A DNA stretch of 46,449 nt from Actinomycetota bacterium. Lineage in GTDB: Bacteria > Actinomycetota > CADDZG01 > JAHWKV01 > JAOPZY01. Below the pieces are notes generated by a model. That model searched no databases. It saw only the letters and a list, made by a program, of their open reading frames with translations, and was not told the DNA's origin. The stretch spans positions 1-46,449 of the forward strand of contig JAOPZY010000109.1 of assembly GCA_025963875.1 (NCBI GenBank), written 5' to 3'. Shown piece by piece: positions 1 to 46,449 of the stretch (the first letter of the stretch is position 1; the number at the start of each line of letters is the position of its first letter). The position numbers and the translations under genes were made by a program.

Positions 1-2
1 TC

Positions 3-533
3 GGCAGCCGGCCCGACGTCAGCGCCGTCTACCTGGTCGGGTACAGCAACGGCGGCCGGATGGCCTACGACATCGTCTGCGCCCACCCCAAGCTGGTGTC
101 CTCGTTCGTCGTGGTCGCCGCCGTCCCGGTGATCGCCTGCACCCCCGGGGCGCCGGTCTCCCTCCTCGAGATGGTGGGCACGGTGGACCCGATCCTCGCC
201 TACGACTCCTCGTCGCCACGGCGCCACATCAACGGGTACCCGGAGCCGACCGTCACCGACCAGGTGGGCCTGTGGCGCAAGCGCGACGGCTGCTCCGCCG
301 TGGTCTCCACGCAGACGACGGGCACGTTCCGCCTCCAGGCCTGGTCCCACTGCAACGCCGGCTCCGTCGTGGCCTTGGGGACGTACCAGGGCGCCGGCCA
401 TGCCTGGCCGGCCGGCGGCGGCGGCGTCCCGTCGGGGGGCGACGTCCTGTGGCGGTTCCTCACGGCCCCGCGGGACACGACGCCCGTCCCCCAGAGCCCG
501 ACCCCACCCTCACGCCTGCCGACGAAGACCTAG
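3..533 (+). CDS. Alpha/beta hydrolase, PHB-depolymerase/LpqC-like esterase (5' truncated by window edge)
   Basis: Frame open from position 3. Nucleophile elbow VGYSNGGRMAY, putative Asp in GTVDP, His in GAGHAWP. Confidence 0.8.
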   Translation, partial: GSRPDVSAVYLVGYSNGGRMAYDIVCAHPKLVSSFVVVAAVPVIACTPGAPVSLLEMVGTVDPILAYDSSSPRRHINGYPEPTVTDQVGLWRKRDGCSAVVSTQTTGTFRLQAWSHCNAGSVVALGTYQGAGHAWPAGGGGVPSGGDVLWRFLTAPRDTTPVPQSPTPPSRLPTKT

Positions 534-548
534 GCCCGACCCGGGAAC

Positions 549-597
549 CTAGATTGCGTCAAAAAGGGCCGTGAGCACACTTTTTGACGGAAACTAG
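549..597. repeat. Imperfect AT-rich inverted repeat between convergent genes (REP-like or bidirectional terminator)
   Basis: CTAGATTGCGTCAAAAAG-N13-CTTTTTGACGGAAACTAG; 16 of 18 arm positions pair. Confidence 0.65.
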
Positions 598-607
598 CTC
601 GTTGGCA

Positions 608-1279
608 CTATTCAATGCCCTCCAGTACCTCGGGCGTCAGGGCGTCCAGGCTGTCCAGGCGCACCGAGGCGAGGGCCAGGGCCTCCGGGTCCGGCGGGTA
701 GGCGGACTGCGGGATGGCGACAACCCGGTACCCCGCCGCCGAAGCCGAACGCAGCCCGTTGCTCGAGTCCTCGATCGCCACCGACGACGTCGGGTCGACA
801 CCCAGGCGCGAAGCGGCGAGGAGGTACACGTCGGGAGCGGGCTTGCCGTTGGCCACCTCGTCGCTCGACGCCACGGCCCCGAACGCTTCGGCCAGCCCGG
901 CCCGCTCCAGCACCATGTGGATGATCGCCGGCGGCGACGAGCTGGCCACACCGAGCGGCCACCGGCCCCCCATCCGCCGGACCGCCTCCACCGCCCCCGG
1001 AATGAGCGGCAGGTCCCGGGCGTAGCGCTCGTTCATCCGCTCGATGACCCCCTGGGCCACCTCGTCCGGCGCCATTCGCACCCCGAGCTCCTGGCTCAGG
1101 TAGCGAGCCCACTCGCCGGTGCTCATCCCCATGAGCCTGCGCTGGGCGTCGGGCATCCACCGTCCCCCTCCCTCCGCGACGAAGGCGCGCCGCACCTCCT
1201 CCCACACGCCTTCGGAGTCGACGAGCACGCCGTCGAGGTCGAACACCACAGAGGCGATCACGGGCAGGGAGTTTGGCAC
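608..1279 (-). CDS. HAD-IA family phosphatase/hydrolase
   Basis: Motif I FDLDGVLVDSE, ASSS, GKPAPDVY, IEDSSNG. GTG at 1279 follows AAGGA closely, so the start is uncertain. Confidence 0.9.
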   Translation of the reverse strand: MPNSLPVIASVVFDLDGVLVDSEGVWEEVRRAFVAEGGGRWMPDAQRRLMGMSTGEWARYLSQELGVRMAPDEVAQGVIERMNERYARDLPLIPGAVEAVRRMGGRWPLGVASSSPPAIIHMVLERAGLAEAFGAVASSDEVANGKPAPDVYLLAASRLGVDPTSSVAIEDSSNGLRSASAAGYRVVAIPQSAYPPDPEALALASVRLDSLDALTPEVLEGIE

Positions 1280-1361
1280 ATCCTTAATCCGGGGCCGCCG
1301 TCGAGTCGCGTGGTAAAAGATTTCACTGGCCTGCCCCGCCCGCACTCAGGAGGAGATCGGC

Positions 1362-2573
1362 ATGGCTGAGATCACCGTCTACGGGGCCCCCTGGTGCCCT
1401 GACAGCCGTCGGACCAAACGCTTCCTCGGCGAGGCGCGGATGGACTTCGAGTGGGTCGACGTCACGGAGGACCCCGACGCCGCCGCCTTCGTGCGGCGCC
1501 AGAGTGCCGGCAAGCTCGCCATCCCCACGGTCGTCCTCGGCAACGGCCTCGTCCTGGTGGCCCCCTCGCCCGCGGAGCTCGGCGCCAAGCTCGGCATCGA
1601 GGCGCCGGCCGCCCGCCGGTTCTTCGACCTGATCATCGTCGGGGCCGGCCCGTCCGGTCTCACCGCCGCGCTGCACGCCATCAGGGAAGGGATGCACTGC
1701 CTGGTCATCGAGCGTGCGGGCCCGGGGGGGCAGGCGGCGATGACCCCCCGCCTGATGGGCAGCCCCGGATTCCCCGAGGGCACCAGCGGCGCCGAGGTCG
1801 AGGAGCGCCTGGTGGCCCAGGCCCATCGCTACGGTCTCCGGATCCTGCGCGGCGTGGGCGTGTCCGCGCTGAGCCGGGTTGACGGCTACCTGGTGGCGGT
1901 CACCGACGACGGGGAGGAGTTCACCGCCCGCTCGGTGCTGATCGCCACGGGAGCGGCGTACGAGACGTTGGGCGTCGCCGGCGAGGAGGAGCTCCGCGGC
2001 GCGGGCGTCCATTTCTGTGCGAGCTGCGACGGCCCCTTCTACCGAAAGGCCGAGGAGTTGATGGTGGTCGGCGCGGGGGACCTCGGCGTCCAGGAGGCGC
2101 TGTTCCTCACGCAGTTTGCCGGGAAGGTCCGGGTGCTCGAGTACAACTCCCAGATCCAGGCCTCTCCGCTGCTCCAGGAGAAGCTGCGCCGCCATCCCAA
2201 GATCGCGTTCTACACGTCGACCGAGGTTGTGGAGTTGGTGACCGGGGAGGACGGGAAGCTCGCCGAGGCAGTGGTCCGGGACCGCACCACGGGCTATGTC
2301 TTCTCCTTCAATCCCTCGGCGGTCTTCGTCTACGCCGGCTCGAGTCCCAACTCCGACGTCTTCAAGGGGACCGTGGACCTCGACGAGGCGGGCTTCGTCA
2401 TCACCGACGGCAGCTTCGAGACCTCCATGCCCGGGGTATTTGCAGCCGGAGACGTGCGGGCGGGGAGCACGAAGCAACTCGGCTCAGCGCTCGGCGAGGG
2501 AATTGTCGCGGTGATGATGATCCGCCAGTACCTCCAGGAGTTGGGCGACCTCGCTGTGAGGCCGTCGGCCTAA
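1362..2573 (+). CDS. Glutaredoxin-like domain fused to thioredoxin-disulfide reductase-like flavoprotein
   Basis: N-terminal YGAPWCPDS...IPTV; GAGPSG FAD motif; VHFCASCDG redox motif; TSMPGVFAAGD; RBS AGGAGGAG. Confidence 0.88.
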   Translation: MAEITVYGAPWCPDSRRTKRFLGEARMDFEWVDVTEDPDAAAFVRRQSAGKLAIPTVVLGNGLVLVAPSPAELGAKLGIEAPAARRFFDLIIVGAGPSGLTAALHAIREGMHCLVIERAGPGGQAAMTPRLMGSPGFPEGTSGAEVEERLVAQAHRYGLRILRGVGVSALSRVDGYLVAVTDDGEEFTARSVLIATGAAYETLGVAGEEELRGAGVHFCASCDGPFYRKAEELMVVGAGDLGVQEALFLTQFAGKVRVLEYNSQIQASPLLQEKLRRHPKIAFYTSTEVVELVTGEDGKLAEAVVRDRTTGYVFSFNPSAVFVYAGSSPNSDVFKGTVDLDEAGFVITDGSFETSMPGVFAAGDVRAGSTKQLGSALGEGIVAVMMIRQYLQELGDLAVRPSA

Positions 2574-2608
2574 GAGGCGCCCCTCAAGGCGCCGGGTCAT
2601 AAAAAGAG

Positions 2609-2692
2609 CTATGAGCTGATGTAGTAGATCACGAAGACCAGCATGAGGATTCCGAGGATCACCGCAGGAATCCAGAGCGTCGCTGTCGTCAC
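2609..2692 (-). CDS. Putative 27-aa single-pass membrane peptide (not in ORF track)
   Basis: GTG start, MTTATLWIPAVILGILMLVFVIYYISS*. GGGGGGTG RBS 8 nt upstream; GC3-rich codons. Confidence 0.55.
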   Translation of the reverse strand: MTTATLWIPAVILGILMLVFVIYYISS

Positions 2693-2896
2693 GTTTGTTT
2701 CACCCCCCGTCTCGGACCGCGCCCGATGCGTCAGTCTGCGCGCATTCTTTCACTAAGGACCCGGCGCCTGTCTATGAACCGCGGCAAGTGCCGTTTTGTC
2801 GGACTAGGTAATAGATGAGCCGATAGGACTATGTGAATCCACCCGTCCGACTCCTACCTTTCGTAGCACGACGAGGGGAATGAGAGGAGGGCTGCG

Positions 2897-3043
2897 GTGC
2901 TGGACGACGGGTGGACAGAGGAAGCAGACGACGAAACCGTCGGCAGGACCGAACAAGCTACCGACGCGGTGGTGACCGCAGCCATCGCGACCGTCATCAT
3001 GGTCATGATGGTGACGCTCCTGCTGGTGCACGCGCTGGCGTAA
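2897..3043 (+). CDS. Putative 48-aa protein with acidic N-terminus and C-terminal TM helix (not in ORF track)
   Basis: GAGAGGAGG RBS then GTG; MLDDGWTEEADDETVGRTEQATDAVVTAAIATVIMVMMVTLLLVHALA*; followed by hairpin CCGGGCC-TC-GGCCCGG. Confidence 0.55.
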   Translation: MLDDGWTEEADDETVGRTEQATDAVVTAAIATVIMVMMVTLLLVHALA

Positions 3044-3100
3044 GCCGGGCCTCGGCCCGGGCGGCAGTGGGAGGAACGCTCCAAGCACCAGGAGACGGGG

Positions 3101-4051
3101 ATGCCGCGCGCGAGGCCGATTGAGGGGGGAGGCACGCCGGTCCCGGCGCCCCAGAGCTACGCGCCGCTGCCGTCGCAGCCCTCTGCCCCCGTTGCCGGTT
3201 GGTACCGGGATCCGGGCGGCGCGCACCAGTACCGCTTCTGGAACGGCTACGCGTGGACCCCCGGCGTTGCAAACGGACAGTACGTCGGCCAGGACTTCTC
3301 GGCACCGCCGCCCACGCCGTGGTCGGCCGCCCAGGAACCCGACACCCGGGCGGAGCTGCCCCCGGTCGCCGCCGCCTACGCATTCGGCGGCATCGTGGCC
3401 GCCATCGCCCTCTCCTTCCTCGGCGCCCTCGTCGCCACCCTGGTCCTGCCGCACAGCCGTTTCCTGATCCTCGTCCTCAGTCAGGCCGGCCTGTGGACCG
3501 GCCTCGTTGGCGCGGCAGCGATCGTCAGCAGGAAGTTCGGGACCGGCAACATCTGGCGTGACTTCGGGGTGCGGTTCCGCGGCATGGACGTCGGGTGGGG
3601 TCTGCTCGTCTCCTTCGTTGCCCGCTTCGCCGGCTTCATCCTGCTCATCCCGCTGGTGATGATCGACCGGCGTCTCATCGGCAGCGACGTGGCCCCCTTG
3701 CGGGGAGCCCGGCACGACTCCTCGGTGCTGATTGCCGTCGTCCTGATGGTCGTCATCGGGGCGCCGTTCATCGAGGAGCTGTTCTTCCGTGGGCTGCTGC
3801 TGCGATCCCTGATGCCCGTCGCCGGCACCGCAGGCGCCATCGCCATCCAGGGCCTCGTGTTCGGCGCGCTGCACATGCGGCCGTCGTACGGCCTCGGCAA
3901 CGTCTCCATCTTCGTTGTCATCGCGGCGATGGGCATCATCCAGGGGGTCGTGGCGGAGCGGTTCCGCCGCCTTGGCCCCGGCATCGTCGCCCACGGGTTC
4001 TTCAACCTCTTCGCCCTGCTGCTGGCGCTGGCGCTCCACACCCTGCGCTGA
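3101..4051 (+). CDS. CPBP (Abi/CAAX) intramembrane metalloprotease with N-terminal DUF2510-like domain
   Basis: AGWYRDPGG..RFWNG.AWT; EELFFRG, FGALH and HGFFN motifs; multiple TM segments; RBS AGGAG. Confidence 0.88.
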   Translation: MPRARPIEGGGTPVPAPQSYAPLPSQPSAPVAGWYRDPGGAHQYRFWNGYAWTPGVANGQYVGQDFSAPPPTPWSAAQEPDTRAELPPVAAAYAFGGIVAAIALSFLGALVATLVLPHSRFLILVLSQAGLWTGLVGAAAIVSRKFGTGNIWRDFGVRFRGMDVGWGLLVSFVARFAGFILLIPLVMIDRRLIGSDVAPLRGARHDSSVLIAVVLMVVIGAPFIEELFFRGLLLRSLMPVAGTAGAIAIQGLVFGALHMRPSYGLGNVSIFVVIAAMGIIQGVVAERFRRLGPGIVAHGFFNLFALLLALALHTLR

Positions 4052-4060
4052 TGAACGGGA

Positions 4061-4086
4061 GGTTTCCGGCCCCCGGCACCGGGAAG
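4061..4086 (+). promoter_or_regulatory. Putative SigF/SigB-type stress promoter
   Basis: GGTTT-N15-GGGAAG upstream of the small acidic ORF. Confidence 0.4.
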
Positions 4087-4124
4087 AACCAGGCCGACCA
4101 CGAAACAGACACAAGGAGGGCGAG

Positions 4125-4355
4125 ATGGCCGAACAACCAGAGATCCACAACATCGACGAGCCGCCCCAGGAGGAGGTCGAGAAGGAGCTCGACAAGGAGC
4201 CGGGCGACTCCCTGGAGCCCACGGTCGCCGGAGCGGCAGCGGCCAACGAGCGGCTCAAGGCCACCATCGACCAGTCGGCCGGCATGGGTGGCGACGACGA
4301 TGCTCTTGGTCTGGAGACCAAGATCATCGAGAAGGTCGTGGGCCACGAGGGCTAG
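4125..4355 (+). CDS. Small acidic hydrophilic hypothetical protein (76 aa)
   Basis: Strong RBS AAGGAGG before ATG 4125; typical codon usage; followed by a terminator hairpin. Confidence 0.75.
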   Translation: MAEQPEIHNIDEPPQEEVEKELDKEPGDSLEPTVAGAAAANERLKATIDQSAGMGGDDDALGLETKIIEKVVGHEG

Positions 4356-4370
4356 ACCGCCGGCAACGAC

Positions 4371-4397
4371 AAGCGCCGCCCTGAGGGCGGCGCTTTC
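4371..4397 (+). terminator. Intrinsic terminator
   Basis: AAGCGCCGCCC-TGA-GGGCGGCGCTT followed by TC. Confidence 0.7.
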
Positions 4398-4409
4398 GCG
4401 TCCTGGGCT

Positions 4410-4434
4410 GTTAGCGCGTGATGCGCATGGGTAT
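4410..4434 (+). promoter_or_regulatory. Putative SigF/SigB-type promoter for the YihY gene
   Basis: GTTA-N15-GGGTAT. Confidence 0.4.
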
Positions 4435-4465
4435 CTGACGGGCTACCAGGAGAGGGAAGGGGCGA

Positions 4466-5389
4466 ATGAAGGCGATCCAGGATGTGATGCGCAAGTTCGA
4501 TTCGATCCAGAAAAGCAACAGCTTCCTGGGGTTCGTGATCGGGGTCGTCAAGAAGTTTGGCGACGACCAGGCCGGCTACCTCGCTGCCCTCGTCGCCTAC
4601 TACGCCTTCTTCTCGCTGTTCCCCCTGCTGCTGGTCTTTACCACCGTCCTGGGGTTCGTCCTCCAGAACAACACACGCCTGCAGAACAAAATCATCACGA
4701 CGGTGCAGACCAAAGTCCCGATCCTCAAGTTCCTTGAGATCGGACACCTGAAGGGGAGTGGTGTCGCTCTGGCGATCGGTCTCGTGTTCGCCCTCCTGGC
4801 CGGGATCGGTGTCGTCCAGGCCCTCCAGTACGCCATGGACGAGGTCTGGGGCGTCCCCAAGCGCAAGCGGCCGAACTTCTTCATCTCCCGGCTGCGGGCC
4901 CTCATCATGCTGGCCGTCCTGGGCGCGGCGGCGCTGGCCGCGACCGCCCTGTCCGCCCTTCCCTTCGGCTTCCTGGGTTCGCTGCTGTTGAACATCGGCA
5001 TCGTGCTGGTGGCCTTCAAGATGCTGACCGTTGCCGACGTCACATGGCAGGACGTTGCCCCCGGGGCAGCCTTCGCCGGGGTTGCCCTGACGCTGCTCCA
5101 GACCTTCGGGGGCCTTCTCGTGAAACACACGCTGAAGAATGCTGGCCCGACGTACGGCAGCTTCGCCGTCGTGATCGGGCTCCTGTCGTTCATCTACCTC
5201 GTTGCCCAGCTCACCATCTACGGCGCCGAGATCAACGCGGTGAAGAAGAAACACCTCTGGCCACGCAGCCTCGTGGACGAGCCGACGCCGGGCGACCAGC
5301 AGGTCTTCACCCAGCGCGCCAAGATCGAGGAACGCCGCCCCGACGAGAACATCCGGGTGAGTTTCGACAAGTCGTCACGCCCGAGGTAG
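4466..5389 (+). CDS. YihY/virulence factor BrkB family membrane protein
   Basis: KFGDDQAGYLAALVAYYAFFSLFPLLL and TYGSFAVVIGLL...YGAEIN motifs. Confidence 0.9.
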   Translation: MKAIQDVMRKFDSIQKSNSFLGFVIGVVKKFGDDQAGYLAALVAYYAFFSLFPLLLVFTTVLGFVLQNNTRLQNKIITTVQTKVPILKFLEIGHLKGSGVALAIGLVFALLAGIGVVQALQYAMDEVWGVPKRKRPNFFISRLRALIMLAVLGAAALAATALSALPFGFLGSLLLNIGIVLVAFKMLTVADVTWQDVAPGAAFAGVALTLLQTFGGLLVKHTLKNAGPTYGSFAVVIGLLSFIYLVAQLTIYGAEINAVKKKHLWPRSLVDEPTPGDQQVFTQRAKIEERRPDENIRVSFDKSSRPR

Positions 5390-5431
5390 CCCCCTGACCC
5401 GGGCTCGAGGTCGTCTGGGTATCGTTCGGGG

Positions 5432-6007
5432 GTGAGCGTGGCCATGTCGGGGTTGGTGCTGGCCGGGGGCGCCAGCCGCCGGATGGGGAGGGACAAGGCG
5501 CAGATCGTCCTCGATGGTGAGCCGCTCGTCATGCGGGCGGTCCGGACGCTCGGCCAGGTGTGCACCGATGTCGTGGTGGCGTCGGGCGACGGCCACCGCC
5601 TCGATCACCTCGGCCTGCCCCAGGTGGCCGACGTCATCCCGGACGCCGGGCCGCTCGGGGGCATCGCCGCCGGCCTGGAGGCCGCCCGCCAGGACCTCGT
5701 CGCCGTGGTCGCCGTCGACATGCCCGCGGCCAGCCCCGCGGTGCTCGCGTTCCTCGCGGGGCTCTGGCAGGGCGAGGCTGCGGTGGTCCCGGTCGTCCAG
5801 GGCAGATGGGAGCCCCTGCACGCTGTCTGGGCACGGCCGGCCGGCCCGGGCATCGTCGCGTGCCTGCAGGCCGGGGACCGCAAGGTCGTGCGAGTGCTCG
5901 CCACGCTCGGTGTCCGGCTCGTGGATGAAAGGGAGTGGTCCGCCGCCGGGCCAACCGGAACCTTCGCCGCCAACCTCAATGTCCCCATGGACCTCTTCCG
6001 TGTCTGA
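5432..6007 (+). CDS. mobA: Molybdenum cofactor guanylyltransferase
   Basis: LAGGASRRMGRDKA, GPLGGI, AVDMP, EPLHAVW, NLN motifs. Start may be ATG 5444. Confidence 0.9.
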   Translation: MSVAMSGLVLAGGASRRMGRDKAQIVLDGEPLVMRAVRTLGQVCTDVVVASGDGHRLDHLGLPQVADVIPDAGPLGGIAAGLEAARQDLVAVVAVDMPAASPAVLAFLAGLWQGEAAVVPVVQGRWEPLHAVWARPAGPGIVACLQAGDRKVVRVLATLGVRLVDEREWSAAGPTGTFAANLNVPMDLFRV

Positions 6008-6845
6008 GCGCCCCGGCTCCTCCGTCCCCACCCGGGTCGTCGCCTTCGATGGGGCGGGGTCCCGCAACCGCTCCGACCGGCTCGCGACCGAGGAGCCGCT
6101 CGAGATCCGGCTCCTCGCCGGCCCGAGCCGTCACACCGCGGCGGTCACCATGCGGACCCCCGGCGCCGATTTCGAGCTTGCAGCCGGTTTCCTGCACGGC
6201 GAGGGCATCATCGCCGGAGCCGAGGACATCGCGGCCATGAGCTACTGCGCCGATCGCGGCGTCGACGGGGAGCAGCGCTTCAACATCGTGAACGTGGCGC
6301 TCGCGGCGCAGGTCGCTCCCGACCTGGCCCCCCTGGAACGGCACTTCCTCACCACCAGTGCCTGCGGGGTCTGCGGCAAGGCCAGCCTGGATGCGCTCCG
6401 GGTGCGCAGCGCCCCGCTCGCCGGTGCCGGCCCCCGGGTGGCACCGGGCACGTTGACGGGTCTGCCCGCCCGGCTCCGCGCCGCGCAGAGACTGTTCGAG
6501 GTCACCGGCGGGCTCCACGCTGCGGGGCTCTTCGACGCCGGCGGCAACCTCGTCGCCGTCCGCGAGGACGTGGGCCGGCACAACGCCGTCGACAAGCTTC
6601 TGGGATGGGCGCTCATGGCCGGCCGCCTGCCCCTCGCCGACTCCATCGTGCTGGTCAGCGGACGGGCAAGCTACGAGATCCTGCAGAAATGCCTCGCCGC
6701 AGCCGTCCCCGTCGTCTGCTCGGTGTCCGCCCCCAGCAGCCTGGCGGTCTCGCTCGCCGAGCAATTCGGGATGACGCTGGTGGGCTTCCTGCGGGGCGAC
6801 CGCTTCAACGTCTACGCGGGAGCCGGCCGGGTCGCCGCTCCCTGA
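6000..6845 (+). CDS. fdhD: Formate dehydrogenase accessory sulfurtransferase FdhD
   Basis: EEPLEI, TMRTPG, SACGVCG, TGGLHAA, EDVGRHNAVDK, SAPSSLA. GTG 6000 overlaps the end of mobA. Confidence 0.93.
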   Translation: MSERPGSSVPTRVVAFDGAGSRNRSDRLATEEPLEIRLLAGPSRHTAAVTMRTPGADFELAAGFLHGEGIIAGAEDIAAMSYCADRGVDGEQRFNIVNVALAAQVAPDLAPLERHFLTTSACGVCGKASLDALRVRSAPLAGAGPRVAPGTLTGLPARLRAAQRLFEVTGGLHAAGLFDAGGNLVAVREDVGRHNAVDKLLGWALMAGRLPLADSIVLVSGRASYEILQKCLAAAVPVVCSVSAPSSLAVSLAEQFGMTLVGFLRGDRFNVYAGAGRVAAP

Positions 6846-6849
6846 AACC

Positions 6850-9096
6850 TTAAGAGCCGCTGGCGGCGTCCCGCTCGATCGCGAGGCGGGTGAGGTCCAC
6901 CCGGGAGTCGATCTGGAGCTTGCGGAAGATCTGCCGGAGATGGAAGTCGATGGTGTGGGGCGACAGGAACATCTGCTCCGCCGCCTTCCGGTTGGTGAGG
7001 CCCTGCGCCACCAGGTCCGACACTGCACGCTCGGTCTCGGTCAGGCTGTCCCACCCGGAAACGGGCCGCTCCCGGCGCCGCCAGTGGCAGTGCCGCACGC
7101 CCATGGTGCGCAGCAGTGAACGCACGCGGGCCACGTCGTGCTCGGCCCCCAGCTCCTGGTAGGCGTTGAGCGCACGATCCAGGTGGAGATGTGCGGCGGC
7201 AGGGTCGTTGCGGTTCGACACCATCACCCCCGCGTCCTCGGTGGCCCGAGCCCTCGCCCAGGGACGGCGATGGGCAGTTGCGGCGCTGAGGAGCACGTCG
7301 ACGTCGCCCGTCAGCAGGCCTCGGGCATGGTCGGCCGCGGCGACGAGCGACGGGAGTTCCGGATTGTCGGCGGCCAGTTCGTCCGCACAGCGCGCGGACC
7401 GTTCTGCCACGGGCCGCTCGCCCGCGTCCAGCGCTGCCCTCACCGCCCAGGCAGCCGCCGTGGGGTCTTCGAGTTGGAGGCGCTTCCAGGACGTCACGTC
7501 CTCCATGGCGGCCATTTCCGCAACGACGGCAGCACAGCCCTCCGTTGCCTCCTGCACCTGCAACGCGGGCAGGACGCCGAGCCGCAGGCCGAAGACGCTC
7601 CAGTGGTACGAGCCACTCCCCCCGGCTGGCTGGACCTGGTCTGCGGCTCCGTGATGGTTGCCCTGGTGGAGCGCCACCGCTGCCAGGACCGAACGGGCTG
7701 CCGGCGCGAACAGCGTCGTCCGCAACTCTTCGGCCAGCGCCATGCCCTCCTCGGCGCCGGCTCTCGCGGCCTCTGCGGCCCCAGAGGCCAACAGAAGCTG
7801 CGAGCGCAGGACCGACGCACCGGCGAGCCAGAGGCCTCGGCCCCGGACCTCCAGCGCTGCAGTCGCGGTCTTGAGGAGTGCATCCGCTTCTTCGTGCTCC
7901 CCGATGGCAGTCAGCATCGAGGCGAGGAGAAGTTGGGGGATGGTCGTGCAGGGGGATTCGGGGTCCCGTCCGGCCCGCTCCGCGGCGGCTCGAGCCATAT
8001 CGATGGCATGCGCCGGCCGCCCCTCGTTCCAGTCCAGAACCGCGAGGGTGGTGAGCGCACCGGCAAGGGCCACATCCCCGTTCGACCGGCCGCTGCCTGC
8101 GAGCACCGACAGGGCCCGTTCCCGTGCGTCGCCGAAGGACTCCTGGGCCAGGAGACCGAGCTGGATCTGGAGCTCCGCGGCACCGTAGATCGTGTCGGGG
8201 AGCCCGCCGGTGCGGATCACGATTGCCAGCTCCTCGACGGACTCCGCGCCCAGGCCGTGGGCCAGGAGGTTCGATGCCACCCGAAGGCGGAGCTCTGCCG
8301 CCGCGAGGCCGGGCACCTGGCCGTCGGCGATGCCACGCCGTGCGAGTTCCAGGGCCTCCTCAGGCCGTTCCGCTGCGACGAGGGCATCCACCGTGGAGAT
8401 CCGCCGGGTCCAGCGGTGCGAGTCGGCGCCGTCGGTGAGGGCAAGCGCTCCGAGTGCCAGGTCCGCTGCCGCCTGGGCGAACCGGGGCATGAGCTCCTCT
8501 GTGGCCCGGTCCAGGTATGCCAGCGCCTGGTGGTCGCCGGGCCGCGTGCCCAGGATCAGGTGCACTGCGGCAACTGCGGGCGACCCGCCCCGGTCCAGCA
8601 GCTGCCTGCCGATGTGGCCGTGCAGGCCAACCCGCAGTGGCTCGGCCAGCCCCTCGTAGACCCCCCGCCGGAACTCCTCGTCGGCAAATTCGAACCGGCC
8701 GCGATCGGGTGTGAGGATGCCTTCCCGGATTACCTCCTCGACCGCCTGGAGCAGGTGACCGGCCGGCTGACCCAGGATGTCCGCCGCCTCGCTCACCGAG
8801 AACGAGCCGGCCATCATCGCGGCAACCTCCACCAGGCTGCGCGCCTGCGGCGAAAGCTCCCTCACCCTCGCGACGGGCTCGCTGCGTTCTTCCCTTCGAG
8901 CGAGGCTGTGTCCTTGCGTGACGGCCTGGTTGCCCAGCCGCTCCAGAACGACGACCTCTGCGCTCTCCACCCCCTCGAGCTTGGTGAGATCGACCGTGAG
9001 GCGGCCTAGCTGGACGGGCGGCGCCGCGTCGCCCAACGTGAGCACGTCCCTCGACGGGTCCTTGCTGAGTGCCGGATCGGCTTGGGTGAGTGCCAT
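6850..9096 (-). CDS. Large LuxR-family regulator (helical repeats plus C-terminal HTH; no obvious ATPase domain)
   Basis: C-terminal GWDSLTETE...GLTNR..AEQMFLSPHTIDFHLRQIFRKL. ATG 9096 after AGAGGAG. Confidence 0.88.
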   Translation of the reverse strand: MALTQADPALSKDPSRDVLTLGDAAPPVQLGRLTVDLTKLEGVESAEVVVLERLGNQAVTQGHSLARREERSEPVARVRELSPQARSLVEVAAMMAGSFSVSEAADILGQPAGHLLQAVEEVIREGILTPDRGRFEFADEEFRRGVYEGLAEPLRVGLHGHIGRQLLDRGGSPAVAAVHLILGTRPGDHQALAYLDRATEELMPRFAQAAADLALGALALTDGADSHRWTRRISTVDALVAAERPEEALELARRGIADGQVPGLAAAELRLRVASNLLAHGLGAESVEELAIVIRTGGLPDTIYGAAELQIQLGLLAQESFGDARERALSVLAGSGRSNGDVALAGALTTLAVLDWNEGRPAHAIDMARAAAERAGRDPESPCTTIPQLLLASMLTAIGEHEEADALLKTATAALEVRGRGLWLAGASVLRSQLLLASGAAEAARAGAEEGMALAEELRTTLFAPAARSVLAAVALHQGNHHGAADQVQPAGGSGSYHWSVFGLRLGVLPALQVQEATEGCAAVVAEMAAMEDVTSWKRLQLEDPTAAAWAVRAALDAGERPVAERSARCADELAADNPELPSLVAAADHARGLLTGDVDVLLSAATAHRRPWARARATEDAGVMVSNRNDPAAAHLHLDRALNAYQELGAEHDVARVRSLLRTMGVRHCHWRRRERPVSGWDSLTETERAVSDLVAQGLTNRKAAEQMFLSPHTIDFHLRQIFRKLQIDSRVDLTRLAIERDAASGS

Positions 9097-9211
9097 GCTG
9101 CCACTCTCTCCTCTGGTCACCACTAGGCGCTAGGTCCCGCCAGGACATATTTGGTGCCCTGCGTTTGTGCGCAGGCGCACTGGACGCCCCAGCGCTACTC
9201 GGTCACGACTC

Positions 9212-9847
9212 TCAGGACAGGTACTGATCCGGGGGGAGGTAGTAGGGATTCTCCAGGAGCTGGCCGCTCACGACCAGCTTCGGATGGGTACGCAGCAGGT
9301 CGAGGAGGATGCCGCCGCCGAAGTGGCCAAGGTCGTAGAGGCACACGATCGCCTGGGGGTACTGGGGAGCGAAACGGTTGAGCTCTGCTTCGTAGCGGAA
9401 GAACTCCTCGCGCTCGTCGGGGAGGTCGTGCAGCGCCCACGGCATCTCGCCGGTGAGCCGCCAGAAGGGGTAGTCCCCCTCGGCGGCGGCCACCGAGAGG
9501 GTCTCCTTCCAGAAGTCGAGGATGCCCCCGGTCGTGAAGGGCCTGGTTCGGAGGTAGGTCTCGGCGGCGGTGAAGAGCTCGAGCTGGCGCTGGGCCAGTG
9601 CAGACTTCGCGTCGATGTCGTCCCCCAGGTCCTCCAGCACCTGGGACGTCGGTGAGGAGTCCACGACGCAGAAACACTTGTGGCCCGCCTCGAGGCCGGC
9701 TCGCAGGAAGGGGAGCATGATCTGATCACGCTCCGCCTGGCTCACGTACAGTGCGCAGATGTGGTCGCCCGGCTCCATCGGTACGCCTGGGACGCCGAAT
9801 TCCAACGTGTCCGTCACGAGTGGATCGTTCACGAGTGGATCGTTCAT
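9212..9847 (-). CDS. Stand-alone MEDS (DcmR-type sensory) domain protein
   Basis: PGDHICALY, FLRAGLEAG, RLTGEMPW, YEAELN, CLYD, THP motifs typical of MEDS. Confidence 0.85.
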   Translation of the reverse strand: MNDPLVNDPLVTDTLEFGVPGVPMEPGDHICALYVSQAERDQIMLPFLRAGLEAGHKCFCVVDSSPTSQVLEDLGDDIDAKSALAQRQLELFTAAETYLRTRPFTTGGILDFWKETLSVAAAEGDYPFWRLTGEMPWALHDLPDEREEFFRYEAELNRFAPQYPQAIVCLYDLGHFGGGILLDLLRTHPKLVVSGQLLENPYYLPPDQYLS

Positions 9848-9968
9848 GGGGGCACACCTTTCTCAGGGAAGGGCCGCCTTCGGAGTCTACCGCTCTGGCT
9901 GTGATGTTTCGTCTAGGCTAGATTTCTCTTCTGCCGGAATACTGTTGTAACGGAAATCGGGGACGGCG

Positions 9969-11660
9969 TTGACCGACGCAGCTTCCCGGGAGTCGGAGGA
10001 CGACCTCCGGGACCAGCTTTCCAGCCTGCAGGGCGTGATGCTGCTCTCCCGGCTGATGACGGAGAGCGCCGACCGCGACCGCATCCTCGAGATGGTCGCC
10101 AACACGCTGCCGTCCCTCGGGAGGTGCCACCTCGAGGGGGTCTGGCTTTTCGATACCGGGTGGCGGGCGACCGCAGGGGCAGGCGCAGACCCTGCGGTCC
10201 GGGCCGACGTGGAATTGCAGGTGCGCGGCCTGGCTGTCGGTGGATCCCTTCGTGTCCCGGGAGCGGAATGGAGCTGGGCAGAACCCCTCCGAGGCCCCAC
10301 GGGCCCGCTCGGCTACGTCGTCGTCACCGCTGGCCAGGAGCCCTCGGGTGCCGAGCGGTTCCTGCTCCGCTCGCTTTCGCAGCAGCTCGGAATGGCGCTC
10401 ACGAACGCAGCGCTCCTGGCTCGCGAGCGGACCCAGTCGGAGAACCTGCGGACGGCGAACCGGGCCCTCGGCGAGTCGGTGGCGGCCCTGGAACGGAGCA
10501 CGGCCATCCACGAGCGCCTGACCCAGGTGGCGGCGTCCGGGCTGGGAGAGGCGGGGATCGCCGAGGCGGTGCACGACCTGACCGGCTACCCGATCGCGGT
10601 CGAGGACCGGCACGGCAACCTGCGGGCCTGGGCCGGGCCCGGCCGGCCGGACCCATATCCCAAGGATGACCCCCCGGCGCGCCAGGCGATGCTCCGACGG
10701 GTGGTGGCGGCCGATCGCCCCCTGCGGGAAGGGTCCCGGATCTACATTCTCGCCCGGGCACGGGAGGACGTCGTCGGGGTCATGGTCCTGATCGACCCGA
10801 GCGGGGTGGCGGGGGAGCGTGAACGGGTGGCCCTCGAGCACGGCGCCACCGTCCTCGCAATGGAACTGGCCCGGCTCCAGAGCCTCGCGGACACGGAACT
10901 GCGCCTCCGCCGCGACCTGGTGGAGGAGCTGCTCTCCGGTACGGACCAGGAGAGCGCCCTGGCCCGGGCCGCGGCCCTCCGCTACGACCTGCAGCGTCCG
11001 CACCGGGTCGTCGTGGTCGAACAGGCCAGCGGGGAGCCCGGCAACGGCCGTCTCTTCCGGGCAGTGAGGGCTGCGGCCCGGGATGCGGGCGTGGGGAGCC
11101 TGCTCGTGTCCCGGCTCGGCAGGGTCGTCGTGCTGTCCGACTCGCACAACAGCTCCTGGGGTGCGTTTCAGGCCGAGTTGCTTCATGACCTCGGCGGACC
11201 GGGATGCCGGGTGGGCGTCGGGGGCACGTGCGTCGCTGCGTCCGATTACCCTCGCTCCTACCGTGAGGCCGTGCTGGCCCTCCGGATCCAGCGCCTCTCC
11301 CGGGGCATGGAGCGGGTCACCTTCTTCGACGGTCTCGGCGTCTACCGCATCCTGGCAGACCTCAAAGACCTCTCCCTGGTGGAATCGTTCGTGCGGGTTT
11401 GGCTGGGGTCCCTGATCGACTACGACGAGCAGAAGGGCGCGGACCTCGTGATGACGCTCACCTCGTACCTGGAGCACGGCGGGAACTACGAGGCCACGGC
11501 CCACGCCCTCGCCGTCCACCGCAACACGCTCAAATACCGGCTGCAGCGCATCCGCGAGATCTCGGGCCGGGACCTCGGCGATCCCGACACGAATTTCAAC
11601 CTCCAGCTGGCGACACGCTCCTGGCGGATCCTGGCCGCCCTGAGGTCGCCCGCCGACTGA
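9969..11660 (+). CDS. PucR/CdaR-family regulator with N-terminal GAF-like domain
   Basis: C-terminal TLTSYLEHGGNYEATAHALAVHRNTLKYRLQRI HTH; TTG start. Confidence 0.9.
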   Translation: MTDAASRESEDDLRDQLSSLQGVMLLSRLMTESADRDRILEMVANTLPSLGRCHLEGVWLFDTGWRATAGAGADPAVRADVELQVRGLAVGGSLRVPGAEWSWAEPLRGPTGPLGYVVVTAGQEPSGAERFLLRSLSQQLGMALTNAALLARERTQSENLRTANRALGESVAALERSTAIHERLTQVAASGLGEAGIAEAVHDLTGYPIAVEDRHGNLRAWAGPGRPDPYPKDDPPARQAMLRRVVAADRPLREGSRIYILARAREDVVGVMVLIDPSGVAGERERVALEHGATVLAMELARLQSLADTELRLRRDLVEELLSGTDQESALARAAALRYDLQRPHRVVVVEQASGEPGNGRLFRAVRAAARDAGVGSLLVSRLGRVVVLSDSHNSSWGAFQAELLHDLGGPGCRVGVGGTCVAASDYPRSYREAVLALRIQRLSRGMERVTFFDGLGVYRILADLKDLSLVESFVRVWLGSLIDYDEQKGADLVMTLTSYLEHGGNYEATAHALAVHRNTLKYRLQRIREISGRDLGDPDTNFNLQLATRSWRILAALRSPAD

Positions 11661-11682
11661 CCCCGGGCGCATCGACGCCCGG

Positions 11683-12108
11683 TCAACTCCGGGCGACCGG
11701 GATCCTCTTGACGGAGCTTTCGGTCTCGGCGCCAATCGGGACCCGGATCTCCAGGATCCCGTCCTTGTAGGACGCCTTGATGTCCTCCTCCTTGACGCCG
11801 GGGGGCAGCGGGAGCGCCCGGACGAACTCTCCGTAGCGGAACTCCGAGCGGTACTCGTCGGTCCCCTTCTGCTCGTTCCGCTCCTCACGGTGTACCCGGA
11901 CCTGCAGCATTCCGTCGGACACGGTCAACTCCACGTCACGTTCGGGGTCGATGCCCGGCGTCTCGGAGCGGATCACAAGCTCGTCGCCGTTGCGGTATTC
12001 CTCCACCGGCAGCCACCCCGATGCGAGCCCCGACGGCTCTCCGTTGAAGAATCTGCGGAACAGCTCCGGCAGTTCCAGGCCTCCCGGGCCCCGGCGCACG
12101 ATTGCCAT
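11683..12108 (-). CDS. Hsp20/alpha-crystallin small heat-shock protein
   Basis: SEFRYGEFVRALPLP...IKASYKDGILEIRVP; RBS AGAGGAGG. Confidence 0.93.
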   Translation of the reverse strand: MAIVRRGPGGLELPELFRRFFNGEPSGLASGWLPVEEYRNGDELVIRSETPGIDPERDVELTVSDGMLQVRVHREERNEQKGTDEYRSEFRYGEFVRALPLPPGVKEEDIKASYKDGILEIRVPIGAETESSVKRIPVARS

Positions 12109-12167
12109 GGCGTTACCTCCTCTTGTCCTGGTTCGATGGTTCCGGTCTGTGCGTGATCCCGCTTTCG

Positions 12168-12219
12168 AGGTTAGGACGGGCCTGGGGACTCCACATCAGG
12201 CGTCTTCGTAGTTCCTCGG
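12168..12219 (-). promoter_or_regulatory. Shared box plus -10 element upstream of hsp20
   Basis: Minus strand GGAACTACGA-N7-TGAT-N21-TAACCT; same arrangement at 14438-14492. Confidence 0.5.
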
Positions 12220-12305
12220 GAACCCCGCGGCCAGCCCCCCCGGGCCTGGGATGAACCACGCGACCGCGAGATGTGGGGCGCCGGGACCGGCGCGAGCCTC
12301 CTCCC

Positions 12306-13085
12306 ATGGAGATCTCCGTCGAACTCGGCCACGCCGTGGGCCCTCCCGCGGTGGCCGTGGCCGCCTGCACCCTCCCGTCCGACCGGGAGGGCGGAGCGTC
12401 GGGGGACTGGCACGACGTGATCGCGCTGCCGAGCGGGGACGTGGCGGTGGTCGTCGGCGATGCGGCGGGCCACGGGGTGCAGGCCCGGCCCCTCAAGGAT
12501 GCGCTGCAGCGGGGTCTGCGGGGGATGGCGATGACCGGGACGGAGCCGTCCGAGCTCGTCAACGGCCTCGACAACGTCGTCGTCCCCGACCGGGACGGCT
12601 ACGCCACGGTTGTCTATGCAGTCGTGGAGCCGAAGCGTGGGGAGGTCGTCCTGACCAATGCCGGTCACCCCCCGCCACTGCTGGTCGGAAGTGGGGGATC
12701 GGCAAGGTTCCTCACCGACACCCTGGACCCTCCGCTCGGGGCGCCCAGGGCTCCGACGTCGCCCGAGGTCGGCCGGACACAGCTCCGGCCAGGCGACACG
12801 CTGGTGCTCTACACCGACGGGCTCATCGAGCGGCGCAGCCGCGATATCAGCACCGGCCTCGCGGGCCTGGCCGCCCTGGCGGCCCGCCTTGCCAGCGCTT
12901 CACTGGACGAGCTGTGCGCCCGGCTCCTTTGCATGGCCCTCGACGCCTCGGATCCCTCGGACGATCTGACGGTGATCGCGCTTCGCCTTCAGTACAACCC
13001 CTCCGCCGCTCCACCGCTCATCCCGACTCCCCTTCTGCCTGCGCCTGCCCCGATTGCCATCGCTCCCCTCGCTCCGTTCGGCTGA
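12306..13085 (+). CDS. Stand-alone PP2C/SpoIIE (RsbU-like) serine phosphatase
   Basis: SGDWHD, VGDAAGHG, NAGHPPP, LYTDGLIE, DDLT motifs. Start uncertain (12273 or 12306). Confidence 0.88.
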   Translation: MEISVELGHAVGPPAVAVAACTLPSDREGGASGDWHDVIALPSGDVAVVVGDAAGHGVQARPLKDALQRGLRGMAMTGTEPSELVNGLDNVVVPDRDGYATVVYAVVEPKRGEVVLTNAGHPPPLLVGSGGSARFLTDTLDPPLGAPRAPTSPEVGRTQLRPGDTLVLYTDGLIERRSRDISTGLAGLAALAARLASASLDELCARLLCMALDASDPSDDLTVIALRLQYNPSAAPPLIPTPLLPAPAPIAIAPLAPFG

Positions 13086-13093
13086 CGCGAAGC

Positions 13094-13309
13094 TCAACGG
13101 CGGGCGATCAGGTTCAGGACCAGCGTCAGGACCAGCGACAGCACGAGGCACGTGCCAAGCGGCGCATAGATGCGCACACTCCCCCGGGTCCACTGCAGGT
13201 CGCCGGGGAGGCGGCCGAGGCCGAGCCTTCCACCGGCAAGGAAGATGACCCCGATCAGCATGATGACGCCGCCCAGAGCGATCAGCCAGCGCCCGAGCTC
13301 CCGTTCCAT
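13094..13309 (-). CDS. DUF2905-family small membrane protein
   Basis: TM-LGRLPGDL..IYAPLGTCLVLS-TM pattern. Confidence 0.85.
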   Translation of the reverse strand: MERELGRWLIALGGVIMLIGVIFLAGGRLGLGRLPGDLQWTRGSVRIYAPLGTCLVLSLVLTLVLNLIARR

Positions 13310-13312
13310 CTT

Positions 13313-14428
13313 CTAGCCGACCACCTGGGCGGCCGAGTGAGGGACGTCGAACCGCAGGAAGGCCGCCACGGAGTGCTGCGAGAGGGGCGTGGGGGCCTGG
13401 ACGTGCTCGACCCGCCCGCTGGCGCCGATGACCGCAGCGCCCATCTCCTCGATCACATCCTGTGTGACCCGCAGGGGGCCGCCGCATCGCTGGCACGTTG
13501 CCCCCACCAGCCCGAGCCAGCCACACGCGTCGCAGGCGGATCCGCTGGCCCGGGCCTCCTCGTCGATCAGCAGGAACTGGACCGCCTCCTCGTTCACGGC
13601 AGCGAGGCACCACGGGATCCCTGCCGCTCCCAGGCCGCCGGTCGTCACCCGGTCGAGGATCTCCGCCACCAGCGATGCCTCCTCCGCGCGCTCGTAGCGG
13701 TCGACCACCGCCTCGGCGCAGCACCGGGCCTGCTCCGGGCCCATGGTCCGCGGATCGAAGGCGAACGTTCCGGCAACCCTGCCGCGAAGGTGGTGGGGCA
13801 CGAAGGGCAGGAAGGCTGCCACGGTCTCCTCGGGGCCTCCCACGAGGAGGAGCTCGGCCCGGGTGGCATGGATGAACTCGTCCGCGACGTCCGCCGTCTC
13901 GCGGAACAGCCGGTGCGCCGGCGACGGATCCCGTCCGACCGGCCGGCCCGGCTTGCCGGGCGTCACCACGATGGTCGCTCCCTCGAGCTCGCCCATGAAC
14001 AGCTCGTAGAGGCAGGCCTGCATCCGGTCCAGCACCACGAGGCAGTAGCGGCGGGACTCGTCGAGGAAGGCGAGGAGGGGCCGGAGGTAGGGCGTCGCAT
14101 CGACGACCGCCCGATCGCGCGCTCGTCGAGGGACGACGACCTCCTCGTAGAGCCCGGCCCGGTGACAGGCGAAGATCCCCACCGTCGACCCCTCGGGCGG
14201 GCCTCCCCGGGCAGCGAGGTCGAGGACCCTCGCCACGTCGGACAAGAGCGATCGACGCAAAGCCTGGCTCGGCTCGGCCTCCGCCTGCTCGAGAACCTCC
14301 CCGACCAGCGACTCCAGTTTCGTCCGCAACGCCGACGGCCCTCCGTCCACCCCCACATAGACGGACAGGACCGGGGCCCCCGAGGGCCGGAACTGCAGCA
14401 GGCGGTCGAAGATGTCCTGATCCACCAT
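13313..14428 (-). CDS. Bacterial aeRF1-like protein (baeRF10-like) with C-terminal Zn ribbon and no GGQ
   Basis: PVLSVYV, PYLRPLL..LDE..RY.LVVLDR, LLLVGG, AVNEEAVQFLL, CDACG..CQRCG, DVIEEM, AAFLRF match the three-domain eRF1/Pelota layout. Confidence 0.78.
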   Translation of the reverse strand: MVDQDIFDRLLQFRPSGAPVLSVYVGVDGGPSALRTKLESLVGEVLEQAEAEPSQALRRSLLSDVARVLDLAARGGPPEGSTVGIFACHRAGLYEEVVVPRRARDRAVVDATPYLRPLLAFLDESRRYCLVVLDRMQACLYELFMGELEGATIVVTPGKPGRPVGRDPSPAHRLFRETADVADEFIHATRAELLLVGGPEETVAAFLPFVPHHLRGRVAGTFAFDPRTMGPEQARCCAEAVVDRYERAEEASLVAEILDRVTTGGLGAAGIPWCLAAVNEEAVQFLLIDEEARASGSACDACGWLGLVGATCQRCGGPLRVTQDVIEEMGAAVIGASGRVEHVQAPTPLSQHSVAAFLRFDVPHSAAQVVG

Positions 14429-14437
14429 GGCCCGACC

Positions 14438-14492
14438 AGGCTAGTGCCGCCCACGCCACACCGGTATCACGAAGCCTCGTAGTTCCCCTCGG
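14438..14492 (-). promoter_or_regulatory. Shared box plus -10 element upstream of the baeRF gene
   Basis: Minus strand GGAACTACGA-N7-TGAT-N22-TAGCCT, ending 9 nt before ATG 14428. Confidence 0.5.
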
Positions 14493-14615
14493 TGCCTTCG
14501 GGGGACCCGGCGGAGCTCCACGCGACTACCACGCGACTGCGGGATGTCCCGCCCCCCCGAGGGGCGCGAGCCTGGGAGCGTCGACCCACCTGATCAGACG
14601 AGAAGGAGACACCCC

Positions 14616-15086
14616 ATGCTCATGCGCTTCGATCCCTTCCGAAATTTCGACTCCCTCGCTCAGATGCTGGCGCAGCGGGGTGGGCCGGCCGAGCAATCGC
14701 CCATCCCGATGGATGCCTACCGGGAGGGCGACCGGTTCATCGTCCACTTCGATCTCCCGGGCGTCGACCCGTCCAGCATCGACCTGACCGTCGAGAAGAA
14801 CGTCCTGACCGTGCGGGCGGAGCGGACGTGGCCGGCATCCGAGGGCCAGGAGGTCCTCGTGCGGGAGCGCCCCGAGGGAACCTTCGTCCGCCAGCTCTTC
14901 CTCGGCGAGGGACTGGACACCGAGCACGTCGAGGCCACCTACCACAACGGCGTCCTCACGCTCACCATCCCCGTTGCCGAGCAGGCCAAGCCTCGCAAGG
15001 TCCAGGTGACCGGCGGCGACAGCGAACAGCCGGTCGAGCCGAAGAGCGAAGCGGAGCAACCAGCGGAGGTGTCGAGCGCAGCCTGA
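14616..15086 (+). CDS. Hsp20/alpha-crystallin protein (18-kDa-antigen type)
   Basis: MLMRFDPFR, PMDAYR, FDLPGVD, ERPEGTFVRQL, ATYHNGVLTL; RBS AAGGAG. Confidence 0.93.
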   Translation: MLMRFDPFRNFDSLAQMLAQRGGPAEQSPIPMDAYREGDRFIVHFDLPGVDPSSIDLTVEKNVLTVRAERTWPASEGQEVLVRERPEGTFVRQLFLGEGLDTEHVEATYHNGVLTLTIPVAEQAKPRKVQVTGGDSEQPVEPKSEAEQPAEVSSAA

Positions 15087-15344
15087 TGCGGCTGTCCAGC
15101 TAAAGGAGTCGGAGACCTGCGGGAGCCGGCCAACTGCTTCCCCAGTCGGCCGATGTCCCCCGGAACGAGGCAAGAGGAAAAAGAGGACGGGGTTGCGTTG
15201 AGGGCCTACGGCACCAGTCCCACCCCGTGACAGGCCGAACCCACTTGACAGGGAGCCGGCAGCGGCGGTTTCCGATGCCAGTTTTTGATCGATGTGAGGA
15301 GTAAGGCAGGGCGAGCGAAGTACGACGACAGAAAGGAACGAGCC

Positions 15345-17249
15345 ATGGCGAAGGCAGTCGGGATCGACCTCGGGACCACCAACTCAGTGATCGCCGTCGT
15401 GGAGGGCGGGCAGCCCCGCGTCATCCCCAACGCCGAGGGTGCTCGCACCACGCCGTCGGTCGTGGCGTTCACGGAGCAGGGTGAGCGCCTCGTGGGCCAG
15501 CTGGCCCGGCGCCAGGCCATCCTCAATCCGAAGGCCACCATCTACTCGGCGAAGCGCTTCATCGGGCGGCGGTTCGACGAGGTCGAGAGCGAGCTGCACG
15601 CGGTCAGCTACGACGTCGTGCCCGGCCCGGACGGCGCGGTTCGCTTCCGCATCCGCGGGAAGCTCTACGCGCCAGAGGAGATCTCCGCTCTCGTGCTGCG
15701 CAAGCTCGCCGACGACGCCGCGAAGTTCCTCGGCGAGAAGGTCACCGAGGCCGTGATCACCGTCCCCGCCTACTTCAACGACGCCCAGCGCCAGGCGACC
15801 AAGGACGCCGGCCGTATCGCCGGGCTCGAGGTCCTCCGGATCATCAACGAGCCGACGGCGGCCGCCCTCGCCTACGGCCTGGACAAGAAGGGCAACGAGA
15901 CGGTCCTGGTCTTCGACCTCGGCGGTGGCACGTTCGACGTCAGCATCCTCGACGTGGGCGACGGGGTGGTCGAGGTTCGGGCGACCGCCGGCGACACGCA
16001 CCTCGGCGGCGACGACTTCGACCGCCGCATCGTCGACTGGCTGGCCGATCAGTTCCAGAAGGACAACGGGATCGACCTGCGCAAGGACCCCCAGGCTCTC
16101 CAGCGCCTCTTCGAGGCGGCCGAGAAGGCCAAGGTCGAGCTGTCGGCGGTGACGCAGACCACGATCAGCCTGCCCTTCATCACCGCAGACGCCAACGGCC
16201 CGAAGCACCTCAACGCCACGCTCATGCGCTCGACGTTCGAGCAGATCACTGCTGATCTCCTTGAGCGGTGCATGGGGCCCGTCCAGCAGGCTATGGCGGA
16301 CGCCAAGCTCACCGCAGACGACATCGACGAGGTGATCCTGGTCGGGGGAGCCACCCGCATGCCGGCGGTGCAGAACCTGGTCCGGCGCCTGACCGGCGGC
16401 AAGGAGCCCAACATGACCGTCAACCCCGACGAGGTCGTGGCCATCGGCGCCGCCATCCAAGCCGCGATCATCAAGGGCGACGTCCGCGACGTCCTGCTCC
16501 TCGACGTGAACCCGCTGTCGCTCGGGGTCGAGACCCTGGGCGGCGTCATGACCAAGGTGATCGACCGCAACACAACGATCCCCGCCCGCCGCACGGAGAC
16601 CTTCTCCACCGCCGAGGACAACCAGTCGGCGGTGGACGTCGTCGTGCTGCAGGGGGAGAGGGAGCGGGCCTCGGACAACCGGGTGCTCGGCCGCTTCCGG
16701 TTGGAGGGCATCCGCCCCGCACCCCGGGGCCAGCCCCAGGTCGAGGTGACGTACGACATCGACGCAAACGGGATCTTGAACGTCTCGGCCCGCGACAAGG
16801 ACACCGGCAAAGAGCAGCGGATCACCATCAGTGAGAGCTCCAACCTCGACAAGGGGGAGATCGAGCGCATGGTGCGCGACTCCGAGCAGCATCGCTCCGA
16901 GGACGCCGAGCTGCGGCAGGTCGTCGATGCCCGCAACGAGCTGGACTCGACGATCTACCGGGTGGAGCGCCGGCTTGCCGAGCTCGGCGACGCGGTGCCG
17001 GTGCATGAGAAAGGCAGGGCCGAGATGCTGCTCAACGACGCCCGCCAGGCGATCAAGGAGGAGGCGCCGCTCGAGCGGCTGCGCTCGCTCACCGCCGAGC
17101 TGCAGCAGATCTACCACAGCCTCGGCGCCGGCTCGGGGCAACCTCCGGGCGGCGGGGCACCGTATGGGGCCCCGGGAGGGGGCTCGGACGGCCGGGACGC
17201 CCCGGTGGACGACGACGACGTCATCGACGCCGAATTCACGGCGAGCTGA
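15345..17249 (+). CDS. dnaK: Molecular chaperone DnaK
   Basis: [32 protein letters not shown]; acidic tail DVIDAEF; RBS AAAGGA. Confidence 0.97.
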
Positions 17250-17251
17250 CG

Positions 17252-17842
17252 ATGGCCGACCAGACGATTCCTTCCCGCGGAGAGCCGCGGGAGGACCAGA
17301 GGACGCACCCCGACGAGGGGCCGGACACGGCTACGGACACGTCCCAGCGGGGCAACGGTCAGTCGGCCAGGGTGGCCGAGCTGTCTGCCCAGGTGGCAAC
17401 CCTGGACGACCGCTGGCGCCGTGCCGTCGCCGATCTCGAGAACCTGCGCAAGCGGATGGCCGTCGAGGTGGACCGGGAGCGGTCCTACGAGCGGAACCGG
17501 GCGGCCTCGGCGCTCCTACCCATCGTCGACAACCTCGACCTCGCGCTCGAGCACGCGGCTGCCGACCCCCGTTCCCTGATCCAGGGATTGCTTGCCGTCC
17601 GCGACCAGGCGGTGAACGCCCTGGCCATGCTGGGGTTCCCCCGCCGTGACGACCTCGGCGTCCATTTCGACCCGTCCCGCCACGAGGCGGTGGGTTCCGT
17701 CCCGGGGGCCGATGCGGCCCCCGGGACGGTGGTGGCAGTGGTGCGGCCGGGCTACGGAGAAGGCGACCGCCAGCTCCGCCCCGCAGCAGTCGTGGTCGCC
17801 ACCGGAGGGAGCTCCGGCGAGGCCGAGGAAGGTTCTGGGTGA
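17252..17842 (+). CDS. grpE: Nucleotide exchange factor GrpE
   Basis: ADLENLRKR, LLPIVDNLDLAL, FDPSRHEAV, RPGY..LRPA.V. Confidence 0.95.
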   Translation: MADQTIPSRGEPREDQRTHPDEGPDTATDTSQRGNGQSARVAELSAQVATLDDRWRRAVADLENLRKRMAVEVDRERSYERNRAASALLPIVDNLDLALEHAAADPRSLIQGLLAVRDQAVNALAMLGFPRRDDLGVHFDPSRHEAVGSVPGADAAPGTVVAVVRPGYGEGDRQLRPAAVVVATGGSSGEAEEGSG

Positions 17843-17848
17843 TGGGCG

Positions 17849-18874
17849 ATGGCAGAGCCCCGAGACTTCTACGAGGTCCTGGGCGTTCCCAGGACCGCCA
17901 GCCAGAAGGAGATCCAGCGCTCTTACCGCAAGCTGGCGCGGACGTACCACCCCGACGTCAACAAGGACCCGGCTGCCGAGGGCCGCTTCAAGGAGATCTC
18001 GGAGGCCTACGACGTGCTGTCCGACCCGGAGCAGCGACGTCGCTACGACACGTTCGGCCCGCAGTTCCGCCAGGTGCCGGAAGGGATGGATGCGGAGACC
18101 TGGCAGCGCGTGCGCTCCGGGGCAGGCCGGCGGGAGCCCTCGGGGCAGCGCGCCGGCGCCGGGCGGCCGGGCCAGCGGGAGGGGGAGAGTGTCTTCTTCA
18201 GCTCGGACTTCGGAGACGGGGACTTCAGCTTCGGCTCCGGGGACATCAACATCGAGGATCTGCTCGGGGGGATGTTCAGCCGATCCCGAGCCGGTGCCGG
18301 GGGTGGACCCGGCTTCGGGCGCGGGGTTGGCCCGACGCCGGGGGCGGATCAGGAGGCCGAGCTCACCCTGAGTGTCGAGGAGGCGTTCGCCGGCGGCCGG
18401 CGCACCGTGACCCTGTCGGCGCGCGGAGGGCCGCGGACGTTCGAGGTCAACATCCCGGCGGGCGTTGCGGACGGCCAGCGGATCCGGCTGGCCGGCCAGG
18501 GCGGCCAGGGCAGTGGCGGAGCCGCCCCTGGCGACCTCTACCTGAACGTCCGGCTGGCCCCGCATCCCCGCTACCGCGTCGAGGGCCGGGATATCACCGT
18601 GGAGTTGCGGCTGGCACCGTGGGAAGCGGCGCTCGGCGCCTCGGTCACCATCGAGGGGCCGGGGGGCGAGGCGAAACTGCGGGTGCCGCCGGGGACCTCC
18701 AGCGGGCGCCGGCTTCGGCTCAAGGGCCGCGGCCTGCCCAACCCCAAGGGCAAGCCCGGCGACCTGTACGCGGAAGCGAAGATCGTCGTGCCGCCACGGC
18801 TGGAGCCAAAGGAGCGCGAGCTCTTCGAGCAGCTTGCTTCCGTCTCCAGCTTCGACCCGAGGAGGCGCCGATGA
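17849..18874 (+). CDS. dnaJ: Class B J-domain protein (DnaJ/CbpA type, no zinc finger)
   Basis: J-domain with HPD, G/F-rich linker, C-terminal PGDLY repeats, no CxxCxGxG. Confidence 0.9.
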
Positions 18875-19287
18875 ACACCGCCCTCATCCGACCGCGTGCT
18901 GCCGGGAAGCGCCTCGACCTCGAGTCCTTCGCGGCAGCTGCGGGACTCCATCCGGAATTTGTTCTCCGGCTCGTGAGCCTGGGGCTCATCGAAGCCGGTT
19001 CGGGGTCCGCTCCACAAGGACGCCTTGAGGGGCGTCTGAGCCAGGACCCCGGCCAGGGCCCCGCAACGGGGTCCGGCCCGGGCGCGACCGGCGAGCTGTG
19101 GTTTTCGCCCGCCCAGCTCGCCGTCGCCGCCCGGATCCAGCGGCTGCGCTCCGGCCTGTCGCTCAACTATGCCGCGCTTGGCCTTGTCATCGACCTGCTC
19201 GACCGGGTGAGCGAGCTCGAGTCGGCCCTGAGGAAAGCCCAGAGAGGGGCCCAGAGAGGGGAGAGCGCGTGGACCCGAACCGTCTGA
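18871..19287 (+). CDS. cbpM: Chaperone modulator CbpM-like (MerR-like HTH)
   Basis: ATGA overlap with dnaJ stop; [17 protein letters not shown]...[26 protein letters not shown]. Confidence 0.8.
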
Positions 19288-21956
19288 CGACCAAGTCGCA
19301 GGAGGCGCTGCACGACGCCCAGACCCTGGCAATGGCCCGCGGTCACACCGAGGTCGACGGCGAGCACCTGCTCCTGGCACTGCTCGACCAGCCCGACGGG
19401 CTCGTCCCGCGCCTGCTCGCCGCGGCCGGGGCCGACCCCCCGCGCCTGCACCGCGACCTCGAGGAGGACCTCGCCCGGCGCCCCAGGGTGTCCGGACCGG
19501 GCGCCGCCCCGGGGCAGATCGCCGTCACCCAGCGCCTCTCCCGCCTCCTCGACGCCGCCGAGCGGGAGGCCAAGCGGCTGAAGGACGACTACGTCTCCGT
19601 CGAGCACATCCTGCTGGCGCTGCTGGACGAGGGGTCGGGGACCTCCGCGGGCCGCCGCCTCAAGGAGCAGGGCCTCTCCCGGGACGCCTTCCTGCAGGCC
19701 CTCACGGCCGTGCGCGGCAACCAGCGGGTCACCTCCGCCAGTCCCGAAGGGACCTACGAGGCCCTGGAGAAGTACGGTCGCGACTTGGTGGCCGACGCCC
19801 GCACCGGCAAGCTGGACCCGGTGATCGGGCGCGACGCCGAGATCCGCAGGGTCGTCCAGATCCTCTCCCGTAAGACCAAGAACAACCCCGTGCTCGTCGG
19901 CGACCCGGGTGTCGGCAAGACCGCCATCGTCGAGGGGCTCGCCCAGCGCATCGTGCGCGGCGACGTGCCCGAGGGCCTCAAGGACAGGACGATCTTCGCC
20001 CTGGACATGGGGTCGCTCGTCGCCGGGGCCAAGTACCGCGGCGAGTTCGAGGAACGCCTGAAGGCAGTCCTCAACGAGGTCCGGGGCGCCGAGGGGCGGA
20101 TCCTGCTCTTCATCGACGAGATCCACACCGTCGTGGGGGCCGGGGCGGCCGAGGGGGCGATGGACGCCGGCAACATGCTCAAGCCGATGCTGGCCCGTGG
20201 CGAGCTCCACATGATCGGCGCCACGACCCTCGACGAGTACCGGAAGCGCATCGAGAAGGACGCCGCCCTGGAGCGCCGCTTCCAGCCCGTCATGGTGGAC
20301 GAGCCCTCCGTCGAGGACGCCATCTCGATTCTCCGGGGCCTGCGGGAACGCCTCGAGGTCTTCCACGGTGTCGCGATCCAGGACGGTGCCCTCGTGGCGG
20401 CGGTCATCCTCTCGCACCGCTACATCTCCGATCGCTTCCTTCCCGACAAGGCCATCGACCTCGTCGACGAGGCGTGCGCAATGATCCGAACCGAGATCGA
20501 CTCGATGCCCGCCGAGCTCGACGAGCTCACCCGTCGGGTCATGCGCCTCGAGATCGAGGAGCGGGCGCTCGCCAAGGAGAAGGACCCCGCCAGCAAGGCC
20601 CGCCTCGAAGAGCTGCGCAAGGAGCTGGCCGACCTGCGGGCCGAGATGGGTGCCATGCGGGCGCAGTGGGAGGCCGAGCGCCAGGCGCTCCGCAAGGTGC
20701 AGGCCCTGCGGGAGGAGATCGAGCGCGTGCGCCAGGAGGCCGAGGAGGCCGAGCGCAACTACGACCTGAACCGGGCGGCCGAGCTGCGCCACGGCAAGCT
20801 CCCGGAGCTGGAGCGGCGACTGAAGGCCGAGGAGGCCCAGCACCTCGCCAAGCAGGGAGACCGCCGGCTACTGCGGGAGGTCGTCACCGAGGACGAGATC
20901 GCGCTGATCGTGTCGCGCTGGACCGGCATCCCGATCACCCGCCTCAAGGAGGGTGAGCGGGAGAAGCTGCTGCGCCTCGACGAGATCCTGCACGAGCGGA
21001 TCGTCGGCCAGGACGAGGCGGTGCGCCTCGTGGCGGACGCCGTCATCCGTGCCCGCTCCGGCATCAAGGATCCACGCCGGCCCATCGGGTCGTTCATCTT
21101 CCTCGGCCCCACCGGGGTCGGCAAGACCGAGCTGGCCAAGACGCTGGCGATGGCCCTGTTCGACTCCGAGGACTCCATGGTGCGCATCGACATGAGCGAG
21201 TACCAGGAGCGCCACACCGTCAGCCGGCTCGTCGGCGCCCCTCCCGGCTACATCGGCTACGAGGAGGGCGGCCAGCTGACCGAGGCGGTGCGGCGCAAGC
21301 CCTATTCGGTCGTGCTCTTCGACGAGGTGGAGAAGGCGCATCCGGACGTCTTCAACACGCTCCTGCAGGTGCTCGACGACGGGCGCCTCACCGACGCCCA
21401 GGGCAGGACCGTCGACTTCCGCAACACCGTGATCATCATGACGAGCAACGTCGGCTCGGAGTACCTCATCGACGGCGTGACGCCCCAGGGCGAGATCCGG
21501 GAGGACGCCAGGGCACGGGTGATGGCCGAGCTGCGCGGCCACTTCCGCCCGGAGTTCCTCAACCGCGTCGACGAGATCGTGCTCTTCAAGGCCCTCACGC
21601 TGCCGGAGATCGAGCACATCGTCGAGCTCATGTTCGGCGAGCTGCGAGCCCGCCTCGCCGACCGCCGGTTGAAGCTCGAGGTCACCGACCAGGCCCGCAG
21701 GTTCATCGCCCGGGAGGGCTACGACCCGGTGTACGGCGCTCGCCCGCTCCGCCGGTTCATCTCCCGGGAGGTCGAGACCCGCATCGGCCGGGCGCTCCTG
21801 GGCGGCGATGTCCACGACGGTGCGGTCATCGAGATCGACGTCGTCGGCGGCGAGCTGGTCGTCACCTATTCCAACCCCGAGCCGGCGCCAGCCGGCGAAG
21901 GTGCAGAAGCGGCGCAGGAGGAGGAGGCCGGCGACACCGAGTCGGCCACGGTCTAG
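19269..21956 (+). CDS. clpB: ATP-dependent disaggregase ClpB
   Basis: GTG start, [13 protein letters not shown]; two Walker A motifs ([16 protein letters not shown]); coiled-coil M domain; YGARPL. Confidence 0.97.
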
Positions 21957-21987
21957 TCAGGCACGTCCGATTGAGAGGGAGGTCACC

Positions 21988-22566
21988 ATGATGGGTCAAA
22001 TGGCAGTGGGAGATTGGCGGTGGATTGCACTCCGGGCAGTTGCGGCGTTCATTTTCGGCATCCTGGCGCTGGTGCTTCCGGGGCTGACGCTGGCGACGCT
22101 GGTGCTCATCTTCGGGGCCTTCGCCCTCGTCGACGGTCTCTTCACCCTGGGCCATGCCGTCACCAGGGGCAGGGGAAGCGGGTGGGGTGCGGTCTGGATG
22201 GGCTTGATGGGGCTCGCCGGGATCGGCGCCGGGATCGTGACCTTCTTCTGGCCGGGCATCACGGCCCTCGCCCTCCTCTACGTGATCGCCGCGTGGGCGC
22301 TCGTGACGGGGGTCTTCGAGATTGCCGCCGCCATCACCTTCCGCAAGGTGCTGAACCACGAGTGGCTCCTCGTCGTCGATGGCGTCTTGTCGCTCATCGT
22401 GGCGGGGATCCTGGTCTTCGCCCCGGTCACGGGGGCGCTCGCCATCACCTGGGCGATCGGCTTCTACGCCCTGTTCAGCTCCGGCGTGCTCGCAGCTCAG
22501 GCCTGGCGGCTTCGCAAGGTGGGCTCCCGCGGTCCTGCAGGGGGCTGGGCGCCGGCCGGTGCATAA
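21988..22566 (+). CDS. HdeD/DUF308 family membrane protein
   Basis: WRWIALRAVAAFIFGILALVLPG...WPGITALALLYVIAAWA; about 6 TM; RBS GGAGG. Confidence 0.88.
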   Translation: MMGQMAVGDWRWIALRAVAAFIFGILALVLPGLTLATLVLIFGAFALVDGLFTLGHAVTRGRGSGWGAVWMGLMGLAGIGAGIVTFFWPGITALALLYVIAAWALVTGVFEIAAAITFRKVLNHEWLLVVDGVLSLIVAGILVFAPVTGALAITWAIGFYALFSSGVLAAQAWRLRKVGSRGPAGGWAPAGA

Positions 22567-22593
22567 CCGGTACATCGAGTGAGAGGAGGGGAT

Positions 22594-23037
22594 ATGCCCG
22601 GGGCAGCGACGGTCGTGCGGTGCGAGAGATGCGGAACAAAAAACCGCGTGCCCGCCGCGGCCCCGGGTGTGCCCCGGTGCGCGAAATGCAAGGCTCCCCT
22701 GCCCTGGGTCGTCGAGGCAAACGACGAGAACTTCACCACCGTCGTCGAAGAATCGACGATCCCCGTCCTGGTCGACCTGTGGGCACCCTGGTGCGGTCCG
22801 TGCCGGAGGGTGAGCCCGGCCCTCGAGGAGCTGGCCCGCCGCTACGCCGGCTCGGTGAAGCTGGCGAAGGTCAACGTCGACACCTCGCCCCGCGTCTCGC
22901 AACGCTTCGGCGTCCAGGGCATCCCGACCATGCTCGTGATGAAGGGCAACGAGATCCTGGCCCGCCAGACGGGGGCCGCCCCCGAGCCGGTGCTCCGGGA
23001 CTGGCTGGCCAAGGTCCTGCAGCTCCCCGCCGCCTGA
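22594..23037 (+). CDS. trxC: Thioredoxin 2 type (N-terminal Zn finger plus WCGPC)
   Basis: CERCGTKNRVP...CAKC and WAPWCGPC; RBS GAGGAGG. Confidence 0.9.
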   Translation: MPGAATVVRCERCGTKNRVPAAAPGVPRCAKCKAPLPWVVEANDENFTTVVEESTIPVLVDLWAPWCGPCRRVSPALEELARRYAGSVKLAKVNVDTSPRVSQRFGVQGIPTMLVMKGNEILARQTGAAPEPVLRDWLAKVLQLPAA

Positions 23038-23048
23038 GGGCCGGTCGG

Positions 23049-23972
23049 CTACGCCCGCCGGCGGACGTGACGCTCGCGGGCCTGGAAGATCTCGGCCAGC
23101 AGTTCGTCTGGGTGGTTCCGTACTCTGTCCTTTGTCGCATGAATGACCGCCAGCCCTTGCGCGGTGACGCCGTTGCGCCGCGCAAGGTCGTGCTCCCAGT
23201 CGAGCTTGGATGAGTGAGTAGCCCGGCCGTCGGCCTCGACGACCACCGGTGCATCGTCGATCAGGAAGTCCACGCGGGCCACGAAGTTGCCTTCGGAGTC
23301 AGTGACGACGAACTCCTCGACGAAGGTCAATCCGGCACGGGTAAGCAACGCGCGCACCTCCGCCTGAAAACGAGAGGCCGACGGCTGGTAATCCGGGTCT
23401 CGCTCCTCCAGGAGTCGCCGCAGCACCCCGACGCCCCTGCGGCCCGGCCCAGCCTCCAGGCGCACCATCCGCCAAAGCGCCTCCATAGAGACGAGCCCCT
23501 TCCGAAGGGCCTCGTCGAGGAGTTGATTGGCCCGCTCCTGGTCGAGCACGAAGACAAGGTCCCGCACGGTACGGAAGGCGTTTGTGACCGGGATGCCGAG
23601 CTTCCGGGTAGCGAACACGGGCGCCACCTCTGCCCGGTACAGGCGGAACCGCCCCGGAAAGCACTTCTGCTTTGGGGATGTGATCTCAAGCGGGCCGTTG
23701 TTCTCCCCGCGGAACCCTTCGAAGGACCAGAGCGCAGCGGCGGATCGGTGCGAGGCGACAGCTGCGTCGCCACCCCACAGGCAGGCAGCCATAAGCGATT
23801 GGTTCCAGTGCTCCGCGGTGCCTCCCACGCGATAAACGCGTGGGAGGACTTCGATGAGCAACTCCTCCTTGATAAGCCGCCAGATTGCATCATCTGAAAG
23901 GCCGGCCAACCGCAACTGATCCCGCCCCACGGCTCCCCATTGACGGGAGGCGACCTCCCTCCAACGCTCCAT
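23049..23972 (-). CDS. AbiEi-like N-terminal domain plus DUF559/Vsr-like nuclease domain protein
   Basis: ASRQWGAV.R.QL...GLS, SHRSAAALW, IPVT...RT..DL, ARVDF, VEADG..H, D..R.N. Confidence 0.8.
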   Translation of the reverse strand: MERWREVASRQWGAVGRDQLRLAGLSDDAIWRLIKEELLIEVLPRVYRVGGTAEHWNQSLMAACLWGGDAAVASHRSAAALWSFEGFRGENNGPLEITSPKQKCFPGRFRLYRAEVAPVFATRKLGIPVTNAFRTVRDLVFVLDQERANQLLDEALRKGLVSMEALWRMVRLEAGPGRRGVGVLRRLLEERDPDYQPSASRFQAEVRALLTRAGLTFVEEFVVTDSEGNFVARVDFLIDDAPVVVEADGRATHSSKLDWEHDLARRNGVTAQGLAVIHATKDRVRNHPDELLAEIFQARERHVRRRA

Positions 23973-23978
23973 AGCGTC

Positions 23979-24033
23979 ATTCTAAACGTCTCTGCTGCTT
24001 TTACCGCGTATAGCGCGGTAAAAGCATCACAGA
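23979..24033 (-). promoter_or_regulatory. Leaderless -10 element with a perfect palindrome over the -35 region
   Basis: TAGAAT 6 nt before ATG 23972; TGCTTTTACCGCG-TATAG-CGCGGTAAAAGCA at 23996-24026. Confidence 0.6.
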
Positions 24034-24039
24034 CCTTGG

Positions 24040-24071
24040 AGAAAGGGCCGCCGGCATCGCCGGCGGCCCCT
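24040..24071 (-). terminator. Intrinsic terminator of the large secreted-protein gene
   Basis: 11-bp stem GGGCCGCCGGC/GCCGGCGGCCC, then TTTCT on the minus strand. Confidence 0.75.
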
Positions 24072-24094
24072 GTTCGGGTCCTAGGACCGGTCGG

Positions 24095-26563
24095 TTACGA
24101 GACCGGGTGCGCTGCCAGGGCGTTGGCGAGGGCGAGGACCAGCTGGCTCGCCGCGGTCAGTCCCGCCACGTACCCGCTGTTGGCGGGGGTGCCGTGGGCC
24201 GCCTGGTCCAGCTCCGCCTTGACGCCAGTGGCGACGATGTCGCGCAGGTTGGCGAGGTCCTCCAGGCCCTTCACGAATGCCTGGTACGTGGCGTCGTCCG
24301 AGGAGGTGCCGGAGCGGATCGCCGCCGTGTCGGCGATCAGGGTGTCGGTGCCGAACTGGCCCACGCTGGAGTTGAGCTGCTTGTAGAGCTGGGCCAGCTG
24401 CAGCTGTGCTGCGCTGCCGAGGCTGCCGCTCGGGACGGCGAGGTCCTCTGCCAGCACCCGCCCGTCCGTCGGGTAGTCGTCACGCAGTCCCAGCAGCGAA
24501 AGCATCGTCGGGCGGATGTCCGTGTGGTCGGCCCACGTCCCGGGGTTCGGGGTTCCCGGGATCGTCCCCTGGCCGCTGTTGGGACCCGCCGAGCTCGGGC
24601 CGTCCGCGGCGCCGGACCCGTCCAGCCCCTTGCGGGCGACGCCGGCCCCGGCGAGGCCCAGCCAGGTGGTGTTGATCTCGGGAGCGTAGTCACCGTGGTT
24701 CCAGGCGAAGCTCGGGTTGATCGTCACGCAGGGGTTGCCGGTCGCGGTCTGGCCGGAGGGTGGGGTTGCCGGGCAGGTGGTGGACCCTGCGCTCAGGAAG
24801 TGGTCCGGTTTGGCGAAGAGCGAGAAAGTCGGGGTGCGGTTGGGGTCGGCATCCACGAAGTGCAGGATCCGCTCCGCCACCGGGTCGGCGAGGTAGTTGG
24901 CGACCGGCTGGCCGGTCCCCGAGACGTTGGACGCGCCCGACGTGTAGGGATTGTTGGCCTTCAGGCTCGCCACGTCGCGCTCGAGTTGGCGGGTGATTGG
25001 GTCGGTGGCCCCCGGCTGGCCGTTCACGTAGAACTGGGGCGCCGAGTCGTTCTCGAGGGCGAAGGGCGTGGTCTTGCCCGTCTCGGTTGCGAGCAGGCCG
25101 GTCAGGTTGGTGTTCAGCTCACCCAGCGTCCCGGCGGGGTAGCTGCAGGTGTAGCTCGTGGTCCCGGGCGTCCCGGTGCAGGCGGGCGTGATGGCCCGTC
25201 CGACGTTGGCGCCGGGGAAGTGGTCCCCCTCGTCGGCGGTGAAGACGAACAGCGTGTTGGCGGGTGTGATCCCGTCTGCGGCGAGGCGGTTGAAGAACGT
25301 CTGGAACGCGGCGTCGTAGTACGCGGCGTTCGCCTCGTAACAGGGGTCGGCCGGGCCGAGCGCGCCGCTCTTGGCGGTGAGGCAGGGGCCGCCGACGATA
25401 CTCCGGTTGTTGTTGGCATGCAGGTCGGCGATGTACCCATAGGTGACCTGCACGCCCGACTCCTGCATGTCCGCCATGTAGGCAAGGGTCTGGGGGGCGC
25501 TGATCGGCCCGAAGCCCGGGAACCCGGGGGTGTGGAGGAACTGGCCGTCGATCTCACGGCCGGTGAGGTCGACAAGGTTGCCGGCGGCGTTCGTGATCTG
25601 GTAGCCGTTGCGGACGAGGTTGGGGGTGCCGGCGCCGACGACCGGGGCGACGTAGCGGTGCCCGTGGACAGTCTGGAAGCCGTTGTAGCCACCGGGCTCG
25701 TCCGGAAGCCGGTCGGCGACCGCCGTCGGCGACGGCGAGGTCTGCCCGTACTTGACCGCCTGAGCGTTGGCGCAGGTCGCCGCGGCGGCTCCGGTGCCGC
25801 AGTGGATCGAGACGCCGATGTAGTCGTTGGTCTCCTGGTCCTTGAACGTGTCGGTCACGTCTGCTGCGAGCTGGGTAGCCTCGGGCGAGGTCGGGCCGAA
25901 GACCTGGGGGATGTCGCCGGTGTTCTCCAGCACCATATTGGCGGTGGATGTGTCCCCGACGTTGCAGCCGGCCCGGGTGAAGGGCACCCACGGCGCGGGC
26001 GTGGCGGCAGCGACGCCCGTGGCCGTGCTCGTCACAGCCTTGGCCGGCACCCGCGCCGAGTAGATCATCGACGGGTTGTGGTCCGTCGTGCTTGGCGTCG
26101 CCGTGGCGTCGTCGATGACCGGGTTGGTCCAGTAGACGAAGGAGCCGGCGAGGTTCGCGGTGCCGCTCGGCGTGAAGTAGCGGTACGAGTTGCTGATGCC
26201 CATCCCGTGCCGGTCGCCGTAGAGGCCGGTGTAGTTGGTGAGGCTGTCGTTGGCGGTGTGGGCGATCAGCGGCGTGTGGTTGTTGGACAGCATGGTGCCG
26301 TTGTTCTCGATGAAGTTGAGGAGATGCGGCATCTGCTCGAGGTCCGAGGGGACGTTGGGGTTGTCCCGGAAGAAGTGGACGTTGTCGAACGTGATCTGCA
26401 CCACGTGCTGGGCGCCGTTACCGAGCGAGCACGTCGTCGAGGCGGCCGTCGTCGAGGCGGTCACCGCATTGGCCAGCGGATATCCGGTTGCCGTCGCCAA
26501 CGTCGCGACCGCCAAGACCGTGCTGAGCCAACGTGTCTCTGACCGGAACCAGCGTCTGTGCAT
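24095..26563 (-). CDS. Large secreted protein, probable alkaline-phosphatase-superfamily fold (822 aa)
   Basis: Signal peptide MHRRWF...LANA; putative metal motifs ITFDN, HTAN, YIADLH, FTADEGDH, WNHGD, DIRPTM; RBS AGGAGG. Confidence 0.65.
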   Translation of the reverse strand: MHRRWFRSETRWLSTVLAVATLATATGYPLANAVTASTTAASTTCSLGNGAQHVVQITFDNVHFFRDNPNVPSDLEQMPHLLNFIENNGTMLSNNHTPLIAHTANDSLTNYTGLYGDRHGMGISNSYRYFTPSGTANLAGSFVYWTNPVIDDATATPSTTDHNPSMIYSARVPAKAVTSTATGVAAATPAPWVPFTRAGCNVGDTSTANMVLENTGDIPQVFGPTSPEATQLAADVTDTFKDQETNDYIGVSIHCGTGAAAATCANAQAVKYGQTSPSPTAVADRLPDEPGGYNGFQTVHGHRYVAPVVGAGTPNLVRNGYQITNAAGNLVDLTGREIDGQFLHTPGFPGFGPISAPQTLAYMADMQESGVQVTYGYIADLHANNNRSIVGGPCLTAKSGALGPADPCYEANAAYYDAAFQTFFNRLAADGITPANTLFVFTADEGDHFPGANVGRAITPACTGTPGTTSYTCSYPAGTLGELNTNLTGLLATETGKTTPFALENDSAPQFYVNGQPGATDPITRQLERDVASLKANNPYTSGASNVSGTGQPVANYLADPVAERILHFVDADPNRTPTFSLFAKPDHFLSAGSTTCPATPPSGQTATGNPCVTINPSFAWNHGDYAPEINTTWLGLAGAGVARKGLDGSGAADGPSSAGPNSGQGTIPGTPNPGTWADHTDIRPTMLSLLGLRDDYPTDGRVLAEDLAVPSGSLGSAAQLQLAQLYKQLNSSVGQFGTDTLIADTAAIRSGTSSDDATYQAFVKGLEDLANLRDIVATGVKAELDQAAHGTPANSGYVAGLTAASQLVLALANALAAHPVS

Positions 26564-26681
26564 GTGTCCCTCCTGGTCGGGTTGGGCCCTGGTGTGCAGA
26601 ACCAACGGGAGGGTAGTCGGGAGATCTGACGTTTCTGGGACGCCAAGGGGAACGGGACGTGAATTCGGAGAAGGCTGCCCA

Positions 26682-27530
26682 TCACCGTTCGCGCTGCGGC
26701 CTGAGCTCCGCCCCCAGAGCCGCGAGCAGGTAGAAACCCGCAGCGATCGCGATGACGGCGAAGCTCGGCGGGAGTTTCGGGGCCGCATAGCTGAGCGCCA
26801 GTCCCGCCCACATCGCCCCGAGGGCGAGGACCGCCGAGAGCCACATCGCCCGGAAGGGGCGCGTCGTCAGGCGCTGGGCGGCTCCCGCCGGGGCCGCGAC
26901 CAGGCCCAGCAGGAGCAGGGCGCCCACCACCTGCGTCGCCTCGGCGGCGGTCACGCCGGCCAGCGCGAGGAACCCGAGCCCCAGGGCGGTCACCGGTAGT
27001 CCACGGGAGCGGGCGACCTCCTCGTCGATCGTGGCGAACAGCAGGGGCCGTGCGATCAGGAGGAGCAGCCCCACGGTGGCGGCGCTGATGCCGGCCGCCG
27101 CAAGGGCGTGGCTGCGGCTCAGGCCGAAGACCGACCCGAAGAGCACCGTCACGCCCGCCGTGCTGTTGGACGTCGACCGGGATCTCGTGTAGAGCGTGAG
27201 GAACAGCACCCCGAGCCCGAGGATCCAGGCGAAGACGCTGCCGATGACCACGTCGTCCGGCCTGCCTCTGGGGCCGAGCAACCCCATGCCGAGCGCGACG
27301 GCCACCGTGGCCACGAACAGCCCCAGGCGGGCGTCGACCCCGAAGGCCAGGGCCGCCATGGCGCCCGCCACCGCGACGTGGGAGAGGGCGTCGGCCGTGA
27401 AGACCTGCGACCTGAGCACGAGGAAGTAGCCAGCCAGCCCGGCCGCGACCGCCACGGCGGAGCCCGCCACGAAGGCGTAGCGGACGAAGGGGTGCCCCAG
27501 CATGTGGGCGATGCCCGCCAGGGGGTTCAC
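26682..27530 (-). CDS. Metal (Zn/Mn) ABC transporter permease 2
   Basis: DALSHVA, LFGSV, D.EVA..RG, VVGALL; ZnuB/ABC-3 pattern. Confidence 0.9.
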   Translation of the reverse strand: MNPLAGIAHMLGHPFVRYAFVAGSAVAVAAGLAGYFLVLRSQVFTADALSHVAVAGAMAALAFGVDARLGLFVATVAVALGMGLLGPRGRPDDVVIGSVFAWILGLGVLFLTLYTRSRSTSNSTAGVTVLFGSVFGLSRSHALAAAGISAATVGLLLLIARPLLFATIDEEVARSRGLPVTALGLGFLALAGVTAAEATQVVGALLLLGLVAAPAGAAQRLTTRPFRAMWLSAVLALGAMWAGLALSYAAPKLPPSFAVIAIAAGFYLLAALGAELRPQRER

Positions 27531-28429
27531 GCCTGCCTCCCTCCCGCCCGGTGCGTGGCGATCTGGGCGAGGGTGTAGGCGGCGAACCCGAACGTGGTGA
27601 CGAAGAACCCGATCGGATAGGAGGAGTAGTAGGCGGCGGCCAGGCCGAGCCAGGTCACGGCAACGGCGATGACCACGCTGAGGGCGATGCTCGCCGCCGG
27701 ACGGGCCGTGAGCCGCTGGGCGGTGGCCGCCGGGATGACGAGCAGGGCGAAGACCAGCAGCGACCCCGTGATCTGGCTCGCCTCCGCCGCGGCGAACCCC
27801 AGCAGCAGCAGGAAGGCCACGCCGAGGGCGACGACCGGTACGCCACGGGCTTCGGCCACGTCGGGGTCCACCGAGGCGAAGAGGAGTTGCCGCCCACCGA
27901 TGGCGAGGGCCAGCACGATGACTGCGGCCACAGCGACGAGGACCCCCACCTGCGCATCGGTGATCCCGAGGAACGTGCCGAAGAGCAGGGCGTTGATGCC
28001 GTTGAGGAAGCCGTGGTAGAGGCTGACGAACAGGAAACCGAGCGCAAGGGCAACGGCCTGGACGGTGCCGATCGCCGCCGACTCCTCGCTGAAACCGGCG
28101 CCCTGGGTGCCCGCCCGGGCTCTGGGGACGGCGGCGATGATGGCGGCCCCCGCACCGCAGAAGGCGAAGAACCCCCAGGCCGGGTTCAGCCCCACCAGGG
28201 TGGCACCGGCGGCCCCGGGGAAGCCCGCCACCGCGAGCGTGTGACCGGCGAAGCTTTGCGCCCGCAGCACCATGAACCAGCCGAGGAGTCCGGCCGCGAC
28301 CGCCACGACTGTGCCCGCCCGGAAGGCGTTGACCATGAAGTGGAACTCGAAGAGCTGGCGCAGGTCCTGGACGAGGTTCCAGTTCAGCCCAACCCCGGGC
28401 CCCTGTGCCGCCCAGTGGGCGGGGATCAA
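27527..28429 (-). CDS. Metal (Zn/Mn) ABC transporter permease 1
   Basis: FAGHTL, LLFGTFLGI, DPDVAEARG, ITGSLLVFALL. Confidence 0.9.
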   Translation of the reverse strand: MIPAHWAAQGPGVGLNWNLVQDLRQLFEFHFMVNAFRAGTVVAVAAGLLGWFMVLRAQSFAGHTLAVAGFPGAAGATLVGLNPAWGFFAFCGAGAAIIAAVPRARAGTQGAGFSEESAAIGTVQAVALALGFLFVSLYHGFLNGINALLFGTFLGITDAQVGVLVAVAAVIVLALAIGGRQLLFASVDPDVAEARGVPVVALGVAFLLLLGFAAAEASQITGSLLVFALLVIPAATAQRLTARPAASIALSVVIAVAVTWLGLAAAYYSSYPIGFFVTTFGFAAYTLAQIATHRAGGRQA

Positions 28430-29298
28430 CCCTGCTGGCGGTGGCGGTCGCAGTTGCGGGCCGGCGCCTCCGGGTGGCCGACGATGACGAGGCGCCCGTC
28501 CGAGGTGGTGAGCACCTCGATCGGCGTTCCGTACAGGCGGGAGAGGATGTCGCTGCGGATCACGTCGTGCGGCGTGCCGGCGACGGCGCCGCCCCCGGCC
28601 ACGTACACCACCCGGTCGAGGGAGGAGAGGATCGGGTTCACGTCGTGGGCGACGAGCATGACCGTGACCCCCTGGTCCCGGCAGATGCTCGAGATCAGCG
28701 CCGCCACCGCCGCCTGGTTCGGCAGGTCCAGGCTGTCGAGTGGCTCGTCGAGCAGCATGAGCGCCGGCCGCCGGACCAGGGCCTGGGCGATGAGGAGCCG
28801 TTGCTGCTCGCCGCCCGACACCCTGCCCACCGGGCGCTGCGCGTAACCGGTGGCGCCCACGAGCCTGAGCACCTCGTCCACCCGCCGGTCATCCTCGCCC
28901 CGCCGCCTCCTGATCCGGCCGAGCCCCGGCAGGGGGACTCCCCACCGGTCGCCGTCGAGGCCCAGGCGCACGACATCGACGCCGCGCACCCGGAGCCCCG
29001 GGTCGAAGCTGCGCCGCTGCGGAAGGTACCCGATCCGGTCGCTCGCCTCGCCGGGGGGCCGGCCGAGCACCCTGGCCTCGCCGCCCGCCAGGGGCAGCAG
29101 GCCCAGCAGCACCTTGACGAGGGTGGACTTCCCGGCGCCGTTGGGGCCGATGACGGCGACGAACTCGCCGGGCTCGACCGTCAGGTTGACGCCGGACCAC
29201 ACCGTCCGGCCGCCGAGGGACGCCGTGGCGTCGACCAGCTCCGCGGTGGGCGCCGTCGTTGCCGCGGTTGGGTCCGCGGCCACCGAGCGCAGGTTCAT
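28426..29298 (-). CDS. Metal ABC transporter ATP-binding protein (ZnuC-like)
   Basis: GPNGAGKST, GYLPQ, VSGGEQQR, LLDEP, VAHD. Confidence 0.93.
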   Translation of the reverse strand: MNLRSVAADPTAATTAPTAELVDATASLGGRTVWSGVNLTVEPGEFVAVIGPNGAGKSTLVKVLLGLLPLAGGEARVLGRPPGEASDRIGYLPQRRSFDPGLRVRGVDVVRLGLDGDRWGVPLPGLGRIRRRRGEDDRRVDEVLRLVGATGYAQRPVGRVSGGEQQRLLIAQALVRRPALMLLDEPLDSLDLPNQAAVAALISSICRDQGVTVMLVAHDVNPILSSLDRVVYVAGGGAVAGTPHDVIRSDILSRLYGTPIEVLTTSDGRLVIVGHPEAPARNCDRHRQQG

Positions 29299-30227
29299 GT
29301 GCGGGCCGCGCCGGCGAGGGCGGCCTCGAGCGAGCGCAGCTGCGCCGACTGCCAGTCCTGGAACGTCGACGTGGGCGGCTCGAGGGTCTCGGTGATGGTC
29401 GTCGTGGGGATCCCCGCGTCCTTGGCCTCCTTCACCTGGGCGGCGACGTCGGGCGTCGAGTTCTGGCTGTTGAAGACGTACACCTTGATCTGGTGGCCCT
29501 TGATCTGGGCGTCGATGGCCGCCCTGTCGGCTGCGGTGGGGTCGGACCCCTCGCTGATGGCGGTCAAGAAGCTCGGGGGCGTGAGCAGGTGCAGCCCGAG
29601 AGCGTCCGAGAGCGGGGCGAAAATGCTCTCCGAGGCCCCCACTGGCGTCCCGGCGTACCTGGCCTTGATGTCGGCGATCAGCGACGTGTACTGGGCGAGC
29701 CCGGCGGTGGTGTACGTCGTGTGCAGGGCCGCGAACGAGGCGGCGTCGGCGGGATCGAGCGCCTCGTAGTCGGCGGTGATCTGGTCGATCACCTTCGCCA
29801 CGTCACCGGGCGAGTACCAGCGGTGGGGGTTGCCCCCCTCCTTCACGCCGACCAGGTCGCCCACGGTGAGGACCTTCCGCCCGGGGTCGGGCTGGGCTGC
29901 GAGCAGCTTCGGTGCCCAGGGGTCGTAGCCGATCCCGTTGACGATGACGTACTTGGCCGAGGCAACCGTCCGGGCGTCGCCGGTGGTGGGCTCGTACGTG
30001 TGCGGGTCGGTGTCGGGCTTGGAGATGATGCTCGTCACCGCCACGTGCGACCCACCGAGCTGCGCGGCGATGCTGCCCCAGAAGTTCTCCGCGGCCACGA
30101 CCGTCAGCTTCACCGGGGAAGAGGTCGCCGAGCCAAGGCGTTCGGTGCCCTTGGCGCAGCCCGCCAGCAGCAGCGTCAGCCCCACGCCGAGAGCGGCCCA
30201 GCGCCGTGGTGGTCGAATGATTCTCAT
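29295..30227 (-). CDS. Metal ABC transporter substrate-binding lipoprotein (ZnuA/TroA-like)
   Basis: Lipobox LAGC; DPHTYEP and NPHRWY metal ligands. ATG 30227 lies 7 nt after TATAAT. Confidence 0.92.
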   Translation of the reverse strand: MRIIRPPRRWAALGVGLTLLLAGCAKGTERLGSATSSPVKLTVVAAENFWGSIAAQLGGSHVAVTSIISKPDTDPHTYEPTTGDARTVASAKYVIVNGIGYDPWAPKLLAAQPDPGRKVLTVGDLVGVKEGGNPHRWYSPGDVAKVIDQITADYEALDPADAASFAALHTTYTTAGLAQYTSLIADIKARYAGTPVGASESIFAPLSDALGLHLLTPPSFLTAISEGSDPTAADRAAIDAQIKGHQIKVYVFNSQNSTPDVAAQVKEAKDAGIPTTTITETLEPPTSTFQDWQSAQLRSLEAALAGAART

Positions 30228-30285
30228 GTCGAGAATTATAATAAGAACGATTCTCAAAGCAAGTGAGGGGCTTATGCTTAGGTCG
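30212..30285. promoter_or_regulatory. Divergent leaderless promoters with Zur/Fur-like boxes
   Basis: 7-1-7 box TAAGAAC-G-ATTCTCA (30242-30256); second partial box 30212-30226; -10 TATAAT (minus, 30235-30240) and TATGCT (plus, 30273-30278), each 7 nt from its ATG. Confidence 0.7.
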
Positions 30286-30720
30286 ATGGAACAGGATCTT
30301 CACGCCACGGTCGCCGGTCATCTCCGACGATACGACCAGCGCTACACCAACGGCCGCCGGGCTCTCGTCGAGATCCTGGCTGCGGCGGGCCGGCCCGTGA
30401 CCATCGCCGAGGTGCTCGCCGGCGGCGCAGTCCCGGCCCAGAGCACCGCCTACCGGAACCTGTCGGTGCTCGTCCAGGCGGGCGTCGTCCGGAAGGTCTT
30501 CGGCGGCGACGACCTCACCCGCTTCGAGCTGGCCGAGGAGCTGACGGAGCACCACCACCACATGGTCTGCGTCAACTGCGGCTCCATCGAGGACTTCACG
30601 GTCCCCAACCGGCTCGAGCAGAGCCTCGACAAGCTTTTCGGGCAGGTCTCCGAGACCACCGGCTTCCGGCCCCAGGGCCACCGGCTCGACGTCATCGGCA
30701 CCTGCGGCAACTGCGGCTAG
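30286..30720 (+). CDS. zur: Fur-family regulator, probably Zur
   Basis: RYT..RR, STAYRNL, EHHHHMVCVNCG, C-terminal CGNC; divergent from the Zn ABC operon. Confidence 0.82.
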   Translation: MEQDLHATVAGHLRRYDQRYTNGRRALVEILAAAGRPVTIAEVLAGGAVPAQSTAYRNLSVLVQAGVVRKVFGGDDLTRFELAEELTEHHHHMVCVNCGSIEDFTVPNRLEQSLDKLFGQVSETTGFRPQGHRLDVIGTCGNCG

Positions 30721-30733
30721 TCTGCGCTGCGCG

Positions 30734-31539
30734 ATGAACGACCTGCCCTTCTCGGTGACCCGGGACATCGACATGTGCGCCAGGGTGGAGACGGTCTGGG
30801 ACTACCTCTCCACCGACGAGGGATGGGCCGCGTGGGGGGGCCGGGATCGTCGATCAAGGCCGTCCCCGGGGGGTCGATGCAGATCGTCTACCCCAACGGC
30901 CAGACTGCCGAGGGCACGGTGCAGGAGGTGGAACCTCCCAGGAGCATCGTCTTCACGTGGGGCTTCGACCGGCCCGACGCCATGATTCCCCTGGAGGGCT
31001 CGCTGGTCGAGATCACCCTCGATGCCATCGGCGGCGGGACGCGCCTCCGGCTCGTCCACCGGGTCGCCGACGAGGCGGCGGCCCGGGCCCACCGGACCGG
31101 TTGGCGCTACCAGCTCGGCCTCTTGCGCTCGCTGCTCAGCCGGGACGTGCTGGGCCGCGGCCTGGCGGACCGCATCGACCGCTGGCACAGCGTCTGGGGT
31201 GCCACCGACGCCGCCGAGCGGCGCCGCACCCTCGAAGAGATCGCGACGGCGGATCTGGTCGTGGACGAGTCGATGGCGGCGCTCAGCGGCATCGACGACC
31301 TCGACGAGTGGATCGCCCAGTCCCAGGCCCAGTTCACGGCGACGGTCCGGCGGACCGGCCCTCCCGCCGTCAGCGCCGACCGGGCCACCTGGGACTGGGA
31401 GGTGATGGCCGGCGACGCCACCATTGCGACGGGCCGCAGCACCGCCGATCTGGTTTCCGACGGACGCTTCCGCCGCATCACGTCGTTCTGGCTGAGCGCT
31501 CCGCCGGGATTCCCCACCAGCGTCGTGACGGGTTTATAG
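30734..31539 (+). pseudogene. SRPBCC/AHSA1 domain plus SnoaL-like domain gene split by a frameshift
   Basis: N-terminus (SVTRDI..RVETVWDYLST.EGWAAW) is in one frame and the rest (GPGSSI..PGG..GTVQEVEPPRSIVFTWG) in another; the switch is at the G7 run 30834-30840. Confidence 0.75.
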
Positions 31540-31557
31540 GGGCTCGCTGTCGGGTAG
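31531..31557 (+). promoter_or_regulatory. SigF/SigB-type promoter
   Basis: GGTTT-N16-GGGTAG, 9 nt before ATG 31567. Confidence 0.5.
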
Positions 31558-31566
31558 CGCCTCTAC

Positions 31567-31950
31567 ATGCTCGGAGCACAGCCGCAGTCTTCCGTGGTTT
31601 TGAGGCTGGTTCCGCCGCCGGTTCCCGGCGTGTCGGAACGGCAACCGGCCCCCGCGCCGGAGATCCTGAGCGACATGGAGTACAAGCTCCGGGAGTGGCT
31701 TCACAGCGAGCACCTGGATGGCTGCGACAGCCTACGGGGGGCGTGCCTGGAGGTCCTCAACCGGGTCAACGACTTCCTGTCGCCGTATGTCACGGAAGCG
31801 TCCGAAGGCGTGCGCGAGTTCCTCCGGATGGTGAGGGAGGCAGCGCCGGCGGACGATGCCGCCGGTGGCGAGGAGCTCAGCTGGGGCGCCCAGGAGTTCC
31901 TCCGGCTTGCCGAGATCGCCCAGAAGGTCACGCCCCTCCGCCGGCCGTAG
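31567..31950 (+). CDS. Hypothetical helical protein (127 aa)
   Basis: Plausible codon usage and globular composition; promoter-like element directly upstream. Confidence 0.6.
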   Translation: MLGAQPQSSVVLRLVPPPVPGVSERQPAPAPEILSDMEYKLREWLHSEHLDGCDSLRGACLEVLNRVNDFLSPYVTEASEGVREFLRMVREAAPADDAAGGEELSWGAQEFLRLAEIAQKVTPLRRP

Positions 31951-32159
31951 ACCTCCGGCGCCCCGTCCTCCCAGGGCGCTGAACAAGAGCCTCTGGGTCG
32001 CCTGATCCTTCTCCTTAGCCCACGAGGACGCGTGGAATTCATGTTCTGTTGACCTGGCTGTAACGGGTGAGCGGTGGAATGGGTATGGCCATACACGCCA
32101 GCGGGCATGCGGACCCACTGCCCGGAGTGCCGGAAGCATCCCCCCGAAGGAGGCCGAAC

Positions 32160-32342
32160 ATGCCAGTTGTGGAGGATTTTGCGTTCGACGGCGACGAAGG
32201 CGGCGATCCCGCTTGCAAGTGCGGGTGCGCCATCGGGGACCACCTGGGGGCCGACGGCGGGGCATGCGTCTGTGGCTGCCCCGAGTACCGGGCAGGGCTT
32301 GCCGGCCTCGAGCCTGCGGCAGGCGACCAAGCCGTGGCCTGA
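32160..32342 (+). CDS. Small Cys-rich putative metal-binding protein (60 aa)
   Basis: RBS GAAGGAGG; CKCGC-x4-H-x7-CVCGC-x2-Y; followed by a terminator. Confidence 0.65.
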   Translation: MPVVEDFAFDGDEGGDPACKCGCAIGDHLGADGGACVCGCPEYRAGLAGLEPAAGDQAVA

Positions 32343-32369
32343 CCGTCTGACTGTCTGTTTCCAGGAGCG

Positions 32370-32397
32370 AAGGGGGCCGGCATCGCCGGCCCCCTTT
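32370..32397. terminator. Bidirectional intrinsic terminator
   Basis: AAGGGGGCCGGC-ATC-GCCGGCCCCCTT between convergent genes. Confidence 0.75.
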
Positions 32398-32417
32398 CGT
32401 TCGGATGGAGCGAGGTG

Positions 32418-33017
32418 TTATCCCGCGCCCTGAATGGTGATGACGGTCGCATCCCGTGCGGACTCGCAACTCGGCAGGCCTGGGGGGCCGGGGATCGGGC
32501 TGGGGATCGGGCTCGGCAATGGACCAGGTGTCGGCGATGCGAACGGAGCGAAGGGTGTCGGGAAGATCCCCGGGAGGGTGCAGACCGACAGCTGCGCCGA
32601 CGCAAACGCCGTGCCGTCGGTGAGGGGGTGCGCCGGCGAGCCGCCGAACGGTCCGGCGTTGCTGCCGGGGACCGCGTAGACCGTCACGCTGTGGGGCGAG
32701 CCGTCGCACGTGAAGTCCGACTCGTTTCCGAAGGCTTCCTGGACGACGTCGCCGGCGACGACCTCGCTGAGCTGCACGCTGACGTTCTGCGAAAGGGACT
32801 GCCCCGGAGGGAGGGTGGGCGTGCTGCAGGTGATGTGGACGGGAACGCCGACCGCCGCCCCCCGAGCGAGCAGGTCGGCTTGCTTGCCGAGCTTGACGGT
32901 CGCAGTGCCGCCGGCGGCGCCTGCAGCGGACGGAAGGGAAGCGACGACGGCGACCGTCCCGAGCGAGATGGTGCAGAGCGATGCAACGAGAAGCACGCCC
33001 TTCTTGAGGGTGGACAT
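32418..33017 (-). CDS. Secreted hypothetical protein with Pro-rich insert
   Basis: Signal peptide (KK, hydrophobic core, AGA); beta-rich body with four Cys in the mature part; PSPIPSPIPG repeat; RBS GGAGG. Confidence 0.7.
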   Translation of the reverse strand: MSTLKKGVLLVASLCTISLGTVAVVASLPSAAGAAGGTATVKLGKQADLLARGAAVGVPVHITCSTPTLPPGQSLSQNVSVQLSEVVAGDVVQEAFGNESDFTCDGSPHSVTVYAVPGSNAGPFGGSPAHPLTDGTAFASAQLSVCTLPGIFPTPFAPFASPTPGPLPSPIPSPIPGPPGLPSCESARDATVITIQGAG

Positions 33018-33212
33018 CGACAAGACCTCCGCGTTGAGGTGGACAAACGGTTCTGGTATCGCTTTCTATATCTGTCCGACTTGTCGGGACAATCGTGCTA
33101 GCACCACTATTGAGACGCCGCCGGGCACCGAAAAGTTCACCGGATTTCCGGATTGGATCCTCCTCCCGCGTTCGCGTGCAGAATGCGTTCGATAGGACCG
33201 AGGAGGATTGCC

Positions 33213-33548
33213 ATGGACAACGAACGTGCCCGGGAGCTGCTCAAGGCGGAACGCGCCCGAGTTGAGGACCTGCTTGCTCGCTCCGATCCAGCGGTGAGGG
33301 CCGACCGGGAGGCGGCGAACGAGCCCGGGGATTGGGCAGATCCCGCCGTCGCACTCACGGCCGAGGGCGTGGACCAGGCGGTGGTGGACAGCCTCAGGGA
33401 ACGGCTGGCCGCCATCGAACGGGCCGAGGGCCGCCTCGAGGAGGGGACCTACGGCAAGTCCGTCCGCAGCGGCGTGCCCATCCCCGACGAACGCCTGGAG
33501 GCCGACCCCGCCGCCGAGCTCACCGTCGAGGAGGCCCAGCAGGGCTGA
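33213..33548 (+). CDS. DksA/TraR-family protein lacking all zinc-finger cysteines
   Basis: Coiled coil with DWADPA tip; GTYGKSVRSGVPIPDERLEADPAAELTVEE aligns with GxYGxCxxCGxxIxxxRLxAxPxaxxCxxC; RBS GAGGAGG. Confidence 0.82.
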   Translation: MDNERARELLKAERARVEDLLARSDPAVRADREAANEPGDWADPAVALTAEGVDQAVVDSLRERLAAIERAEGRLEEGTYGKSVRSGVPIPDERLEADPAAELTVEEAQQG

Positions 33549-33570
33549 GTCGGCGAGGCGCACCCCGGCA

Positions 33571-33615
33571 ACTTTGTGCCAAAAGGCCCGGAAATGCGTC
33601 TTTTTGGCACAAAGT
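33571..33615. repeat. AT-rich inverted repeat (REP-like)
   Basis: ACTTTGTGCCAAAA ... TTTTGGCACAAAGT, 14 perfect pairs. Confidence 0.7.
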
Positions 33616-33732
33616 CCATATGCCCGTGCGGGCCACCCCAAGTTGCTGTCCGATTCGTGCACCAGCAGGGGCTCGTCCCGGCCAGAGCTATCCTCGAAGG
33701 GCAGTACTTATAGTCCTAAGAGGAGGATCTGG

Positions 33733-34938
33733 ATGTCGACACCCGTCATGCCCTACGAGCACCTCGGTGAGGCGCTCGCCACCGACTACTTCATGATTCG
33801 GGAGCAGTTCACCGACGAGCAGTGGGACATGTTCATCCGGACCCGCCGCTTCGTGGACCGGGAGGTGCTGCCGGTCATCAACGACTACTGGGAGAAGGCC
33901 GAGTTCCCGTGGCCGCTCGCTCGCCGGCTTGCCGAGCTCGGCATCGTCGGCGACGACATCCAGGGGTACGGCTGTCCGGGGATGAGCCCCATGGCGGTCG
34001 GCCTGGTCCACATGGAGCTGCACCGCGGCGACGGGAGCCTGGCGACCTTCCTCGGCGTCCAGTCCGGGCTCGCCATGAAGACGATCCACCTGCTGGGCTC
34101 CGAGGAGCAGCGGCAGCGATGGCTGCCACCCATGGCCCGCCTGGAGAAGATCGGTGCCTTCGCCCTCACGGAGCCGAACCACGGGTCGGACTCGATCGCC
34201 CTGGAGACGAGCGCCCGGCCCGACGGCGAAGGCGGCTGGATCCTCAACGGAACGAAGCGCTGGATCGGCAACGGGACGATCGCCGACGTCGTGATCGTCT
34301 GGGCCCGCTCGGTTGAGGACGGCAAGGTCAAGGGGTTCCTCGTCGAGACGCCCACCGAGGGCTACCACGCCGAGGTCATCACGGGGAAGGGTGTCGCCAG
34401 GGCGGTGTGGCAGGCCGACATCACGCTCGACGAGGTCCGGGTCCCGGAGTCCAACCGCCTCCCCGGCGCCAACACGTTCAAAGACACCGGCCGGGTGCTG
34501 GTGACCACGCGCGCCGGCGTGGCCTGGGCGGCCCTGGGTCACGCCGTGGCCGCCTACGACACCGCTCTCACCTACGCCAAGCAGCGGACCCAGTTCATGC
34601 GGCCCCTGGTGGCGTTCCAGATCGTGCAGGACCGGCTGGTCCGGATGCTGGCGGAGGTGACCGCTATGCAGCTCTACTGCATGCAGATCGCCCGTCTGGC
34701 CGAGGCCGGGAGGGTGACCGACGGCATCGCAGGGCTCGCCAAGCTGAACAACACCCGCAAGGCGCGGCAGGTGATCGCCGAGGCCCGCGACCTGCTGGGT
34801 GGCAACGGGATCCTGCTCGAGAACCACGTGATCCGGCACATGTCCGACATCGAGATGCTGCACACCTACGAGGGCACGGAGACGATCCAGACCCTCATCG
34901 TGGGCCGGGACATCACCGGGGTCGGCGCGTTCGCGTGA
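33733..34938 (+). CDS. Acyl-CoA dehydrogenase (glutaryl-CoA dehydrogenase-like)
   Basis: FALTEPNHGSD, LNGTKRWIGNG, RTQF, LLGGNG, TYEGT; RBS GAGGAGG. Confidence 0.93.
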   Translation: MSTPVMPYEHLGEALATDYFMIREQFTDEQWDMFIRTRRFVDREVLPVINDYWEKAEFPWPLARRLAELGIVGDDIQGYGCPGMSPMAVGLVHMELHRGDGSLATFLGVQSGLAMKTIHLLGSEEQRQRWLPPMARLEKIGAFALTEPNHGSDSIALETSARPDGEGGWILNGTKRWIGNGTIADVVIVWARSVEDGKVKGFLVETPTEGYHAEVITGKGVARAVWQADITLDEVRVPESNRLPGANTFKDTGRVLVTTRAGVAWAALGHAVAAYDTALTYAKQRTQFMRPLVAFQIVQDRLVRMLAEVTAMQLYCMQIARLAEAGRVTDGIAGLAKLNNTRKARQVIAEARDLLGGNGILLENHVIRHMSDIEMLHTYEGTETIQTLIVGRDITGVGAFA

Positions 34939-34981
34939 CATGCCCGAGGCCGCCCTCAAGCGGCCGGATGGAGATGAGCCC

Positions 34982-35647
34982 ATGGCAGATCCGATCAGCT
35001 GGCAGCCCTCGTTGCTCGACTGGACGGCGGAGGTCGACGTCAACCCGGAGTTCTCCGGGATCGACCGCATCCACCTCGACGAGCGCTCCTGGCTCGACTA
35101 CCTCCCACGCTGGGTGTCGGGAGCGGACCGGCTGTTCGACGATCTCGTCGTGGGGGCCGACTGGCAGCAGCGCAGCCGGCACATGTACGACAAGGTCGTC
35201 CAGGAGCCCCGCCTGACGGCCTACTGGCACGCCGACGGAGGCTCGCCGCTCGAGCCGCCGAGCCTGGAGCGCATGCGCAGCCTGCTGTCCGGCCGCTACG
35301 GGACCGAGTTCGACTCCGCCGGGATGAACCTGTACCGCGATGGGCGGGACAGCGTGGCCTGGCACCGCGACCGTATCAGCAAGGAGATCGCCGACCCCAT
35401 CGTGGTCCTTGTTTCCCTGGGGGAGCCTCGGAGGTTTCTCGTTCGCCCCCATGGGGGCGGGCGGTCGAGGGCCTTTCGCCTCGGTGGGGGAGACCTTCTC
35501 GTCACCGGTGGCCGGTTCCAGCGGGACTGGGAGCACTCGGTGCCCAAGGTGGCGAAGGCCGGCCCCCGCATCAGCATCGCCTTCCGGCACGGCATGGTGC
35601 GTTCGAGCTACGGGAAGCCGGACCAGGCTGGACCTGTGGAGAAGTAA
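34982..35647 (+). CDS. AlkB-like 2OG-Fe(II) dioxygenase
   Basis: NLYRDGRDSVAWHRD, SLG..R.F, WEHSVPK, RISIAFR. Start may be 34940. Confidence 0.9.
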   Translation: MADPISWQPSLLDWTAEVDVNPEFSGIDRIHLDERSWLDYLPRWVSGADRLFDDLVVGADWQQRSRHMYDKVVQEPRLTAYWHADGGSPLEPPSLERMRSLLSGRYGTEFDSAGMNLYRDGRDSVAWHRDRISKEIADPIVVLVSLGEPRRFLVRPHGGGRSRAFRLGGGDLLVTGGRFQRDWEHSVPKVAKAGPRISIAFRHGMVRSSYGKPDQAGPVEK

Positions 35648-35656
35648 CCTCGCAGG

Positions 35657-36391
35657 CTACGAGGGTTCGTGGAGGCGGGGAGCCGGCGTCCGCTCGAGCA
35701 TCCGGGCGACCAGGTCGGCGTAGGCCTGGCCCCCGACGCCGCCGATGGGCATGTGGACGCCGTCGGTGTAGAACCAGCGGGGATTGGCAGCGGCAAGACC
35801 CTCCCATTCGGCCACGGTGCAGTCCCGGAGCTGCCGGCAACCGGCGCGGATGAGGTCGTTGTTCGCAGCGACCCACGAGCAGTAGGGGCAGTAGTTGGTC
35901 AGCATGACGAGCCGCCGCCCGCCGGCCAGGGCGACGATCCGTTCGAGTTGGCTGCTGGAGAACGGGCCATTGGTTCCCAGGGCGATGACCACGACATCGC
36001 CGAGGCGACTCGAGTACGCCAGGGCCTGCATGGCCGCGATGCCGACCGCGACCTGTCGACCGGCGACGGCGTCGACGGACAGGCCCGGGAAGCGGGCCCG
36101 CAGGTTGGGGGTGGCATCCACCATCACAGAGTCCCCGATAGCGGTCAGCCCCCGGTAGGCGAAGGGATCGGCCGGGGGCGTCGTTGCCGGGCTGGGACTC
36201 TCGGGTGGATCGGTCAGCGGGGTCGCCGTGGGGGGCGGCGGCACGAGCACGAAGGATGCCTGTGCCCGCGTGTGCCGCACGGAGGCGACGGGGGCTGCCT
36301 GCGTGCGCTCCGTGCAGAGGGTGACCAAAAGGCACAGCACGACGAAGACCACCGGGGGGAATCGTGTTGCGGTGTGGCGTCCTCGTGGCAT
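35657..36391 (-). CDS. Exported stand-alone SGNH-like domain protein (OatA C-terminal-like)
   Basis: N-terminal hydrophobic segment; IGDSV, ALGTNG, DGVH. Confidence 0.8.
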   Translation of the reverse strand: MPRGRHTATRFPPVVFVVLCLLVTLCTERTQAAPVASVRHTRAQASFVLVPPPPTATPLTDPPESPSPATTPPADPFAYRGLTAIGDSVMVDATPNLRARFPGLSVDAVAGRQVAVGIAAMQALAYSSRLGDVVVIALGTNGPFSSSQLERIVALAGGRRLVMLTNYCPYCSWVAANNDLIRAGCRQLRDCTVAEWEGLAAANPRWFYTDGVHMPIGGVGGQAYADLVARMLERTPAPRLHEPS

Positions 36392-36418
36392 CGCTTGCGG
36401 TCCTTCCGGGCCGTGGGG

Positions 36419-38653
36419 CTACTTCAGCGCCCCCTCGATCAGGTCACGATATGCGGCAGCACCTTCAGGCCGTAGGTGGATCCCATCCGGCCACAGCCAC
36501 TCGGGGTGCGCCGAGGCGGCGGCGTCCCAATCGACGAGGTGCACGTTGGGATGATTATGGGCCGCTTCCGTAAGGATACGGTTATTGAGGTCCTGCCAGG
36601 GGCGGGGGACGTGCACGCTGAGCAGGACGACGCGGCGGCTGCCCATCCGTGCCAGCACTGCGTCGAGCGCGGAGGGCTGGATGGTCCCGTTGGTCCCGAT
36701 GTGCAGGACCACGTCGCTGCCGAGGTGGTCGCTGCCGGCGAGGGCGTTCACGATGTCGAACGCCACCGATGCCTGGCGGCCTTCCTTGGCGTCGACGTCG
36801 GCGCCCGGAAGGGCTGCCTTCAGCACGTCGAGGGCGCCCTGCATGACCGAGTCGCCGATGACCGTGTAGGTGCGGGGAGCCGGTGCCGCAGGGCTCTGCG
36901 CCGGCGGTGCCGGTGTTGCGGCGGCAGTGCTCCCGGCCGGCTGGGGTGCAGGTGTGGCGGCCGCCCCAGACTGCTTCGACGGGGCCCCACCGGGCGCATG
37001 GCTGGTGGCGACACCGGCGGCGACGTGGTACGTCAGGGGAGTCGACCAGCGTGCCGACCCGGCGGGCCCGTGCAGGCCGCTGCCACCGTGGCCCAGGAGC
37101 AGCAGGATCGAGGCAAGGACCGACGCCGCCATGAACAACTGCCCGGCGGGTATCGTCCGGCGAGGCTGCTCGGGGCCCGTTGCAGGCCCTTCCGTCAGGG
37201 GCGCCGGGGCGGGGCGGGCCCGCTGGTTCTCCCAGGCTCGCTGGAGCACCTCTGCCCCCGCCTGCAGCCGCTCGCCTGCCTGGGAGAACCTCAGGAGGAC
37301 GGCTCCGAGCCACAGCTTCAGTCCCGCGGTGCGGATGGGTTTCTCGACGAGCCGGTAGCTGGCCTCCGCCAACGCCACCACGAGGGCGAGCCGGAGGACC
37401 AGGTCCGGGATCCCGGTGAGCGGCAGGTCGAGCTGCGGGCGGGTGAAGACGAAGACGGGCCAGTGCCACAGGTAGAGGCCGTACGACCGCGTACCCACCC
37501 AGCGCAGCGCCTTCCCTCCAAGGATTGGCTCGAGGCGACCGCCCGGCCGGCTCACGGCGACGACGGCAACCGCCGCCACGATGCTGAAGGCCCAGAAGCC
37601 CCCGCGGTACAGCCCCGGCGAGAACTCGGTGGTCTTCATCATCACCCAGCACACGATCACGAGCGCAGCGACGCCCCCGATGTCCGCGGCCAGCGCGGCT
37701 CGGGGAGACGGCAGCCGCTGCCACAGTGCCCCGGCGTTGGCGGCGAGCAGGGCAGCGGCGGCGACCCCGATCAGCAGCCCGAATGCATGGGTGTCGGTGC
37801 CGAAGTAGACCCGGGAGGAGTCGGCGCCGTACGGAAGGTTGTGGTGAATGGCGATGGCCGCCATCAGGCCGGCGGAGGCACAGGCACCCCCCAGGGCGAG
37901 GACCCCCACCTCGGTCAGGCCCCGCCGGGTGGTCAGGCGGCGCCGGAGACCCAGCAGCGCCAAGGGCCACAGGAGGTAGAACTGCTCTTCCAGGGCGAGC
38001 GACCACAGGTGCTGGAACGGCGATGGCCTCCCGCTGGCGATGAAGTAGGACTGGTGCCGGACGATGAACCACCAGTTCGTGACGTAGCCGAACGAGGCGA
38101 ACAGGTCTCCCCGGAACCGTGCGACTTCCGCGGGCCAGAAGGTCACGAGCGTGGCGGCCGTCACGAACAGGACGACCGCCAGGGCCGGCAGCAATCGGAG
38201 TGCCCGGCGGCGGTAGAACGCGCCGAGCGCGATGCGGCCGCCGTTCTGCAGCTCGGCGATCAGCAACGAGGTGATCAGAAACCCGGAGACCACGAAGAAA
38301 AGATCGACGCCCAGCAGGCCCCCGGGCACCCATCCCACACCTGCGTGATAGAGGAGGACCCCGATGATGGCGAGCGCCCGGAGGCCGTCCAGCCCGGGCC
38401 GGTACGCCCGGTCGGCGACCGGAGGCTTTTCCCAGGGGCGGGCCGGAGGCTTTTCCCAGGGGCGGGAGGGTGGCTCTGGCCGGGAGGACGGCTCAGGCCG
38501 GAAGGACGACACCGGCCGGACCGGTCGGGCAGCCTCGGGGACGCCCGTGGGTGTGGGCGTCCAGGCCGCGCCACCGGCATCCATCCTGCCGGGCCTCCAA
38601 GGCTGCACGTGTGTCCGAGCCCGCGAGATCGCCATATCCCCCATCACCGCCAC
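36419..38653 (-). CDS. Acyltransferase-3 plus SGNH fusion (OatA/YrhL-like O-acetyltransferase)
   Basis: LDGLRALA, GVDLFFVVSGFLIT, HLWSLALEEQFY, SYGLYLWHWP; C-terminal GDSV, GTNG, DGIH. Start uncertain. Confidence 0.9.
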   Translation of the reverse strand: MAVMGDMAISRARTHVQPWRPGRMDAGGAAWTPTPTGVPEAARPVRPVSSFRPEPSSRPEPPSRPWEKPPARPWEKPPVADRAYRPGLDGLRALAIIGVLLYHAGVGWVPGGLLGVDLFFVVSGFLITSLLIAELQNGGRIALGAFYRRRALRLLPALAVVLFVTAATLVTFWPAEVARFRGDLFASFGYVTNWWFIVRHQSYFIASGRPSPFQHLWSLALEEQFYLLWPLALLGLRRRLTTRRGLTEVGVLALGGACASAGLMAAIAIHHNLPYGADSSRVYFGTDTHAFGLLIGVAAAALLAANAGALWQRLPSPRAALAADIGGVAALVIVCWVMMKTTEFSPGLYRGGFWAFSIVAAVAVVAVSRPGGRLEPILGGKALRWVGTRSYGLYLWHWPVFVFTRPQLDLPLTGIPDLVLRLALVVALAEASYRLVEKPIRTAGLKLWLGAVLLRFSQAGERLQAGAEVLQRAWENQRARPAPAPLTEGPATGPEQPRRTIPAGQLFMAASVLASILLLLGHGGSGLHGPAGSARWSTPLTYHVAAGVATSHAPGGAPSKQSGAAATPAPQPAGSTAAATPAPPAQSPAAPAPRTYTVIGDSVMQGALDVLKAALPGADVDAKEGRQASVAFDIVNALAGSDHLGSDVVLHIGTNGTIQPSALDAVLARMGSRRVVLLSVHVPRPWQDLNNRILTEAAHNHPNVHLVDWDAAASAHPEWLWPDGIHLRPEGAAAYRDLIEGALK

Positions 38654-38760
38654 CGCCGGCCGGGTGGCCGGATCAGGAAGGCTAAACCTCCGGCCCTTCG
38701 ATGCACAACGTGGCGATGGGCCTGCAGGACGTTGTCGCGGGCGTCCTGAGGATCAGCCCC

Positions 38761-39546
38761 TTAGGACTCGACGGTGTGATGCGAGACGATGGGCTTGGTG
38801 TTGTCGGGCGTCACGACGACCTTGAACTCCCCGTCCCCACCGCTGCAGACCATGCTCCTGCCGCCCATGAGGTCGAGGGTGACCACGCCCTGGGCATCCG
38901 ACATGACTGTCGCAGTCTGCCCCTCCGGCGAGATTCGTACGCTCATGCCTTTTGGTGCGACAGCCTCGAAGACCACCGGCACGCCAGGGGCGAGCGTCCC
39001 CGCGGAGTCCTTCAGGAGGATCCGGACGGGCGCAAACACCGCCTCGCCGCCGGGAACGCGATCGCCGGATCGGGCGACGCTCTGGTTGTCACCGGATGCG
39101 ATAGTGGGCCTGAGAATGAGCGGCGGCGCCACGGCCACGTGCGCGGCCACCGAGGCGGTCCCATGACGGGCGACGAGCGTGAAAGGCCCGTAGTCGTAGA
39201 AGGCCGAGGCCGACCGTCCATGCATCTTGTCGAGGGTCGCTACGCCGTGCTCATCGGTCAGGACGACGCAGGGCGACGTCCCCATGGGGTCCATCTGGAC
39301 TCCCATGTTCCCGGGGGTCTCCCCAACGGACCAGGCCACGGCCAGGCCGGGCAGCACGGCACCGCCGGCATCTCTCAGTTCCGCCGCGACTGGATCGAAG
39401 GTGGCCATGGGGAAGCCGTGGTCGGTCATCACCAGGGAGGCCGTCTGGTCGTCCCCGGCAACGATGGAGAGCGTGCGGCCCGCGGTGGGGTCCGGGGCCT
39501 CTTGCAGGCTCGCGTGGGCGGGAGCTTCGGATGACCCTTGGTTCAT
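38761..39546 (-). CDS. Hypothetical protein with two tandem Ig-like (Big_1-like) repeats
   Basis: Internal duplication: IVAGDDQT..LRDAGG..PGL.V.W..TDEHGVATL versus IASGDNQS..LKDSAG..PGV.V.F..SDAQGVVTL; RBS GAAGGA. Confidence 0.65.
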   Translation of the reverse strand: MNQGSSEAPAHASLQEAPDPTAGRTLSIVAGDDQTASLVMTDHGFPMATFDPVAAELRDAGGAVLPGLAVAWSVGETPGNMGVQMDPMGTSPCVVLTDEHGVATLDKMHGRSASAFYDYGPFTLVARHGTASVAAHVAVAPPLILRPTIASGDNQSVARSGDRVPGGEAVFAPVRILLKDSAGTLAPGVPVVFEAVAPKGMSVRISPEGQTATVMSDAQGVVTLDLMGGRSMVCSGGDGEFKVVVTPDNTKPIVSHHTVES

Positions 39547-39723
39547 GGTGTGGTCCTTCCCTTGTCAGGCTCGGAGGGCGACGCCCTCCGGCTACTCTCC
39601 ACGGTACGCCTGCCTGGCAACCTGCGCGCAGCGGCGTACCTTCAAGGAAGGCCCGTGTTGATGTTTGGATCGCTTCCGCCGGCCCTCGGGGCCGGCTACC
39701 CGAGTACCGGGTGCATCACCTCC

Positions 39724-41508
39724 TCACGCATACCGGCGACCTGAGGAGACGGATCGCTCGTTGATGATGGCCGACACGGCATCGGGATAGTCGGCATGGC
39801 CGAACAGGTAGCCCTGGGCGCGGTCGCAGCCGAGGTCGATCAACGTTTCCTGCTGCTGAACGGTTTCGACGCCTTCGGCAACCACCCACATGTCCAGGGC
39901 GTGCGCCAGGTCGATGATGGCGCGGACAATCGCCACGGTCTGGCGCGCTGCCCCCAGTTGCTGGACGAAGGACCGGTCGATCTTGACGAAGTCGAGCGGG
40001 AACTGGCGAAGATAGCTCAGCGAGGAGTAGCCCGTCCCGAAGTCGTCGAGGCCGACCGGCACTCCGAGATCCCGGATGGTGCGCAGGCAGTCCAGCGCCG
40101 AGTTCGAGGCCTCCATGAGGACGCGCTCCGTGACCTCGATGGTCAGGGCCCCCTTCGGGAGGTGGTTGTCCACGAGGGAGCCGGCGACGACGTCGCCGAA
40201 GTGGGAGTCCGAGAGGTGGCGTCCCGTGACGTTGATGGCCACGCCGTGAAAGCCCTTGGCGGCCAGCTCGCGTGACCAGGTCGCCACCTGGTGCACTGCC
40301 CGGTCGAGGACGACCCCGTCCACGCTGACCAGCAACCCCGACTCCTCCGCGATGTCGATGAAGATATCGGGAGGGATCAGCTCGTCGGGTCCCTGGATGC
40401 GCACCAGGGCCTCAGCATCGACGACGCGGCCGGTGGTGAGGTCGATGATCGGCTGGTACTGGACGCGGAGCAGGTCCTCTTCGATGGCGCTGCGGATCAT
40501 CCGCTCGACGCCGAGACGCCCGACGGCCGTCGTCCTGAGGTCCTCGTCGAACACTTCCGCACGGTTTCGGCCACGACCCTTCGCCCGGTAGAGGGCAAGG
40601 TCGGCTTCCTGCAGGAGCCCACGCGGGCTGTGCGTGGCGTCGGCGGTGGTCGCCACCCCGGCGCTCGCGGTGCAGACGATCGACTCCTGGCCCAGAACGA
40701 AGGGCTCCTCGATGCTCTCGCAGACGCGCTCGGCCAGCCGCCGTGCATCGTCAATTTCAGTCAGGCCCTCACTGAGGACGACGAACTCATCTCCCCCGAG
40801 GCGAGCCAGGGTGTCGGTTGGGCGAAGCGCCGCCAGGGTCCGCTCGGCAACCTTCATGAGGAGGCGGTCCCCGAGCTCGTGACCCAGGGAGTCGTTGATG
40901 ACCTTGAACCGGTCGAGGTCGAGGTAGATGACACCGATCACCGTCGTGGATCGCTCCAGGCGGCGAAGCGCCTGGCCCAGCCGGTCCATGAAGACGGTCC
41001 GGTTGGCGATGCCGGTGAGGGGATCGGTGAGCGCCTGCCGCTGTAGGGCGTCCTCCACGAGCTTGCGATTGGCGATGTCCCGCATCGAGGCCAGGAGCAG
41101 GATCCTGCCGCCGTCACGAGGATGAGGAATCCGCCGCACGAGGCTCTCGGTCCAGAGGTAACCGCCGTCCTTGCAACGAAAACGGAAGGTCGCGGTGACC
41201 GCGGTCGACGACCGCAGGGCCGTGTCGTGACACGTCAGGACGGCCGGCAGGTCCTCGGGATGAACGTACTGTTCGGCCAGGCGACCGATCAGCTCTTCCG
41301 GTTCCCAGCCGAGTGTTGCCCGGGAGGCTGCCGACACGTAGGTGAACACGCCGGCGGGGGAGTAGAGGGCAGTGACGTCGCCCTCGGGATGCTCCTGCAA
41401 CGCGAGCAGCTCGAGGGGGGTGATCGGGTCCTCGTGCCCCAGGATGTCCCCTGCCATGGCGGGCCAGTGTTCGGCGTGACTCGTCGCGCGATCGGTGGTG
41501 TCCGACAT
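39724..41508 (-). CDS. PAS-GGDEF-EAL diguanylate cyclase/phosphodiesterase
   Basis: PAS (VHPED, DGGYLW), DPLTG..NR, ARLGGDEF, EALVR, DDFGTGYSS, AEGVE; RBS AGGAGG. Confidence 0.95.
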   Translation of the reverse strand: MSDTTDRATSHAEHWPAMAGDILGHEDPITPLELLALQEHPEGDVTALYSPAGVFTYVSAASRATLGWEPEELIGRLAEQYVHPEDLPAVLTCHDTALRSSTAVTATFRFRCKDGGYLWTESLVRRIPHPRDGGRILLLASMRDIANRKLVEDALQRQALTDPLTGIANRTVFMDRLGQALRRLERSTTVIGVIYLDLDRFKVINDSLGHELGDRLLMKVAERTLAALRPTDTLARLGGDEFVVLSEGLTEIDDARRLAERVCESIEEPFVLGQESIVCTASAGVATTADATHSPRGLLQEADLALYRAKGRGRNRAEVFDEDLRTTAVGRLGVERMIRSAIEEDLLRVQYQPIIDLTTGRVVDAEALVRIQGPDELIPPDIFIDIAEESGLLVSVDGVVLDRAVHQVATWSRELAAKGFHGVAINVTGRHLSDSHFGDVVAGSLVDNHLPKGALTIEVTERVLMEASNSALDCLRTIRDLGVPVGLDDFGTGYSSLSYLRQFPLDFVKIDRSFVQQLGAARQTVAIVRAIIDLAHALDMWVVAEGVETVQQQETLIDLGCDRAQGYLFGHADYPDAVSAIINERSVSSGRRYA

Positions 41509-41634
41509 GCTTGCCTCCTGAGACCGCAATGGAACGACAGCCAAGGTCTGGGGCAAGGGGGCCTGTTGTGATCACGTCATCTCTGACGGGTCTACCAAAA
41601 CGTACAGGATATGCGGATCCCGCTTTGCCACCCC

Positions 41635-42156
41635 TCAGCTGGGCGCGACGGGCCCTGGCTCAGAGGTCGGACCATCGGCGGATTCCTGCCGTCCGGGACC
41701 TGAGGGCTCCTCATCCCATCCGGGGAGCCCAAGCGGATCACCGAGGAAGCTCGCCAACCCGCTTCGCACGGGCCTTGCGTGCCCGCACGACACGTTGATC
41801 ATCGGTCGTCGCGTCTGGATCGGCGGTCGATAGCCTTGAACGCGTAACCAGCCCCGAAGACCGCGCAGAGCGCGAGTGTGGCTGCGGCGGCGAAGTCGAA
41901 GGCCATCAGCATCCACCGGCGTGGCGGATTCCGGCGACGGAGAGCGAGGATCCCTGCGGGATGCTGACCATGGCGCCTCCTCTATGTGCATGGGGGGTAC
42001 CTGCGTGGGGGGTACCTGCGTGGGGGGCTTCGGTGTCTGCTCATCTGGGGGCCGGTCCCGTTCGGCGCGGGAAAGGACGTGCAGGGCAAGGAAGGAGAGG
42101 AAGATGCCGCTCCCCGTCACGGCGGTGACGGCGCCGAACAGCCTGATGCTGCTCAT
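41635..42156 (-). CDS. Hypothetical protein with N-terminal TM and Pro-rich repeat (3' half doubtful)
   Basis: ATG 42156 overlaps the upstream stop (ATGA); hydrophobic LFGAVTAVTGSGIFLSFLALHVL. Confidence 0.35.
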   Translation of the reverse strand: MSSIRLFGAVTAVTGSGIFLSFLALHVLSRAERDRPPDEQTPKPPTQVPPTQVPPMHIEEAPWSASRRDPRSPSPESATPVDADGLRLRRRSHTRALRGLRGWLRVQGYRPPIQTRRPMINVSCGHARPVRSGLASFLGDPLGLPGWDEEPSGPGRQESADGPTSEPGPVAPS

Positions 42157-42362
42157 CGACGTGGTGCTTGCTGGCATGCTGGGCAGTCGCAATCGATGAC
42201 GTCCTCTGTGTCCTCCCTGTCCCAGGGGGCGCCCCCCTGGGACGGATGCCACGGCCTGCGCACCCCCGGGCGCCCCTCAAGGCGCCGAACCAGGCCTGCC
42301 CGGTCCAGGGCGGAGAGACCTCTCTCGGCTTGGTCGCCAACATCCAGGGTGGCGTCGGTCAT
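42153..42362 (-). CDS. Small hypothetical protein with C-terminal CDCPAC
   Basis: RBS AAGGAG before ATG; 69 aa. Confidence 0.45.
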   Translation of the reverse strand: MTDATLDVGDQAERGLSALDRAGLVRRLEGRPGVRRPWHPSQGGAPWDREDTEDVIDCDCPACQQAPRR

Positions 42363-42878
42363 TGCTCAGACTCCTTGTTGGGAGCGGATTCCGAGTGGTG
42401 TGTCCGGCCCCCCAAGCAAGGTGGGGGGGAGGCCCTGCCGGGGGGATGGACACATTTTTGTCTCAGGACTTCGGTTCGGTGCTGTCCTTCAAACTGATCG
42501 AACAAAGTGATCGAATTAGGCTGATGGAATTAACCTCATCGAAAGCGGACCCGGGAGGGCCAGCGGTGCCGTCTTAGTCTGGACGTAGTGCGAGGGCTGG
42601 GCGAACTGGTTACCGCGTTGGGCACTTCGCCTGCTGCCTGTCGTGGACTGTGCACCAATTCATCTCCCCTTGGGCGAACGTATCGAATGTTCGACGACGT
42701 CACCGGGGACATGAGTGCGCCTCAGCCCTGCCAGGGGGTCTGGAGCAAGAACCGGGCCCACATGGGGCCATATCGCATGGTACCTCTCCGCCGCTATCCT
42801 GACAAGGCGGACGCTTCGCTTATTTTGTGAGACGTTGCGCCTAACCATGCTTATATGGCCGCGCCGTATGATCTGCCG

Positions 42879-43016
42879 GTGGCCTCATATCTCTGGGTAA
42901 TCGTTGTAGTCGTTGTCCTCGCGCTCATCGTGCTCGGCGCGATCGTCATCCAACGGCGCCGGAGGGCTGGCGGCGTTTTGTCGGTCCGCCCCCGGCCGAG
43001 GAGGCGCCGGCAATGA
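42879..43016 (+). CDS. Small single-pass membrane protein (45 aa, not in ORF track)
   Basis: MASYLWVIVVVVVLALIVLGAIVIQRRRRAGGVLSVRPRPRRRRQ*; TATGAT 6 nt upstream; ATGA overlap with the next gene. Confidence 0.7.
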   Translation: MASYLWVIVVVVVLALIVLGAIVIQRRRRAGGVLSVRPRPRRRRQ

Positions 43017-43585
43017 GCGTGCTCCTGCGTGCGACCGAACTCGAGGGACGACCCGTCGTCACCTTCGCGGGGGAGAGTCCTGCCGAGGTGAAGGACATCA
43101 TCTTCGACAGCTCGACCGGCACGTTGCTCGGGCTGACCCTTCGAGGGCACGGTCTGTTCTCCCGCGCCAGAAAGGACATCCTGCCCTGGTTGATGATTCA
43201 CAGTATCGGCCGCGATGCGGTCATGATTCGTGATGAGGGCGCGTTCCAGGGAGTGGACGCCCTGCCGGCGGAGGGCGTTCCCGAAAACCGGAACGTCATC
43301 GGCAACCAGGTCCTCACCGACGCCGGCACGGATGTGGGCAGGGTTGTGGACGTCATCATCGAGGCGGGGGCGGAGGCGGAGATCGTCGGCTACGAGGTGA
43401 AGGCTTCCGAAGCCCTCGCAACGCGGGGGGAGCATGTGCTCATCCCGCTGCCCGCCGCGATTGCCGTCTCGGGCGAGCACCTCATCGTGCCGGCGGGGGC
43501 GCTGGAGTTCGTGGGCAACGACCTCTCCGGCTTTGGTGCAGCGGTGAAGGCATTCCGGGAGAAGTTGCGGGAGGGCGAGGGATGA
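43013..43585 (+). CDS. Tandem PRC-barrel domain protein
   Basis: ATELEGRPVVT..GE....VKDIIFD, SIGRDAVMI; second barrel IGNQVLTDAGTDVGRVVDV. Confidence 0.85.
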   Translation: MSVLLRATELEGRPVVTFAGESPAEVKDIIFDSSTGTLLGLTLRGHGLFSRARKDILPWLMIHSIGRDAVMIRDEGAFQGVDALPAEGVPENRNVIGNQVLTDAGTDVGRVVDVIIEAGAEAEIVGYEVKASEALATRGEHVLIPLPAAIAVSGEHLIVPAGALEFVGNDLSGFGAAVKAFREKLREGEG

Positions 43586-44052
43586 GGCTCAGGGAGGCGT
43601 ACGGGCGAAAGGTGGTGAGCACCGACGACGCCGAGGCCGTCGGCCGGTTGGATGGATTCGTCATCGACCCTGAGCAGCGCTGCGTCGTCGGGCTTCGTCT
43701 GGCGAAGGTAGGGGGTGACCGTCCCTTTGTGTCGTGGACCGATCTGCAGGCGTTCGGCACCGATGCCGTGACCGTCCCCAGTGCCGCGGTACTCCGGGCC
43801 GCGTCCGGGCAGGCGGAGGAACGCGCCGCGTCCAAAGAGCTCCAGCCGATCGGAAAACTGGTTCTGGGCGACTTGGGGACGGCGCTGGGCAAGGTGGAGG
43901 ATGTGGAGTTCGACGAGGGGTCCGGATCCCTCGTGGACTTCGATCTCGGGGAAGCGGGCACCGTCGCCAGTGACCGTCTCCTTGGTCTCGGTTCCTATGC
44001 TGTGGTCGTCCTGGAGGTACCGCCCGAACCGTCAGCACCCGGCGGCCCGTAA
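43582..44052 (+). CDS. Tandem PRC-barrel domain protein
   Basis: GRKVVSTDDAE.VGRLDGFVID, AFGTDAVTV, IGKLVL.D.G..LGKVEDVEFD; ATGA overlap. Confidence 0.85.
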   Translation: MRLREAYGRKVVSTDDAEAVGRLDGFVIDPEQRCVVGLRLAKVGGDRPFVSWTDLQAFGTDAVTVPSAAVLRAASGQAEERAASKELQPIGKLVLGDLGTALGKVEDVEFDEGSGSLVDFDLGEAGTVASDRLLGLGSYAVVVLEVPPEPSAPGGP

Positions 44053-44073
44053 CCGCCGCGGAAAGGAGCACCA

Positions 44074-44838
44074 ATGCCGAGAGAGCGCCTCCTGGCCCAG
44101 ACCTTCGTCGAGTTGGCCGACACCCTGGTCGCCGATTTCGACATTGTGGATTTCCTGCACACGCTGGCAGACCGCTGTGCCGAGTTGTTCAAGCCGGCGG
44201 AAGCGGGGGTGATGCTGGCCGACCAGCGGGGGGGGCTACGGGTCGTGGCGTCCTCAAGCGAGCGTGCCCGGCTCCTTGAGCTGTTCGAGCTCCAGAACGA
44301 GCAGGGTCCCTGCCTGGACTGTTTTCGCAACGGCGAACGGGTCGTCGCCGCCGACTTCGGCGATGACGGCGCTCGCTGGCCGCTGTTCACGGTCGAGGCC
44401 GTGGCTGCCGGCTTCCGGTCCGCCCATAGCCTTCCGCTCCGTTTCCGGACACAGGTGATCGGCGCCCTCAATCTCTTCCGCCCGCAGCCGGGCCTCCTCG
44501 ACGATCGTGACCTGACCGGGGCACAGGCGATGGCCGATATCGCCACGATCAGCATTCTCCAGGAGCGCACCTTGCGGGAGGCGAGGGTCCTCGCCGAGCA
44601 GCTCCAGCGTGCCCTCAACAGCCGTGTGGTCATCGAGCAGGCGAAAGGGGTGCTCGCCGAGCGGGCGAAGATCAACCTTGATGAGGCGTTCACGCTGTTG
44701 CGGACCTATGCCCGAACCCAGAACCGTCGTCTCCACGACGTGTCCACGGCGGTGATCTCGAGCCTGCTCACGATCGAGGAGCTGTCGGCCGCGGCGCCTC
44801 TGAAGCCGAGCCGCTCGCCACGTGCGACGCTGACGTAA
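44074..44838 (+). CDS. GAF-ANTAR protein
   Basis: FVELADTLVADFD, QGPCLDC, LNSRVVIEQAKGVL..AF.LLR.YAR. Confidence 0.92.
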   Translation: MPRERLLAQTFVELADTLVADFDIVDFLHTLADRCAELFKPAEAGVMLADQRGGLRVVASSSERARLLELFELQNEQGPCLDCFRNGERVVAADFGDDGARWPLFTVEAVAAGFRSAHSLPLRFRTQVIGALNLFRPQPGLLDDRDLTGAQAMADIATISILQERTLREARVLAEQLQRALNSRVVIEQAKGVLAERAKINLDEAFTLLRTYARTQNRRLHDVSTAVISSLLTIEELSAAAPLKPSRSPRATLT

Positions 44839-45086
44839 CCGCCAACGCGTCGCAGCGACCCCCTTCGCTCCAGGAAAGGCCGGAGTAGGGTGGGGACGGA
44901 ATACTCGCATCGGGGACGTGCTTGTCTGCGAGCCCGAGCCAGAGGGTGGTCGACATCTGAGCGAGAGAACCAACGGGGTTCTGGGGATTAGCCGCGCGGG
45001 CAGCCGGCCCGCGCTTACGCTCGTCGGGCACCCGCGCCCATTCGTCCTCCCAGGGACACCGTCGTTGCGCCGGGGACGGTAGGGGC

Positions 45087-45788
45087 ATGGACACGGACCG
45101 TGTGGCCAGCATCCTTGTCGCCATCGGCCCGGGTGTGGGGTCCGATCCGGCCAGCTATCCGGAGCGGGTGTGCGCCGCGGGCGTCGAGCTGCTCGGGATG
45201 AGCGGAGCGGGGTTGACCCTGATGACCAAGACCGGGCTGGGGGCCGTCTGGGCCTCGGACGAGGCGTGCCAGAAGGTAGAGGACCTCCAGTTCGCATTGG
45301 GCGAAGGGCCGGCACTGGACGCCTTCCGCTTCGCAGTTCCGGCCCTGGAGCCGTCCCTTGCGGATGCGACCGACCGGTGGCCGTTCTTCGGCCCGCAGGC
45401 CCTGGCTCTCGGCGTCGAAGCGGCGTTCTCCTTTCCCCTCCAGGTCGGCGTCATCTGCCTCGGTGCGATCAACCTCTTCCGGGACCGATCGGGATTTCCT
45501 TCCAGCGACGAACTGGCCGACGCGCTGGTCCTGGCCGATGTCGTCACCGAGGACCTCATCGACCTCCAGGCCCAGGGAGCGCTCCACTGGGGTCCCTCCG
45601 ATCACCTCGCCCAGCGGGCTCGGGTGCACCAGGCCACCGGAATGGTCTCGGTGCAGATCGACTCCGACATGGCCACCGCCCTGGCATGCATCCGCGCCTA
45701 CGCGTACTCCAACGACGTCACCATTTCCGACGTGGCGAATAAGGTGCTCGGCCGCACTCTTAGGTTGACTTCCCACGCCTTCGAGTAG
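45087..45788 (+). CDS. GAF-ANTAR protein (HQATGM type)
   Basis: EDLQFALGEGP, RARVHQATGMVSVQ..AL..IRAYAY. Confidence 0.88.
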   Translation: MDTDRVASILVAIGPGVGSDPASYPERVCAAGVELLGMSGAGLTLMTKTGLGAVWASDEACQKVEDLQFALGEGPALDAFRFAVPALEPSLADATDRWPFFGPQALALGVEAAFSFPLQVGVICLGAINLFRDRSGFPSSDELADALVLADVVTEDLIDLQAQGALHWGPSDHLAQRARVHQATGMVSVQIDSDMATALACIRAYAYSNDVTISDVANKVLGRTLRLTSHAFE

Positions 45789-45801
45789 GCTTTCTCAAGG
45801 C

Positions 45802-45830
45802 TCTCATGGGGGTCTTATGGGGCTCTTATG
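45802..45830. repeat. Three direct repeats TCT(C/T)ATG at 11-bp period; putative regulator site
   Basis: TCTCATG 45802, TCTTATG 45813, TCTTATG 45824. Confidence 0.55.
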
Positions 45831-45888
45831 CCCGAGAGATCGGCTGCGGCATTGTTCTTGGACCCCCGTCGCCAAAAGGAGGAGACAC

Positions 45889-46449
45889 ATGGCGGAACAG
45901 AGCGGGTTGGCCAAGACCCTGGTGGAGCTGGCGGACACGCTAGTGGCGGACTTTGATGTTGTCGACTTTCTCCATACCCTGGCCTTGCGCAGCACGGAAC
46001 TCCTGCACGCCGCGGAGGCGGGCCTGATGCTCGCCGATCAACGCGGGGGGTTGCGCGTCGTTGCCTCCTCGAGCGAGCGGGCCCGGCTCCTGGAGCTCTT
46101 CGAGGTCCAGAACGAGCAGGGCCCGTGCCTTGACTGCTTCCGGAGTGGCGGCCGGGTCGTCGCCGAGGACCTCGAGGCCGATCCCGCACGCTGGCCCCTG
46201 TTCACACCGGAGGCGATGACTGCTGGATTCCGATCGGTTCACGCGCTGGCCTTGCGCTGCCAGAACCAGGTGATCGGGGCGCTCAATATTTTTCGTACCG
46301 TCACGGGCGCCCTTGACGAGGCGGATCTGGTCGCCGCGCAGGCCATGGCGGATGTGGCCACCATCGGCATCCTCCAGCAGCGCGCCGTGCAGGAGGCCAG
46401 AGTGCTCGCCGAGCAGCTGCAGTCGGCGCTCAACAGCCGGGTGGTCATC
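45889..46449 (+). CDS. GAF-ANTAR protein, paralog of 44074 (3' truncated; not in ORF track)
   Basis: RBS AAGGAGGAG; MAEQSGLAKTLVELADTLVADFDVVDFLH...QGPCLDC...LNSRVVI, open to window end. Confidence 0.92.
   Translation, partial: MAEQSGLAKTLVELADTLVADFDVVDFLHTLALRSTELLHAAEAGLMLADQRGGLRVVASSSERARLLELFEVQNEQGPCLDCFRSGGRVVAEDLEADPARWPLFTPEAMTAGFRSVHALALRCQNQVIGALNIFRTVTGALDEADLVAAQAMADVATIGILQQRAVQEARVLAEQLQSALNSRVVI

Follow-up and report, generated by a model that had tools for sequence, protein, structure and literature searches.

Balon-type proteins have only lately come to be recognised as a third family of hibernation factors in bacteria, and to our knowledge only three of them have been examined structurally. 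[quoted passage not shown] The accounts of Balon further describe an HP motif in the N domain which contacts the decoding centre, a bL27 trap, and the recruitment of EF-Tu(GDP) (Helena-Bueno et al. 2024). Among the bacterial aeRF families, baeRF family 10 was singled out by Burroughs and Aravind (2019) for a conserved glutamine, and as a possible hydrolase, so that a protein cannot be taken for a ribosomal plug on its family label. Our literature search found no experimental work on any member of baeRF family 10, including the protein discussed here.

The gene of interest (Table 1) lies in a window of 46,449 nucleotides, by which we mean the whole stretch of DNA analysed, and its third codon positions are GC-rich (GC3 of 0.90). 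On balance, the protein it encodes probably belongs to the bacterial aeRF1 clade as a non-catalytic protein of the Balon and Msmeg1130 kind, and is probably a Balon-type A-site factor. It scored 61.6 bits against the Pfam model of baeRF family 10 (PF18854, cut-off 27.1) over residues 113-224, and the same domain was carried by all 64 homologues recovered in a word search. Its AlphaFold2 model was confident over the whole chain (mean pLDDT 87.8, pTM 0.74) and returned 47 Foldseek matches in the PDB at E≤0.001, the top ones being without exception Balon homologues, aRF1/eRF1 or Pelota. The model, the full-length Foldseek alignments and a set of four cysteines agree on a codon-binding-like N domain, an RNase H-fold M domain and a Pelota-type C domain with a ZnR insert, while a string search of the 371 residues found neither GGQ nor NIKS. 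A three-domain aeRF1 fold lacking both motifs, as in Balon-type proteins, is thus present, as an earlier sequence-only reading of this DNA had supposed.

Table 1. Features of the locus, with positions in the window (residue numbers refer to the 371-aa protein).
Feature	Position	Strand	Details
baeRF-1 / Balon-like gene	13313..14428	-	ATG start, TAG stop, 371 aa, ORF intact
N domain	residues ~1-112		
M domain	residues ~113-262		
C domain	residues ~263-371		
Shortened M-domain tip loop T156-P170, TPGKPGRPVGRDPSP	13919..13963	-	GGQ/GGxSQ loop position in alignment
Leu174 codon	13907..13909	-	column is His in 189/209 relatives
Cys4 ribbon C299-x2-C302...C312-x2-C315	13484..13534	-	insert in C (Pelota-like) domain, putative zinc
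DUF2905	13094..13309	-	71 aa, small hydrophobic; PF11146 72.8 bits
SpoIIE/PP2C-type phosphatase	12273..13085	+	convergent with DUF2905; SpoIIE 146.1 bits
Second hsp20, non-adjacent	11683..12108	-	Pfam HSP20 66.2 bits
Divergent spacer, baeRF gene / hsp20	14429..14615	.	187 nt
hsp20, divergent neighbour	14616..15086	+	HSP20 81.1 bits on ORF 14544-15086
Chaperone cluster	15345..21956	+	Pfam
dnaK	15345-17249	+	Pfam
grpE	17252-17842	+	Pfam
dnaJ without Zn-finger domain	17849-18874	+	Pfam
MerR_2 regulator	18871-19287	+	Pfam
clpB	19269-21956	+	Pfam

The proposed kinship with A-site hibernation factors was likewise upheld, Msmeg1130, Rv2629 and Balon being the closest characterised relatives by phmmer, by Foldseek and by profile searches of the PDB. 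As a single sequence the protein found Msmeg1130 (8v9j_z) at E 1.1e-4. The family profile aligned with Msmeg1130 at E 1.4e-38 over positions 5-377 of 384, followed by Rv2629 and the aRF1 structure 4af1 (1.9e-18 each) and by Balon of P. urativorans (1.7e-9). Whole-chain TM scores were 0.76 for ribosome-bound Msmeg1130 (8v9l_z/8v9j_z), 0.70 for Balon and 0.69 for Rv2629, compared with at most 0.51 for aRF1/eRF1 and at most 0.45 for Pelota/Dom34. The family is large, comprising 12167 cluster representatives at E≤0.001, and in our tree the protein is nested among Acidimicrobiia/Actinomycetota members. In addition to the word-search set, comparisons drew on 209 aligned relatives and on two alignments, A1 (32 sequences) and the closer A2 (14 sequences). 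Every member of A1 matched all three NCBIfam 'ribosome hibernation factor' models, MSMEG_1130_fam giving the best match, with a best E-value of 1.4e-38, which indicates scores well under the cut-offs. The window protein itself likewise scored far below the cut-offs of the equivalogs MSMEG_1130 (52 of 480 bits), Rv2629 (29.5 of 320) and AOC03_06830 (22.6 of 330).

The third domain does contain the CxxC...CxxC ribbon noted in the sequence-only reading. The further proposal that it marks a Zn-ribbon subtype must, however, be set aside, as such a ribbon is usual in the family, where 134 of the 209 relatives have all four cysteines and 56 more have three of the four, and a ZnR at this site has been described in classical aeRF-1 (Burroughs and Aravind). 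We thus regard the gene as an ordinary member of the Balon family with one unusual deletion, and not as a new subtype.

That deletion is found at the tip of the M domain. The loop TPGKPGRPVGRDPSP consists of 15 residues (156-170) of Pro/Gly/Arg type, includes neither GG nor Gln, and sits in the model between a strand (147-155) and a helix (170-189); outside the C-terminal tail, it belongs to the blocks of lowest pLDDT (61-66). Its alignment with the GG-bearing loop of homologues supports the earlier suggestion that a short loop occupies the expected catalytic position. The enclosing segment, residues 153-172, is 20 residues long, whereas the commonest lengths in the family (n=209) are 32 (87 sequences) and 29 (57 sequences). 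This amounts to a deficit of 9-12 residues, and none of the 207 aligned sequences ungapped at this position has a shorter loop. The conserved catalytic-loop glutamine by which family 10 was distinguished is thus missing from the window protein.

The state of the loop bears directly on whether the protein could be an active peptidyl-tRNA hydrolase, as has been proposed for family 10, which would free the nascent chains of ribosomes stalled during stress. Its membership of that Pfam family, the conserved glutamine noted there by Burroughs and Aravind, and the occurrence of GGxSQ in 37 of the 209 relatives and of GGQ in one would speak for such an activity. Given a loop which lacks both GG and Gln and falls so far under the family modes, and given that 171 of the relatives likewise carry neither motif, we consider it very improbable.

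Comparison with relatives indicates how the deletion is distributed. The short loop is common to four sequences, P0001-P0004, at 99, 97, 85 and 68% identity to the window protein, and these cluster with it in the tree with SH-like support of 95-100. The sequence-only reading had allowed for a decayed allele, should close homologues all retain a longer, Gln-containing loop. Since relatives at 68% identity and above share the short form, decay of a single allele does not account for it; the longer loop does occur in more distant members, among them the 37 with GGxSQ, and the short loop is therefore a derived loss. Leucine at position 174 is common to the window protein and P0001-P0005, while R176, in the helix following the loop, falls in a column which is kept as Arg (96/209) or Lys (73/209). 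Of seven segments compared, the loop was the least conserved (73% identity to P0003, 60% to P0004 and 40% to P0005), with the six others showing 64-82% identity to P0004. Such low conservation is in keeping with a tip whose role does not depend on its sequence. Judged by these alignments, the particular feature of the window gene is an M-domain tip which has been eroded stepwise in a small lineage, and, as the loop is cut down where Balon forms its lasso, binding near the peptidyl-transferase centre may differ or be weaker. We had also considered whether both tips were trimmed, and dropped this idea as the N-domain tip segment has 17 residues where 18 is the mode, and so is not shortened. That segment (residues 46-62) contains no string 'HP' and carries Gln55 at a column which is His in 97 of the 209 relatives.

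The surroundings of the gene were described with mixed accuracy in the sequence-only reading. DUF2905 does begin 3 nt past the stop of the baeRF gene (TAG-AAG-ATG), and the two are probably co-transcribed. Of the two hsp20 genes said to enclose the gene, one is indeed adjacent, though divergent across the 187-nt spacer, with GAAGGAGA preceding its ATG at 14616; the other is separated from it by DUF2905 and a phosphatase which probably starts at the ATG at 12306. The placement just upstream of dnaK-clpB holds in that the chaperone genes adjoin, but the baeRF gene points away from hsp20-dnaK-grpE-dnaJ-merR-clpB and stands outside that operon. Thioredoxin-system genes were also observed, both within the window and close to several of the relatives.

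We collected 22 related loci with alignment A2, scanned their 171 called ORFs with Pfam, and sought Hsp20 neighbours by Pfam together with a homology query. Chaperone genes occurred within 3.5 kb in four loci, one of which (L006) has a divergent hsp20 arranged as in the window, and were absent from the remaining 18. The chaperone context is an occasional one in this clade, and not novel, since the Balon paper lists Hsp20, DnaK and DnaJ as neighbours in some phyla (PMC10901736). DUF2905 fared poorly as a proposed partner. Pfam found it in none of the 22 loci, a tblastn search (E≤1) gave a single 23-residue match (E 0.19, in L011), and a complex prediction for the baeRF protein (alignment A2) with DUF2905 scored 0.00, which carries no weight either way on binding. 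The recurrent neighbour is instead DUF5335, present in 8 of 22 loci and missing beside the window gene. We considered whether it might be an HPF-like protein, and ruled this out from its model fold (pLDDT 80.5) and PDB searches: Foldseek gave no matches at E≤0.001, the best TM of about 0.5 being to YojF and HutX/PhuS-like structures, and phmmer gave nothing at E<0.06. HPF/RaiA, the commonest neighbour of Balon, had no match among the 171 ORFs of these loci or the 50 ORFs of the window.

Regulatory signals were sought around the gene. An element at 14475-14573 in the divergent spacer has a second copy at 12204-12299, and a search of the 22 related loci did not recover its blocks CCACGCGAC and TCGTAGTTCC in the region upstream of the gene. 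Using the HAIR consensus, with up to three mismatches, the window contained two matches (4733 and 44275; 0.72 expected), and none near the chaperone genes or the baeRF gene. With no HspR-type operator near the gene, heat induction can only be conjectured from where the gene lies. A scan of 11600-15400 returned no sigma-70 promoters and no terminators, short inverted repeats in three spacers were unconvincing, and Rfam had no matches at E≤1 on 11500-15500. A location back-to-back with hsp20 and its neighbouring dnaK-clpB cluster points to a possible role under heat or proteotoxic stress.

A protein with an eroded tip may also have left the ribosome altogether, either drifting or having been put to another role, such as that of a zinc- or redox-sensing chaperone accessory acting through the four cysteines. 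The lineage has, after all, lost 9-12 residues of the loop together with the GG and the near-invariant His; glutamine stands at the N-tip column noted above, the usual neighbour DUF5335 is gone, and the window, like the surroundings of several relatives, contains thioredoxin-system genes. Such a history is harder to reconcile with an intact ORF of GC3 0.90, with the identity to P0004 maintained throughout the six non-loop segments, and with the Arg/Lys column kept at R176. The model moreover gives the whole chain, at high confidence, the shape of the ribosome-bound form, and Msmeg1130 binds ribosomes despite having no GG and a Phe at the His column. We therefore hold such a departure from the ribosome to be quite unlikely.

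If the protein is instead a Balon-type A-site factor, the structures of its relatives suggest how it would act. With its three domains it would enter the A site, its N domain towards the decoding centre, leaving the mRNA unread, and its M domain towards the peptidyl-transferase centre, unable to hydrolyse peptidyl-tRNA. The C domain with its putative zinc ribbon would lie on the side that binds factors, which in Balon is the docking place of EF-Tu. With the A site occupied, tRNA could not enter, so that ribosomes would be arrested and sheltered. In the history of the lineage, the glutamine was probably lost first, then the GG and the near-invariant His, and finally the 9-12 residues, leaving a blunt plug. 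More speculatively, family 10 may preserve a path from hydrolase to plug, with GGxSQ members as hydrolases, GGW members as forms which have lost the glutamine and the window lineage as the end state, and the blunt form may at the same time be an arrest factor dedicated to heat shock. Transcribed back-to-back with hsp20 from the duplicated control element, it would park elongating ribosomes with their peptidyl-tRNA untouched while DnaK, ClpB and Hsp20 clear damage, and the Cys4 ribbon would serve as a zinc, redox or thermal release switch. We consider this combined scheme a long shot.

The practical gain from this analysis is modest: the gene can be better annotated, and its product becomes a candidate for comparative biochemical study. 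It adds a Balon-like member of the Acidimicrobiia type, belonging to the only baeRF family for which catalysis had been predicted as a possibility. Within family 10 the catalytic-loop motif occurs unevenly (GGxSQ or GGQ in 38/209) and can be deleted outright with the rest of the protein conserved, so that nature itself offers a way to test how far an A-site plug depends on its M-domain tip. Homologues of the window protein are named 'release factor subunit 1' in databases, and our results caution against transferring that name, or 'peptidyl hydrolase', from the family name.

Among known systems, Pelota/Dom34 shares with the window protein its superfamily, its non-catalytic state as an A-site factor, and M and C domains which align. 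These likenesses raise the alternative of rescue, in which the protein would occupy the vacant A site where a ribosome has stalled on mRNA that is truncated or damaged by heat, and would promote non-catalytic splitting and recycling, with no storage. Such a role has been proposed for baeRF-1 proteins (Burroughs and Aravind), a preprint leaves the role of Balon in ribosome rescue open (10.1101/2024.11.25.625233), and the chaperone context would fit the clearing of stalled nascent chains. Fold and profile are nonetheless nearer to Msmeg1130 than to Pelota (TM 0.76 against at most 0.45): Pelota aligns with the family profile mainly at positions 172-309 and over a weak C-terminal stretch, leaving the N domain unmatched. 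Neither the window nor the 22 related loci yielded an ATPase or GTPase that could serve as a splitting partner, nothing resembling Hbs1 or ABCE1 lies near the gene, and the solved relatives are described as holding peptidyl-tRNA and not resolving it (PMC10901736). Rescue is, on this evidence, unlikely, and a Balon-type plug remains the reading we prefer.

With aRF1/eRF1, the protein has in common the fold, the domain order and a ZnR at the same site of the C domain, where aRF1 4af1 shows cysteines in the profile alignment; it differs in lacking GGQ and NIKS, and scores 27.6 bits against a TIGR03676 cut-off of 234.7. It lies above the gathering threshold of Pfam baeRF_family10 and has the N-M-C layout with a ZnR insert, and departs from this glutamine-highlighted family in a loop free of GG and Gln. 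The differences from Msmeg1130 of Mycolicibacterium smegmatis (PDB 8v9j/8v9l) include an identity of only about 21%, a loop which is 10 residues shorter in the window protein (phmmer alignment), and a Cys4 ribbon kept in the window protein where Msmeg1130 aligns without cysteines. Msmeg1130 has, moreover, been seen bound to the ribosome in a structure, while the window protein is known here from its sequence and predicted fold. The two are nevertheless alike in their three-domain aeRF1 fold without NIKS or GGQ and in a loop without GG, with Phe in Msmeg1130 and Leu in the window protein at the family's His column (profile alignment). Both come from Actinomycetota, and the window gene shares with Msmeg1130, Rv2629 and Balon a neighbourhood of stress genes.

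Pfam assigns the product of the baeRF gene to baeRF_family10 with 61.6 bits (cut-off 27.1), and its AlphaFold2 model, computed with 32 homologues, is confident (pLDDT 87.8, pTM 0.74). The top PDB matches found by Foldseek were aeRF1-superfamily proteins only, with whole-chain TM-scores of 0.76 for ribosome-bound Msmeg1130, a Balon homologue (21% identity), 0.70 for P. urativorans Balon, 0.69 for Rv2629 and at most 0.51 for aRF1/eRF1. A Pelota-like rescue factor, a rival reading, would accommodate a fold of this superfamily; Pelota/Dom34 scored at most 0.45. The protein alone retrieved Msmeg1130 by sequence search (E 1.1e-4), while the family profile matched Msmeg1130 over nearly its full length (E 1.4e-38), Rv2629 and aRF1 (both E 1.9e-18), and P. 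urativorans Balon (E 1.7e-9). Three NCBIfam 'ribosome hibernation factor' equivalogs were matched far under their cut-offs (52 vs 480, 29.5 vs 320 and 22.6 vs 330), as they likewise were by 32 of 32 family members. By fold, profile and sub-cut-off scores the protein is therefore related to the characterised Balon homologues but distinct from them, and stands closest to the MSMEG_1130 family.

A motif check of the sequence found neither GGQ nor NIKS, and with the aeRF1 fold this makes the non-catalytic, Balon-like factor proposed by an earlier sequence-only reading right in kind. The short loop noted there is likewise present: TPGKPGRPVGRDPSP (residues 156-170), between strand 147-155 and helix 170-189, occupies the position of a GG-containing loop in homologues. 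We aligned it to 208 stored relatives, each 300-520 aa long (n=209), taken from word-search matches and from the top 150 of 12167 representatives that a profile search retrieved at E<=0.001; this sample is skewed toward the query. At the segment equivalent to residues 153-172, the window protein and its closest stored homologues P0001-P0003 have 20 aa and P0004 has 23 aa, where the commonest lengths in the family are 32 aa (87 sequences) and 29 aa (57 sequences); two gapped matches only are shorter. The short loop is thus a real oddity, and its sharing by P0001-P0004, down to 68% identity, speaks against a single decayed allele. Loop motifs across the 209 sequences comprised GGxSQ (37), GGQ (1), GGW followed by other residues (66), other GG (34) and no GG (71). 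Were the protein a true hydrolase, as another rival has it, it would act without the GGxSQ or GGQ motif that 38 of the 209 sequences carry.

A column in the helix after the loop is His in 189/209 sequences and Leu in the window protein and P0001-P0005. Of seven segments compared, the loop shows the lowest conservation (73%, 60% and 40% identity to P0003, P0004 and P0005, respectively), consistent with a tip whose sequence-specific role has gone in a protein otherwise maintained. A lost or changed function, the remaining rival, would draw on the same erosion; maintenance of the rest is the evidence on the other side. In a FastTree phylogeny of 70 rows (49 chosen proteins and 20 locus proteins besides the window protein, omitting L019, L022 and all other stored proteins), the window protein joins P0003 (support 95), then P0004 (100), then P0005 (99), and this group nests within Acidimicrobiia/Actinomycetota sequences with 32-residue loops. 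P0005 has a long loop, yet GG and His are already gone. The likely order, a parsimony reading since the root was not inferred, runs from glutamine loss in the wider clade, through loss of GG and His, to the deletion.

The CxxC...CxxC ribbon (C299, C302, C312, C315) does lie in the C domain, where it had been taken to mark a new Zn-ribbon subtype. That claim is not supported: all four cysteines occur in 134/209 sequences and three in 56 more, so by sequence the ribbon is the norm in the family. Burroughs and Aravind (PMC6514570) describe a zinc ribbon at the equivalent position of classical aeRF-1; in many baeRF families they describe a degenerate insert of two strands. The sole distinctive trait of the window protein is the lineage-specific deletion of the catalytic-loop region.

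Feature coordinates in the window and, with L prefixes, in related loci of other genomes
Feature	Position	Strand	Remarks
baeRF gene	13313-14428	-	intact ORF, 371 aa
DUF2905 ORF	13094-13309		71 aa; Pfam DUF2905, 72.8 bits
Adjacent hsp20	ATG at 14616	+	ribosome-binding site GAAGGAGA in front of ATG
Second hsp20	11683-12108	-	non-adjacent to baeRF
Spacer element	14475-14573		between baeRF (-) and hsp20 (+)
Spacer element	12204-12299		between hsp20 (-) and SpoIIE phosphatase gene (+)
dnaJ/MerR_2 region	17849-19287
DUF308, thioredoxin	21988-23037		directly 3' of clpB
Flanking gene groups	6850-11660; 27527-30257
DUF5335	L001:7623-7994; L002:1511-1882; L003:1800-2152; L008:7601-7978; L009:2104-2475; L010:7366-7977; L012:7504-7989; L019:7626-7994		L003 copy detected by tblastn
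DUF5335, baeRF, GroES, GroEL	L003:1800-5355	one strand	head to tail; Actinomycetota MAG
baeRF match	L019:8001-9136		two tblastn segments, no intact ORF

The baeRF ORF looks like a genuine gene, given its GC3 of 0.90 in a window of 69% GC. As previously read, the DUF2905 ORF begins just after it (TAG stop, AAG, then ATG on the coding strand). Of the two hsp20 genes said to enclose baeRF, one is adjacent, upstream across a 187-nt spacer and transcribed oppositely; DUF2905 and a SpoIIE/PP2C phosphatase gene (+ strand) separate the other. The adjacent hsp20 is followed by dnaK, grpE, dnaJ without its zinc-finger domain, a MerR_2 regulator and clpB. Chaperone genes thus do lie beside baeRF, but it is divergent from their operon and no member of it.

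The dnaJ gene retains its J and C-terminal domains and overlaps the gene of the 138-aa MerR_2 protein by 4 nt, an arrangement we take to be CbpA/CbpM-like or HspR-like; no HAIR operator was detected near the chaperone genes. The DUF308 membrane protein is presumably HdeD-like. HdeD is counted among Balon gene neighbours in the Balon paper (PMC10901736). In L018 and L019, too, baeRF has thioredoxin or thioredoxin-reductase-like genes nearby. One group flanking the chaperone island is a cluster of regulators (a LuxR-type protein with a 757-aa ORF, a protein with a MEDS sensory domain and a regulator of PucR type); the other is an operon for metal uptake of the ZnuABC type.

A collinear element of ~100 nt recurs, identically oriented, in both divergent spacers and probably represents a duplicated control region. 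Block TCGTAGTTCC has 3 exact copies in the window and 7 at <=1 mismatch (1.4 expected); CCACGCGACYGCGRGATGT has 2 copies (0.10 expected), and a further CCACGCGACT lies in tandem at 14518; GGCGCGAGCCT is the third conserved block. The element had no Rfam match and was not found upstream of baeRF in the 22 related loci.

These loci, found by scanning a single genome for each species, encode proteins 33-58% identical to the window protein and derive nearly throughout from Actinomycetota MAGs. Neighbouring ORFs (>=45 aa, <=3.5 kb) were called with a home-made GC3 filter, and 171 were scanned against Pfam. DUF5335 (PF17269; ~123 aa) lies immediately upstream of baeRF on the same strand in 8/22 loci, the sole recurrent operon partner found there; the window has none. 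Its model (pLDDT 80.5) is not HPF-like and had no significant PDB fold match, and a full-text literature search returned no mention of it. Neither DUF2905 nor, among the scanned ORFs, the HPF/RaiA family was found in any of the 22 loci, absences that are soft as several loci are short contigs. The proposed DUF2905 partnership is accordingly wrong or unproven. One machine-learning study (PMC12553261) reports a positive correlation between DUF2905 and optimal growth temperature among bacterial genomes; DUF2905 may therefore have its own logic in a heat-shock island, independent of baeRF.

Chaperone genes neighboured baeRF in 4/22 loci: a divergent hsp20 with 45% identity to that of the window (L006), hsp20 (L013), hsp20 with dnaK-grpE-dnaJ-clpB (L018), and GroES-GroEL directly downstream of baeRF (L003), a second, different linkage for the family. 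Section 6 and the Fig. 2 legend of the Balon paper (PMC10901736) place Balon genes in stress operons including Hsp20, DnaK and DnaJ; the chaperone setting is therefore already known for the family, and is occasional in this clade. Two loci stand apart. L012 (CAZJSY010000001.1; 69% GC) is titled 'uncultured Burkholderiales' while its baeRF protein nests among Acidimicrobiia, which suggests a mis-binned contig or gene transfer; the broken L019 match suggests a frameshift, pseudogene or assembly error.

Gene position, and that only, suggests co-expression of the window protein with the heat-shock genes. In PMC10901736, Msmeg1130, Rv2629 and Balon are described as sitting in the A site without dependence on mRNA; the peptidyl-transferase centre stays inert and translation in vitro is inhibited. 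Balon and Msmeg1130 were also seen to accept EF-Tu(GDP) on the ribosome. By analogy with these solved relatives, the window protein would behave likewise, accepting EF-Tu(GDP) as Balon and Msmeg1130 do; its M-domain tip would be blunter and unable to hydrolyse peptidyl-tRNA. In the profile alignment Msmeg1130 lacks cysteines at the ribbon site, whereas the window protein has four.
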